This document shows, in pieces, positions 1 through 64,000 of a stretch of 64,000 nucleotides of DNA; within the stretch, counting starts at the first letter, position 1; each line of letters starts with the position of its first letter. The notes beneath the pieces were generated by a model. It saw only the letters and a program-made list of their open reading frames with translations, did no database searches and had not been told where the DNA came from. Source of the DNA: Eledone cirrhosa (lineage: Eukaryota); contig OZ024741.1 in NCBI GenBank assembly GCA_964016885.1, forward strand, positions 154,504,001-154,568,000, written 5' to 3'. Made by a program: the position numbers and the translations under genes.

Positions 1-170
1 GAAGACCACGAAAAACATGGGCAGAGGTGGTGGGAGTGGACCTCAGATTGCTGAAGCTTATGGAGGAGATGACGAAGGACCGTGACAAGTGGAGAGATGC
101 TGTGCTGAATAGGACCCGTCCCACCCTTGCAAGCAGGAAAAAGCGGATGTAAAATGATGATGATGATGAT
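1..170 (+). mobile_element. RTE LINE 3' end fragment with (GAT)n tail
   Basis: Reads RRPRKTWAEVV...DRDKWR and ends cccttgcaagcaggaaaaagcggatgtaaaa(tga)n, like other RTE/SINE tails in the window. Confidence 0.65.
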
Positions 171-187
171 GCATATAAGGCAATAAA

Positions 188-335
188 TTGGCAGAGTTGT
201 TAGAACAATGGATAGAATGCTTTGCAGTATTTTTTCCAGTTCTCTGCACTCTGAGTTCAAATCCTGCTGAGGTCAGCATTGTCTTACATACTTCCAAGAT
301 CAATAAAAAAGTACCAGTCCAGTACTGGGTCAATT
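188..335 (+). mobile_element. Old copy of tRNA-derived SINE family A
   Basis: tggcagagttgttaga A box, gagttcaaatcc B box, then aaaagtaccagt...tactggg as in the younger copy at 35894. Confidence 0.6.
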
Positions 336-589
336 TTTCCTCTCTATCACTCTCTTTCCTTACTTCAGAAGAAATTGGCCATATTAGATCTGGAGAGGGA
401 TGGGGTTCACTAGGCTTAAACAAAATGCCCAAGAAATGCTGTATGTCACTACAGCACCCCTGTGAGTCTATGAGGAGTTATGGCTCTATACATACATGCA
501 CAATACCCCCCCCCCCCATATATATATATAGTATGATTAGCAATAACATCACACCTAGCCAAGTAGAGACCACCATTAACACCAACTGG

Positions 590-1255
590 ACTAATATCTA
601 AAACTGCTGAAGCCTCCTTAGTAGATTAAAGAGTATCTTCATCACCATAAACAGTAAACTCCCCAACTTCTACCATCTCATCAAAACTCATAAAACAGGA
701 CCCATTGTTTCTGGCATAAACGGTCCTTTCTATAAAATCTGGCTTCTTTCCAGACTCCTCAAACCTCTCATTCACACTTTCCCCGGACATGGAGATATTT
801 CACAAGTAGTCAACAGACTAAAAGAACTTGACCCCACCACTTGGACAGAATAGATACCCTTTTAGTTTAGATGTAGATTACCTCAACACCTCTGTCCCCG
901 CCTCCCTGGCCATCGACTTAATTACTGATAACATTATCACCTCTACCGATCTCAATTGTTTTGGGCTCACTGCTGTTGACATCTGTCAACTGCTCCCTAT
1001 CGTCATGTGCAACCCTTTTTTCCAGTTTGAGGGCTCTGTATACAAACAAATCTCAGGACTTCCGATGGGGTTAAACCTCTCAGGCTTACTGGCCATCATG
1101 TACATGGACCAGTTGGAGAGCACAGTACTCACCACCTGCCGCTCTTCTTCTCCAGGAACGTGGATGACATCTTTGTGCTCACTTCATCATGTAAAGAAGC
1201 CGTCAAGACCTACAAAAGCTTTGAAAACATTGACGCATACATAAAATTTGACAGG
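590..1255 (+). mobile_element. Degraded Penelope-like RT fragment
   Basis: Frameshifted motifs PNFYHLIKTHK, PIVSGINGP, FSLDV..LNTSVP and YKQISGLPMG..LSGLLAIMYM (ORF 828-1244). Confidence 0.75.
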
Positions 1256-2337
1256 ATCCCTCTCTCTATATGTACAATATAAATATCATCATCATCATTT
1301 AATGTCTGTTCTCCCTGCTAGCAAGGGTTGGACAGGTCTACATGGACCTAGTCAGTATTGAAGCTGGGCAACTGATCTCCCAGACAGGCTGAGTGGTCTC
1401 TATCCTGCTTACATATGGTCATATCGAGTGCAAAGGAAAAATTATCATATCTTTGACCAAACTGAAGGGTTCTCCTAACTCCTTGTTTGGAAAGCTTTCT
1501 ACAGCTGGATGCCATTCCTGCCATGAACCAATTTACAGCTTGTACTCTGTGTATTTATTGTGTAGATCACCAACACTAGGGAGGCTGTCATGTCCTTGAC
1601 ACAACTAAAGGGTCCACTCAACCCTTTTAAGCATGGTTTCTATAGTAGGGTGCTTTTCCTGTTGCCAACCACCCTTACAGGGTGTACCTGGTGCATTTTT
1701 GTGGTGAGGGATGTGGTCAATATGCTTGGGGTGGGGGCATGAGGAAGAAATAGGTAGGGGTAAGGTTTTGGGATTAGCTGATTAGTGCATAGGGAAAGGA
1801 GATGTAGTGGTGAGGGGCATATGGTTGATAGAGATGGGGGGTGGGGGTGGGGGTGGGGGTAACAATTTATAACACTATTTTAGGTTGCATGGCGAGATTT
1901 AGATTACATTATCGCAAATTTTAAAAAGCCTGCCTTTCATCAGGTGTCAAATTTTAAAATGTGTGAATGAGATTTTGAAATCAGATCCCATGGGAAGAGA
2001 AGACATAAACAGAAAGTTTTCTTTTATTTTAAAAATCAAAGAGATATAACTTAGAAAATTACTGAATTGTCAAATCCAAAAAAGAAAAGAAAAGAAATTA
2101 TAACTTATAGTACTAGGTGTGTACTTAGATGGATTGAGGATTAATACAATTTGGTGCTGTGTGTGTGTGAGTATGTGTATATGTTTTAGTGATCATGAGC
2201 ATGCCTGGTCACTTATCAATGTGACATTATGAGTGTGGAGAAAGAGAGAGAAAGGCATACTGAAGAGAAATAGCATTGTCTGTGAAGGCTATATGTCATG
2301 ATCGGGGAGGGGCTGATTTTTTCATAAGGAGAGCAAG

Positions 2338-2790
2338 TATTGGGTTGGTCAAAAAGTCCATTCAGTTTTCTTAGGGAAAATGAGAGTTTTAAACCCAAAG
2401 TAATTTATTCAATCAATGATATATTTGCCATTTTGTTCCAGTACCTTCTACCATCTAGGTAGATGCACTATTCCCTGTTCAAAGAATTTCCAGTCTTTAT
2501 TGGTGAAGAACCTTTACATTCTAAAGAATTGAAAGTCTGTCCATTCAAAGAATTTTGAAGAGATCAAACAGGAGGAAATCTGAAGGTGCAAGGTCAGGGG
2601 AATATAGAGAGTGAGGCAAAACTTCCCAGTCAAGCCCCAGTAACTTCTGCCATGTCAGCAAGGAAGTGTGTGATCTGCCATTGTCTTGATGAAAGTCAAT
2701 ACCCTTTCGATTAGCAAGTTCTGGATGCTTCTGGCAGATTGCTGCATTTAATTTATCCAGGTGTTCACAGTACACATCCGACTTAATATT
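2338..2790 (-). mobile_element. mariner (DD34D-type) transposase 3' fragment with TIR
   Basis: FHQDNGRSHT...WEVLPHSLYSPDLAPSDF; ends in mariner-like terminus tattgggttggtcaaaaagt at 2338. Confidence 0.85.
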
Positions 2791-2859
2791 ACAACTTTTT
2801 ATCCTGCAAGAGCATTCTGGTTTGCAAAATGTGCCCGGAATAGAAAGACAGAGGTATTC

Positions 2860-4270
2860 CCCATATAATAAAACAGAGAATTCTGGAAAAGTTGAGACCA
2901 TATACCAATGGTTCAAAGAGAACAATACCTAATAGCGCAGAGAGAAGATAGGCACCAGGTATACCTAGCAAGGGGAGAAGCAGAAAAGAAGTTTATGCAA
3001 CCTGAGGATCAGAGGCATGAAGTGTTCTGAATTGCAAGAGAAAGCCATAATGTGGTTGGAGAAAAGTGTATCCAAAATGATAGTGGAGCACTTTCTCTGA
3101 CTGATGCCAAAAAGAAACAGGCATAGAAATCCTATTATGAGAGACTGATGAATGAAGAGAATAAATACAAGAGTAGGACCTCCCTCATGTAGCCATAAAA
3201 GTCAACAGCAATGTGATAGATATAGCAATTAAAAATATAAAGTTAAGAAGGCATCCAAACCATCTGGCATATTAGTTGAGATGCTGTAAACATCTGGCAT
3301 GGTGAGTAACAGGGTGGTCAAACACATAATTAATCATACCTGATGACTGGCAAAGCATTATCACTGTAAACTGTTAGAAGGGCAAAGGAAATGCACTAGA
3401 GAGAGGTAAATACAGAGGCATGAAGTTGATGGACCACGTCATGATGGTTATTGAAAGGGTTATAGCATAACTAATTAGAGACAGATATGGAAGAAAAATC
3501 TAGAAAAGCCTAAAAGTAAACTTAGTAAAGACAAAGATCCTGATAAGTAGGAAGGAGGATAGGAAGCTGTTATCATCAAGGAAATAGCTTTGCTTATGTG
3601 TTGAAAATGAATGGGCAGAAACTCAGTTAGGGGCACACAGTGTAACCTATGGACATACAAGGAATGTAGTGTGATTACAGGCAGGCTAAGAGAAAAGATA
3701 GATTTTATGTGTGGTAGAAGCATCCAGAGCTTTTGTTAACTAGGTAATCTAATCAGCATTGGGAGAGAATGCTCTGAAAGCATGGTAGCCAGTGTAAAAA
3801 CAGGATGGAAAAAGTTTAGGGAACTAGTGCCTCTGCTTATAATAAGGGGCTTCTCTCTAAGAATGAAGGTTAAACTGTAAGATGTCAGCATGCCAATTGC
3901 TATGATACATGGCAGTGAAACATAGGCCTTGATTGCAGATCTGAAAAGGCTAAAAAAAAATGAAGTCAGTATACTCCACTGGATGTGTCATGTTAGTGTG
4001 CATGAAGGACATAGCATAAGTGAGGTGAGAAAAAAACATAGACGAAGAGGAATTAGATGTTGTGTGTGAGAGAGAATAGTGCATTAGTATGGACAAGTGA
4101 TGCATATGGAAGATGACAGCTGTATAAAGAAATGCAGATAAATCTTAGTGGCTGTAACCCTTAGTAAAGGCAGATCAAGGAAGACCTTGAAACTCATAAC
4201 AGAGATGACAAAGGACCATGAGGGCTGGTGCTATGCTGTGCTGGTGAAAATCCATCTACCAGCATAGAAT
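2860..4270 (+). mobile_element. Highly degraded RTE LINE
   Basis: Colinear with the 11701-13606 element (YRGMKLMDHVM, GWKKFREL, HGSET, RSRKT) with many stops. Confidence 0.8.
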
Positions 4271-4901
4271 TTGACATTACTCATCTCCATGCCTTCCTCT
4301 CCACCTGCACTCCCTAGTAGCTATCCTCTCCACCACTGCACACCCTAATCCATCCATGCTCCCTCCATTATCATTCTTTAGCTAAACCCCCAGTTAAAGT
4401 CCTTAGATATCCCCACTATCACAACTTACTAGCTACTCTCTCCATCCATGTGCTCAACCATCCCACCCATGCCCACGCCAATACCACTCCTTAGCTATAA
4501 TCTCCATCACCAGACCTCCCCAAATCCTGACACACAAGTGAGAATCTCCCTTCACACTATCGACTACACCATCCATGCCACAACTGCTATCATCACTTAG
4601 ACATTCTCACCATCACATGCCCCACTAAAAATTCTGACACACCCGTGACTACTCATTCTATACTATTGAAGGTCACCTCTTCCCTCCTACTCATCACCCA
4701 GTCAAATCCCACCACATTTGCCATACATCCATAACGTAATACTTATCTTCCTTCTCCCCATCCCCTCACAGAGCAAAGAGGGCTCATCAGTCGAGACACT
4801 AACTGGCAACCTCATAAATATATATATATATAATAGTAATAGGTATAGTACCAGGAAAAACAGGAATGACTAGGCAAGAAGGAAAAAAATTATTTAGAGT
4901 T

Positions 4902-5002
4902 CTTAACATATGTTTCTCTACAATATCAGTCTACAAGCACTGACTGCATAGTCCCATGCTAAATTGCAAGCATTACATAAAAATATTGCACTTCATCAGA
5001 AA
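4902..5002 (-). ncRNA. Type I hammerhead motif with extended stem II
   Basis: Minus strand: ttt-CTGATGA-ag-TGCAATAT-(insert)-ATATTGTA-ga-GAAA-CATATG-TT-aag; palindromic stem III, GUU site. Confidence 0.6.
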
Positions 5003-5293
5003 GAGTTGAATGTTTATAGTTCGAGGTGAGGTTGCTGCATTTTACAATAATAATCTCTTACTGCTACCTACTTGGCATACATATAAAGTCAGTATGGAGA
5101 GGTAACAGAATTGGTAGGTGAGAGTAATAAGCCAATAATAAGAGGCAAAAATGAGTAAAAATAAGCAAAAATATGAAAAAATAAAAGTAAATATAAGTGA
5201 GGATAAACAGAAACAAAAACAAAAATAATAAATTAAAAGGGTATATACACACACATACACGCACACACATATATATAAATAAATATGTATATA

Positions 5294-6565
5294 CAGGGTG
5301 CGGACGATATTGTTCGCAAGATTACTGTCTAGGAAAAAAATAACACAGTAGTTTTATTTTTTAAGATATATTTATCAAACTTGGGTCAGTTTGTCTTCAT
5401 GACTTGTTCTTTCGATCTCACTCGATAAACCCACCATTGGCTTTGATGACGGCCTCAAGGCGGCCTCGGAACCGGCTACAGGCCTTCGTCACTGTCCCCC
5501 GACTTAGGCCTCTAAAGGCACTTGTGATCCTAGCCTTCAGATTGTCTTTCGTATTGCAGCTAGATCTGTTGGTGTCTCGTTCCACTGCGCCCCACACAAA
5601 AAAGTCGAGGGGGTTGCAGTCAGGCGAGCTGGGAGGCCAGATGTCAGGTGAAGTGTGGTTGACGAAGTTCTCTGACAGCCAGGCTTAGGTCTTTCGGCTC
5701 GTATGGCAGGGCGCTGAGTCTTGCTGCCACTCGTACGGCCTACCTGCAGCTACCTGGTTGATCCAGGGCTTTACTACCTCATTCAGAACGCGGATGTAGC
5801 CATCGGTGTTCAGCTTGAGGCCCTCAGGGAAGAAGTGAGGTGGCATGACATCACCTTGACTGCTGACGACACCCAAGACCAATGTTGTCACTGGAAACTT
5901 TGTCTGAGCACGTCTTTGGATGAGACAGCGAGCCACCTGTTGTTCTGGGAGTTGATCTTCTGGTCTTGGCAGAAGTTTTTCTCGTCGGAGAAAAACCACA
6001 GCATGTCTGGTTCCAGTGGGTGTTTCAAATTGTTGATCAGCTTCTTTGCGTGCTTCAGTCGCTTTTCTTGCATCGCCTTTGACAGAAATTGTCCTTTCAT
6101 CATCTTGTATGAAACGTAGCGAATGTCTTCATGTACCACCAGCCTAAGCTTTTCATCCACGCCTTTCTCCCTTGCAATGGCATGCATCAACTTGCTAGGT
6201 TCATTGTTGATGGTATCCTGAATTTCAGCAACAAACTCGGGTGTTCTGAAGGCGTCAGATCGTCGATCATGTGTTTTCCTCTCTGATGTTGCTTTGTAGT
6301 CGAATCCTGAATCTTCCAATTCCTTTCTGACCTTTTCCACCATTCTCCTGCTGACACTGAGAAAGTCTGAAATTTCCTTATTTGTCCTCCCGGCATGGAT
6401 TCCAAGAAATTTGGAGGTTCAAAATTATTCATAATCGATTATTCTGAAAATAAATAATGGAAATATAGTCACTGTTTTTATGAAGACAAGAGTGACAACG
6501 GAAGTAAACAAAATTTGCATAAAATTAGCAGTTGAAAATTGCGAACAAATATCGTCCACACCCTG
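5294..6565 (-). mobile_element. Full-length Tc1/mariner-superfamily transposon, DD37D (maT family), disabled transposase
   Basis: TIRs cagggtgcggacgatat-tgttcgcaa / ttgcgaacaaatatcgtccacaccctg flanked by TA; FSDEKNF; QQD to NPLD spacing counted as 37 residues; in-frame stop and frameshifts. Confidence 0.92.
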
Positions 6566-6578
6566 TATATATATATAT

Positions 6579-6927
6579 GGAGGCACATGGCTTAGTGGTT
6601 AGAGCATTGGCCTTGCAATCGAAAGGTTGTGAGTTCAATTCTCAGACCGGGTAATGTGTTGTTTCCTTGAGCAAGACACTTTATTTCACATTGCTCCAGT
6701 TTACTCAGCTGTAGAAATGAGATGATAGAGACTGGGGTCCATATCATTCCACTGCAAAGTGGTCGTGGAGGTGCCACGTCAAAAAAGCACCCAGCACTCA
6801 CTGTAAATGAGGTTGGTGTTAGGAAGGGCATTCAGCTGTAGAAATCAAGCCAGAATCAGTTCCCATCCCTCCCTTGCAAGCAGGGAAAAAGTGGACATAA
6901 AATGGAATGATGATGAATGATGATGAT
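6579..6927 (+). mobile_element. tRNA-derived SINE family B, full length, RTE-type tail
   Basis: tggcttagtggttagagc A box, gagttcaattctc B box, central tccttgagcaagacacttta; 3' part matches RTE 3' UTR at ~13413-13491; (GAT)n tail. Confidence 0.9.
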
Positions 6928-7284
6928 ATATATATACACACACATATATACACACATATACACATACACATACACACATATAAAGAAAGGGATGTTGAAG
7001 ACTAAGCAATATTGAGAACAGAGTTGAAATACGATTAAGTTAGTAAGTGGGAAGGGAGGTAAGAATCTATGCGGCCAGTGAATGAAGAAAGAGGGGGGGG
7101 GGGAGGAATACCACTGGTCAGAACCTACTTAATTTATGCACTGTGTATAAGGAGAGAAGCACATTTTGGCAATGGCGACCAGAATAGATAAAAAGTAGTT
7201 GAAAGGTAATAAATTATCTTAGGGGCTGAATATTAAAAAATATCAAACAGGGGAATCTAGTAAGATGCTGTCAGGCTTCACTGA

Positions 7285-7860
7285 AATAGGTGGAGAAGTT
7301 CAAGTATCTCAGGGCCATGTTCATGAGTGATGGAAGGCAGGAGGCTGAATTAAGTGCAAGAATTGCAAGAGCTGGTGCAGTAATGCACAAGCTTCAGCAT
7401 TCAGTCATCAGAAGAAGGGAGGTAGGTGTAAAATCCAAACTCACTATCTTCAAATTGGTATTCATGCCAACCTTTACCTAAGGTTATTAGTCTTAGGTAA
7501 TAACTGAATACGGTCGCAAATAGAAGAGGCTGAAATGGGGTTCCTCTGGAGGGTCTGTGGAGTAACATTACACAATAGAATATGTAGCTTGGAGATCAGT
7601 TAGTTGCTCCAAGTAGAGCTGCTACTTTTCAGAATTGAGAGATCACAGCTCTGATATAATGGACATGTGGTCAGAATATCTCAGGAAAGAATCACTAGAC
7701 AGATCCTATGGTAGGAGACCAAGACGCAGACCTTGAGTAAGATGGTTGGATAACATTCATTAGCTTGGTTAAACCAATTGGAGATAGTTACTTCTGACTG
7801 GACCCATTGGAAGATGTGCTTCAGGAATCTGCACCTACGACCCTCCCAGGTATAAGTGGG
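7285..7860 (+). mobile_element. Degraded RTE-clade LINE C-terminal fragment (second family)
   Basis: EKFKYL..MFMSDGRQEAELSARIARA, KLTIFKLVFMPT, EAEMGFLWRV, GRPRRR. Confidence 0.7.
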
Positions 7861-7879
7861 CAAAGAAGACTATATATAT

Positions 7880-8819
7880 ATAGACTGTATGATGCATGCA
7901 TACAAACAGCAATGTTACATGGTAGTGAGACCTGGGCGCTGTGTGCAGAAGACTTGTGTAGGTTGGAAAGAAAGGAAGCTTGCATGCTCCAATGGATGTG
8001 TAATAGTAATACACGTGAACGGCAGAGAGAGAGACTAGGCATAAGAGGAATCAAATGCTATGTGCAGGAGAGGAGATTGCATTGGTATGGCCATGTGATG
8101 CATATGAAGGATGACAGCTGCATAAAAAGTGCAGAGCGCTCAAAATTGATGGAAGTCTTGGAGTGGGGAGATCCAGGAAGACTTGGGATGAAGTGATAAA
8201 AGCTGACATTACTTAATTGCACCTCTCAAAGGTGGTGACACAGGACTGAGATCTCTGGTGTTATGCAGTAATACAGAAGACCTGACTTCCCATTGGTACA
8301 GGTCGAAACTGGAGCATGCATACAGTATGCTCCACCCCGCCCTCCTATACATCTCCCGCGATGGCCGTATGAAGTATACATCCAGTGAAGTCCTTAGCCC
8401 ACACTGTAAAGTGGTCATGAAGGTGATACGGCAAAAAGTGCCCAGCCCACATTGTAAAGCAGTCGTCTAGGTGTCATAACAAAAAGCACCCATTCCACCT
8501 TGTCAAATGGTCATGTTGGTGACATGACAAAAAGCACCCAGTCTACACTGTAAAATGGTCATGTTGGTGACATGACAAAAAGCACCCAGTCTACACTGTA
8601 AAATGGTCATGTTGGTGACATGACAAAAAGCACCCAGTACTCACTGTTTATGAGGTTGGTGTTAGGGAGGGCACCCAGCTGTAGAAACCAAGCCAAAATC
8701 AGTTCTGTACATGCAAGACATGGTCACCTGACCTAGCATTGCCCACAACAGGACAACTCGTCTAACCCATGCTAGCGTGGAAAAATTGACGTAAAACGGT
8801 GATGATGATGAGGATGATG

Positions 8820-8822
<3 letters not shown>
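7880..8822 (+). mobile_element. 5'-truncated RTE LINE with 3' UTR
   Basis: RLYDACIQTAMLHGSETWAL...RLHWYGHV, near-identical to 12863-13606; 48-bp tandem expansion at ~8495-8640. Confidence 0.9.
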
Positions 8823-8855
<33 letters not shown>

Positions 8856-8987
8856 GATAAATCTACCAAGAGTTTACGGTAGTGTCCAATCCGTATGAAG
8901 AACTCAATGTATTCCGGATATCATGGAAAGAAGAGATGTAATGAAAAACCACTTTCGGTGAAAGATAAACGGTATACAGAGTCAAGA

Positions 8988-9142
8988 TAAAATATTAAAC
9001 AAATAATGAATAAACAATTCCTTATATTAAACAAAAAAAGTTCATGCATACCAATTATAACACATATATACCCTAGAAACGATCGTTAAATAATGAACTT
9101 TTTTTGTTTAATATAAGGAATTGTTTATTCATTATTTGTTTA

Positions 9143-9150
<8 letters not shown>
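8988..9150. repeat. Inverted repeat (~58-bp arms) with hammerhead 3' half in the spacer
   Basis: Arms 8988-9045 and 9093-9150; spacer contains GAAA-CGATCG-TT. Confidence 0.75.
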
Positions 9151-9194
<44 letters not shown>

Positions 9195-10679
9195 TTACAA
9201 AGGACCGCATGGATTGGTGACATGTTATTCAGGTGAAAAGCCACCTACTGACCCATCCATGCACCTCCCTTCCACTATCACTCCTTAGTAGCTATCCCTA
9301 ACATCATTGCATATCCTATTCACCCCATTTCAACTCTCACCATTTAGTAATTATTCTCACTGTCATTGTACAGTCCCTACCCCCACCCAGAGAGAGAGAG
9401 AGGTAGAGAGATAGGGGAGAAATTGACTATAGTACTTGACTAGTATTTTCAACCCCCAGGAGAATGAAAGGCAAAGTTGGTCTTGGCAGGGTTTTGAACC
9501 TAGAGCACAGAGAGCTGGAAGGAATACCGCTAAGCATTCTATCTAATGCCCTAATGATTGCCAATTCACAACCTAAATCTCATGTACACTGTATCTTATT
9601 ATTTATATTAAGTCTTGTATTTTCTTGCTTGCTGGGTCAGTTGTATATCTGTGAGTAACATGTGTTAGGCCTTCTGTCTGTTCCAACGATGTACACACAC
9701 CTGTACATGTAACATAATTCTCAGGAAGATGCACCATGCTATACTGTGAAACAAAGCTGTCTCTTTGAATTACAGGTACAATATATCTAGTATTGCAGTG
9801 TAAGTGGCTGGGTATTCCATAGAGGCCTATACTATTAATGTAGTTCTCAGGAAACAGATTTGATTTATAGATATAACTAATTTCTCACCTGCTGAGTGGA
9901 GTGGAGTAACATGAAATAAAGTATCTTTCTCAATGACGTAAGGCACTACCAAGAATTGAACTTCTGACCTTGCCATTGTGTACTAAACATACTAACCTCT
10001 CAGCCATGCAACTTCACTGGTGAGTAACACACTACTGGGGCAAAGAAGTCAATGCTGTTTAGGTGATTATGTCGGAAAATTAATCAATATTTTTCACTGC
10101 TTCTTCTACATATCTCAAGATATCTCACCATTTATGCACATAGATAGAAACGTAAATAAGTACACCATTTACTGGGGCACAGGTGGGTGGGGGAGAAAAA
10201 CATTTTAGTAAATAAAATAAAATAATTACAAGAAAAAACAAAAAATAAAAGCAAAGTAAAATAAAACAAAAAATCCCTCAGACAGCGAATTCCATTTGCA
10301 TATTCCTGCAAAAAACACAACAAACTATACATGCATGTGTGTGTGTGTTTATATATATGTGTGTACATAGGTACACACACATGTATGTAGTATGTATGTA
10401 TCTTCTTCTGGTTTCATTATTTTATAAATTTTTACCTATAGAGAGAGTCAGTTTCTAATATAGACACAAGACAGTTTCATTGGAATTTAGATAATATTAT
10501 CTAGGTAAATATGTCTGCATATGTGCATGTGTGTTATGTGTTTGTGTATGTGTGTGCAAGTATGGATGTTATTGTATGTGTAGATCTGTATTCTTTGAGT
10601 TATATGTGTGCATGTGCATATGTTTTTGTGTCAGTACATGTGTATATGTAGTTGTTACATGCAGAATTTTTGAAATATT

Positions 10680-11675
10680 TTACATATTTCTATAGTTCCA
10701 TTAATGGAAGCCCAGCTTCTCAAAAATTGTATTGAGGCAGTTATTAACATATCCCAGTGCCCCGATAATCACAGGTAGAAATCTGAAAGTATAGTCAGGG
10801 TTGAGTATCTGCAGATTTCTCATTAGTTCTGCATAGATATTCTCCTTTTGACTGATCTTTAATATTATATTGGCATCTGCTGGGCAGCTAACTTCCGCTA
10901 CTGTGCATGCCGTCTTTTCTCTGTCCCATATCATTATATCTGGTCTGTTATGCTTGCATTTTATTGGGGTTTTGACTGGAATATTCCACCAGTACTCTGT
11001 CATATTATGTATATGTATTCCACATTGTTGTAGTGTTTAATATGTTTATTATCGGGGCTATCTTTTCTACGGATTGCATTGTACAGTGTTTTGGCCACTA
11101 CATCATACCTCATAGGTAGATAGTACCATAATGACATCTTTGGACAGCTGCTTAGGACATAGGTGACATCTTCAATGTTAATGCTGCAGAATTTGCATTT
11201 GTTGTCATATTTAGGTGTTTGCCTGCATCTCTATCTCTTTTGTAAATCAGGTATTTTGTATTGATTTCCTGTTCTTGGATTGTAAAAGCATATCCTTCAA
11301 AGTGAGAGCCAATATAGCAGTTGGTCCAAGATAGACTACTTTGCTTATCTATATTACTCTCACTTTGGAGCCTCCTGGCAACATATCCATGCATGACTTT
11401 TTGGTGATAAGCATGTAGTTTTTCATCTATGGATTCACTGCGGTATTGCTAAGCAATTTCCCTGGGTGTGAGTTTTTGATTATCATGCAGGGAGTATTTT
11501 TCAAGGAATTCCTTCCCAACTCTCATAAATTTATCTGTCTCATATAAACAGACTTGTTCAATAAATGGGCTCTTACGCTTGGTGGTTTGTAAATGTTGTT
11601 GGAGTATATGATGTAACATTCAAATGCTGTCTGGACTGATGTTAGACCTCTGCCTTCCTGCTTATGTTTCAATAT
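10680..11675 (-). mobile_element. RLE-type non-LTR retrotransposon C-terminal fragment (R4/NeSL-like)
   Basis: IQEQEINTKYL, CKFC, YWWNIPV...HNRPDIMIWDR...AEVSCP...K...Y...IIGALG restriction-like endonuclease motifs. Confidence 0.85.
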
Positions 11676-11700
11676 TACCATACATATATATACATATTTA

Positions 11701-13606
11701 GGGACCAGCAGTACAAGTCAGCAGCAGCGTAGTAAGTAAGGCAATCAAAGATATGAAGATGGGGAAGGCAACCGGTCCATCGGGTATAGCTGCCGAGATG
11801 CTGAAGGCATCTGGGTCTGTAGGTCACACTATAACCACATGTATCGTTAACCAGGTAATACTAGAAGGGGCCATACCAAAAGATTGGTGCAGTAGCATCA
11901 TTGTCAACTGCTACAAAGGTAAAGGCGATGCACTAGATAGAGGAAACTATAGAGGTATAAGGTTGATGGACCAGGTCATGAAAGTAACAGAAAGAGTTAT
12001 AGCACAGCTGTGAGGCAATTACAGGAAAAGTACCTAGCTAAAAGTAAGCCACTCTACTTGGCATTTGTCGACCTTGAGAAAGCCTTTGACAGAGTTCCAC
12101 GTGCTGTAATCTGGTGGGCTCTTAGAAAACTAGGAGTAGATGAATGGCTTGTGAAAGCGGTACAAGCCATGTATAGGGGAGCAGTCAGCAAAGTTAGGAT
12201 TAGCAATGAGTATAGCGAGGAATTTAGCGTACAGGTTGGGGTCCACCAGGGCTCTGTTCTTAGCCCTCTCCTGTTCATCATAGTCCTGCAGGCAATAACG
12301 GAGGAGTTTAAGACCAGATACCCATGGGAACTCCTGTATGCTGATGACCTCGCACTCATAGCTGATTCTATGGTAGAACTAGAGAATCGATTCCAAACCT
12401 GGAAGCAGGGACTAGAGAGAAAGGGTCTCAAAGTCAACATGACAAAGACTAAGGTCCTTGTAAGTAGACGAGAAAACAGAACCCAGATCCCCTCAGGGAA
12501 ATGGCCTTGCTCAGTATGTAGGAAAGGTGTAGGTAGGAACTCCATTCTCTGCCCCAAATGCAAACAATGGGTACACAAGAGATGTAGCGGGATCTCAGGA
12601 AGCTTAATTAAGAATGTAGGATTCACATGCAGCAGCTGTGCTGAAACAGCAAGCAGCAAACAGCCACAGGAAACAAGTACCACCAATCTCTGGGAGGGCC
12701 CTGTAGAAACAGTAGACAGCTTCTGCTACCTAGGTGACCGAATTAGCAACGGAGGTGGGTGTTCAGAAAGTACAATAACTAGGGTAAGAACAGGATGGAA
12801 GAAGTTTAGGGAACTACTACCACTGCTAGCTGCAAAAGGCTTCTCCCTCAGAATGAAAGGCAGACTGTATGATGCGTGTATCCGAACAGCGATGTTGCAT
12901 GGTAGTGAGACCTGGGCGCTGAAGGTGGAAGACTTACGTAGATTAGAGAGAAACGAAGCCTGCATGCTCCGATGGATGTGTAACAGTAATATACGTGAAC
13001 GACAAAGCATAAATGAATTGAGAGAGAGACTGAGCATAAGAGGAATCAAATGCTGTGTGCAGGAGAGGCGGTTGCGCTGGTATGGACATGTGATGCGTAT
13101 GAAGGATGACAGCTGCATAAAAAGGTGCAGAGCACTAGAAGTTGATGGAAACCGCGGAGTGGGGAGACTCAAGATGACCTGGGATGAGGTGATAAAAGCC
13201 GACCTTACCCAATTACACCTCTCAAAGAAAATAACACACGACCGTGACTTCTGGCGTCACGCAGTAATACAGAGTACCCGACCTCCCATGAGTACATGCT
13301 GAAGCATATAAACAATATGCCCCCACACCCCCCACCGCAAGGTGGTCATGGAGGTGCCATGGCAAAAAAGCACCCAGCCCACACTGTAAAGTGGACGTGT
13401 AGGCGCCACGAAAAAGCACCCAGCACTCACTGTAAATGAGGTTGGTGTTAGGAAGGGCATCCAGCTGTAGAAATCAAGCCAGATCAGTTCCTGTATGAGC
13501 AAGGCATGGTCAGCCGACCAGACACTGCACACAACAGGACAACCCGTCTAACCCATGCTAGCGTGGAAGAACGGACGTAAAACGGTGATGATGATGATGA
13601 TGATGA
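11701..13606 (+). mobile_element. RTE-clade LINE, 5'-truncated, with 3' UTR and (GAT)n tail
   Basis: GKATGPSGIAAEMLK, YKGKGD...NYRGI, FVDLEKAFDRV, GVHQGSVLSPLLF, LYADD; the QFGF segment is missing at ~12010. Confidence 0.95.
12010..13302 (+). pseudogene. RTE reverse transcriptase ORF remnant with PHD-like Cys/His finger
   Basis: 430-aa ORF; YADD; CSVC-x10-CPKC-x3-VHKRC-x14-CSSC after the RT core. Confidence 0.85.
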
Positions 13607-13627
13607 ATAAACAACATAATATAATTA

Positions 13628-13697
13628 TTCCATTACCAAAGGTTTCAAGAAACTAGACGATTCTTACTGAAACATCCAGCCTGTTCGTCAGACAAAA
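13628..13697 (-). ncRNA. Type I hammerhead motif in the left arm of a ~200-bp palindrome (13610-13806)
   Basis: Minus: ttttgt-CTGACGA-acagg-CTGGATG..CGTCTAG-tttctt-GAAA-CC-ttt-GG-TA-atggaa; right arm lacks the CTGACGA core. Confidence 0.6.
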
Positions 13698-15294
13698 TAA
13701 TTATGTTTTGGATAGCCAAAACATAATTATTTTGGCTGGATGTTTCAGTAAGAATCGTCTAGTTTCTTGAAACCTTTGGTAATGGAATAATTATATTGTG
13801 TTGTTTTTTATGTAATTAAATAGCTCTGTACAATACATAGAGCACTCTTCTTTCCTTTACCTTTTCTACAGAAATACTTAACACACACCCGCGTGTACAT
13901 GTACACACACACACACACACACACACCATCATCATCATTTAGCATTCATTTTTCTATGCTTGCATGGGTTAGGTGGGTCATCCATGTCTGGAGACAAGTC
14001 TGCAAGTCTGGCCAGAATTGGCCACCCTGCACCTTGCTCCAATGAAGACAGTAAATTTGGGTGGGGATTTTAGAGTTGGGTGCCCATCTTAACACCAACC
14101 ACATTTACAGTGTGGAACTGGATGGCCTCATTATGAGGAGGGACAGGCCAGTTAGATGAACTCCAAACTACGATACTGGATCAGCCAAATATTGAAGGAT
14201 ACACTCAAGGAAAATCAGCAATTAAAGGTGTTGTGTAGCTTGGATTCAATATCATGCAATACCACCCTTATACACGAAACTGCATTGCCCTGGGGGTGGC
14301 CGATAAGGAAGACAGATGATTTTTTTCATTTGACCAATGTGTTAGGTTGTTGCGTTATGAGGCTCACCAGGTTAGGTGACCATGTGTTTCTTATATGGAT
14401 CTGATTTTGGCTTGGTTTCTGCAGTTGGAAGCCCTTCCTAACATCAACCACATTACAGCATGTACTAGGAGCTTTTCTCCTAACTAACAGAATAACCATG
14501 TAACAGGGTATGTTTTTGTTATGGTACCAGCATGACCACCTTATTGGGTTGTCTGAGTGCTTTTTGTCATTGTGACATGAGCGCTATCACCACACAGGGT
14601 TGACTGAGTGCTTTTCTTTCATGGCACCAGCACTGTGGGAAAGCAGGCATAGAGCATGTCCCACTTTCCATGTATGTATGCATAGGTTGGACAGGAAAGG
14701 TGTATCAGGGGTGTGTAAGGTGGGGTGGGGTGTAGAGTACATCCCCATCAATGTTTAACATGTATTTCCCATGCCCACTTGTGTGAGATAGGGTTCATAC
14801 ATTCCGCTTTTGTTTTGGTATAGCCTCCCCAGCCAGATGTCTTCTGAACCCTAACCAAGAATGTTATTGTGACTCAGGAGGAGCATAACTAGCTTTCTAT
14901 GTTGGCATAGGCTGGATGGAGGGGAATGGGTGGCATGCCTCATTGTATGTTGACATGGGTGAGGGAGATGAAGGTGGGGGCTGCCTTTCCATGCAGGAAA
15001 GAGCTGGACAAATGGTGGGAAAAATTTCTTTTGCTACATGTAGGAGTTGTTGGATGTGCAAGGTAGAGTGGAAATGAAGGAAATGAGTGAGGGAAAACTA
15101 AGGATGGATACTTAGATAATAAGGTGTGGTGGGAGGATGCAGGATGGGGATGGAAGGATGTCTAAGGTAGGGTACTCAGATTATGAGAGGGAGGGGATGA
15201 GTGAGTATTAAGATAAGGGAAGGTGTATGGGGGAGATAAATGAAGACTATTGCCCCCTCCATGTATGTTTAATAGTGTAAGGCAAGTCTTTGGC

Positions 15295-16990
15295 AGTACA
15301 GCATTTCACCAGAGAACTCCACTGGTAATTTGGTCACCCATGTAACAAATGAGGTAGACCACCTTAACCAAAGAATCAATTTGCTTCTTGCACTTTCCAA
15401 ACAGTTTAAGATCATCCATGAACAGTAGATAGTTTATCTTCAACTGCTTCCTGCACCATTTGTATCCCATATCAATTTTCCTTAGCAGCAACAAAAGGGG
15501 TGTTATACATACCACAAACAAAAGAGGCAATACTTTATTGCCTTGACAAATTCCTCTTTTTATGTACACCTCTGCTAACACTGTCCCAGCAGAGCTCAGT
15601 TGTATTTTCCATGTTGTCATACTATTCTTTATAAGTCTAGTCATATTCTCCACAATCCCAAACATCTTTAGGCACTCTAATATCCAGCAGTGGGGAACAA
15701 TATCATATGTGTTTCATTAATCTACTCACACCATAGCCAAGTTTATATGTCTTCACTTGCAATCTCACAGTATTGCTTTATCGATTATCAGCTGATCTTT
15801 AGTATCTCTGCTCCTTCAACTGCATCTATTTTGTTCTTCTGGAAGCATATTTTCAGCATCAATAAATAAGTTCATACTTTCAGTCAAAATTCCTGTCATT
15901 AGTTTTCATATAAATGAAAGACATGATATTGGCTGAAAGTTGTGAACAGCATTCCCTTTTGCAGCATCTTTTAAGTAAAGAATAGTTCTCCCATAGGTCA
16001 TCCAACTTGATATTGGTTTTGTAGTTTAACAGTTTATTGAGCTCTAATGGTATCCTCCTGTGGAGGGATTTGAAACTTTTTAACGAATACTCTTGAACCC
16101 CATTTAAAATCAGATCCTTTCCAAATTGGAATTTTTCAACATTGTGCTCTCACAATTTTCCCTGTGATCACAACTGAGTTTTGCAAGGTACATGGGTACT
16201 TTCATGTTTGATGTTAGTTAACCATTCTGTATCAGCATTGTGTTCTTTGCCTATACCCCAAAATATTCTTGCTTTTTTCTGCATCTGGAATTAAGCTCTC
16301 TTTCTAAACATCAATCACCATTAATAACTTGGTAAAACCTTTTCTGATCAGTCTTGAATGTTCTATTTTTTTTTTTTTATCAAACTATTCTCTGGTCATA
16401 CTGTGACTTTTGCTGCTTTGGCTTTTACCCTTTAGCATTTAAACCGACCATATCCGGCCAGAATTCTCTCACCTCTTTCTGTCCAAACCGGCCATAACTG
16501 GCCACTCATATTGATGTTGAGGTATAGTTCTCAAAATAAATAATATCAAAATCTCATAGATTCAGTATTATGTGAAATATTTATGTGAGATAAAGCTTTT
16601 ACTGTGAAAATACAATAGTAAATATAGAGTAATGGAAATGTTAAAGGGTTAAGTCATTGTTTCAACTCTTCTAAAATACCTAATCTCTTCTTGTTATTTT
16701 GTGCTTCGTGTCTAACTTTTCAAACTTTTGCTCTTTTTGTAACTCTCCCTTTGCTTTCCTTTCAAGCATATTAACATCTCCTAACAACTTAATGTTTTCT
16801 TGAATCCTTATTTTCCATCATGGCTCATCCCTTTCATTCTTTTTGTTCCTTTTAATCCAGGTATCTTTTCCACATATTCCGTGCCAGTTATATATTTCTG
16901 TGATATCTCTCACCTCCATGCATTGAAGCAATCTGTTGATTTGGTTAGTACATAACTAGATGTTTACTTTAAATGCTTTAGATCTTTACA
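15295..16990 (-). mobile_element. Degraded R4/Dong-like non-LTR RT fragment
   Basis: IKRGICQG..LPLLFVVC, LLFMDDLKLFGK; related to the 32506-34860 element. Confidence 0.85.
16428..16648 (+). mobile_element. piggyBac-type MITE
   Basis: Termini ccctttagcatt / aatgttaaaggg; TTAA on the right and TTTA on the left; homologous inverted copy at 50603-50817. Confidence 0.8.
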
Positions 16991-17049
16991 CCACATCAAA
17001 TTACATCTCTTTTATTTTATCTGCAACCTCATAGCTGTAATGCCATTCA

Positions 17050-17575
17050 ACATGGAAAATGATCAGAGAGCTACTCCCACTGTTGACCACAAAAGGTTTC
17101 TCCCTATGTACAACAGGAAGACTGTATGACACCTGTGTGCGAAGTGTGATGCTGCATGGCAGTGAAACATGGGCTGTGACAGCAGAGGATATGTGTAGAC
17201 TGGAGAGAAATGAAACAACCATGCTTTGATAGATGTGCAATGTAAGTGTGAGAGAAAGGTAGAGCTTGGATGAGCTGAGGGAGAAGCTGGGTTTAAGAGG
17301 AATCGAAGGTGGTGTACAGGAGAGAAGACTGTATTGGTACAAACACGTGATGCACATGGATGATGACCACTGGGTAAAGAAGTGCCAGGAAATACCAGTG
17401 GAAAGAAGCTGTAGTGGTGGTAGACCAAGAAAGACCTGTGCAGAGGTTGTCAGAGCTGACCTCAAATCGCTGAGACTCACAAAAGAGATAACAAAAGAAC
17501 ACAACAAGATGCCATGCTGAGAAAATTCGTCCAACTCATGCAAGCATGGGAGAACAGATGTAAAAATGACAATGA

Positions 17576-17578
<3 letters not shown>
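17050..17578 (+). mobile_element. RTE LINE 3' fragment
   Basis: RELLPLL...LHGSETW...RLYWY..VM...GRPRKT, (GAT)n tail. Confidence 0.85.
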
Positions 17579-17606
<28 letters not shown>

Positions 17607-17613
<7 letters not shown>

Positions 17614-17672
17614 ATACTTTGGGAGGGTCATGTTGCCAATAAAGAATCTTGCTAAACAAATTCAGAAACGAT
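17607..17672. mobile_element. 65-bp inverted stub of the Penelope-like family at 43496-50230
   Basis: attgttatactttgggagggtcatgttgccaataa (= ~43557-43592) joined to reverse-complemented agaatcttgctaaacaaattcagaaacga (= ~43501-43529), within (TA)n. Confidence 0.85.
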
Positions 17673-17819
17673 ATATATATCATATACACATAAGGGACCA
17701 CCTCGGTACGCCGAGGTTAACTTTGCCTTTCATCCTTACGGGGTCGATAAAATAAAGTACCAGTAATACACTGGGTAATTGCTGGCCTTGTGCCAAAAGT
17801 AGAAACAATTATGATATGA

Positions 17820-18355
17820 GATTGGGTCACATTTCCATAAAAGTGGCTCACTGACCGCAGGCCCCCAGGGGATAAGTGAGATATTGAATGAGCAATATAA
17901 AAGCGTTTTCACACCTTCAATGAGACACATGCAAGTAAATAAGCCAATGATTTTAAAAAAAAACCCTGCATTACACAGAGAAATGGCACCCATCAACCAT
18001 ATAGATATAAAGGAGAAAGATGTAATATCAGCCTTAGACGAAATGAGACCAAATTCAGCTGCTGGCCATACTGGTTTCCCAGCAATCCTCCTAAAAACAT
18101 GCAAGAAAACATTAGCAAAACCACTGCAGATCCTTTTCCAAAGATGCCTTGCAAGTGGTAAACTACCCGGAAAACTAAAAGAAGACGTAATATGTCCTAT
18201 CCATAAAGGAGAAAGTAGAGCAAAGTCATGGAATGAATCATTAGAAGGAAACTGATTACTTTTCTAGAGGAAAATGGTCTAACTGACACCCATTTGAATG
18301 TGGATGAGATATATCTCAGCTTTGCAAAGGCTTTCGAGAAGGTTGATAATAGAAT
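17820..18355 (+). mobile_element. CR1/L2-group LINE fragment
   Basis: NEQYKSVFT, SAAG..GFPAILLKTC...LAKPLQILF...GKLP...ICPIHKG, VDEIYLSFAKAFEKVD. Confidence 0.75.
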
Positions 18356-18878
18356 TGCACGTCTCAAGCTATGTGGCTGGCATTTTAAAATGGTACTCTC
18401 AATTATATCGTGTGAAACCATTTTGCTGGTTTCAGAGCTGATGAGGGTGAAGATGTGTGAACATGTCTTTCCTTATTTCCTTCTTCCAGTCACTTCTATG
18501 CATCAACACACTTCTCCTTGTCCTCTTTTCTATATTTCATCTACCTGCCACTCACCTCATGGATTGTCTTTCTGCTGACCACTGGCCCCTGGTCTCCGTC
18601 ATCTGAGGCATTTTTGCCCCTTGCTGTCATTGACAACATTTGGCTGTTTTAGCAGCTGTTCTAGAATTGAGTTTTCTTATTTTTCTAGAGGAAAATGCGA
18701 AGTTGAAGATATTAGTGAGTCTTTTACTAATTGAGCTGTTATACATATTTCCATGACAATAGATATCGTGATTTCTTCAGTAAAAGGTAACATTTCTGAG
18801 GCAAATATGCTTTCGTTTTGGTTGTCCGCTCCCTTTCACTCATAATTGATTCAGAAATGTTACCTTTTACTCAATGTT

Positions 18879-18929
18879 GCTGTCTGAAGAAATCGCGATA
18901 TCTATCATCATTGAAATATGTATAACAGC
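18879..18929 (+). ncRNA. Type I hammerhead motif; inverted partial twin at 18735-18780
   Basis: GCTGT-CTGAAGA-AAT.GATA.TATC.ATT-GAAA-TATGTA-TA-ACAGC; perfect 5-bp stem I; lies in inverted repeat ~18680-18982. Confidence 0.75.
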
Positions 18930-19260
18930 TGAATTAGTAAAAGACTCTAACATCTACAACTTCGCATTTTTCTCTTTCTAAAGAAGTAATATAACACGGG
19001 TACTTGAAGGGAATTGCATCCTTGTCTATTGAATATATATTTAGATATAAATATATTAAGAAAAACAATGAATTTTTTTTACATGTAGTTAGTTTTTTAT
19101 TGTTTATCAATAAACTAATACATGTAAATGAAACTTCATTGTTTTTCTTAAAATATACACTCTGACTGTGCATCGAGTGATAATTTCCTTCGAATGAAAC
19201 AGTTCTAGTCCTGTAGAAGCCATTTCTACATTAAATTTGTTATATATATATGTATATATC

Positions 19261-19815
19261 ATCGTCATCATCATCATCGTTTTACGTCCGTTCTTCCACG
19301 CTAGCATGGGTTAGACGGGTTGTCCTGTTGTGAGTAGTGTCCAGTCGGCTGACCTTGTCTTGCTCATACGGGAACTGATTCTGGCTTGATTTCTACAGCT
19401 GGATGCCCTTCCTAACACCAACCTCATTTACAGTGAGTGCTGGGTGCTTTTTTTCCACTGGGTGCTTTTTGCCGTGGCACCTCCACGACCACTTTGCAGT
19501 GGGAGCATATTGTCTATATGCTTCAGCTTTGGCTTGTTCCTGTCGGGGGGGGGGGGGGGGGTCAGGTCTTCTGTGTTACTGCGTGACGCCAGAGGTCATG
19601 GTCGTGTGTCATTGCTCTTGAGAGGTGTAATTGGGTAAGGTCGGCTTTTATCAACTCATCCCAGGTCTTCTTCGGTCTCCCCACTCCGCGGCTTCCATCA
19701 ACTTCTAGTGCTCTGCACCTTTTTATGTAGCTGTCATCCTTCATACGCAACCATACCAACGCAACCTCCTCTTCTGCACAGCATTTAATTCCTCTTATGC
19801 TCAGTCTCTCTCTCA
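19261..19815 (-). mobile_element. 5'-truncated RTE LINE with 3' UTR
   Basis: RMKDDSYIKRCRALEVDGSRGVGRPKKTW; UTR matches 13300-13606. Confidence 0.9.
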
Positions 19816-20366
19816 GGATTAAAATTAAGTTAAATCATTTAATTGATTGACAAATGTTTCAATTAACATAACAGAATATTTATTCCTGCTATACTAATCT
19901 CTTCAGAATATATTAAATAACATTGATAATTACCAACACATGTCCCATAAGATGACCCCAGAGGTCCGAAAATTTATATATATATACTAAGTTTAGTTAT
20001 TACATATATAATATGTACAATGATTATGTTTCTCAATAGAAAAAGCTCAATGGACATTGTCCCAGAGCATCAATAATTCAAATTAAAAGATATATATAAA
20101 GAGAGAGAGAAAAAGCCATATATCATTTGACAAACACATAGTATTTTGGACATATATATATAAAACACATAATATTTAGGAAAAAATACATACTTTAAGA
20201 TGGAAAAGCCATTATTTTCCTTATGGTACCATTTCATAGATAGCAAACTGAAGCAAAACAAAATCGATCTAAGTAATTGATTATCGATTACCAACTATTA
20301 ATTTTGGTAAAGCTATGGAAGTATGTACTTTTTTCCTAAATATTATATGCTTTATATATATATATA

Positions 20367-20822
20367 CAGTAGTGGACTGGCCATCTTGCCAGGTTGCCCA
20401 ATGGCACATGGGCCCAGGGGGTGAAGGTGGTGTATATATATATACATACACACACACAAATATATATACAATGTCAATTAGATCCCTAGGGATTTTTGTA
20501 CAAGTTGAAAGTTGAAAACATGTTATGTATAATATAAATAAATCTATATATACACATGTACATGCACACATATACATGCACTCCCTTATATATATATGAC
20601 CAAAGGTCATTATTGAATGTCTCTGGATTTTGCAAAATACATATTTATTGGAGAAGGTAAGTTATTTTTCCACAAAAATTTGATTGCACTATTTTGTTTA
20701 AACTTATGTATTTTTTGAAAATGTTATTTATTCATTATAAGAATTAAATGATAGCATTCTATATGTAGGTGGGCCCCCTTCATCTCCTGGCAACTCATAT
20801 TTTTAGACCCAGTCCGCCACTA
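20367..20822. mobile_element. hAT-like MITE
   Basis: Imperfect TIRs cagtagtggactgg / ccagtccgccacta, subterminal gggccc motifs, in (TA)n. Confidence 0.55.
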
Positions 20823-21298
20823 TATATATATACAAAATACTTTGTTTCTCAAATGATATATGGCTCTTTCTCTCTCTCTCTATATATATACTTTTAATTT
20901 GAATTATATTATATATATATATAACTTTGATAACTTGTTTTGGCCAGTAATCTCCCAGGCCATGCCTAACTTAATAGCACCACCTGGTAAACTATATATA
21001 TATATACTTTATAAATTTGTCAGTATTTGATATGCCTGCATTATGCTTAAATTCCTTATAGCAGCTTTTTTCGTTTCTTTATACCAGCTTGTTTTTAAGT
21101 TTTTTAATGTCTCTAGCTGCTGATTCTTAATTATATTTATATGATCAGGCTTTTCATGTGCTTTCCTCTCTTATATCAACAAGCAGAGAAACCACCCTTA
21201 GGGTGGTTTTCTGCTAGCATTTGTAATGTGTATATTGATATTATACACAAGTATATATACATGTAATATGATACATCGAATAAAATCGTAATTGACAA

Positions 21299-21572
21299 TC
21301 ATCATCATCATCATCATTTTACGTCCGCTTTTCCCTGCTTGCAAGGGTGGGATGGCAACTGATTCTGGCTTGATTTCTACAGCTGGATGCCCTTCCTAAC
21401 ACCAACCTCATTTACAGTGTGGGCTGGGTGTTTTTTTTACCGTGGCACCCCAGTCCCTATCATCTCATTTCTACAGCTGAGTAAACTGGAGCAATGTGAA
21501 ATAAAGTGTCTTGCTCAAAGAAACAACACATCACCCGGTCTGAGAATTGAACTCACAACCTTTTGATTGCAA
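21299..21572 (-). mobile_element. SINE family B, truncated
   Basis: Reverse complement of ~6615-6927 with an internal deletion. Confidence 0.85.
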
Positions 21573-22271
21573 GAAATTGAACGAAGACTGTTACACTGTT
21601 TTATGTAATCAGTAAAGTAATCCATGATACATTAAAAAAAGACAGTATATATAAACTGCATTAGGAAAAAATTAGTGACAGAAAATTAGTATGTTTATTT
21701 AAGCAATCGCCAACCGGAAGTGTTGACATTTCAGAAATTTTACAGAAGTGAATCTTTAAATAAACAAAATATATTTAATCAACAGCCACATAATTTAGCA
21801 TATAAATTATGTAATATTCATTCATTATTTATTCAAATTAATCCAACTTATTTTACTAATGGGATAAAACATAAACCGTACGCAGTCCCGCACTCCTCCC
21901 TTTATTATAGTTTAGATGTTAATATCTATTATTTATGCTTTCTTCCCATATATGGTTTCTCCAGAATGTTCTTTGAAAACGTTATCTGTGTTCTAATCTT
22001 TGATTTATATTCCAATTATTTGGGCCTTGTGCTTGGTTGAAACGATCATTAGTAATTAAATGTTATTAAACAATCTTTGATTGTTATTTATAAAGTATTC
22101 CCGCTCTGTGTTATTTTACATTGAGCTACTCTCATACTTGTAATTGGATAATATTTAATATTACCCACATTATATATATATATATATATATATATTATTC
22201 AAATATTAGCAAATAAAAAATATTCTCATAATCAAAATATATACTTTATTATATATATTTCAGAGGTACTG

Positions 22272-22302
22272 TGTTATTTTTTCAGTACGTCCTCATCAGA
22301 CA
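22272..22302 (-). ncRNA. Degenerate minimal hammerhead motif
   Basis: Minus: TGT-CTGATGA-ggacgtact-GAAA-aaa-TA-ACA; stem I pairs, stems II and III are weak. Confidence 0.35.
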
Positions 22303-23137
22303 AAATATATGATTTGATATATGACATACCACTACGGTCTTGATTATTCAATTCCAGTATTGGTAGTGATTTATTTCATCAAATGTCAATGTTTATATAC
22401 CACAAATAATATGATAAACTTAAAGAAAAGGACGTAGAGCAAATTCGAGATATGAGAGAGGGTGTAAAGAAGAGGAAAGGCAAGAAAGAAAAAATACATA
22501 CATAAATAGATAAATGAATAAAAAATAAATGGATGAATGAGTAAAAGAAATATATAAAAAAGAAAAGAGGAATAACGACAAAAGACAGAAGGTGTGGGGA
22601 AAGTAAAGGGAACAGAGGGCGATAAAGAAAATAAAGGAACATCAAAAAGAGGGGGATAGAGAAAAAAACCGTTGTTTTCAAATGCTAGATCAAATAGGAC
22701 ATCCAATCAATTCACATAATCAATTGAATATCTTTTGTATTTTATTATGCTTTAGCTAATTATACCTATATATTATATCAAAATTAATCAGTATAGATTA
22801 CTTTCAATTTCATTTGTTAATATTTTGAATAATATTAAAAACTCCAGGAAAACTTTCTGTTGACTGCTTCCAATCTATAGTAAAATTGTATTCTTTGAGT
22901 ATTCAACGAACCATACTAATCTTTGGTCATATAAATATATATATATAAATATAATAATAATATTATTTATACTTATATATACACTATATATAATTATAAA
23001 TAAGGAAAGGTCAGTAATTCATTACTACCAGTAAGAAAAATAGCTCAATGTAAATACATCAGATGTTTTACATAGCAGGAATATAAATGTTTCGAACATA
23101 ATTTTGATTATTCTGAAATTTATATATAAATATATAT

Positions 23138-23481
23138 ATCATCATTTCATCATTTCATTTTACGTCCGCTTTTTCCCTGCTTGCAAGGGTGGGACGGGAA
23201 CTGATTCTGGCTTGATTTCTACAGCTGGATGCCCTTCCTAACACCAACCTCATTTACAGTGAGTGCTGGGTGGTTTTTTGCCGTGGCATCTGCACGACCA
23301 CTTTGCAGTGGAATGATATGGACCCCAGTCCCTATCATCTCATTTCTACAGCTGAGTAAACTGGAGCAATGTGAAATAAAGTGTCTTGCCCAAGGAAACA
23401 ACACATCACCTGGTCTGAGAATTGAACTCACAACCTTTCGATTGCAAGGCCAATGCTCTAACCACTAAGCCATGTGCCTCC
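23138..23481 (-). mobile_element. SINE family B, full length
   Basis: Near-identical reverse complement of 6579-6927. Confidence 0.9.
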
Positions 23482-23741
23482 ATATATATATATGTAAATA
23501 TATCAAGTAAAAGTAACGGAGCAAAGGACTCGCGTATAATCCTGTAATTAAATGAGCTCAAAGGAAATAGTTTTCCTGGGCACTTTAAAATACAATATAT
23601 AGAGGGGAAAGACACAGAAGAGTGTTTTTCATTACAGGAATTTCAAACCACCAGCGTGATAATATAAGCTACTAGAGGCATTGGTAAAACATTAAGATTA
23701 AAAGTATAAATTGAAATGAAAAACCATCCACACCTAAATCA

Positions 23742-23819
23742 CACATGTACACACTCACCAGGAGCATGTTTCGCCATTTTAGTGGGTTCCAATACGGCCC
23801 GGTGGGTCATCAGCATGTG
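23742..23819 (-). ncRNA. Type I hammerhead motif with 8-nt insertion after the core
   Basis: Minus: CACATG-CTGATGA-cccaccgg-GCCGT..ATGGC-GAAA-CATGCTC-ctggt-GAGTGTG-TA-CATGTG; three stems, GUA site. Confidence 0.7.
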
Positions 23820-23892
23820 GAAGGCCGATATTGTCCGCACTACTAGAGGGAACTAAAGTAAACCACCCTTCGCACATGTAGACATAAGAGAA

Positions 23893-23972
23893 ACACATGC
23901 TGATGACTCACCGCGCCGTATTGGAACCCACTAAAATGGCAAAACATGCTCCTGGTGAGTGTGTACATGTGT
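23893..23972 (+). ncRNA. Inverted twin of the 23742-23819 hammerhead (GAAA changed to AAAA)
   Basis: ACACATG-CTGATGA-ctcaccgc-GCCGT..ATGGC-AAAA-CATGCTC-ctggt-GAGTGTG-TA-CATGTGT. Confidence 0.6.
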
Positions 23973-24646
23973 GTTTAGGGGATTTGTTCACTTCCCTAGT
24001 TTGGTTGTATGAACATCTCTTCTATAGGTTTTTTGTAAGTGTATGCACAACAAACAGTTCATAAAAGACATACCTCGATGATTATATATACATAAGCATT
24101 TTAATCACTGAACTAGACGAGACAGGTTACTACATCTGTTGCTCCTTGACTTTGTGTCAGATATTGTCATAAAGGGGATGCGTTGAAATGTATCGTTGAC
24201 CGCATGGTGCATTATAGATGCAACAGGCCAACAAACACGTCTTGTTAGCATGAAAGTCAATGTCGGAAGAGATAGCCTTCAGCTATAGACATCCGAAATA
24301 AGGGCAGTTAATAGTCTGTTTTTAAAACCAGACACCATGTGGCATCATCTTGCTACATGTGATTTAGGTGAGGATGGTTTCTCATTTCAATTTATACTTT
24401 TAATTTTAATGTTTTATCAAGGCCTCTAGTAGCTTATATTATCTTCACGCTGAAATTCCTGTGATGAAAAACACACTCTTCTGTGTCTTTCCCCTCTATA
24501 TATTGTATTATATATATGTGTGTCTGATGGTAGCTAAGAAGCTTCCATAGGCGGTATGCCGGTTGAGCACTCTATGTTCTTACAGAGCAGAGTGTGATAT
24601 AATATAAAACGAAAAATCAGTGATGCATCTGAACTCAATTTATTGT

Positions 24647-24733
24647 GTGTTACAATTGTTTCGCCAGCAGACAGCTCGAGACATGATCATTGTGTGGATC
24701 TGTTTGATTCTGGATCCGCAGGTTCATCGGACA

Positions 24734-24734
<1 letters not shown>
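24647..24734 (-). ncRNA. Type I hammerhead motif with long stem II insert
   Basis: Minus: GTGT-CCGATGA-acctgcgg..(GGATC/GATCC)..ctgctggc-GAAA-CAATTG-TA-ACAC; core U changed to C. Confidence 0.6.
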
Positions 24735-24782
<48 letters not shown>

Positions 24783-24833
24783 CTGTATTAATATATATAT
24801 ATATATATTAATACAGTTATATATATATATAGT

Positions 24834-24958
24834 TTTGAAAATAGAATTAGAAGCTTTCACTGTATATTGACTACAGAAAATGTAGTTATTTACCCTAATA
24901 TTAGACTGTTTTCTGTAGTCAATATATGATGAAAGCTTCTAATTCTATTATTTTCAAA
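24834..24958. repeat. AT-rich inverted repeat
   Basis: tttgaaaatagaattagaagctttca..tatattgactacagaaaa and its reverse complement. Confidence 0.8.
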
Positions 24959-25930
24959 ATTTTCAATCGCCATCATATTCAAATTCACATGCACTTATAT
25001 ATATATATATATATTACATTCCTTATTGAAATCTTTCCAATGTTACTTTTAACATACAAAGATTTGAGATGAATGGAATAAGTGCCAGTAATATGCTGAG
25101 GTCAATAGCTAATAATCAAGACATCAATGAAATCAATACTCCCAAGCTATTTAATTAATCTCCCAAGCTATTTAATTAATCAATTTATCTATTCATCTGA
25201 TAACCCTTTTGATACCAACCATGAAACTATCCCTGGTTTTACTATGAATATGCTAAGTTATTCATTTGAAAGTGTTTATATTTATCTGAAAAGCTGGAAA
25301 ATGGCAGAGTTGTTAGAATGCTTTTGTGTATTCCTTCCAGCTCTCTGCACTATGAGTTCAAATCCCACCAAGCTCAACTTTGCTTTTCAAAGTTGATAAA
25401 TATCCCTTCTCTCACTATTTATTGGAAATCTCCGCCACCCTCTCTCCCACTCCCTATCAACATGCTGCCTTCATCACTGGGGTGGGCAGTGGAATGAGCA
25501 TCATTTTAATGGTATTATATGTATTATAATAGGTTCTCCTCCATAGGAGACAAAGAAATCTGAACAGAATTCCTAATAAGGTTATATCTTCTGTCGTTTC
25601 TTCTCAATTCATCACTTGATTTCCGGTCACATTCTAAGCTTCCTGTCAATCACTGTTAACTCTCTCTGTTGATCTACAACTTTTTATTTCATTGATAAGT
25701 ATTTATTGGGAAAGCTATTCAATAGACATGATTCTAAGACACAGTCTTCAGCCCACACACTCTCTATTCAATAACTGCTGCCATATTAATGAATTCCAAT
25801 TGCTAATATTCATGTGTAATTCACAAACTTGATTACCCACTCTTTGGTGTAGATTTATATATATATATATATATATATAAAAATATATATGTGTGTGTGT
25901 GTGTATTTTAATATCTATTATAAAAATAGC

Positions 25931-26026
25931 TTCTACAGAAGTAGAATTGTTTCATTCGTATGAAATCTTCAAGAATGTACATTCCTGATGATTTCATATG
26001 AATGAAACAGTTCTTGTTCTATAGAA
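25931..26026. ncRNA. Back-to-back hammerhead pair (25931-25975 minus, 25982-26026 plus)
   Basis: TTC-CTGATGA-tTTCATATGAAt-GAAA-CAG-n8-CT(A/G)-TA-GAA on both strands around centre gaatgtacattc; third degenerate copy at ~19170-19218. Confidence 0.65.
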
Positions 26027-26111
26027 GCCATTTCTATATTAAATAGTGATATTTTCACTTTACTTATGTATTGAGTACCTTATTTACTGTTGTTACCCTC
26101 AACTACACTCA

Positions 26112-26212
<101 letters not shown>

Positions 26213-28722
26213 CTCTTTACCCTAGATATCAAGTCCCTCTATACTGTCATCCCCCATACTGATGGCCTACGTGCCCTCCTCCGGCACCACCTCGATCTTC
26301 GCCTCTCCCCCATCCCCTCCACTGCACCCTCCTTTGCCCGGCCGAGCTGGTCCTCACCCTCAACTGCTTCTCCTTCTCGGGTGAGTTTTACCAACAGGTC
26401 ACGGGGGTAGCCATGGGCACAAGAATGGGCCCAAACTATGCCAACCTTTTCGTTGGCCATGTTGGGGCCCAAATCTTTTCCCAGTACACCGGCCCCACGC
26501 CCGAACTGTACGGTGGTTACATCGACGACTTTATTCGAGCCACGACCCTCACCCAAGAACAGCTCAACTCCTTTCTCTCCTTCGTCTGCTCCTTCCACCC
26601 CTCCCTCCACTTCACCACCTCTATCTCCACCACCCTCGTCCACTTCTTAGACATCTCCATCACCATCTACCCCTCCCACCGCTCCCTCGTCACCTCCGCC
26701 TTCTTCAACCCACCCCCTCCCACTCCTACCTCGACTTCACCTCCTCCCACCTACACACACAAAACACTCTATTCCCTACTCCCAACTCCTCCGGATCCGC
26801 CGCCTCTGCAGCCGAGATGCTGACTTTGAGTCCCAGGTCCTTCCCTAGTCAGCCATTTCATCCAGCCATTCCTGCTCCAGGCCTCGCTGCCACACCTGCC
26901 CCCATATCACCAACACCACCACCTTCCATGGTCCCAACAGCCACTCCTCTCTGTCCGGCATGCCTTCCGCTGCACCTCCTCCAACCTAGTCTATGGACTT
27001 CGCTGCATGGAGTGCAGCGCAATCTATGTCAGACAGACTGGACGTCGCCTGGTGGACCGTTTCACGGAACACCTCCGGGATATTCGTCTCTGCGGCAGTT
27101 CCCCGATCGCCCGTCACTTTTGCTCCCCTGGACATTCCGCCCACCACCTCACAGTCTGTGGCCTACTCCAATGCCATGGAACACCCACCACCCACCTCAC
27201 GGTCGAACAACGCACCATCTTCACCCTACAGACCCACACACCCCCCGGCTTGAACTCCCCACCCCTATTCCTTTAGCCTTCGACTGCCCACCATTCCCCA
27301 CTAACACCACTAACACACTCCTCCTTTTAACCGTCCCACCCCCTTGGCCCATCCCCCAACTAACAATACTAACATCCCCACCCCTCCCCTAACACGCTCA
27401 CACCCACCTGTACATATATACATGCACTCACACTATCCACACACCCTACTACCACCACTAACCCTCACTCACACATCCACTCTGACCACCCTACAACTAA
27501 CATCACTAACCTCCCCCCGACCCCATTCACACAAACACACACCATCACCCACACACACACCCACACCTATGTACACCACCCACTCCACACACCCAACCAC
27601 TACTAACCCCTACTTACACACTCGCTTTCAACCCTTTCCCCACCACATGCAATACTAACACCTACTAAACCCCCTTTACCACACACACACACTCATCCAA
27701 ACACGCACACACACACCAGTACACTACACTCCCTCCTCCGTCCCCAACACCGTTTCTCTCCCTCTCCCTCTCCCCGCTCCACCACACCCCTTCACACACA
27801 CATCCCACTAACACTTCTACTAATATCCACCCCATCGCCCCACTTCACCACCTTCCCCCTCCACCCTTCACACCTACCCATCCTCTCCCCTGTCCACCGC
27901 ACCTCCGCACACAGACACACACACAGTCCTCACCACACTGACCTTACTCCACCTGTCATCCTCCTCTACTGCTATCTCTTCACCCTGCCTGACCCTCTGA
28001 CCACTTCCTGTTGCGCGTGCACCCCACTTTCCTCCACTTCCGACCACCACCTACATTGGATTCCACACCACCGGTCATCGTTCCAGCCATCCACTCCATA
28101 ACATGAAAAATATCCAACACCTCTTCGCACACTCCACGGAACTACCTCAGGAAGTTACCCACGAACATACACTCACATTTTTTCGCACCACGCCACCTAC
28201 ATCCACACCACGTATAAACACAAACACACACGTGCGTACCCCCCATATACACACTCAGCCTCCGGAATCCACACGCCCCTCCACCACCCCGGACTCCTCT
28301 CCTTCCACACGCACGCACACACCTTTTCCTGAATATGGAACCTCGTTCTTCCCCCAACTCTCACATTCACATACACACGCACGCACACGTACACCTACAC
28401 ACATACACAAACACCACCTTCAGCCTTCCCCACTTTGACCCCTTGCCTCTCTCTCCCAACTCCACCCGCCACCACCCTTACACGCCTCACACCCTTCCAC
28501 CACTTGTTCATTTTATTGTTTATTTTTATTTGTTCTCCTTCCCCCTTTTTTCTAAATGTCTTTCCACCCCTCTACACACCCTCGGAACTCTCTTCCTACC
28601 CAATTTTCTCTTGAAGAAGGGCTTATGCCCGAAACGTCGTTCCCCCCACTCTCAAGAGCGTGAACCTAATAAATCTTTATTTGTCTGACTCTCTGCTTTT
28701 GTTCCCGTTCAAATTTTCACTA
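26213..28722 (+). mobile_element. Penelope-like element family B (Neptune-like), 5'-truncated, long CA-rich 3' UTR
   Basis: LFTLDIKSLYTVIP, GVAMGTRMGPNYANLF, YIDD, CSRPRCHTC linker, LVYGLRC..C..IYV.QTGR.L..RF.EH; flanked by (TA)n. Confidence 0.92.
28611..28638 (+). ncRNA. Minimal hammerhead core in PLE-B 3' UTR
   Basis: TTGAAGA-a-GGGC-ttat-GCCC-GAAA-CG-TC; the sister copy at 36578-36605 has CTGAAGA; no clear stem I. Confidence 0.55.
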
Positions 28723-28729
28723 CATATAT

Positions 28730-28776
<47 letters not shown>

Positions 28777-29479
28777 TTATATATATTATGTGTGTGTGTG
28801 TGTGTGTGGGGGGGGGGGGGAATAGCAAGGATAAAAGGAGAGGAAGGAGAAAAGGAGAGGAAGGAGAAAATGAGAGTAAGGAGAGTAAGGAGAGAAAAAG
28901 GGCAGGGGGAAGGGGCGAAAGAGGGAAGGGGAGGTAGTGGAGGAAGGGGATGAGAGGGAGTAGAGGGGGAAGGGGAAGAAGTGGAGAAAGGGCAAGTGAG
29001 GAAGGGGAGGATAGGGTGGGGTGGGGTAGAGGAGGAAGGGGAAGGGGAGGAATTGGAGGATGACGAGGAGAGGAGCATATATACATATATCAGTATGTGG
29101 TTATATATATATACAATGTATATATATACATTTGCTGGGGTTGCCTGGATGTGTCCACATAAATTTCTCTAAGAAGAAAAAAGAAAATGGTCAAGATAGG
29201 GAACAGTATTCTGCTTTTGAACAGAATTAATCGTTGCGTATACTATGTTCCAACTTCAAGGCGTTTGACAGTCACCTAACAGTTGTCCGATTGAGCTGAA
29301 ACTTTGCACACCTTGTTTTGTTGATTGGAACAGGATTAGGGGGTGGGAACAACAAATTTGAACTTTCAGAAAATCACCTATTGCTAAGGGCCACCTTAGT
29401 GTATATATATATTTATATATATAAAATGGAAAATGCGAAGTTGTAGGTGTTAGAGAGTCTTTTACTATAAATATATAAG

Positions 29480-30183
29480 AGCAAGAATGATGAGGTCATT
29501 CTACTAATATGGCTTAAAGAGGCTGTTTGCATAATTGCAAACGAATCAAATATTATTATCAATATTCGAAAAACTCAGATTACATATATTGTATTCAGCC
29601 ATGTAGAGCGATTAACTATTTGTTAGTTATTTGAATATGGCAAAGCTGGCCATTAATCATTCAAATAGATGAAACTGATTGGCCTATCTGCTGATATGCA
29701 AATCTGACTGATCAGTGGGTCTGTTAATATGCAGATATGACTGATCAGGCAGTCTGCTAATATTCAAATCAGGCCAATCAGTCACTGTATATTTTAGAAA
29801 ATATTATACATTCTCACTAGCTCTGACAGTTGGCAGATAAGCAGTATACTGTACTGATGAAGGGTAATCACCCAGAAACATTAATGTCTGCAATTCTGTT
29901 TACATGCCAATACGAGAGTAAGAATGACAGGGTCATTCTACTGACATGACTTAAAGAGGCTGTTTGCATTATTGCAAACGAATTGAATATTATTATTAAT
30001 ATTAAAAAATAATGTACTGGCCTTGTGCCAAAGGTAGAAACAATTATTAATATTAAAAAATAAAGTACCAGTAATACACTGGGTAATTTCTGGCCTTGTG
30101 CCAAAAGTAGAAACAATTATTAATATTAAAAAAACTCAGATTCCATTTATTGTATTCAGCCATGTAGAGCGATAAACTATTTG

Positions 30184-30186
<3 letters not shown>
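29480..30186 (+). mobile_element. Non-coding ~437-bp partial-tandem element with one hammerhead (retrozyme or mini-PLE candidate)
   Basis: 29480-29625 recurs at 29917-30186 (interrupted by SINE tails); HHR just upstream of the second repeat; TA-rich flanks. Confidence 0.6.
29850..29892 (+). ncRNA. Type I hammerhead motif
   Basis: TGTA-CTGATGA-a-GGGT-aatc-ACCC-a-GAAA-CATTAATG-TC-TGCA; palindromic stem III, GUC site. Confidence 0.8.
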
Positions 30187-30231
<45 letters not shown>

Positions 30232-30424
30232 CAAAATTCAACAAGACCAAGGATTAGTGTTATCATTATTTATTTATACATCTATGGTCGTTTCAATGTA
30301 TAAATAAATAATGATTTCTTTATTAACCACAAGGGTTCAATGTATAAATAAATAATAATAAGACTAATCTCTGGTCTTATTGAATTTTGAATTATAAATG
30401 CTCTGCTACTGTAACTGTTTGCTC

Positions 30425-30493
30425 CTGAAGAATGAAGGGTAAAAATGTGCATTGAGCTTAACTCATCTTACCAATGAAAATAGTGAACTATTA
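30425..30493 (+). ncRNA. Degenerate hammerhead motif
   Basis: CTGAAGA..GGTAA..TTACC..GAAA-ATAG-tgaa-CTAT-TA; stem I not paired; follows palindrome 30228-30393. Confidence 0.4.
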
Positions 30494-30685
30494 CACTATA
30501 ACCTAACTCATATATATATATACTGTATATATATATCATCATCATCATCACCATCATCATCTCCGTTTAACGTCTATCTTCCATGCTAGCACGGGTTAGA
30601 CGGGAGTTGTCCCACTTGAGGCAAGGTTGATCGGGTGACCGCGTCTCGTTCATATAGGACTATCTATATAAATATATATATATAT

Positions 30686-30905
30686 AATAATAATGGTTTT
30701 TTATATAGGCACAAGTCCAGCAATTTTGGGAGAGGGGAAAGTCGATTAAATCGACCCAGTGCGTGACTGGTACTTTATTTCATCGGCTCCATAAAGATGA
30801 AAGGCAAAGTTAACCTCGGCGGGATTTAAATTCAGACTGTAAAGGACCGTAACTCTATGCTGCAAAGCATGGTGTCCGACTCTCTACCGATAGTGCCAAT
30901 CCACC
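30686..30905 (-). mobile_element. SINE family A
   Basis: Reverse complement of the ggattggca..cccgccgaggttaactttgcctttcatc..aaagtaccagt consensus. Confidence 0.85.
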
Positions 30906-30946
30906 TTAATAATAATAATAACAATAATAATAATAATAGTAATAAT

Positions 30947-32492
30947 GCTTTCTTTATTAACCACAAGGGTTGACACAAAGTATAACATTAAGGACAACAC
31001 AGGACAATACAAATGGGCATTTCTGCCTGTAAAAAACCCCCAGAGTATGTGACAAAAAAAGGAAACAATGAAAAATTCCCCAATAGGGGGGAGACCTCTG
31101 AGGGTTGCTCATGGAGAAAGCCTACAAGAAAAGCCACAGTTACCCTGACCGCTAGGGCAATGCCCTCTTCCAGTTTTCCTCCTATAATGCTACAGGCACA
31201 TGCTCAGGGTAGACCCATTCACACGGCCCATTCTTGCCTCTCTCACCCACCTCTCAACAAACTGGCTGGAAGTCAGCACTTCCCTCTCCACCCTGGTTTT
31301 CCTTTTCAGGTGAAACCTGAAAAAGTTAATTAGGGCGTCACTGAAGAGGAAAGTACCCGTCTTCAACCCTTTCAGACGTGTCCACCATACAATCTCTTTT
31401 ACCATGGCTACCAGGCAGATAAAACTGCCTGGCTTTCTCGGCTAAAGGAAGGCGGTGAGGCAATTTTGATGATGGACTCAGCTGATAGCTGGATCCGTTC
31501 TACATGTGACAGCAGGCATAAACCCACAAGTCAGCAATGCTCGGACATTGGATGAGTGCATGCAGGATGGTTTCATCGCCCTGCGGGCATCTTGGACAGG
31601 CCTGGCTGACGGCACTTCCATGCCTGTAGAGTTTATCCCGAACTGGCAACGCTCGTCGGTAGCACTGCCAGGGCAGGGATTTCTGGAAGTTGTCCATGGG
31701 CCCCGGCCCGAAAGTTCTCCCGAAGAGATTGGCTAGTTGGTTTTCGTTGACGCCTAGTCTCCCCAAGGACGTTGTTGCTCTTTCCCTCCACTAACCCTCT
31801 ATAGAACGCTAAGGTGGAGTTTCCAGCGATTGTATTGCTCGACTGGTTAAGGGCTGTAAGTGCCTGAAGACATTCCAGTCTCCAAGCACTTCCTCTCAGT
31901 CTTCGCTTGACCCAGGACTGCAGCTCCGCCAAGGAGACAAGCTGGGGAAACATGTGTCTAGCAAACGGCGACCACACCTGATCACCGTTGAGGAAGAGGT
32001 GGAGATGTCGTAGCCTGAGCACATGTCTGCGCATTATCAGCCACGGCATGCCCAGCCCTCTGCGTAGCGGGTGTTGACAGCAGATGGACCGCCTGACCAT
32101 CGGAGCATGTCTCTTCCACAAAAAGCAAAAGAGCAAACGCTCCAGTGCAGTTAGGCAAGGCTTAGGACAAGGCATGACAGTCAGGCAGTAGTAGATGACA
32201 GACGTGATGTACGCATTCGCCACCTCCGCTCGACCTTTCAGGGATAGCTTCCTCTCGGTCCATTTTTGGGTGAGAGAAGCCACCTTGTTCATGACCTCCT
32301 CCCAGTTTTTGTTCGTCTGGAGGTCCGGACCGAACCAGACCCCTAGCAATTTAACCGGTCCGTCCGTCCAGCACCCGACGACGCTGTTGGACGGCATGGA
32401 CCTGCCTCTCCAGGTGCCGAGTTGCAGGCCTACTGATTTTTCCTGGTTGATCATTGCTCCTGTCACTACCTTGTAGTCTCTTAGTGTGGTGC
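30947..32492 (-). mobile_element. L1/Tx1-clade LINE, 3' portion
   Basis: TGAMINQEKS, KLLGVWFG, WTERKLSLKGRA, GLGMP, CPRC-x7-HALIQC knuckle; (AAT)n at both ends. Confidence 0.88.
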
Positions 32493-32505
32493 CAATAATA
32501 ATAAT

Positions 32506-34860
32506 GGTGGAAGAAATGACTGAATGGTCAAATCAAGGAATTGAGAAAAGACATTGGAAAGCTTGAGTCTTTACTGAATGGGACATTACAAAACATAGAC
32601 ACTAAAGATAGAGTGAAAATAAAATACAAAACTAGGGGAAAAGAGCTAAATGTTATCATAGAGGAACTAAAGCAACACATTGTAGCAAAAAGTGAAAAGA
32701 TTAGGCAGTATGAGAACAGTTAGTCAGTATAGACAGAACTGCATGTTTGACAACAACTAGAAGATGTTGTTTGAACAGCTTGAAGGGAAAGAAAGAGGTA
32801 ACGACGTGATCCCTGAGGCTGAACAGACTAAGACATTCTGGAGAGGAATATGGGAGCAGAATGTTGAACATAATAGTCAGGCAGTGTGGATTGAGACAGT
32901 TCAAAAGGAGATTAGTGAACAGGCACACCAGCAACCTGATTTGAGTATCACAGTTGAAACTCTTAAGGGGCAGGACAAAAAACTAACCAACTGGAAATTA
33001 CCAGGCCCAGATGGTGTGCAAGGGTATTGGATAAAAAATATAACATCCCTCTACCCAAAACTGACAGCCATGTTCAATGACTGCTTGATGTCGAGTGAGG
33101 TACCAGAGTGGTTGACAAAAGGTACCACAGTTCTGATAATGAAAGACCGAATCAAGGATAATGAGGTTACCAACTATAGGCCTATCACATGTCTGTCGTC
33201 CGTAATATGGAAACTGTTAACAAGCATTGTGTCTGAGGAAATCTACTATCACCTCCACATAAACAACTTGTTACCGGACGAACAGAAAGGATACCGAAGG
33301 AAGTCCCGTGGTACAAAAGACCAGTTACTTATTGATAAGATGGTAATGAGGAATTGCAAGAGGAGGCATACTGGACTTGCCATGGGATGGATAGATTACA
33401 AAAAGGCATTCGACATGGTATTTCATTCTTGGATAACCAAAAGCCTAGAGATCTTCAAGGTGGCAGACAACATCAGACAGCTATTAAGTAAAAGTATGAA
33501 GTTCTGGGAAACAGAGCTAACATCAGGTGGAGAATCCTTGGGAGGCGTGAAGATCAAGAGAGGTATCTTCCATGGAGATAGTTTGTCCTCTTTGTTGTTT
33601 GTCTTTACCCTGATACCCCTATCCGTCATATTGTGAAAAGTGAGAGCAGGATACAAGCTGGGAAGAGGAGAGCTTACAATCAACCACTTCCTCTTCATGG
33701 ACGATCTTAAACTCTTTGGAAAGAGTGAGAAGGAGTTGGGTGTACTTGTTGACACTGTCCGTATTTTCAGCAATGATATATGTATGCAATTTGGTATTAG
33801 TAAGTGTGAAGTCCTTGTGATGAAGAGGGGTAAATTGAGCAGAAGCAACAGAATCCAGGTACCAACAGGTGAGATGATAAAGTAAATTGATACTGAAGAG
33901 GGATACAAATATTTAGGTGTTCTGGAGGCAGATGACATCAAGAACAAAAAAAAAAGGAAGGAATTGATAAGATCTGAATACATAAGGAGAGTAAGGAACA
34001 TACTAAAATCACATCTAATTAGTAGGAATGTCATAAGTGCAGTAAATTCCCGAGCTGTGTCTATTATTAGGTACAGTGTGGGAATTCTGAAATGGAATGT
34101 TGCTGAACAAAAAGAAATGGATAGGAAGACTATGAAGCTAATGACTATCTACAACATGTTCCACAAGAGGAGTGATGTCGATAGACTCTACTTAAAGAGA
34201 TCTGAAGGTGGAAGAGGTCTTATCAGCATAGAGGACTGTGTTCAGATGGATAAAAACAGTGGCTGACAGTAGGGAGCCAATGCTCAAAATTGTACTGAAG
34301 GAGAAGACAATAGACCAGGGGATATCCAAAGAAGAAATAACAACAAGGAGGAAGAGCAACCTTCATGAAAAATCCTTTCATAGCACCTTCTTTAAAAAAA
34401 CGGAATTCAGAGATCGACAGACATGGAACTGGTTAAAAAGAGGAGACCTTAAAAAAGCTACAGAAACAATGCTAATGGCTGCGCCAGAGCAAGCTCACAG
34501 AACGAAGTGGGTGAAACACCATATTTACAAGGAGGAGGCTTGCTCACTGTGTAGGATCTGTGGAGAGAGAGAGAGGAGACTGTGGCTCACATTGTATCCG
34601 AGTGTAAACACCTAGCCCAGACTCACTATAAAGGCTGGAGGCATGATATGATAGGCAGGGTGATTCACTGGCATCTATGCAAACTAAACAATTTACCACA
34701 TTCTGAGAAGTGGTATGAGCATAAGCCAGAGCTGGAGTTAGAAAATGATCAAGTGGAGGTGCTATGGGATTTTAGGATACAGACGGACAAGAAATTAGGA
34801 CACAATAGGCCTGACCTGGTGGTGTTTGACAAGGAAAAAAGATCATGCCTGCTCATTTGA
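32506..34860 (+). mobile_element. R4/Dong-like RLE non-LTR retrotransposon, disabled
   Basis: NWKLPGPDGVQGYWIK, NYRPITCL, WIDYKKAFDMV, RGIFHGDSLS, FMDDLK, CRIC..HIVSEC, RHD, WDF.IQTD..HNRPD; stops and frameshifts. Confidence 0.93.
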
Positions 34861-35893
34861 CATGAGAGTACAAGAAACGGACATAAAACAGTGATGATGA
34901 TGATAATGATAATATATTAATAGTAGGACCGTGTGATTTATAATAGAAGTGTATATGAAAGAATATACAATATGTTTATATATGATACCCATACATAAGT
35001 CCCACTATTGGCATTTTAAGCTGAGATAATGTCACATCTATCTCAGTAGCCATGTGAGAATGCCAGACACTATTATTTCAGGATTTTTATCCATCTTCAG
35101 TAATCTTTACACACTTGGTACTGAGGCAAAAATTAACTATAGCTTTTATATATTTTGGGTATGGTACATCTAGGTGTGAGTTTTGGAACATTTTGCTCTT
35201 TCTAACAGGTCAGGGTACTGGATAAAGGTTTGGTAGAGGAGGTGAGTAGAGTGTTAATAGCAGAAAGGGTGGATAGGGGGGTTTAATGGATAAATAGGGG
35301 GTTAGTAGGTGAGGTAAACTGCAAGTGCATAAACATATGGGTGGTTGTGGCGCATTTGAACGGAGAAAAAGACTGACATTAATTTGTCCAATTAACAGGC
35401 ATGCATGCGATGACACGATCTAGTGTTAATTAAAATGTAATTAAGCATTTATACATGAGAGAGAGAGTTGTAATGTTTCAAATAATGAAAGCACAAAGGC
35501 TTCACACTTCACTGTTATAAAACTAATGAGAGTTTTTAGCTCATTTCTTAGAGAGATGCTTGGCTTTGGAACATTCACAGATGGCGTTGGTAATAACAAT
35601 AATTTTTAATTGGTTATTATTCTTTGTAGATTGGCAGAATCATTAGAGCATTAGACAAAATGTTTTGCAGTATTCATTCCGATGCTTTACATTCTGATTT
35701 TAAATTGTGCTCAAATTAACTTTGCCTTACATCCTGACAGGGGGGGGGGGGGTCAATTAAATTAAGTACCAGTGAAGTACTGGGGTCAATTCAATTGACC
35801 TTCTCCTTCCCAGAAATTGCTAACTCATCATTTAACGTCCATTTTCCACGCTAGCATGGGTAGTACAACTTTGAGTGTAAATTAGAAGTCATT

Positions 35894-36079
35894 GTGGATT
35901 GGCAGTATCGGTGGAGGGTCGGACGCCATGCTTTCCAGCATAGTTACGTCCCTTTACGATCTGAGTTCAAATCCCGCCGAGGTTGACTTTGCCTTTCATC
36001 CTTACGGGGTCGATAAAATGAAGTACCAGTAATGCACTGGGTAATTGCTGGCCTTGTGCCTAAAGTAGAAACAATTATT
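35894..36079 (+). mobile_element. SINE family A, full length
   Basis: A box tggcagtatcggt, B box gagttcaaatccc, core gactttgcctttcatccttacggggtcgataaaat, tail ccttgtgcctaaagtagaaacaattatt. Confidence 0.9.
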
Positions 36080-36373
36080 TATTCTTATATTCTGTTACTT
36101 GTTTCACTTATTAGAATGTGGCCATGCTGGGGCACTGACTTCAAAGAGATTTAATCAATCATATCAACCTGAGTGTTTATCTTATTTTTTTCAAATCTGT
36201 TATTTATTTTATTGATCCCTTTTTGTTGAGCTGCTAGTTTATGGAAGATAAATGAGAAACATAAACCTCACACATGGGCATACACATACGCAAATATATA
36301 TATATATATTGTCTAGGACAATTGTCCTAAACTCTGTTTTGAAATCCATATCTCACTTCCATTTTAAATAAAA

Positions 36374-36444
36374 TTCATTCTGATGATTGAAGGCTTTCAT
36401 CTGTGCCAGGCTTGTCTGTCTTCGTGAAACCTTTGGTAAATGAA
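36374..36444 (+). ncRNA. Type I hammerhead motif, intact core
   Basis: TTCATT-CTGATGA-tt-GAAGGC..GTCTTC-gt-GAAA-CC-ttt-GG-TA-AATGAA; perfect 6-bp stem I; 3' flank homologous to the 13628 family. Confidence 0.8.
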
Positions 36445-36495
36445 ATAATTATCTTATGTTGTTTATTACATAACTATACATATATTATATATATA

Positions 36496-39400
36496 GTGCA
36501 AATTTGGACGGGAACAAAATAGAGAGGCAGACAAATAAAGGTTTATTAGGTTCACGCTCTTGAGAGTGAGGGGTGTGGACGTTCCGGGCATAAGCCCTTC
36601 TTCAGGAAGAAATAGGTTAGGAAGAGAGTTCCAAGGGTGTGTGGGGGAGGGGTGGAAATACATTTAGAAAAAGGGGGGAAGGAGAACAAATAAAAATAAA
36701 AATAAACGTAAAAATAAACATAAGAATAAACAATAAAATGAACAAGTGGTGGAAGGATGTGAGGCGTGTAAGGGTGGTGGCAGGTGGAGTTGGGAGAGGG
36801 AGGCTGGGGGTCGAAGCGGGGAAGGCTGAAGGTGGTGTTTGTGTAGGTGTACGTGTGTGTGTGTCTGCGTGTGTATGTGAATGTGAGAGTTGGAGGAAGA
36901 ACGAGGTTCCATGTTCAGGAAAAGGTGTGTGCGTGCGGTGGGGTGTAAGTTGATGCGTGCGTGCGTGTGGAAGGAGAGGGGTCAGGAGGGGGCGTGTGGA
37001 TTCCGGAGGTTGAGTGTGTATATGTGGGGGTACGCACATGTGTCTTTGTGTTGATACGTGGTGTGGATGTAGGTGGCGTGGTGCGAAAAAAAATGTGAGT
37101 GTATGTTTGTGGGTAACTTCCTGAGGTAGTTCCGTGGAGTGTGCGAAGAGGTGTTGGATATTTTTCATGTTATGGAGTGGATGGCTGGAACGATGACCGG
37201 TGGTGTAGAATCCAATGTAGGTGGTGGTCGGAAGTGGAGGGAAGTGGGGTGCACGCGCAACAGGAAGTGGTCAGAGGGTCAGGCAGGGTGAAGAGATAGC
37301 AGTAGAGGAGGGTGACAGGTGGAGTAAGGTCAGTGTGGTGAGGACTGTGTGTGTGTGTCTGTGTGTGCGGAGGTGCGGTGGACAGGGGAGAGGATGGGTA
37401 GGTGTGAAGAGTGGAGAGGGAAGGTGGTGAAGTGGGGCGATGGGGTGTATATTAGTAGAGTTGTTAGTGGGATGTGTGTGTGTGTGAAGGGGTGTAGGTG
37501 GAGCAGGGAGAGAGAGGGAGAGAGAGAGAGAGGGAGAGGGAGAGAAGAAATGTTGGGGACGGAGGAGGGAGTGTAGTGTACTGGTGTGTGTGTGCGTGTT
37601 TGGATGAGTGTGTGTGTGGTAAAGGGGGTTTAGTAGGTGTTAGTATTACATGTGGTGGGGAAAGGTTGGAAAGCGGGTGTGTAAGTAGGGGTTAGTAGTG
37701 GCTGGGTGTGTGTAGTGGGTGGTGTACATAGATGTGGGTGATGGTGTGTGTTTGTGTGCGTGGGGTCGGGGGGAGGTTAGTGATGTTAGTTGTGGGGTGG
37801 TCAGAGTGGATGTGTGGGTGAGGGTTAGTGGTGGTGGTAGTAGGGTGTGTGGATAGTGTGAGTGCGTGTATATATATTCAGGTGGGTGTGTGCGTGTTAG
37901 GGGGAGGTGTGGGGATGTTAGTATTGTTAGTTGGGGGAGGGTCGAGGAGTGGGTGGGGCTGTTAGTATTGTTAATTGTGGGATGGGCCAAGGGGGAGTGT
38001 GTTAGAGGTGTTAGTGGGGAATGTGTGGACGGAAGGGTGGACGGTCGAAGGCTAAAGGAATAGGGGTGGGGAGTTCAGGCTGGGGGTGTGTGGGTCTGGA
38101 GGGTGAAGATGGTGCGTTGTTCGACCGTGAGGCGGGTGGCGGGTGTTCCGTGGCATTGGAGTAGGCCACAGACTGTGAGGTAGTGGGCGTAATGTCCAGG
38201 GGAGTGAAAGTGGCGGGCGATCAGTGAACTCCCGCCGAGGCGAATATTCCGGAGGTGTTCCGTGAAACGGTCCACCAGGCGATGTCCAGTCTGTCTGACA
38301 TAGATTGCGCTGCACTCCGTGCAGCGAAGTCCATAGACTAGGTTGGAGGAGGTGCAGCGGAAGGCATGCCGGACAGAGAGAGAGTGGCTGTTGGGACCAT
38401 GGAAGGTGGTGGTGTTGGTGATGTGGGGGCAGGTGTGGCAACGAGGCCTGGAGCAGGGAAGGGAACTGGGGGGAGAAAGAAGAGCGTGGATTGGGGGTAG
38501 GGAGCTGTAGACGAGGAGGGTGCGGAGATTGCGTGCGCGTTTGAAGGAGGGGAGGAGTGGGGATGGGAAGATGGGGGAAGTTGAGGGGTCGGACTGGAGG
38601 CGTCGGAAGAGGCAGAGGATGGTACGGTGGACAGGTAGTGTGGAGGGGTGGTAGGTGATGGGGAAGGGGAGATGGTGGGTGGGTGTGCGGTGGCGTGGGG
38701 TGAGGACGGTGAAGCGGTGGACAGCACGGGCGCGAGTGAGGGCGGTGTGGACGAGAGGGGGGGGGGGTAACCCCATCGGATGAAATGGCTGACTAGGGAA
38801 AGGGCTTGGGACTCAAAGTCAGCATCTTGGCTGCAGAGGCGGCGGATCCGTAGGAGTTGGGAATAGAGTGTGTGTAGGGTGGGAGGAGGTGAAGTTGAGG
38901 TAGGAGTGGGAGGAGGTGGGTTGAAGAAAGCGGAGGTGGTGGGAGGGGTCGATGGCGATGGAGATGTCTAAAAAGTGGACGTGGGTGGCGGAGATAGAGG
39001 TGGTGAAGTGGAGGGAGGGGTGGAAGGAGCAGAAGAAGGAGAGAAAGTTGAGCTGTTCTCGGGTGAGGGTCGTGGCTCCGATGCAGTCGTCGATGTAACG
39101 ACCGTACAGTTCGGGCATGGGGCCGGTGTACTGGGCAAAGATTTGGGCCTCACCATGGCCAACGAAAAGGTTGACATAGTTTGCGCCCATTCTTGTGCCC
39201 ATGGCTACCCCCGTGACCTGTTGGTAAAACTCACCCGAGAAGGAGAAGCAGTTGAGGGTGAGGACGAGCTAGGCGAGGCGAAGGAGGGTGGGGGTGGGGC
39301 GAAGGTCGAGGTAGTGCCGAAGAGCATGTAGGCCGTCGGCGTGGAGGATGACAGTATAGAGGGACTGGATATCTAGGGTGAAGAGGAGGGGATGTGGGCT

Positions 39401-40187
39401 GGGTGGGAAAGTGAAGGAGTCGAACAGGCGAAGGGCGTGGTTGGTGTCGGAGATGTGAGAGCGAAGGGTGGTGACGAGGGGGACGAGGATGGAGTCAAGA
39501 AAGGCGGAGCTGAGTTCGGTGGGGCAGTTGCAAGCAGAGATGATGGGGCGCCGGGGTTGTCGGGTTTGTGAAGTTTGGGGAGGAAGTAGATAGTAGGGGT
39601 GCGGGGGTGCAGACGATGAGGTGGGAAGCGGTGGGAAGGAGGAGGGAGGAGGAGACAAGGTGTTGGATGGTGGAGGAAACTTGTTGTTGGTAGACGGGTG
39701 TGGGGTCAGAGGGTAGAGGGCGGTAGAAGAGGGGGTCACGGAGGGCTTCAGCCGTGTAGAGGTCGGCGCGCCACACCACCACAGCGCCTCCCCTGTCCGC
39801 CGGTTTGATGACGATGTCATCTCGGCTACGGAGGGAGCGGAGAGCGAGGAGTTCGGCCCCGTGAGATGTTATTCCATTTGGAATAGTGGCGGAAGCGATT
39901 TACTGCGCTACGGCAGGCATCAACGAACGTGTCCAGGGTGCTAAATTGCCCTGGTACCGGCGTCCAAGACGATGGTCGTCGGCCCAGAGACAGAAATGGG
40001 TTTGGGGAGTTCGGAGCCAGTGGTGTTAGATGGAAATGTGCCTGTAGTTTCGTGCGTCGCACGAATCGTTCGACTTCCATTCGGGTGCGGAACTTGTCGC
40101 TATGCGGAGTGTGCGGTATGAAGCGAAGGCCTCTACTGAGGAGTTACCGCTCAGGGACGGAGAGGGGGAGCTCAGGGGGTATGGTGA
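36496..40187 (-). mobile_element. Penelope-like element family B, near full length, frameshifted
   Basis: IKPADRGGAVVVW, RPIISACNCPTE, FTLDIQSLYT, MGTRM, RYIDD, CSRPRCHTC, GIY-YIG-like domain; inverted relative to 26213-28722; minimal HHR core at 36578-36605. Confidence 0.93.
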
Positions 40188-40292
40188 TATATATATATAT
40201 ATAATGGGTGATTGAATACACACGTGTGTTTCCTTCCCCCTTTTTTTCTTGTTCCTTCTTCTCACTTTTTATCTTTCTATTTTTAACTCTAC

Positions 40293-40326
40293 CTTCGGAT
40301 GAAGGACTAGTGTCCGAAACGTTAAG
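40293..40326 (+). ncRNA. Minimal hammerhead motif; inverted twin at 40504-40537
   Basis: CTT-CGGATGA-a-GGAC-tagt-GTCC-GAAA-CG-TT-AAG; the twin has CTGATGA. Confidence 0.7.
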
Positions 40327-40469
40327 ACTCTTTTTGCTTTGTTATTTCTGTTTACTTTTTACATACATGCATATATATATGTATGGTTGTATGTATTATC
40401 ATCATCATCATTAACAGCAGCATTTAATTTCATTTTTCCAGCAAATGACAGTACATTGGAGAAATATAT

Positions 40470-41345
40470 ATTAGTTTAAAGCTTGAAATAGCAGGAAAAG
40501 AATCATAACGTTTTAAACACTAGTCCTTCATCAGAAGATAGAGTTAGAAATAAAAGATAAAATAGAAAGATATAGTGGTGCAAGCATAAACACTTAAGCT
40601 ACAAAGTATAAAGTCAGTACATGCATATGGCCATAGAGCCAGGAAGTGGCAGGAGTGGAGTAAATGTTAGGAAATATTCAACACTGATGGTGCCATGGCC
40701 ATTGCACTGAGTGTCATAGAAACACAGGCATGTGCACAAGAGATGCAATCACACATGGACTCTCAAATGGGATCCCTGGAATGTGTGTGTCAGTGGTGTG
40801 TGCGGTCATGTACACATACGCATGTATGTATCAGAAAGTGTAGGATTTTGATGGTTCTGTGTGTGCAGAGGTTGATGTGTGTTGGCTGGTATATACAGAT
40901 GTTGTAAATGTGGGTGTGTATTGGGTGGTCGCTGGAGTTGTGTGTGTGTATGTGAGTGAGAGCAAAGATAAAGGGAGGTTATAGGAACTGTGGGGGGGAT
41001 GGGGAATTGTGTCTATTCAGAAAATGAAGTTCTGCTCAGTCCTGGTGTGAGTGACTGTGGATCTGTGGTGAAAATGAGGCCTGAGACAGTGAGATGTCAA
41101 GTAGAGTGGCTGGAGGAACAGAAGTGATGAGGGACAGAAGTGTCTTTACCTAATCGTATGTCCCCCAGGTGTCCAGCAAATCAATCCACCAGATGGTGGC
41201 CCATTTGTCCAATATAAATGGTCTTGCAAAGGGAACATCGGAGGACATAGATGATATTGGTGGAGGTGAAAGTGAAGGAATGGCGAATGCAAAAAGAATG
41301 GTTTGTACCTATGAGGATGGTGAGGTTTGTTATGTAGGGACAGGT
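40470..41345 (-). mobile_element. Degraded Penelope-like endonuclease fragment and 3' UTR
   Basis: Minus reads YIGQMGHHLVD*FAGHLGDIRLG near 41145-41215; UTR ends in the HHR at 40504-40537. Confidence 0.6.
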
Positions 41346-41382
41346 GTTACAGCGGAGGTTAGGTATATATATATATATATAT

Positions 41383-41495
41383 ATGGGTTGGACTAGTATG
41401 GGTATATATATATGGGTTGGACTAGTATGGGTATATATATATGGGTTGGACTAGTATGGGTATATATATATGGGTTGGACTAGTATGGGTATATG
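41383..41495. repeat. ~29-bp tandem repeat x4
   Basis: atatatatgggttggactagtatgggtat units, followed by an inverted copy at ~41508-41525. Confidence 0.85.
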
Positions 41496-41566
41496 TACAT
41501 ATATCTATCCATATACTAGTCCAATTCATGCTCGCATGTAGATCAAATGTGAAATGAGGATAATGA

Positions 41567-41608
<42 letters not shown>

Positions 41609-42242
41609 GGCTTCTACAGCTTTCACCTCCTAAATTTCAATTACAAGGCATTACTTAATCCAGGCTATAGTAGAAGACACATACCAAAGGTGCCACATAG
41701 TAGGACTGCATGTGGCAAATCTCCTTAACACTGCCATGCCTGCACCTATTATCTGTTATATCGAGCACAAAGGTTGTTCTTAACTAAATTAAATGTTGAA
41801 AACAAACCTGTGCAGTATTTGTTGGTTCTCTTCATTCTGAGTTCAAATGCCACTGAAATCAACTTTGCCATTTATATCTTTGAACATATATAAAATATAC
41901 AATACTGAGTCTAGAGTGGATGAATTGGTATAACACTGAATGAGATGCCTTGTTGTATTTGTTCTGGTTGTTTACATAGAGTTCTTGGGTGGAAGGCTTA
42001 ATCTTTCTAGCAGAGTTCACTAATTTCTACTTTAACATTTTAATTTTCATCACTTTCCTTACCACATTTTTATTGAAATAAACTGCCTAACCATTTTGGT
42101 ACCATATTTCTAATGAAAGATACTATGTACAGTTTTCAAATCATTTTGAAAATAATCAACAATTTTGAGAGGCTTAGTAATATAACCAACGTTTTCATTA
42201 TTAAGTTGGAATATAACTTAATAAAGGTTCTTACATAAAATT

Positions 42243-42429
42243 ATAATTGTTTCTACTTCTGGCACAAGGCCAGCAATTATCCCAGTGTATTACTGGTACT
42301 TTATTTTATCGACTCCGTAAGGATGAAAGGCAAAGTTAACCTCGGCAGGATTTGAACTCAGACCATAAAGGGCCGTAACTCTTTGCTGCAGAGCATGGCG
42401 TCCGACCCTCTACCGATACTGCCAATCCA
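42243..42429 (-). mobile_element. SINE family A, full length
   Basis: Reverse complement of 35894-36079. Confidence 0.9.
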
Positions 42430-42501
42430 AAAATTATAATGAACAGCTTTTAGCTAAATATCAACATCTTAGTCTTTTTGTAACTATTTTTATCATCATA
42501 A

Positions 42502-43403
42502 TCTATAAAGCTTAATCTATAAAGCTCAGTGTGCGGTCATGCTCCTTCGTTATAGAAATCTACGATATAGAATTTCTTCAATTGAAATTTACAATTCAGT
42601 AGTCGAAATAGCTTCGATTGCGTCTTGACGCAGATAATTTTTTCAATTTCACCCACAATTACGCAAAAAATAGATAAAACTCAATATTTTACGATTTTTC
42701 TCTCTCATTTAAACTGCTGAACTCTTTCTACTACCATTCAAAATCTATACAACTTCATACTTTCTGCTACTTTCTCTTTCCAAGCTTGATGGTGATACTG
42801 TCCGTTCACATCGCTCCCTACTGTCTTAAATTTAGAAAACACATATCCTCTATGAGGTTACTAAACCTGCTAGAAACAGCAGCTAACTCTCCCCCTATCA
42901 CCCCCCCCTACTGTCTTAAATTTAGAAAACATATCTTCTATGAGGTCACTAAATCTGCTAGAAACAGCAGCTAACTCTCCCCCATATCACACCACTCCCT
43001 ACTGTCTTAAATTTAGAAAACACATATCCTCTATGAGGTCACTAAACCTGCTAGAAACAACAGCTAACTCTCCCTCATATCACAACCCTCCCTACTGTCT
43101 TAAATTTAGAAAACACACAGACAACCATGCAGAACAACTCCATCGCAGCTCTGTTGTTCGGCTGGCATCGTCTACGCGCGTGTTGCGCAAGTACTGTGAA
43201 ACAATAAATTTCAACACTTTTTTGCACAGAGATAATATCCATAGGCGAAACTACAATTGTCACTGCTGGCGCAGCTCATGCTTCCAGGTCTGCAATTCAT
43301 TCACCCAGTGCCCGGCAGACAAAAAAGTGCTGCCATAAAATGGGTGGTGCAACCTAACTTTGGTAACTTAATGACCCCGAGCAACGCCGGGCTTTAATGC
43401 TAG
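42502..43403 (+). mobile_element. Non-autonomous Helitron with internal ~91-bp tandem repeats
   Basis: 5' A|TCTATAAAG; 3' hairpin cccgagcaacgccggg (43376-43391), then CTAG|T; ~3.3 units at 42814-43116. Confidence 0.8.
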
Positions 43404-43720
43404 TAATGTATAACAGGGAGAATGAGGTACACATTTTAGAGCTAGCCTAGAACACTAAATACTCAAAAGCCACCCTTGAATATATATATATATATATATT
43501 TCGTTTCTGAATTTGTTTAGCAAGATTCTTTATCTGAAATCGTGTGTTGAAACCGATATTGTTATACTTTGGGAGGGTCATGTTGCCAATAAGAAACACA
43601 CGCACCAGTTGTTTCATTTCAATTTATTATATATTTATAAATTTATAAATTTACAAATCTACAAACTTATAAATTTCTGGTTGGTTGGTTGGTTCCACAA
43701 CCAGATAGTTGTTTATATAT

Positions 43721-43765
43721 AGTCATAGTCCTTTCGTCACACACTCTGTGACCTCTTCAGTGACT
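43721..43765 (-). ncRNA. Minimal type I hammerhead ribozyme in PLE terminal repeat (copy 1)
   Basis: Minus: AGTCA-CTGAAGA-g-GTCAC-agagtgt-GTGAC-GAAA-GGAC-TA-TGACT. Confidence 0.88.
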
Positions 43766-43997
43766 GGGGATTCCTTTCTTTGTTTCTGTGCCTTTCCTTT
43801 CTTCTATCCTACGCCATTTTGTTTCTGTGTGTGTGTTGTGTGCTCAGTTTGCGCATGCGCCACATCCGGGTGTCTGTGTGTGTTTGTGTTCATTTATCTA
43901 TTTGTTTATTTATTTATTTATTTATTGTTGGTTGGTTGTTTGTTCTATGTGTGTGTGTGTGTTTTCATTTTGTCCTGTGTGTGTTTTCATTTTGTCC

Positions 43998-46900
43998 TTA
44001 ATTGTAAGTTGTGATGTTGCTGTTCCACTCATATTTTCTATTTAATTTTGGTTGTAATTCTTTTATGCTTACTGCCTCTGTAATTTGCCTAAACATTGCA
44101 TCTTTTCTGTGTGTGGATTCTATTTTTATTTCTATGTTCTCTAATCTACCCATGTGTTCTATCTTAGCATGTTGGTAGAGCACAGATGATTCTTTATTAT
44201 CTTGAAGGTCTCGCCAGTGTTCATTTATTCGTTCCCCTATACTACGAGCTGTCTCACCTATGTACACTATATTTTTGTTTCTACATTGTCCTTCAGTACA
44301 TCTTATGCTATACACTACATTTCTAGTTTTACAGTTAATATGGGGGCTTATTTTACAGGTTATACATTTCTTATCTATACATGAGGGTCTTTGGAACGGG
44401 TATGTCTTGCTAATAAGTGTTTTTACGGAGGTACCTGGTCTTTCTACTATCTTAATATTGAGTTTATGTTTATTTAGGGCCCTTCTAAATTTGTAGGCTA
44501 GTTCGCCTCTAGGGGTTGTATTGATGAACATTACACTCTGGTATTTATTGCTATCATACCATGAGTTTATTCTATTGGCCTTGTTCCTAGTTCTTTCTAT
44601 TCTATTCCAAAATTTGCTCCTATACAAGGGGCAGGTCCCATTTATGTCATTATTTACCATTTTTTCCCATTTGGTTCTGGCTCCTTTATACACTCTGATT
44701 CTATCTCTCTGATTGTAGCCAGAGAACTGCATACGGTGGATGAAGTGTTGTATGTGTCTCTCTAGTTCTTCGGGGTTGCACATGCGGGACACATTTCTCA
44801 TCACCCGTACCAAATCCGCAATCAGTATGTTGATTTTGGTATGGTCCGAAATGGCCGAGTTTCGGTGGATCAGATGTTTGGAAGTCATGGGTTTGGCATA
44901 ATGGGAATGGAGGATTTGTTTTTGGTTGTTAATGGTATCTAACCAGAGCTCTGTGTCTAGTACAGGTAATCGATGGTTGGGGTGTCTACTTGGGTAGTCT
45001 ATAGTAACTCTAATACTCTGGTGGATGGAGTTTGCTATTTGCTGGATGCTTTCCATTGTGTTTTTCTCTAGTTCCTGACTGTTCTTTAGTGGGGGTGTCT
45101 TAACTACGATGTTTATATCATCTACGTAGTGGGAGTACATTACCAGGGTTAAGCTGTCTTCTAATTGTTCTTTAAGTTTTTGTTTAAGTCTACTGTCCCA
45201 CCATACCATGAATAAGTTAGCTATGTCGCCTGCAATGCTAACACCAATGGCTGCTCCTTCCTCTTGGGCATATGTTTTACCATTAAATTTGAACATATGT
45301 TCCTTAAGGGTTAATTTTATGCTGGCCCCCACCGCATGTGCAATCATTTTCTTTAGTTCATCGTGGTTTTCGGGTGTCCGTATGGCTCTGGTCCACCCGT
45401 TCCATCTATCTGTGTGGGTTTTCTTGGCCATTGAGGTAATGGTAGGTGGTCTGCCTCTTGCTGGTCTTGTAGGGCACAGGTTGCTAAGGTCATAAGTGTC
45501 TAGGTAACTATTACTATGGGTAAGCTTAAGTAGAAGTCCCAGCTCACTGGTATCAATCCCACGGAATTCAACATTGCTCTCGCTGATCATTTCTACGCAT
45601 TTCTCCACAGCAAAATCCACGTCAATAGATGGATACAGGGACACAACATCCATACTGCCTATTATGCAGTTTGTTAGGTCCCCAGATCGGTTACCCGCGC
45701 CGATTCTGCTGAGGAGGTCCTCCGTGCTGTCACATACATCTGGGGACATCTCAATGATGGGGCGTATGATCAGGGAGAGGAAGTAGGACAGTCTGTAGTT
45801 ACTAGCAATGTTAGGTCCACAGACTGGCCGTGTTGGTGGTCCCGCGACAGGGTCCCAGCCCGTTTTATGGTCTTTTCGAAGCCCATACAACGCCGGCACG
45901 TCATTGTTCCAGGCCTGGAAGTTGTTGGCAGTCCTTTTGTTGGGCTGCATTATATTCGTCCACATCACCATATGGGCATTGAGGGCTTTTTCTCTATCCT
46001 CATGCTCCTGTGGTGTTACCTCTCTTGTGTTAGTGATGTGGGGTTGCATTGCCTGGATGTAGTTTGGCAGGCTGTCAACCGACATTCTGCCAGACTTGTC
46101 TGTTGGAAAGCATGCTATCTCTCCATTACGCGAGCGCTGCATGAGCTTACGCAAGCCATTTGCAGATTTTTCTCCCAGTTGCTGGGCCTCTATTCTATTA
46201 TGCTTCTTGCTATACTGTTCTATAATATTTCTAAGTTCGGATTTAGCTATACTAAATTGTGCTTCTGTTTGTTCATCGACCTGCGACGGCAACTGCGTGC
46301 GTTTGTTAAATGGTAAAGTCGTGGCGTGGACTCGTCGCAGGTCGAATGATTTATCGGAGGGATTATAAAACGGAGAGTTCCAGGCTGCTGCTTTATGTGT
46401 ACTAGTGCTATTGTTATTGTTAGTTGTGTTGTTTCTATTTCTATTTCCACCAACAGCCTCATGGTTGTTTCTATATCTCTCATAATTACTCCTGTCTCTT
46501 TCCACTTGCTCAATGTTGTTATCTACCCTATTTTGTGTGTCTGTGTGTTCGTCTTGGTTATTCTCTTTATCCTTAGTCTCCCATCTCCTTTTCCTTTTAA
46601 TCCCATTACTTTCCCTTATTTCTGTGCTACTGTCATTACTTGTTTTCTGTGTCTGTGTGTTTGTTAAGATTGTGGTGGTGGTGAGAGGCATTGAATGCGT
46701 GTGTGTTGTTGTTGTTGATGTGTGCTGTTGTTGATGTGTGTTGTTGTTGTCTCCGTGTGTGTTATCGTTGTTGTGTGTGTTGTTATTGTTGTATCTGGGT
46801 ATGTTGCTATTGTTGTTGTTGATGTGTGTGTTGTTGTTATTGTTGTTTGTGTCTGTGTGTCTGTTGTTGTTGGGATGTGTGTTGTATATGTGTGTGCGTA

Positions 46901-47672
46901 TATTGTTGCTTTTGTTTTTGATGCTCCAGCGTAGTTTTGTAAATGATTTTTCTATTTCTGACAGACAACTAATCATATTTACCTTCTTGAATGTCGCAAA
47001 TTTGGGCGGCAGACATAACACAGACATTTCATTATTATCTATTTCTGTGTTCCCATAAATGTTGGTATTTTTGTTGTTGAACTCTTCTGATAATGAGGTG
47101 TCGGCCATGTTGATACCGTCAATTTTGTCGGGATATCTATTGGTATACTCTATAGTATCCTGATTTAGCTTTGCCTGTTTAAGCCACTTTAGTTTCCTGT
47201 TAAAGTGCTTATCACATTCTTGAGTAATGTACTGTTCTTCGGGGTGTATAAGGCTTATAAATATTAGTTTTTCTGTTGGTGTGGTGATTTTAGCTATTTC
47301 TTGTATTAGGTTACGCTTTTGTTTTTCTTGATGACTTAATTCTCTATAGATCTTTTTTATGTTTAGAATTAAAGTTCGTTTTAGCCTATCTGCTTGTTTT
47401 TTGGTGAGTTGTAATCTTCTAACGTCGGTATTGATGGTGTTGGTGTAGATTCTAGAAGTGGTGCACAGCTTTATGAAGTGTAGTTGTCGAGATGTTACGG
47501 TTTTTCGTAGACAACAGAACATGGTGGTTTTCAGTATCTTGTTAGCCTGGCTAAGGCTTACGATATTTCGTTTCTGAATTTGTTTAGCAAGATTCTTTAT
47601 CTGAAATCGTGTGTTGAAACCGATATTGTTATACTTTGAGAGGGTCATGTTGCCAATAAGAAACACACGCAC
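43998..47672 (-). CDS. Penelope-like RT + GIY-YIG endonuclease polyprotein (1224 codons; first ATG at ~47649)
   Basis: PTDKSG, YGLRKDHK, RPVCG, GSMDVVSLYPSI, GAAIG, YVDD, CIDKKCITC linker, VVY..C..C..YIGET.R....R..EH; uninterrupted. Confidence 0.95.
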   Translation of the reverse strand: MRVFLIGNMTLSKYNNIGFNTRFQIKNLAKQIQKRNIVSLSQANKILKTTMFCCLRKTVTSRQLHFIKLCTTSRIYTNTINTDVRRLQLTKKQADRLKRTLILNIKKIYRELSHQEKQKRNLIQEIAKITTPTEKLIFISLIHPEEQYITQECDKHFNRKLKWLKQAKLNQDTIEYTNRYPDKIDGINMADTSLSEEFNNKNTNIYGNTEIDNNEMSVLCLPPKFATFKKVNMISCLSEIEKSFTKLRWSIKNKSNNIRTHIYNTHPNNNRHTDTNNNNNNTHINNNNSNIPRYNNNNTHNNDNTHGDNNNTHQQQHTSTTTTHTHSMPLTTTTILTNTQTQKTSNDSSTEIRESNGIKRKRRWETKDKENNQDEHTDTQNRVDNNIEQVERDRSNYERYRNNHEAVGGNRNRNNTTNNNNSTSTHKAAAWNSPFYNPSDKSFDLRRVHATTLPFNKRTQLPSQVDEQTEAQFSIAKSELRNIIEQYSKKHNRIEAQQLGEKSANGLRKLMQRSRNGEIACFPTDKSGRMSVDSLPNYIQAMQPHITNTREVTPQEHEDREKALNAHMVMWTNIMQPNKRTANNFQAWNNDVPALYGLRKDHKTGWDPVAGPPTRPVCGPNIASNYRLSYFLSLIIRPIIEMSPDVCDSTEDLLSRIGAGNRSGDLTNCIIGSMDVVSLYPSIDVDFAVEKCVEMISESNVEFRGIDTSELGLLLKLTHSNSYLDTYDLSNLCPTRPARGRPPTITSMAKKTHTDRWNGWTRAIRTPENHDELKKMIAHAVGASIKLTLKEHMFKFNGKTYAQEEGAAIGVSIAGDIANLFMVWWDSRLKQKLKEQLEDSLTLVMYSHYVDDINIVVKTPPLKNSQELEKNTMESIQQIANSIHQSIRVTIDYPSRHPNHRLPVLDTELWLDTINNQKQILHSHYAKPMTSKHLIHRNSAISDHTKINILIADLVRVMRNVSRMCNPEELERHIQHFIHRMQFSGYNQRDRIRVYKGARTKWEKMVNNDINGTCPLYRSKFWNRIERTRNKANRINSWYDSNKYQSVMFINTTPRGELAYKFRRALNKHKLNIKIVERPGTSVKTLISKTYPFQRPSCIDKKCITCKISPHINCKTRNVVYSIRCTEGQCRNKNIVYIGETARSIGERINEHWRDLQDNKESSVLYQHAKIEHMGRLENIEIKIESTHRKDAMFRQITEAVSIKELQPKLNRKYEWNSNITTYN

Positions 47673-47788
47673 CAGTTGCTTTCACTTCAATTTATTATAT
47701 ATTTATAAATTTATAAATTTACAAATCTACAAACTTATAAATTTCTGGTTGGTTGGTTGGTTCCACAACCAGATAGTTGTTTATATAT

Positions 47789-47833
47789 AGTCATAGTCCT
47801 TTCGTCACACACTCTGTGACCTCTTCAGTGACT
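47789..47833 (-). ncRNA. Minimal type I hammerhead ribozyme (copy 2)
   Basis: Identical to 43721-43765, offset 4068. Confidence 0.88.
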
Positions 47834-48065
47834 GGGGATTCCTTTCTTTGTTTCTGTGCCTTTCCTTTCTTCTATCCTACGCCATTTTGTTTCTGTGTGT
47901 GTGTTGTGTGCTCAGTTTGCGCATGCGCCACATCCGGGTGTCTGTGTGTGTTTGTGTTCATTTATCTATTTGTTTATTTATTTATTTATTTATTGTTGGT
48001 TGGTTGTTTGTTCTATGTGTGTGTGTGTGTTTTCATTTTGTCCTGTGTGTGTTTTCATTTTGTCC

Positions 48066-49600
48066 TTAATTGTAAGTTGTGATGTTGCTGTTCCGCTCAT
48101 ATTTTCTATTTAATTTTGGCTGTAATTCTTTTATGCTTACTGCCTCTGTAATTTCCCTAAACATTGCATCTTTTCTGTGTGTGGATTCTATTTTTATTTC
48201 TATGTTCTCTAATCTACCCCTGTGTTCTATCTTAGCATGTTGGTAGAGCACAGATGATTCTTTATTATCTTGAAGGTCTCGCCAGTGTTCATTTATTCGT
48301 TCCCCTATACTACGAGCTGTCTCACCTATGTACACTATATTTTTGTTTCTACATTGTCCTTCAATACATCTTATGCTATACACTACATTTCTAGTTTTAC
48401 AGTTAATATGGGGGCTTATTTTACAGGTTATACATTTCTTATCTATACATGAGGGTCTTTGGAACGGGTATGTCTTGCTAATAAGTGTTTTTACGGAGGT
48501 ACCTGGTCTTTCTACTATCTTAATATTGAGTTTATGTTTATTTAGGGCCCTTCTAAATTTGTAGGCTAGTTCGCCTCTAGGGGTTGTATTGATGAACATT
48601 ACACTCTGGTATATCATACCATGAGTTTATTCTATTGGCCTTGTTCCTAGTTCTTTCTATTCTATTCCAAAATTTTCTCCTATACAAGGGGCAGGTCCCA
48701 TTTATGTCATTATTTACCATTTTTTCTCATTTGGTTCTGGCTCCTTTATACACTCTGATTCTATCTCTCTGATTGTAGCCAGAGAACTGCATACGGTGGA
48801 TGAAGTGTTGTATGTGTCTCTCTAGTTCTTCGGGGTTGCACATGCGGGACACATTTCTCATCACCCGTACCAAATCCGCAATCAGTATGTTGATTTTGGT
48901 ATGGTCCGAAATGGCCGAGTTTCGGTGGATCAGATGTTTGGAAGTCATGGGTTTGGCATAATGGGAATGGAGGATTTGTTTTTGGTTGTTAATGGTATCT
49001 AACTAGAGCTCTGTGTCTAGTACAGGTAATCGATGGTTGGGGTGTCTACTTGGGTAGTTTATAGTAACTCTAATGCTCTGGTGGATGGAGTTTGCTATTT
49101 GCTGGATGCTTTCCATTGTGTTTTTCTCTAGTTCCTGACTGTTCTTTAGTGGGGGTGTCTTAACTACGATGTTTATATCATCTACGTAGCGGGAGTACAT
49201 TATCAGGGTTAAGCTGTCTTCTAATTGTTCTTTAAGTTTTTGTTTAAGTCTACTGTCCCGCCATACCATGAATAAGCTAGCTATGTCGCCTGCAATGCTA
49301 ACACCAATGGCTGCTCCTTCCTCTTGGGCATATGTTTTACCATTAAATTTGAACATATGTTCCTTAAGGGTTAATTTTATGCTGGCCCCTACCGCATGTG
49401 CAATCATTTTCTTCAGTTCATCATGGTTTTCGGGTGTCCGTATGGCTCTGGTCCACCCGTTCCATCTATCTGTGTGGGTTTTCTTGGCCATTGAGGTAAT
49501 GGTAGGTGGTCTGCCTCTTGCTGGTCTTGTAGGGCACAGGTTTCTAAGGTCATAAGTGTCTAGGTAACTATTACTATGGGTAAGCTTAAGTAGAAGTCCC
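48066..49600 (-). pseudogene. 5'-truncated tandem copy of the PLE ORF
   Basis: Copy of 43998-45540 with an 8-bp deletion at ~48611 and Trp-to-stop changes at ~48727 and ~49003. Confidence 0.93.
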
Positions 49601-49920
49601 ACCAACACGGCCAGTCTGTGGAGCTAACATTGCTAGTAACTACAGACTGTCCTACTTCCTCTCCCTGATCATACGCCCCATCATTGAGATGTCCCCAGAT
49701 GTATGTGACAGCACGGAGGACCTCCTCAGCAGAATCGGCGCGGGTAACCGATCTGGGGACCTAACAAACTGCATAATAGGCAGTATGGATGTTGTGTCCC
49801 TGTATCCATCTATTGACGTGGATTTTGCTGTGGAGAAATGCGTAGAAATGATCAGCGAGAGAAGGTTGAGTTCCGTGGGATTGATACCAGTGAGCTGGGA
49901 CTTCTACTTAAGCTTACCCA
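49601..49920 (+). pseudogene. Inverted internal PLE RT segment
   Basis: Reverse complement of ~45518-45836 (PTRPVCG...GSMDVVSLYPSID). Confidence 0.93.
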
Positions 49921-50019
49921 CAAACTATGTGCGCAAACTGAGCACACAACACACACACAGAAACAAAATGGCGTAGGATAGAAGAAAGGAAAGGCACAGA
50001 AACAAAGAAAGGAATCCCC

Positions 50020-50064
50020 AGTCACTGAAGAGGTCACAGAGTGTGTGACGAAAGGACTATGACT
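50020..50064 (+). ncRNA. Minimal type I hammerhead ribozyme (copy 3, inverted repeat)
   Basis: agtcactgaagaggtcacagagtgtgtgacgaaaggactatgact. Confidence 0.88.
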
Positions 50065-50602
50065 ATATATAAACAACTATCTGGTTGTGGAACCAACCAA
50101 CCAACCAGAAATTTATAAGTTTGTAGATTTGTAAATTTATAAATTTATAAATATATAATAAATTGAAGTGAAAGCAACTGGTGCGTGTGTTTCTTATTGG
50201 CAACATGACCCTCCCAAAGTATAACAATATATATATATATATAGTTATGCATAACTAATAAGCTCTGTAACCTACATAGTGCACTCTTTTTTCCTGGACC
50301 GTTCCGACGGAATTACTTCATTTACACCTATATATATATATATATATATATTAACTTTTACAAGTATTTCAAAGTATTTCAAGAAAAAGATCCAAATATT
50401 TCATTTTGTTTTGTAAGATTCTTGTGTGAAATTGTGTGTTGAAAAAGATACTACCATACTTTGGGAGGATAATATTACCAGTCACACACACTAGTTGAAT
50501 TTCACTTCAGTTTTTCTCACAAGAGAAAATTAAATGGAGTAACTGAAGCCAAGTGGAAATGAGGAGAAAAAAAGGCCAATAAATAATAAACACGGGATTT
50601 AA

Positions 50603-50817
50603 CCCTTTAGCATTACTCTATATTTACTATTATATTTTCATGGTAAAGGCTTTACCTCACATAATTATCTCATATAATATCAAATCTATGAGATTTTGAT
50701 GTTATTTATTTTGAGAACAATACCTTAATATTGGTATGATCGGCTGATTATGGCTGGTTTGAACAGAAAGAGATGAGAGAATTCTAGCCAGATACGGCTG
50801 GTTTAAATGCTTAAGAT
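50603..50817 (-). mobile_element. piggyBac-type MITE
   Basis: TTAA on both sides; ccctttagcatt terminus; reverse complement of 16428-16648. Confidence 0.8.
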
Positions 50818-51109
50818 TTAATGAAAGAGAAAAGTTTTAGCTAATTTGAAAGTATTATTGAAAATAATATTGTATCTGTTATACTTTGGAAGGGCCAATT
50901 GAGTTTCATTGAGGTCACCAAATGTATCATGAGATTTGACAATTAAATAATTTGTTAGGTACATTAATCGATAAATGGATTAGTTACCTGAATAATAATA
51001 AAAACAACCCCAAAAACTCAATTGGCCCTCTCAAAGTATAACAGATAGAATATTATTTTCAATAACACTTTCAAATTAATCAAAACTTTTCTTTCATTAA
51101 ATCCTGTGT

Positions 51110-51298
51110 GTGGATTGGCAGAATCGGTAGACAGTCGGACGCCATGCTTTGACGCATAGAGTTACGTCCCTTGCCATTCTGAGTTCAAATCCCGCCAAGG
51201 TTAACTTTGCCTTTCATCCTCACGGGGTCGATAAAATAAAGTACCAGTAATGCACTGGGATAATTGCTGGCCTTGTGCCAAAAGTAGAAACAATTATT
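51110..51298 (+). mobile_element. SINE family A, full length
   Basis: Matches 35894-36079. Confidence 0.9.
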
Positions 51299-52021
51299 TA
51301 ATAATAATATATTTGTACAATTGAAATATGAAATATACTATTTATATTCAGGGCATATTATGCAACATATTATTTATATTAAGTATATATATATGTAACA
51401 AAGTACATGAGAGACCTTAATGCTATAAACATTCTAAAAAAAATTATGAAAACTAACTTTTCAAGAAAAACCCAATACTTTGGTTCTATCAAACCCAATA
51501 TAAATATACTTCTGATATATTTATAGCTACTTTTCAACAAGGAAAATGCCAGGTATTCTGCTAGTATAGGACCCCCATGAAGAATTCAATGTAGGGTAGA
51601 GAAGAACACAGGTGGTGTGGCGTAGGGGAGAGAGACACGTGATAAGGTGTAGCGGGACAGAGAATAGAGGAGGTGCAGTGTAGTGGTGGGTGAGGAATTT
51701 GGAAGAAATCAATGAATTGGGCGATGACAGCAAAGCTTTGAGAAAATTTGGTAGTCATAGTCTGATAAAGACGTGAGTGTATGTGTATATAATAGCATAG
51801 AATAGATAGATGAACGAATAGAATATATATATATATATACACACACACACATATACATATACACATATACATATATATATATATATATACACACACATAT
51901 ACATATACACATATACATATATATATATACACACACACATATACACATATACATATATATACTAATATATACATATATACACTAATATATACATACATAT
52001 ATATATATACACATATATATA

Positions 52022-52067
<46 letters not shown>

Positions 52068-52136
52068 TACATATATATACCAATATATATATCCACACAT
52101 ATACATATACACATATACATACATATATATACCTAT

Positions 52137-52168
<32 letters not shown>

Positions 52169-52824
52169 TGTAGGTAGAGAAATCATATAAGAACGAGGAA
52201 AAGATGATGATGAAACTAATAATATGATAATAACAATTAAGAGGAAATATGTATGGTCGAAGAAAAGAGAATTTATTTGATAACAATATTAAAGAAAAAA
52301 ATTAAACACACACCAACAGGCACACATACGCGGAGTTAGATAGAGAGACGTGACAGAGAGAGGTAGTGTATGTATGACAGAGGAGGGAGTAAATAAGGAG
52401 AACTAGAGACTTTGTTGAGGAAGATATGCGAGTTAAAAGGTATGGAGCAAGAGATGAGACAATGTGACTCTTTTTCTGGTCAGGAACAAGAATAGAGTGG
52501 AGTAACATAACGCAGAGTAGAGAAGAATTAGAGTGGAGTAGAGTAGAGTAGAGATAGAGCAGAGTGGAGTTGATAATTTTTGCGGATAAGCTTTGGATGT
52601 TTATGAAAGCAAATAGCAAGTGTTTTTTCAAGAGGAGATAACTCTGTCTTCTTTACTGAATTTATTTAGAGAAAAAAAGAACAAAAACTGGGAGAGAGAA
52701 GCAAAAAATATTAGAGAGGGGGTGAGAGAGACAAGTATATACATACATACACACACACACATATATATATATAGAGAGAGAGGAGGAGAAAGTGAGAAAG
52801 AAAGAGAGAGAGGGGGAAGAGAGT

Positions 52825-52920
<96 letters not shown>

Positions 52921-53229
52921 GGAGGGAGTGGAGAAAGAGAGAGAGAGAGTGATAGACTGAGAGAGGGAGGGAGATATAAAGAGAAAGATAAAGAGATAGA
53001 GAGAGAGATTGAGAAAGAGAAAGAGAGGGGAATCTATACTATACATTTCCATGGTACACAGTGCTGCCGCTTCTACGCAAGTTGTGGAAGATAGGTGAGT
53101 AAAACGTACAAGTGATTTTTATTTTTAATTTAATGTAACAATAATTAATTAATTAACAGATCAGCCTAGCCTTCCCCCTGGCTCTCATTATTGTTGTTGT
53201 TGTTTTATTATTGTTCTTCTTGATTCTTA

Positions 53230-53332
53230 TATCTATCAACCAAATCCACCTCCACCACCACCACCATGACCACTACCACAACCAACACCACCAGGACCAC
53301 CACCGCCGCGGCTGCTGCTGCTGCTGCTGCTG

Positions 53333-53383
<51 letters not shown>

Positions 53384-54755
53384 TTCGGTCTCTGTACCCA
53401 CCTCTAACTCACCAACACCACCACAACCATCACCACCAACACTACATCCACACCACCACCAATACAACCCACCAACAACACCACCACAACCACTGCCACC
53501 ACACCACTAACAGTGGCACAGCAACAACACCACCCCCACTACATCACACTACCATCACAACTACACCAATAACACCACTACCATCTCCACAACATCTAAC
53601 AACAGTATGCCACCACCACCCATACAAACAACATTACAACCACCACCACTACCACCATACCACAAACAAAATCACATTACCACCATAACACCAACACTAC
53701 ACCAGTAACACAACTAACACCTCCAAATCCCCACCACCATCATCATGACACCACTAACAAAATCCCACCCCTACCCCACTAACAACAGTGCACTACCACC
53801 ACCACTACACAACTAAAACTACCACACCACCACTACCACCACCACTACCACCACCACCACTACACAACTAAAACTACCACAACACCACCACCACTACACA
53901 ACACAAACTACCACACCACCACCACCACCACTACACAACTAAAACTACCACAACACCACCACCACTACACAACACAAACTACCACACCACCACCACCACC
54001 ACTACACAACTAAAACTACCACAACACCACCACCACTACACAACACAAACTACCACACCACCACCACCACCACTACACAACTAAAACTACCACAACACCA
54101 CCACCACTACACAACACAAACTACCACACCACCACCACCACCACTACACAACTAAAACTACCACAACACCACTACCACCACCACTACACAACTAAAACTA
54201 CAACACCACCACCACTACACAACACAAACTACCACACCAGCACCACTACACAACAAAACTACCACAACACCACCACCGACCACCACCACCACCACCACCA
54301 CAGGCACCACCACCACCACCACCACCACCACCACCACCTCCACCACCATCATCAACATCACCACCACAGGCACCACCACCACCACCACCACCACAGGCAC
54401 CACCACCACCACCACCACCACCTCCACCACCATCAACATCACCACCATCACCACCACCACCACCACCACCACCACCACCACCACCACCACCACCTCCACC
54501 ACCATCATCAACATCACCACCACCACCACCATATCCACCACCACCACCACCACCACCACCACCACCACCACCACCACCACCACAGGCACCACCACCACAG
54601 GCACCACCACCACCACCACCACCACCTCCACCACCATCATCAACATCACCACCATCACCACCACCACCGCCACCACCACCACCACCTCCACCACCATCAT
54701 CAACATCACCACCACCACCACCATATCTACCACCACCACCACCACCACCATCATC
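53230..54755. repeat. (CAC)/(TAC)/(TGC) low-complexity tract with ~71-bp minisatellite
   Basis: Recurring accacaacaccaccaccactacacaacacaaact...actaaaact units and long CAC runs. Confidence 0.9.
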
Positions 54756-55005
54756 TCTACTACTCAATGTATCTTCAAACTCAGGATGATAAAGAAAACG
54801 CACTTTGTACAATTTATATACAATTGCACATGCGGTGTGGGTATGTATATTTGTGTATGTGTGTGTGTATGTATGTATGTATGCATGCATGAATGTATGC
54901 GTATATATGTGTCTATGTATGTAGGCACGTGTGTATGTATGCATTTTTGTATATATGCATGTTGTTTATGTGTATGCATGTATATATGTGTGTGCACATT
55001 ACATG

Positions 55006-55039
<34 letters not shown>

Positions 55040-55147
55040 TATGTAAGTATATATATATATTATCAACATTATCACAGTTTTACACCAGTTTTCCAGTCTG
55101 GAGGGGTTGTCATGTTTTGTGACCAGTCAGATGACCATGTTTTGCTT

Positions 55148-55725
55148 TGTATAAAAAAGTGCAGGGCGATCAAAATAGACAGTAGCTACGGAGTAGGAAG
55201 ACCCAGAAAAACCTGGGACGACTTGATAAAATCCGACCTCACACACTTACACCTCTCCAAGACAATGTCACTGGACCGAGATCTTTGGCGCTACGCAGTA
55301 ATACAGAAGACCCGCCTTGCCTAAGTACAAAGCGAAACCTACAGTCAGTAGGCACCTCCTAACCAAAATACACCCCCGTCCCACTAATCCTACCCCCACC
55401 GCCATCTACACCACCCCTTTCGATGTAAAGCTATGTTGGTACCACAACATCCAGTCCTAAATAAATGAGCTCATGTAGGTGTCACGACAAAAAAACACAG
55501 TCCACGCTGTAATGTGGCCGTGTAGGTAACCCGGTAAAAACCTCCCAGTCCACACTGAAAACGTGGTAGGTGTTAGGAAGGGGATCCAGCCATAGAAAAC
55601 CCGCCAGACAGTCCTGAGCAAGACAACCAATCTTGCCTCAAGTGGGACAATTCTCGTCCAGACCTATGCTAGCGTGGAAAATGGATGTTAAACGATGATG
55701 ATGATGATAATGATGATGATGATGA
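55148..55725 (+). mobile_element. RTE LINE 3' fragment and UTR
   Basis: CIKKCRAIKIDSSYGVGRPRKTWDDLIK, (GAT)n tail; related UTR copies at ~55795-55961 and ~57880-58350. Confidence 0.85.
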
Positions 55726-56435
55726 TATATATATATATACATACATGAAGTGATACACCCTCCATATATATATATATATATATATATCACTGACTGTCAA
55801 TGTGGTTGGCGTTAGGAAGGGCATCCAGCCATAGAAAACCAGCCAGAAACACCCCTATATGAGCAAGACACGGTCACTCAACCCAACTTGCCTCTAAATG
55901 GGACCCGTCTAACCCATGCTGGCATGGAAGATAGACGTTAATCGATGAAGATGATGATGATCTATAAACTATATGCACCCCTTAAGTAAACTGAGTATAC
56001 CCACCCTACATGTAAACAAAGTGCATCCATCCGGCATATAAATAGAGTACACTCACCCCACATTCAAATAGAGTACATGCACCCTACAGGTAGAAAACAA
56101 TATACAGGTAATCAATATAAAGGTGAATATAATGAAGAGGAAAGTAAAGAAAACAAAACTCAGTCAAGTGAAACCAGGTGAGTGATTCTGATCGTAAATT
56201 GGCTAAGAAAGTACTTTGTAGTGAGATCAATATCATTGTATTGATTTTACACATTGACAAATACATACACATATTAAAACGCACAAACACACAAACACAA
56301 ACATATATATATATATGTGATAGTGATGGACAGGAGAAAGAGTACTCAATACCAAAGTATAATTAAAGTATTCTTTAGTATGGCTAAGTGGTGAGTCTTG
56401 TTACTCTGGAGTTTCCCCTGTATAATCAGAGGATC

Positions 56436-56478
56436 GTCTGATGATCTTGCGAGTGTACTGGTGAAACTCAAGAGTAAC
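56436..56478 (+). ncRNA. Type I hammerhead motif inside inverted repeat 56369-56509
   Basis: GT-CTGATGA-tct-TGC-gagt-GTA-ctggt-GAAA-CTC-aa-GAG-TA-AC; the left arm repeats the GAAA..GTA half on the minus strand. Confidence 0.6.
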
Positions 56479-56569
56479 AAGAATCATCACTTTGCCATAA
56501 TAAAGAATATATATATATGCAGATTCCGCTCTGCCCGTCCCCTCAATCTTTCTTATTTCTCATCCCTTC

Positions 56570-56601
56570 TTCTGATGAAGGATTAGCGCCTGAAACGTTA
56601 A
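56570..56601 (+). ncRNA. Minimal hammerhead motif (same family as 40293/40504)
   Basis: TT-CTGATGA-AGG-attagcg-CCT-GAAA-CG-TT-AA, followed by cctgctatttcaagc shared with 40481-40495. Confidence 0.7.
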
Positions 56602-56707
56602 CACCCTCTTCCTGCTATTTCAAGCGTTACACTCATTCGGAAAGAACAGACACACATAAAAGTAGTTAGAGAAGGTTAGGGAAGGAATATATATATATAC
56701 ATATATA

Positions 56708-57081
56708 CGAGGGCAATCCCAAAAGTAAGGTCTCCTTCCGATATTGCAACTTTTCCGTTAAAATCCTGTGGATGGTGCTTCGGGAAACCTCAGGAACCAA
56801 AATGCAGAGAACATCCAGAGTGATCTGCCGATCTTTACACATGTTTTCCTCGGAAGGAGACCTTACTTTTGGGATTGCCCTCTATATAATAACTGCGCGA
56901 AATTCGCACTTGGCAGTAGCGTTCAACGGCTGCCAAGCCAAGATTGAGCATCCCAGTGAAGCATGCGCATGCTTGTTTGGGAGTGAAGGAAGCACCAATC
57001 ACAACAGTGTTGCCAGCAGCCGTACAAACAGTTTCTCTGCGTCCCCATCGCTTCGGAGACCTTACTTTTGGGATTACCCTC

Positions 57082-57082
<1 letters not shown>
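56708..57082 (-). mobile_element. Internally deleted mariner derivative with three TIR copies
   Basis: TIR cgagggcaatcccaaaagtaaggtctcc at 56708, inverted at ~56856-56883 and 57055-57082; TA flanks; minus reads AKCEFRAVI and DRQITLD..VSRSTIHRILTEKLQYRK. Confidence 0.8.
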
Positions 57083-57119
<37 letters not shown>

Positions 57120-57143
57120 TCACAGTGGAACCTCGGTTCACGA

Positions 57144-57424
57144 ACAATTTTTATGAACATAAAATGCCTTGGTTGACAAATGGTATCTCAAGTAAGGTAC
57201 ACAGCATGGCAGCAAGCTGGGAGTATCGGTAGGAAGACATCACTTGCTGAGTAGTTAGTTACAATGGTGATATCTATCTGTCTTTCACACATAGATATCA
57301 CCATTGTAACTAACTACTCAGCAAGTGATGTCTTCCTACCGATACTCCCAGCTTGCTGCCATGCTGTGTACCTTACTTGAGATACCATTTGTCAACCAAG
57401 GCATTTTATGTTCATAAAAATTGT
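57144..57424. repeat. Perfect 134-bp-arm hairpin with 13-nt loop
   Basis: 57144-57277 is the exact reverse complement of 57291-57424. Confidence 0.95.
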
Positions 57425-57752
57425 ATTTGTCCCCTTCTTTTGTGCCCCTGTGGCTAATAAAGAAATATATTTGTCTTTCACACATAATCTCTCTCTTACT
57501 GTATTTCTCTCTGAACATTTTGTATGGGAAAAATAGTTTCAGTTTACAACATTTTGGATGACAAATGATGTCATATTATAGTGAAAGTAGAGAATCAATT
57601 GTGAGCTCGATGGTTTTGGCTAGTAACTAGCCGAAGCCACCAAGCTCATGGTCGAACCTCTATTTACACTAATATATCCACTCTGCATCATACCATGTAT
57701 TAAGTACTTCTCTGATTTCTGGTCTTCCCGGTCTCTGTACCACAGACTATCC

Positions 57753-57880
<128 letters not shown>

Positions 57881-58347
57881 CAAAATACACCCCGTCCCGC
57901 CACCACCCCCACCCCATCCACACCACCCCGTTCTATGTAAAGTTATGTTGGTGCCGCGCCATCCAGGCCGAAACAAATGAGATCGTGTAGGTGTCACGAC
58001 AAAAAAACACACAGTCCACGCTGTAATGTGGCCGTGTAGGCAACACGGTAAAAACCTTCCAGACCCACACTGTAAATGTGGTTGGTGCTAGGAAGGGCAT
58101 CCAGCTGTAGAAAACCTGCCAGACAGTCCACGCTGTAATGTGGCCGTGTAGGCAACACGGTAAAAACCTTCCAGACCCACACTGTAAATGTGGTTGGTGC
58201 TAGGAAGGGCATCCAACTGTAGAAAACCGGCCAGACAGCCCTATGCGAGCAAGACAATCACTCTTGCCTCAAGTGGGACTACCCCCGTCCAAACCCATGC
58301 AAACGTGGAACACGGACGTTAAACGTTGATGATGATGATGATGATGA

Positions 58348-58390
<43 letters not shown>

Positions 58391-58399
58391 TATATATAC

Positions 58400-58472
<73 letters not shown>

Positions 58473-58491
58473 CATATATATATATGTATAC

Positions 58492-58560
<69 letters not shown>

Positions 58561-58637
58561 ACGCAGGAAATGTGGTAAGGAACCAGGTGGACCATAACGC
58601 ACCAAAGTACTCAATACTTAGGGTAGTAGAGTGGGTA

Positions 58638-58759
58638 ATAGGAACGAGTAGGACCCCGACGGCTGAGCTCAAGCCGTACCAACGGCTAATTCTGGACTAA
58701 ATTAGTCCTGAATTAGCCGTCGAAACGGCTTGAGCTCAGCCGTCGGGGTCCTACTCGTT

Positions 58760-58764
<5 letters not shown>
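58638..58764. repeat. GC-rich nested palindrome containing a hammerhead 3' half
   Basis: Right arm ..GAATTAGCCGT-c-GAAA-CGGCT-tgagctc-AGCCG-TC-ggggtc; no CTGANGA. Confidence 0.8.
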
Positions 58765-58822
<58 letters not shown>

Positions 58823-59261
58823 ATTGTGTGCGTGTGTGTGTGTATAAATCAATAGATGTATATATATGTATGTGTGTGTGTGTGTGTATATATATGTATA
58901 CTTATATACACGCATTACTGTTCTTTTTAATGGTGGGATTTATAGCCATTTGAGAACTTGATGTGGTGTAGATGTGAATATCCCATTGAAGCAAAATGAA
59001 ATCCATTTTTGTGGAATGATGATATATCATTATATGTCGTTCAGTATTCAGAAATACAAAGTGAGATATATAACGTTAAAAATTGAAAAAATTAGACAAG
59101 GTTCAGGAGTTAATTAATACATTTGTTGCCATCGTTTCAGGGGCAATATTATCTATGGCAGTTATTTTGCCCTCTGATGCAATCATAAAACAATGGATTA
59201 ATCCACTACTGCACCCCTGCACCCAGTCTTATACTTTCATTGTTTAACATTATATATATAT

Positions 59262-59415
59262 ATTGTTTCTACTTTAGGCACAAGGCCAGCAATTACCCAG
59301 AACATTACTGGTACTTCATTTTATCGACTCCTTTCATCCTTACGGGGTCGATAAAATGAAGTACCAATAATGCACTGGGTAATTGCTGGCCTCGTGCCTA
59401 AAGTAGAAACAATTA
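59262..59415. mobile_element. Inverted dimer of SINE family A 3' halves
   Basis: Two SINE-A tails pointing outward, joined at ~59330, within (TA)n. Confidence 0.85.
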
Positions 59416-59675
59416 TATATATATATATTAAACACGCACAAATATATACACATACATATATACATACATACTCACATATACATATAGATACATACATTCA
59501 AACACACACTAAGACTCACACATGATATGACGTGGCACATGTTTATATATATGTTTATACATATGCTCACACTCACATGCTCACACTCACACAGTCACAC
59601 ACACGGTTACATGCACACGGTCACACACATATAGTACATGACATATAACAGTGTACAAATCAAAACAAAGTATCC

Positions 59676-61690
59676 CTTACCTGTTGATTGAATGATATAC
59701 CTTACCTGTTGATTGAATATCTAGTTTACCTGTTGATTAAATATATAGTTCACCTGTTGATTGATTATACAGTTTACCTGTTGATTGAATGACATAGTTT
59801 ACCTGTTGACTGAATGATATAGTTCACCTGTTAATTAAATATATACTTTACCTGTTGATTGAATATGTAGCTTACCTGTTGATTGAATATATAGGCTATC
59901 TGTTGATTGAATATATAGGCTACCTGTTGATTGAATAAAAAGGCTACTTGTTGATTGAATATCAAGTTTACCTGTTGAGTGAATATCTAGTTTACCTATT
60001 GATTGAATATCTAGTTTACTTGTTGAGTGAATATCTAGTTTACCTGTTGATTGAATATCTAGTTTACCTGTTGAGTGAATATCTAGTTTACCTGTTGAGT
60101 GAATATCTAGTTTACCTGTTGATTGAATATCTAGTTTACTTGTTGATTGAATATCTAGTTTACCTGTTGATTGAATATCTAGTTTACCTGTTGAGTGAAT
60201 ATCTAGTTTACCTGTTGAGTGAATATCTAGTTTACCTGTTGATTGAATATCTAGTTTACCTGTTGATTATTAATTGAATATATAGGCTATCTGTTGATTG
60301 TTAATTGAATACATACTTTACCTGTTGATTGAATATATAGTTTACTTCTTGATTGAATATCTGTTGATTGTTAATTGAATACATACTTTACCTGTTGATT
60401 GAATATATAGTTTACTTCTTGATTGAATATATGCTTTACCTGTTGATTGAATATCTAGTTTACCTGTTGATTGAATATATAGTTTACCTGTTGATTGAAT
60501 GATATAGTTCACCTGTTAATTAAATATATACTTTACCTGTTGATTGAATATGTAGCTTACCTGTTGATTGAATATATAGGCTATCTGTTGATTGAATATA
60601 TAGGCTACCTGTTGATTGAATAAAAAGGCTACTTGTTGATTGAATATCTAGTTTACCTGTTGAGTGAATATCAAGTTTACCTGTTGAGTGAATATCTAGT
60701 TTACCTATTGATTGAATATCTAGTTTACTTGTTGAGTGAATATCTAGTTTACCTGTTGATTGAATATCTAGTTTACCTGTTGAGTGAATATCTAGTTTAC
60801 CTGTTGAGTGAATATCTAGTTTACCTGTTGATTGAATATCTAGTTTACTTGTTGATTGAATATCTAGTTTACCTGTTGATTGAATATCTAGTTTACCTGT
60901 TGAGTGAATATCTAGTTTACCTGTTGAGTGAATATCTAGTTTACCTGTTGATTGAATATCTAGTTTACCTGTTGATTATTAATTGAATATATAGGCTATC
61001 TGTTGATTGTTAATTGAATACATACTTTACCTGTTGATTGAATATATAGTTTACTTCTTGATTGAATATCTGTTGATTGTTAATTGAATACATACTTTAC
61101 CTGTTGATTGAATATATAGTTTACTTCTTGATTGAATATATGCTTTACCTGTTGATTGAATATCTAGTTTACCTGTTGATTGAATATATAGTTTACCTGT
61201 TGATTGAATGATATAGTTTACCTGTTGATTGAATGTCTAGTTAACTTGTTGATTGTTGAGTGAATATCTAGTTTACATGTTGATTGAACATATAGGCTAC
61301 CTGTTGATTGAATATCTAATTTACCTGTTGATTGTTAATTGAATATATAGGCTACCTGTTGATTGAATATAAGTTTTACCTGTTGATTGACTATATAGTT
61401 TACCTGTTGATTGAATATATACTTTACCTGTTGATTGTTAATTGAATATATAGGCTACCTGTTGATTGAATGTATAGTTCAGCTATTAATTAAATATATA
61501 CTTTACCTGTTGATTGAATATCTAGTTTACCTGTTGATTGAACATATAGTTTACCTGTTGATTGACTATCTAGTTTACCTGTTGATTGAATGACATAGTT
61601 TACCTGTTGACTGAATGATATAGTTTACCTCTTAATTATATCTAAGTTTTACCTGTTGTTTGAATGATATAGGTCATCAGTTAATTAAAT
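59676..61690. repeat. 24-bp satellite with ~700-bp higher-order duplication
   Basis: Unit ctagtttacctgttgattgaatat; block starting at ~59816 recurs at ~60501; scattered units continue to ~62735. Confidence 0.95.
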
Positions 61691-62445
61691 GTGTATAGTA
61701 TACCTGGCAGCAAATAGACAGAATCGTTAGAATGCCAGATGTAATGTTCTGTGCTATTTGTTTTGGGTTTCTGTCCTCTGAGTTCAAATCCCACCTTTGA
61801 GTTCAACTTTGCCTTTCATCCTTTAAAGATTGGTACATAAAGTTCCAGTTCAATACAGGAATCAATTTTTCCACAATATCTCTTTCTAACTTCTCTCTCT
61901 CTCTTTTTCACTATTTCTCTGTCTCTCTTTCTTTCTCCCCTCCCCTCTCTTCAGGGCTTATGAGAGGGGGTGGTCCAGCTGGTACTTAGTTTTGGGCCCA
62001 AGAGCTAAGAAGGCCTCTACAACAACCATGCAAAATCCATTTTGAGAAAAATCTTTGCCTGCTTCCGACCCTAAAGGGGTCTTGTACCACCTTGCAAAAT
62101 TTCTCTTGGTGGCCCTGCCCCTCTCTCTCTTCTCTGGTAGAAATTGGTTGTGTCCGACCAGGAGAGAGATCGGGCTCTGCCAGGTTTTAAAGGCCCATGG
62201 CATGCCATATGTTATGACAGTGCCTCTATAATACCATCAGGATTTAAGAGCATGCTTGCATGCAGGCATATACTTTATCTACTGATTATATATATAGTTC
62301 ACCTGTTGATTGAATATATAGTTCAGCTTTTGATTGATTAACATAGTATACCTGTTGACTGAATGTATAGTGCACCTGTTGACTGAATATATAGGCTACC
62401 TGTTGACTGAATATATAGTTTATATTTAAGTGCCAAACCCTTCCC

Positions 62446-62628
62446 CAGACCTGCCAACCTCTAAAAACCCAAACGGGGAGTACTATGAAAAAAAGTGCCC
62501 CAAAACAGGGAGAAATGAGGCAAAATGGGGAGATTTTACATAATGAAAGTTATACCCATTTTCACAAAAGAAGACATCTCTTATGGGTGGGAGATCTCCC
62601 CATCGGATGGGGAGAGTTGTCAGTTCTG
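62446..62628. mobile_element. hAT-like MITE
   Basis: Termini cagacctgccaac / gttgtcagttctg with subterminal gggaga motifs. Confidence 0.55.
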
Positions 62629-62959
62629 ATATAGGTCACTTGCTAATTGAATGACATAGCACACCTGTTGATTGAATGATATAGTTCACCTGTTGATTGA
62701 CTGACATCATACACCTGTTGATTGAATGACATACATTTGAAACCAACTTTTACAGTGGTCTGTTTCATCTCTCTGTTAACCTCATAACCATACACCCATG
62801 ATATCACACTAATAATCTCATACACAGATGATATCACACCCACAAGTACCCATGGTAGCACAGTCACAACACCCAGTGTATCACACTCAACACATGATAT
62901 CATTCCTCAGATGCTGCTGCACAACTATTCCAACCTTATACAATCACCTGCAAGCTTGA

Positions 62960-63340
62960 CTCCAGAACAGACTGACACAGACGCCCACACAGACATATAT
63001 ATACATACATATACATAGACACATATACAAACACACACCCACACCTACGCCAACAAATATCACAATAAACACATACAGCACACAGAAACATGCACACTTA
63101 CACAGATACACATACACACACACATACCTACATAGAGCACACATACACCTACACACCAACACACAGACACACATCACACAGAAACACACATATACACCAA
63201 CACACAGACACACACACAGGCCCACATCAACACAGAGGCACTCACACGAACACACAGACACACACACAGACATACACCAACACACAGGCTCATACAAATA
63301 CACAGACATACACACATACCAACACACAGACACACACATC

Positions 63341-63393
<53 letters not shown>

Positions 63394-64000
63394 CAACACA
63401 CAGACGCACACACCAACACAGAGACACACACACACACACATGCCAACACACCAAGACTGGCCCACACCAGTACACAGACGCACACACCAACACAGAGACA
63501 CACACACATGCCAACACACCAAGACTGGCCCACACCAGTACACAGGCACACACACCAACACAGATACACACACAAACACACAGGCTCACACTAACACACA
63601 GACAGACAGACAGACACACACACACACCAACACACAGAGGCACACCACTTACCAACACACAGACACACACACCAACACACAGGCACACACACACATGCCA
63701 ACACACCAAGACTGGCCACCACCAGTACACGGACACACACACTCACTCAGATACACACACAAACACAGGCTCACACTAACACACAGACACACACACACAC
63801 ACACACACCAACACAGAGGCACACACACACAGACCAACAGACACACACACACACAAACACACAGACTCACACTAACACACAATCAGACAGACACACACAC
63901 ACCAACACACAGACACACACACAGGCCTATACAAACACATAGATGCCTACTCAGACATACACCTACACACGAATGCCTACACATATGCACACCAACACAC
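62960..64000. repeat. CA-rich minisatellite / low-complexity tract
   Basis: (CA)n with recurring acatgccaacacaccaagactggcccacaccagtacac. Confidence 0.9.

Follow-up and report, generated by a model that had tools for sequence, protein, structure and literature searches.

Introduction

Penelope elements typically carry a pair of pLTRs in direct orientation, a third that is inverted, and a tail (PMC3846280; PMC8557442), and both this tandem-plus-inverted arrangement and the hammerheads are ordinary for Penelope-like elements (PLEs) and already published (Arkhipova 2013; Cervera 2014). Canonical PLEs with a C-terminal nuclease lack a fingers insertion, a feature that among nuclease-bearing PLEs marks the N-terminal group; sporadic IFD-like regions have been noted in Coprina (Craig et al. 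2021, PMC8557442). Naiads combine an N-terminal GIY-YIG endonuclease (EN) with a CxC motif and DKA, and have no canonical hammerheads (Craig et al. 2021, PMC8557442).

In PAc, a reconstituted PLE from Anolis, the protein cuts and extends both strands, two internal start sites define the tail, and the RT start site is described as not homologous to the cut DNA (PMC11167929). Mutating the hammerhead of the reconstituted element left insertion normal, and the cleavage site coincided with the end of no RNA-seq read (PMC11167929). Minimal hammerheads cleave poorly in vitro, and as dimers only (PMC4209133).

Here we compare these systems with an insertion at 43496..50230 of the window, the whole 64-kb stretch of Eledone cirrhosa DNA that was analysed. 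Our main reading, to which we give a probability of about 0.68, is that a probably Nematis-related PLE with a C-terminal EN inserted once, both strands of a (TA)n tract serving as primers for target-primed reverse transcription, and that the copy has been decaying since.

Results and discussion

The insertion is a PLE consisting of a tandem and an inverted part with (AT)n on each side (Table 1). The partial tandem yields pLTRs that run into the ORF, accompanied by an inverted copy and a tail, and a telomerase-like RT is found in a single ORF together with a GIY-YIG EN that carries CCHH and R/H/E/N residues. An earlier note on this DNA had called it a PLE with a 4068-bp period, a long open RT and GIY-YIG ORF and (TA)n on both flanks, all of which hold: domain order, motifs and TERT as the best structural match agree with the identification, the unit offset at the hammerheads is 4068, and both tracts are present. 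The terminal repeat had been put at about 150 nt into the ORF and proved shorter: it extends 86 nt inwards on the left but 26 nt on the right, so that the right end falls 60 nt short of the left. Of the complete insertion footprint that was also claimed, both ends can be defined, but no target-site duplication is readable inside (TA)n. A 3-nt microhomology marks the junction of the inverted RT fragment with unit 2, and the fragment extends over the unit 2 break point by 25 nt; from the repeated hexamer we infer that the adjacent filler arose by a templated jump.

Table 1. Features of the insertion and of a related mini-insertion, in window coordinates.
Feature	Position	Strand	Remarks
Mini-insertion of the same family in (TA)n	17606..17676	none	about 70 bp; two ends only, head to head
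Left (AT)n target tract	43480..43499	none	last 4 nt, ATAT, common to tract and element end
Unit 1, one full element period	43496..47562	-	3' end = ORF nt 86 ("tail" end)
Type I minimal hammerhead A	43721..43765	-	predicted cut after 43726; begins 233 nt past the stop codon
Open ORF	43998..47648	-	1216 aa from ATG; residue numbers count from 8 codons earlier (47672)
CX4CxxC linker, 7-residue spacer, GIY-YIG with CCHH and R/H/E/N	44040..44381	-	residues 1098-1211
Telomerase-like RT with thumb	44673..46103	-	TDKS, KDHK, RPVC, GSxDVxxLYPS, QxxGxxIG, YVDD
Conserved insertion of ~70 residues between RT motifs A and B	45366..45578	-	residues 699-769
N/T-rich low-complexity in-frame insert	46383..46907	-	residues 256-430; 46 N and 30 T of 175
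Unit 2, 5'-truncated second copy	47563..49601	-	= 43496-45541, 98.6% identical; source of the upstream pLTR
Minimal hammerhead B	47789..47833	-	predicted cut after 47794, 146 nt upstream of ATG
Inverted internal RT fragment	49599..49920	+	= 45839 to 45517
9-nt filler	49921..49929	+	first 6 nt = hexamer repeated from the adjoining pLTR
Inverted pLTR	49930..50230	+	= 47923 to 47623; 3' end = ORF nt 26
Minimal hammerhead C, inside the inverted pLTR	50020..50064	+	predicted cut after 50059
Right (AT)n target tract	50227..50243	none	first 4 nt common to tract and element end

The open frame spans 1227 codons from stop to stop (43998-47681, minus strand), with the RT followed by the GIY-YIG domain, and in alignment its first ATG lines up with the start Met of relatives. 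The AlphaFold model of the RT (pLDDT 93) has TERT as its best structural match, both by VIA (Z 16.9, rmsd 3.6, 271 aligned) and by Foldseek, where it ranks first (E 3.3e-9). Alignment of the GIY-YIG domain shows conservation of Y1121, C1114/C1125, Y1137-G1139, R1148, H1152, H1168/H1173, E1199 and N1211; the whole protein contains a single YxGET (residue 1137), a single CxxC (residue 1103) and no CxC. The N/T-rich insert is missing or short in relatives. The nearest named protein comes from Octopus vulgaris (69% identical). A Pfam search with the full protein returned no families, PF01541 was matched on some relatives, and a PDB search by sequence gave one chance match only.

All three hammerheads are of the type I minimal form and identical across the 81 nt compared, as had been claimed. 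Hammerhead A is built from a 5-bp stem I, CUGAAGA, an unpaired G, a 6-bp stem II with a 5-nt loop, GAAA, GGAC and UA. Descriptor matches occur at these three places only in the 64-kb window, compared with one match in 30 shuffled windows; by descriptor match, then, the pLTRs carry type I minimal hammerheads in sense to the ORF, with predicted cleavage. An Rfam scan at the gathering score had no matches, and the hammerheads fold no better than shuffles (z -0.97). The earlier note placed cleavage at 47789 and 43721, which are the 3' ends of the motif; the predicted cleavage base H17 lies 5 nt away, at 47794 and 43726, and the released unit would still be 4068 nt. Its statement that each repeat has a hammerhead is right as to the three copies, but it did not mention that the third sits on the plus strand in the inverted pLTR. 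Of 27 related loci that could be tested, 9 show a core-only pattern at 138-220 nt past the EN, a pattern that 3% of shuffles also give. The strict descriptor matched 1 of the 18 related loci with at least 400 nt downstream, and a U3/A8-type variant was present in four of the 18 loci that lacked the core-only pattern, one of them weak, in a count made without a control.

The two termini, at ORF nt 26 and 86, coincide with the only ATAT sequences within 300 nt of the ORF start, and AATATCG occurs just twice in the 3651-nt ORF, at precisely these element ends. In the mini-insertion, which has a 4-nt overlap at its join, one end is again ORF nt 26, whereas nt 86 is missed by about 4 nt at the opposite end. 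An older relative (75% identical, at about 50396-50470) loses homology at nt 86 and has no (TA)n at its end. These positions, seen at three ends from two insertions and in a single older copy, suggest priming by 4-nt microhomology to (TA)n. Such AATAT/CG ends would account simply for the choice of (TA)n as target and for the tail of PLEs, unlike the non-homologous priming described for PAc: both ends of the present element share ATAT with the target.

In the insertion route that we favour, the RT-GIY-YIG protein would nick both strands of (TA)n, and each nicked 3' end would pair over 4 nt with one of two AAUAU/CG sites, which lie near the beginning of the ORF RNA with 60 nt between them, and prime cDNA synthesis. 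The first cDNA, of 6.1 kb, would comprise the tail, one full 4068-nt unit and 2 kb of the next; the second would run for 301 nt, jump to within 25 nt of the first cDNA stop and continue for another 322 nt, and its joining by microhomology would leave the inverted right part. Both cDNAs would have crossed hammerhead cut sites, so the template would have been continuous there, presumably a longer-than-unit RNA: either a multimer that had stayed uncut, which we favour slightly, or a circle formed by religation.

The duplicated segments are all about 1% apart (22 changes in 2046, 4 in 323 and 1-3 in 300), with 20 substitutions and 2 indels between units 1 and 2 across 2046 bp. Five synonymous and 13 nonsynonymous changes separate the units, a spectrum that fits neutrality (p 0.39 and 1.0). 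All three ORF-breaking changes, namely two nonsense changes and an 8-bp deletion, are in unit 2. The RYVDD motif of unit 1 carries R848H, at a position occupied by R in 113 of 120 relatives, and both R848H and A620P look like derived changes in the unit 1 copy. The insertion has probably been decaying since its arrival, at about 0.5% per copy. The description of the element as young and coding-intact was overstated: the ORF is open and the copy loosely young, but unit 2 is broken, the open ORF carries R848H, and the units have diverged by about 1% with a neutral spectrum. Polarisable changes number 11 in unit 2 and 4 in unit 1, a difference that is not significant (p 0.12; 8 versus 4, p 0.39, without the ORF-breaking changes), with A620P, polarised to unit 1, outside both counts. 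At the observed rate the chance that an ORF of this length stays open is only about 9%, and the damage to unit 2 may therefore predate the insertion; the open frame of unit 1 is also explained by the choice of the locus for its open ORF. Three identical 45-nt hammerhead motifs are expected about half the time at this level of change.

A rather unlikely alternative, although the strongest of those considered, is that the template was specifically circular: the hammerheads would release a 4068-nt unit, which would be ligated and reverse transcribed for 1.5 turns. This circle model, which the earlier note invoked for the partial tandem, is possible but not new, having been stated by Cervera and de la Pena 2014 (PMC4209133), and by itself it does not explain the inverted right third of the insertion. 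The period does equal the hammerhead spacing, but this is not diagnostic, because it is true of any tandem. A cut linear monomer would place the start sites only about 170 and 230 nt from its 5' end, so that a cDNA of such length requires either a circular template or a multimer left uncut, two templates that are indistinguishable at this locus. The uniform, neutral divergence of about 1% fits a single template followed by ageing, and the hammerhead cores downstream of the EN in related loci also speak for a circle. Against it stand the poor cleavage of minimal hammerheads, the dispensability of cleavage in PAc together with the lack of reads ending at the site, and the non-significant lean of polarisable changes towards unit 2.

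We consider it improbable that the structure is composite, with self-insertion, unequal recombination or break repair having supplied unit 2 or the inverted part after a first insertion. The PAc protein nicks its own ORF-pLTR junction (PMC11167929), junction microhomology and templated filler are as left by repair, and the ORF-breaking changes are confined to unit 2. However, the inverted fragment starts within 25 nt of the unit 2 break and continues upstream, which would be rare from two independent events; divergence is the same across all segments, and the mini-insertion at 17606-17676 repeats the inverted form with two ends. Assemblers have difficulty with complex PLE insertions, but an assembly artefact is scarcely credible for a tandem whose substitutions between units include CpG transitions, which also carries indels and whose junctions are of the PLE-typical kind. 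A listing of sequencing runs gave 24 entries, 20 of them containing part of the stretch and four at least half of its words, with no RNA run among those listed; the present reading draws on none of these runs.

Regarding its affiliation, the element is likely to be a C-terminal-EN PLE of a Nematis-related lineage, as judged by eye from figures, using the rows Nematis_Cr, Nematis_C4, Nematis_Pp and PNL2_SM (Figs S1, S2, S7, PMC8557442). In common with Nematis it has an RT followed by GIY-YIG and CCHH, a CX2-5CxxC linker separated by about 7 residues from the first CCHH cysteine, an "I[VI]E[KR]PG"-like stretch before the linker, a short insertion past HK of RT motif 1, and a partial tandem with pLTRs. 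The spacer between CxxC and CCHH is mostly long in Neptune and Naiad, a criterion read from Figs S2 and S7, where it has no stated definition. Nematis differs in having about 60 residues from motif A to B and no IFD (about 128 in the element), and DK[GR], KTHK, LYTN, GLAMG and YIDD in place of DKS, KDHK, LYPS, GG[AP]IG and YVDD; the element ORF is also longer (about 1050-1200 aa).

Membership of the Naiads, which the earlier note proposed from motifs, is very improbable, and the domain order rules it out under the published definition. Naiads are known in Octopus, and the element resembles them in targeting (TA)n, in its CX2-5CxxC and CCHH fingers and in the extended stretch between RT motifs A and B. 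On the other hand, the EN is C-terminal, CxC is missing, DKS replaces DKA, hammerheads are present, and motifs A and B differ from those in the Naiad rows of Fig S1 (PMC8557442). Naiad/Chlamys elements likewise have extra residues where the IFD lies, target (TA)n and form tandem and inverted insertions with a tail; apart from the traits just listed, they differ in the size of the insertion, about 20-40 residues there versus some 70 here.

The Hydra clade (Craig et al. 2021) resembles the element in its C-terminal EN, hammerheads, (TA)n target, KDHK, DK[TS] and YPS in motif A. It differs in having no CCHH, a CxCX5C linker, YRDD, GSYDG, no insertion and an ORF below 3 kb, whereas CCHH and CX4CxxC are present here. 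Neptune does not fit either, given DKS instead of DKG, the short linker spacer and the separation of the family rows from Neptune-like rows. Penelope/Poseidon elements have no cysteine linker between RT and EN. Those of Adineta vaga (PMC3846280) and Anolis PAc (PMC11167929) nevertheless share two direct pLTRs and an inverted one with a tail, a pLTR extending into the ORF, N-rich in-frame inserts and two internal RT start sites, and in Pen3/Pen5a a short Cys-rich insert even lies between RT motifs 3 and 4; these elements differ, besides the linker, in a tail of 30-40 nt versus 60 nt.

The feature that sets the lineage apart is the insertion between RT motifs A and B, with conserved positions at E710, LGL[Y], C733-P-x-R736, G740, P743, R756 and W760. 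The distance from A to B is 128 residues here and 126-135 in 113 of 121 family proteins with both motifs parsed, compared with about 60 in canonical PLEs; for human TERT, a count on Fig S1 of PMC8557442 gives about 115. Among 149 further proteins it is 117-159 in 71, the remainder being unparsed. The EN follows the RT in 107 of 115 family proteins with motif C (the other 8 are without an EN motif), and a CX3-5CxxC linker occurs in 108 of 113 with an EN motif. The spacing from CxxC to the first CCHH cysteine is 7 residues in 83 of these 108 (range 5-11). DKS is found in 103 of 121 proteins, DKA in none. A quick tree split 25 family rows by a long branch (SH-aLRT 100) from its only outgroups, three Neptune-like rows labelled by their motifs.

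The insertion resembles the TERT IFD in its place between motifs A and B and in length, and TERT is the best fold match for the whole domain. For the isolated insertion, whose 121-residue model folds confidently (pLDDT 86), the fold search found nothing at Z of at least 5, the top score being Z 3.8 (rmsd 5.2 over 77 aligned residues) for an unrelated chain, and Foldseek gave no match at E 0.001. Such results, no better than noise, are compatible with a familiar fold and with likeness to the TERT IFD; an origin independent of that domain seems likely.

On the basis of these protein sequences the lineage is large and wide, and possibly undescribed. At slightly under even odds, we would place here a major undescribed PLE clade, mostly of aquatic animals and sister to Nematis or Hydra, that combines a C-terminal GIY-YIG, hammerhead pLTRs and an RT with a telomerase-length fingers insertion, and that primes on both (TA)n strands where they pair over 4 nt with two AAUAU sites. 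So large a family in which nuclease position and insertion no longer go together would add a clade to PLE classification and, if the lineage holds, bear on how often fingers insertions arose among telomerase relatives; the surprise is moderate, since IFD-like regions were already known sporadically in Coprina.

A search of mostly open-access literature, with Arkhipova 2006 and Repbase outside its scope, found no description of a C-terminal-nuclease lineage with a long A-B insertion, and none of TDKSG, RKDHK, GGPIG, GGAIG and ELGLYL occurs in the accessible part of the supplement of PMC8557442. Searches by EN region, Naiad motif or Neptune-like query recovered no PLE references of other clades; a Neptune-like fragment in the window, used as query, led to three proteins. 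The candidate with Nematis motifs in viral contigs came down to one phage tape-measure-like gene and was rejected. A GTDB scan gave a single match, to a 2.7-kb MAG contig that is likely to be contamination.

Affiliation and fingers insertion of the lineage

The Penelope-like element (PLE) at 43496–50230 contains an ORF frame of 1227 codons without a stop (43998–47681, − strand); its first ATG, at 47648, yields 1216 aa and aligns with the start of full-length relatives. Residues are numbered on P0001, this element's protein, whose start precedes that ATG by 8 codons. A structure model of the reverse transcriptase (RT), built from a 121-sequence alignment (pLDDT 93), has telomerase RT as its best structural match. 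Among the 120 protein matches listed, the nearest with a name is a hypothetical protein of Octopus vulgaris (69% identity), and by this match the host is likely an octopod. The others share 32–51% identity and are almost all without names.

The locus behaves as a canonical nuclease-bearing PLE and belongs to that order. The earlier note had found its motifs to resemble the Naiad clade, but a Naiad is ruled out by the clade definitions in the available text of Craig et al. (2021; PMC8557442): the GIY-YIG endonuclease (EN) is C-terminal, the RT motif is DKS, CxC is lacking and hammerheads are present. By the same definitions, Penelope/Poseidon is excluded by the CX4CxxC linker and Hydra by the presence of CCHH; KDHK and YPS are reminiscent of Hydra. 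Compared by eye with Figures S2 and S7 of that paper, the element is closer to the Nematis rows than to Neptune in the 7-residue spacer after CxxC and in the preceding stretch, whereas the RT motifs of the printed Nematis rows differ. Two Nematis features, the C-terminal EN with its linker and CCHH and the short spacer, are present; one, the short stretch between RT motifs A and B, is absent. A quick RT tree, with 3 Neptune-like rows as its only outgroups, set 25 family rows apart from these and does not place the family in a clade.

The motif A aspartate and motif B glutamine are 128 residues apart in this element, 126–135 apart in 113 of 121 family proteins (those with both motifs parsed), 125–135 in metagenome loci with both motifs parsed, and 117–159 in 71 proteins of another set of 149, most of which are representatives at 50% identity (the rest were unparsed). 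In one of those 71, the two-stretch protein P0158, the first nuclease motif precedes the RT. Hand counts on Figure S1 of PMC8557442 gave about 60 residues in the Penelope and Nematis rows, 84 in Naiad-1_Skow and 115 in human TERT. The insertion of about 70 residues has near-invariant E710, L713, C733, R736, G740, P743, R756 and W760, and folds confidently in the predicted model. Searched in isolation, it had no fold match with Z of 5 or more, for which reason we speak of an insertion at the position of the TERT insertion-in-fingers domain (IFD), not of a TERT IFD.

With the family profile, 2788 representatives reached an E value of 1e-30 or lower, and the analysis covered the best 150 of these. 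The literature searched, whose coverage left Arkhipova (2006) and Repbase outside, held no description of C-terminal-EN PLEs with a long fingers insertion, and the number of PLE clades is still eight in the available part of a preprint from July 2026 (10.64898/2026.07.22.740005). IFD-like regions already recorded in some Coprina (PMC8557442) and a short insert at the same RT place in two Adineta families (PMC3846280) count against novelty. The lineage is a wide PLE group with a long conserved fingers insertion, possibly unnamed. The tandem and hammerhead features to which the earlier note drew attention are real but already known biology, so the remaining interest lies in this lineage and in the two-site end rule described below.

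Two family members, locus L077 and protein P0109, come from short contigs assigned to bacterial MAGs (Desulfobulbaceae, Candidatus Brocadiaceae), which are likely contaminated with eukaryotic DNA. The related loci L002 (1–936 and 5118–6053), L003 (1–99 and 3411–3509) and L028 have either direct terminal repeats or a permuted ORF, which tandem units would be expected to give; the L002 repeat contains an internal array of about 105 bp.

Structure and age of the insertion

Components of the insertion in window coordinates, from self-comparison of the window (pLTR, PLE terminal repeat)
Feature	Position	Strand	Relation
(AT)n	left flank of unit 1
Unit 1	43496–47562	−
Unit 2	47563–49601		5′-truncated copy of 43496–45541
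Inverted internal piece	49599–49920		equals 45839 to 45517
Filler, 9 nt	between inverted internal piece and inverted pLTR
Inverted pLTR	49930–50230		equals 47923 to 47623
(AT)n	right flank, after inverted pLTR

Because the right part is inverted, both outer ends are 3′ ends of the element. For Adineta Penelopes, a pair of direct pLTRs with a further inverted one, a tail, and N-rich inserts that keep the frame have all been described (PMC3846280), and (TA)n targeting is known for Neptune, Naiad and Hydra (PMC8557442). The region is flanked by a 187-nt inverted pair (42243–42429 and 51111–51297, 90% alike), probably two SINE-like copies, and a unit of about 90 bp stands in three tandem copies immediately left of the insertion (42806–43117).

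Between the two units there are 20 substitutions and 2 indels over 2046 bp; against unit 1, the inverted piece shows 3 substitutions and 1 indel over 323 bp. Each duplicated segment is thus about 1% divergent, which makes 0.5% for each copy. With this divergence, three identical 45-nt motifs are expected 48% of the time and a still open ORF 9% of the time. The step from identical hammerheads to a young element does not hold. Nor does the earlier note's description of the element as intact: unit 2 is broken by two nonsense changes and one 8-bp deletion, and unit 1 carries R848H in RYVDD, a CpG change (R in unit 2 and in 113 of 120 relatives), and A620P (P in 0 of 120 relatives; the inverted piece keeps A). 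The 18 ORF substitutions between units (5 synonymous, 13 nonsynonymous) fit neutrality (p 0.39 without weighting, 1.0 when transitions are weighted). The copy is evolutionarily recent, yet probably non-functional by now; if the host is an octopus, a published calibration (distance 0.09 = 25 million years; PMC13282606) roughly suggests an age of one to two million years.

Insertion ends and proposed priming

The element stops at ORF nt 86 on one side and at nt 26 on the other. The two ATAT motifs at these ends, each of which runs into the (AT)n flank, are the only ones in the initial 300 nt of the ORF, and their AATATCG copies are the only two in its 3651 nt. A mini-insertion of about 70 bp within (TA)n (17606–17676) is made up of just the two element ends in head-to-head orientation; one lies at nt 26, and the other stops some 4 nt before reaching nt 86. 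Beside the insertion, an older pLTR/ORF-start remnant of a related family (50396–50513, 75% identical) loses homology at ORF nt 86, at a place with no TA tract. At 50815–51103 lies an inverted repeat with 79-nt arms (91%) similar to the element's ORF start, likely a two-ended mini-element that is old and belongs to a related family.

Frangieh et al. reported a PLE protein able to nick both strands and extend them, and reverse transcription began at two sites inside the RNA, which delimit the tail (PMC11167929). Here both strands of (TA)n may have been primed, each by 4-nt pairing with one of two AAUAU sites. One cDNA would have run 6.1 kb; the second would have run 301 nt, switched template position to a point no more than 25 nt from the first cDNA's stop, continued 322 nt further upstream and been joined through a 3-nt microhomology. 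This geometry resembles L1 twin priming. The start-site homology, which rests on few ends, differs from the start sites reported for PAc, the reconstituted Anolis PLE, in the available text of PMC11167929.

Hammerheads and the RNA template

A minimal type I hammerhead descriptor matched three times in the window and once across 30 windows shuffled in two-base blocks. The three copies do not differ over 81 nt, in agreement with the earlier note. Its spacing of 4068 nt between cuts also stands, but its positions, 43721 and 47789, are motif 3′ ends; predicted cuts fall after 43726, 47794 and 50059. An Rfam search gave no match for the hammerhead motif, and its folding was not better than that of shuffled sequence (z −0.97), as expected if the minimal hammerhead acts as a dimer, as is thought (PMC4209133). 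Among 75 related metagenome loci, 27 run past the end of the nuclease by 250 nt or more; 9 of these have a sense hammerhead core 138–220 nt downstream of that end, against 3% of shuffles. The strict descriptor matched 1 of 18 related loci.

Upstream of the hammerhead in the pLTR (47905–47932, − strand), the 10-bp palindrome GCGCATGCGC, within which the inverted pLTR breaks, adjoins CCGGATGT; we take these to be NRF1- and ETS-like sites. Directly downstream of the hammerhead is a TATA-like TATATATAAA (47779–47788, − strand). Whether transcription is driven from the palindrome side or from the TATA-like site decides whether the RNA carries a 5′ hammerhead.

Both proposed cDNAs cross hammerhead cut sites, and the template was therefore uncut or religated there. 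The locus itself does not discriminate between these readings. To an uncut multimer we give slightly more than a one-in-three chance; the surviving ORF and changes leaning to unit 2 (p 0.12–0.39) hint weakly at a pre-damaged donor. Slightly less likely is a circle religated from a hammerhead-cut unit, the model stated by Cervera and de la Peña (2014; PMC4209133): one circular template could account for the uniform divergence, but those authors found cleavage low and dimer-dependent, and in the available text of PMC11167929, cleavage was dispensable for PAc in vitro and its site coincided with the end of no read.

Other elements in the window

Two broken Neptune-like PLEs (26263–27392, +; 38052–40143, −), with the DKG-type relatives P0122–P0124 and a long linker spacer, mean that the window holds at least two PLE lineages. 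Weak matches to the family RT and EN profiles at 581–1106 and 41094–41264 (iE 1e-5 to 0.1) mark further PLE remnants. Transposase and RT fragments lie at 5888–6418, 11953–13302, 31633–32532 and 32761–33636, by their motifs presumably Tc1/mariner-like transposase and LINE-like RTs.
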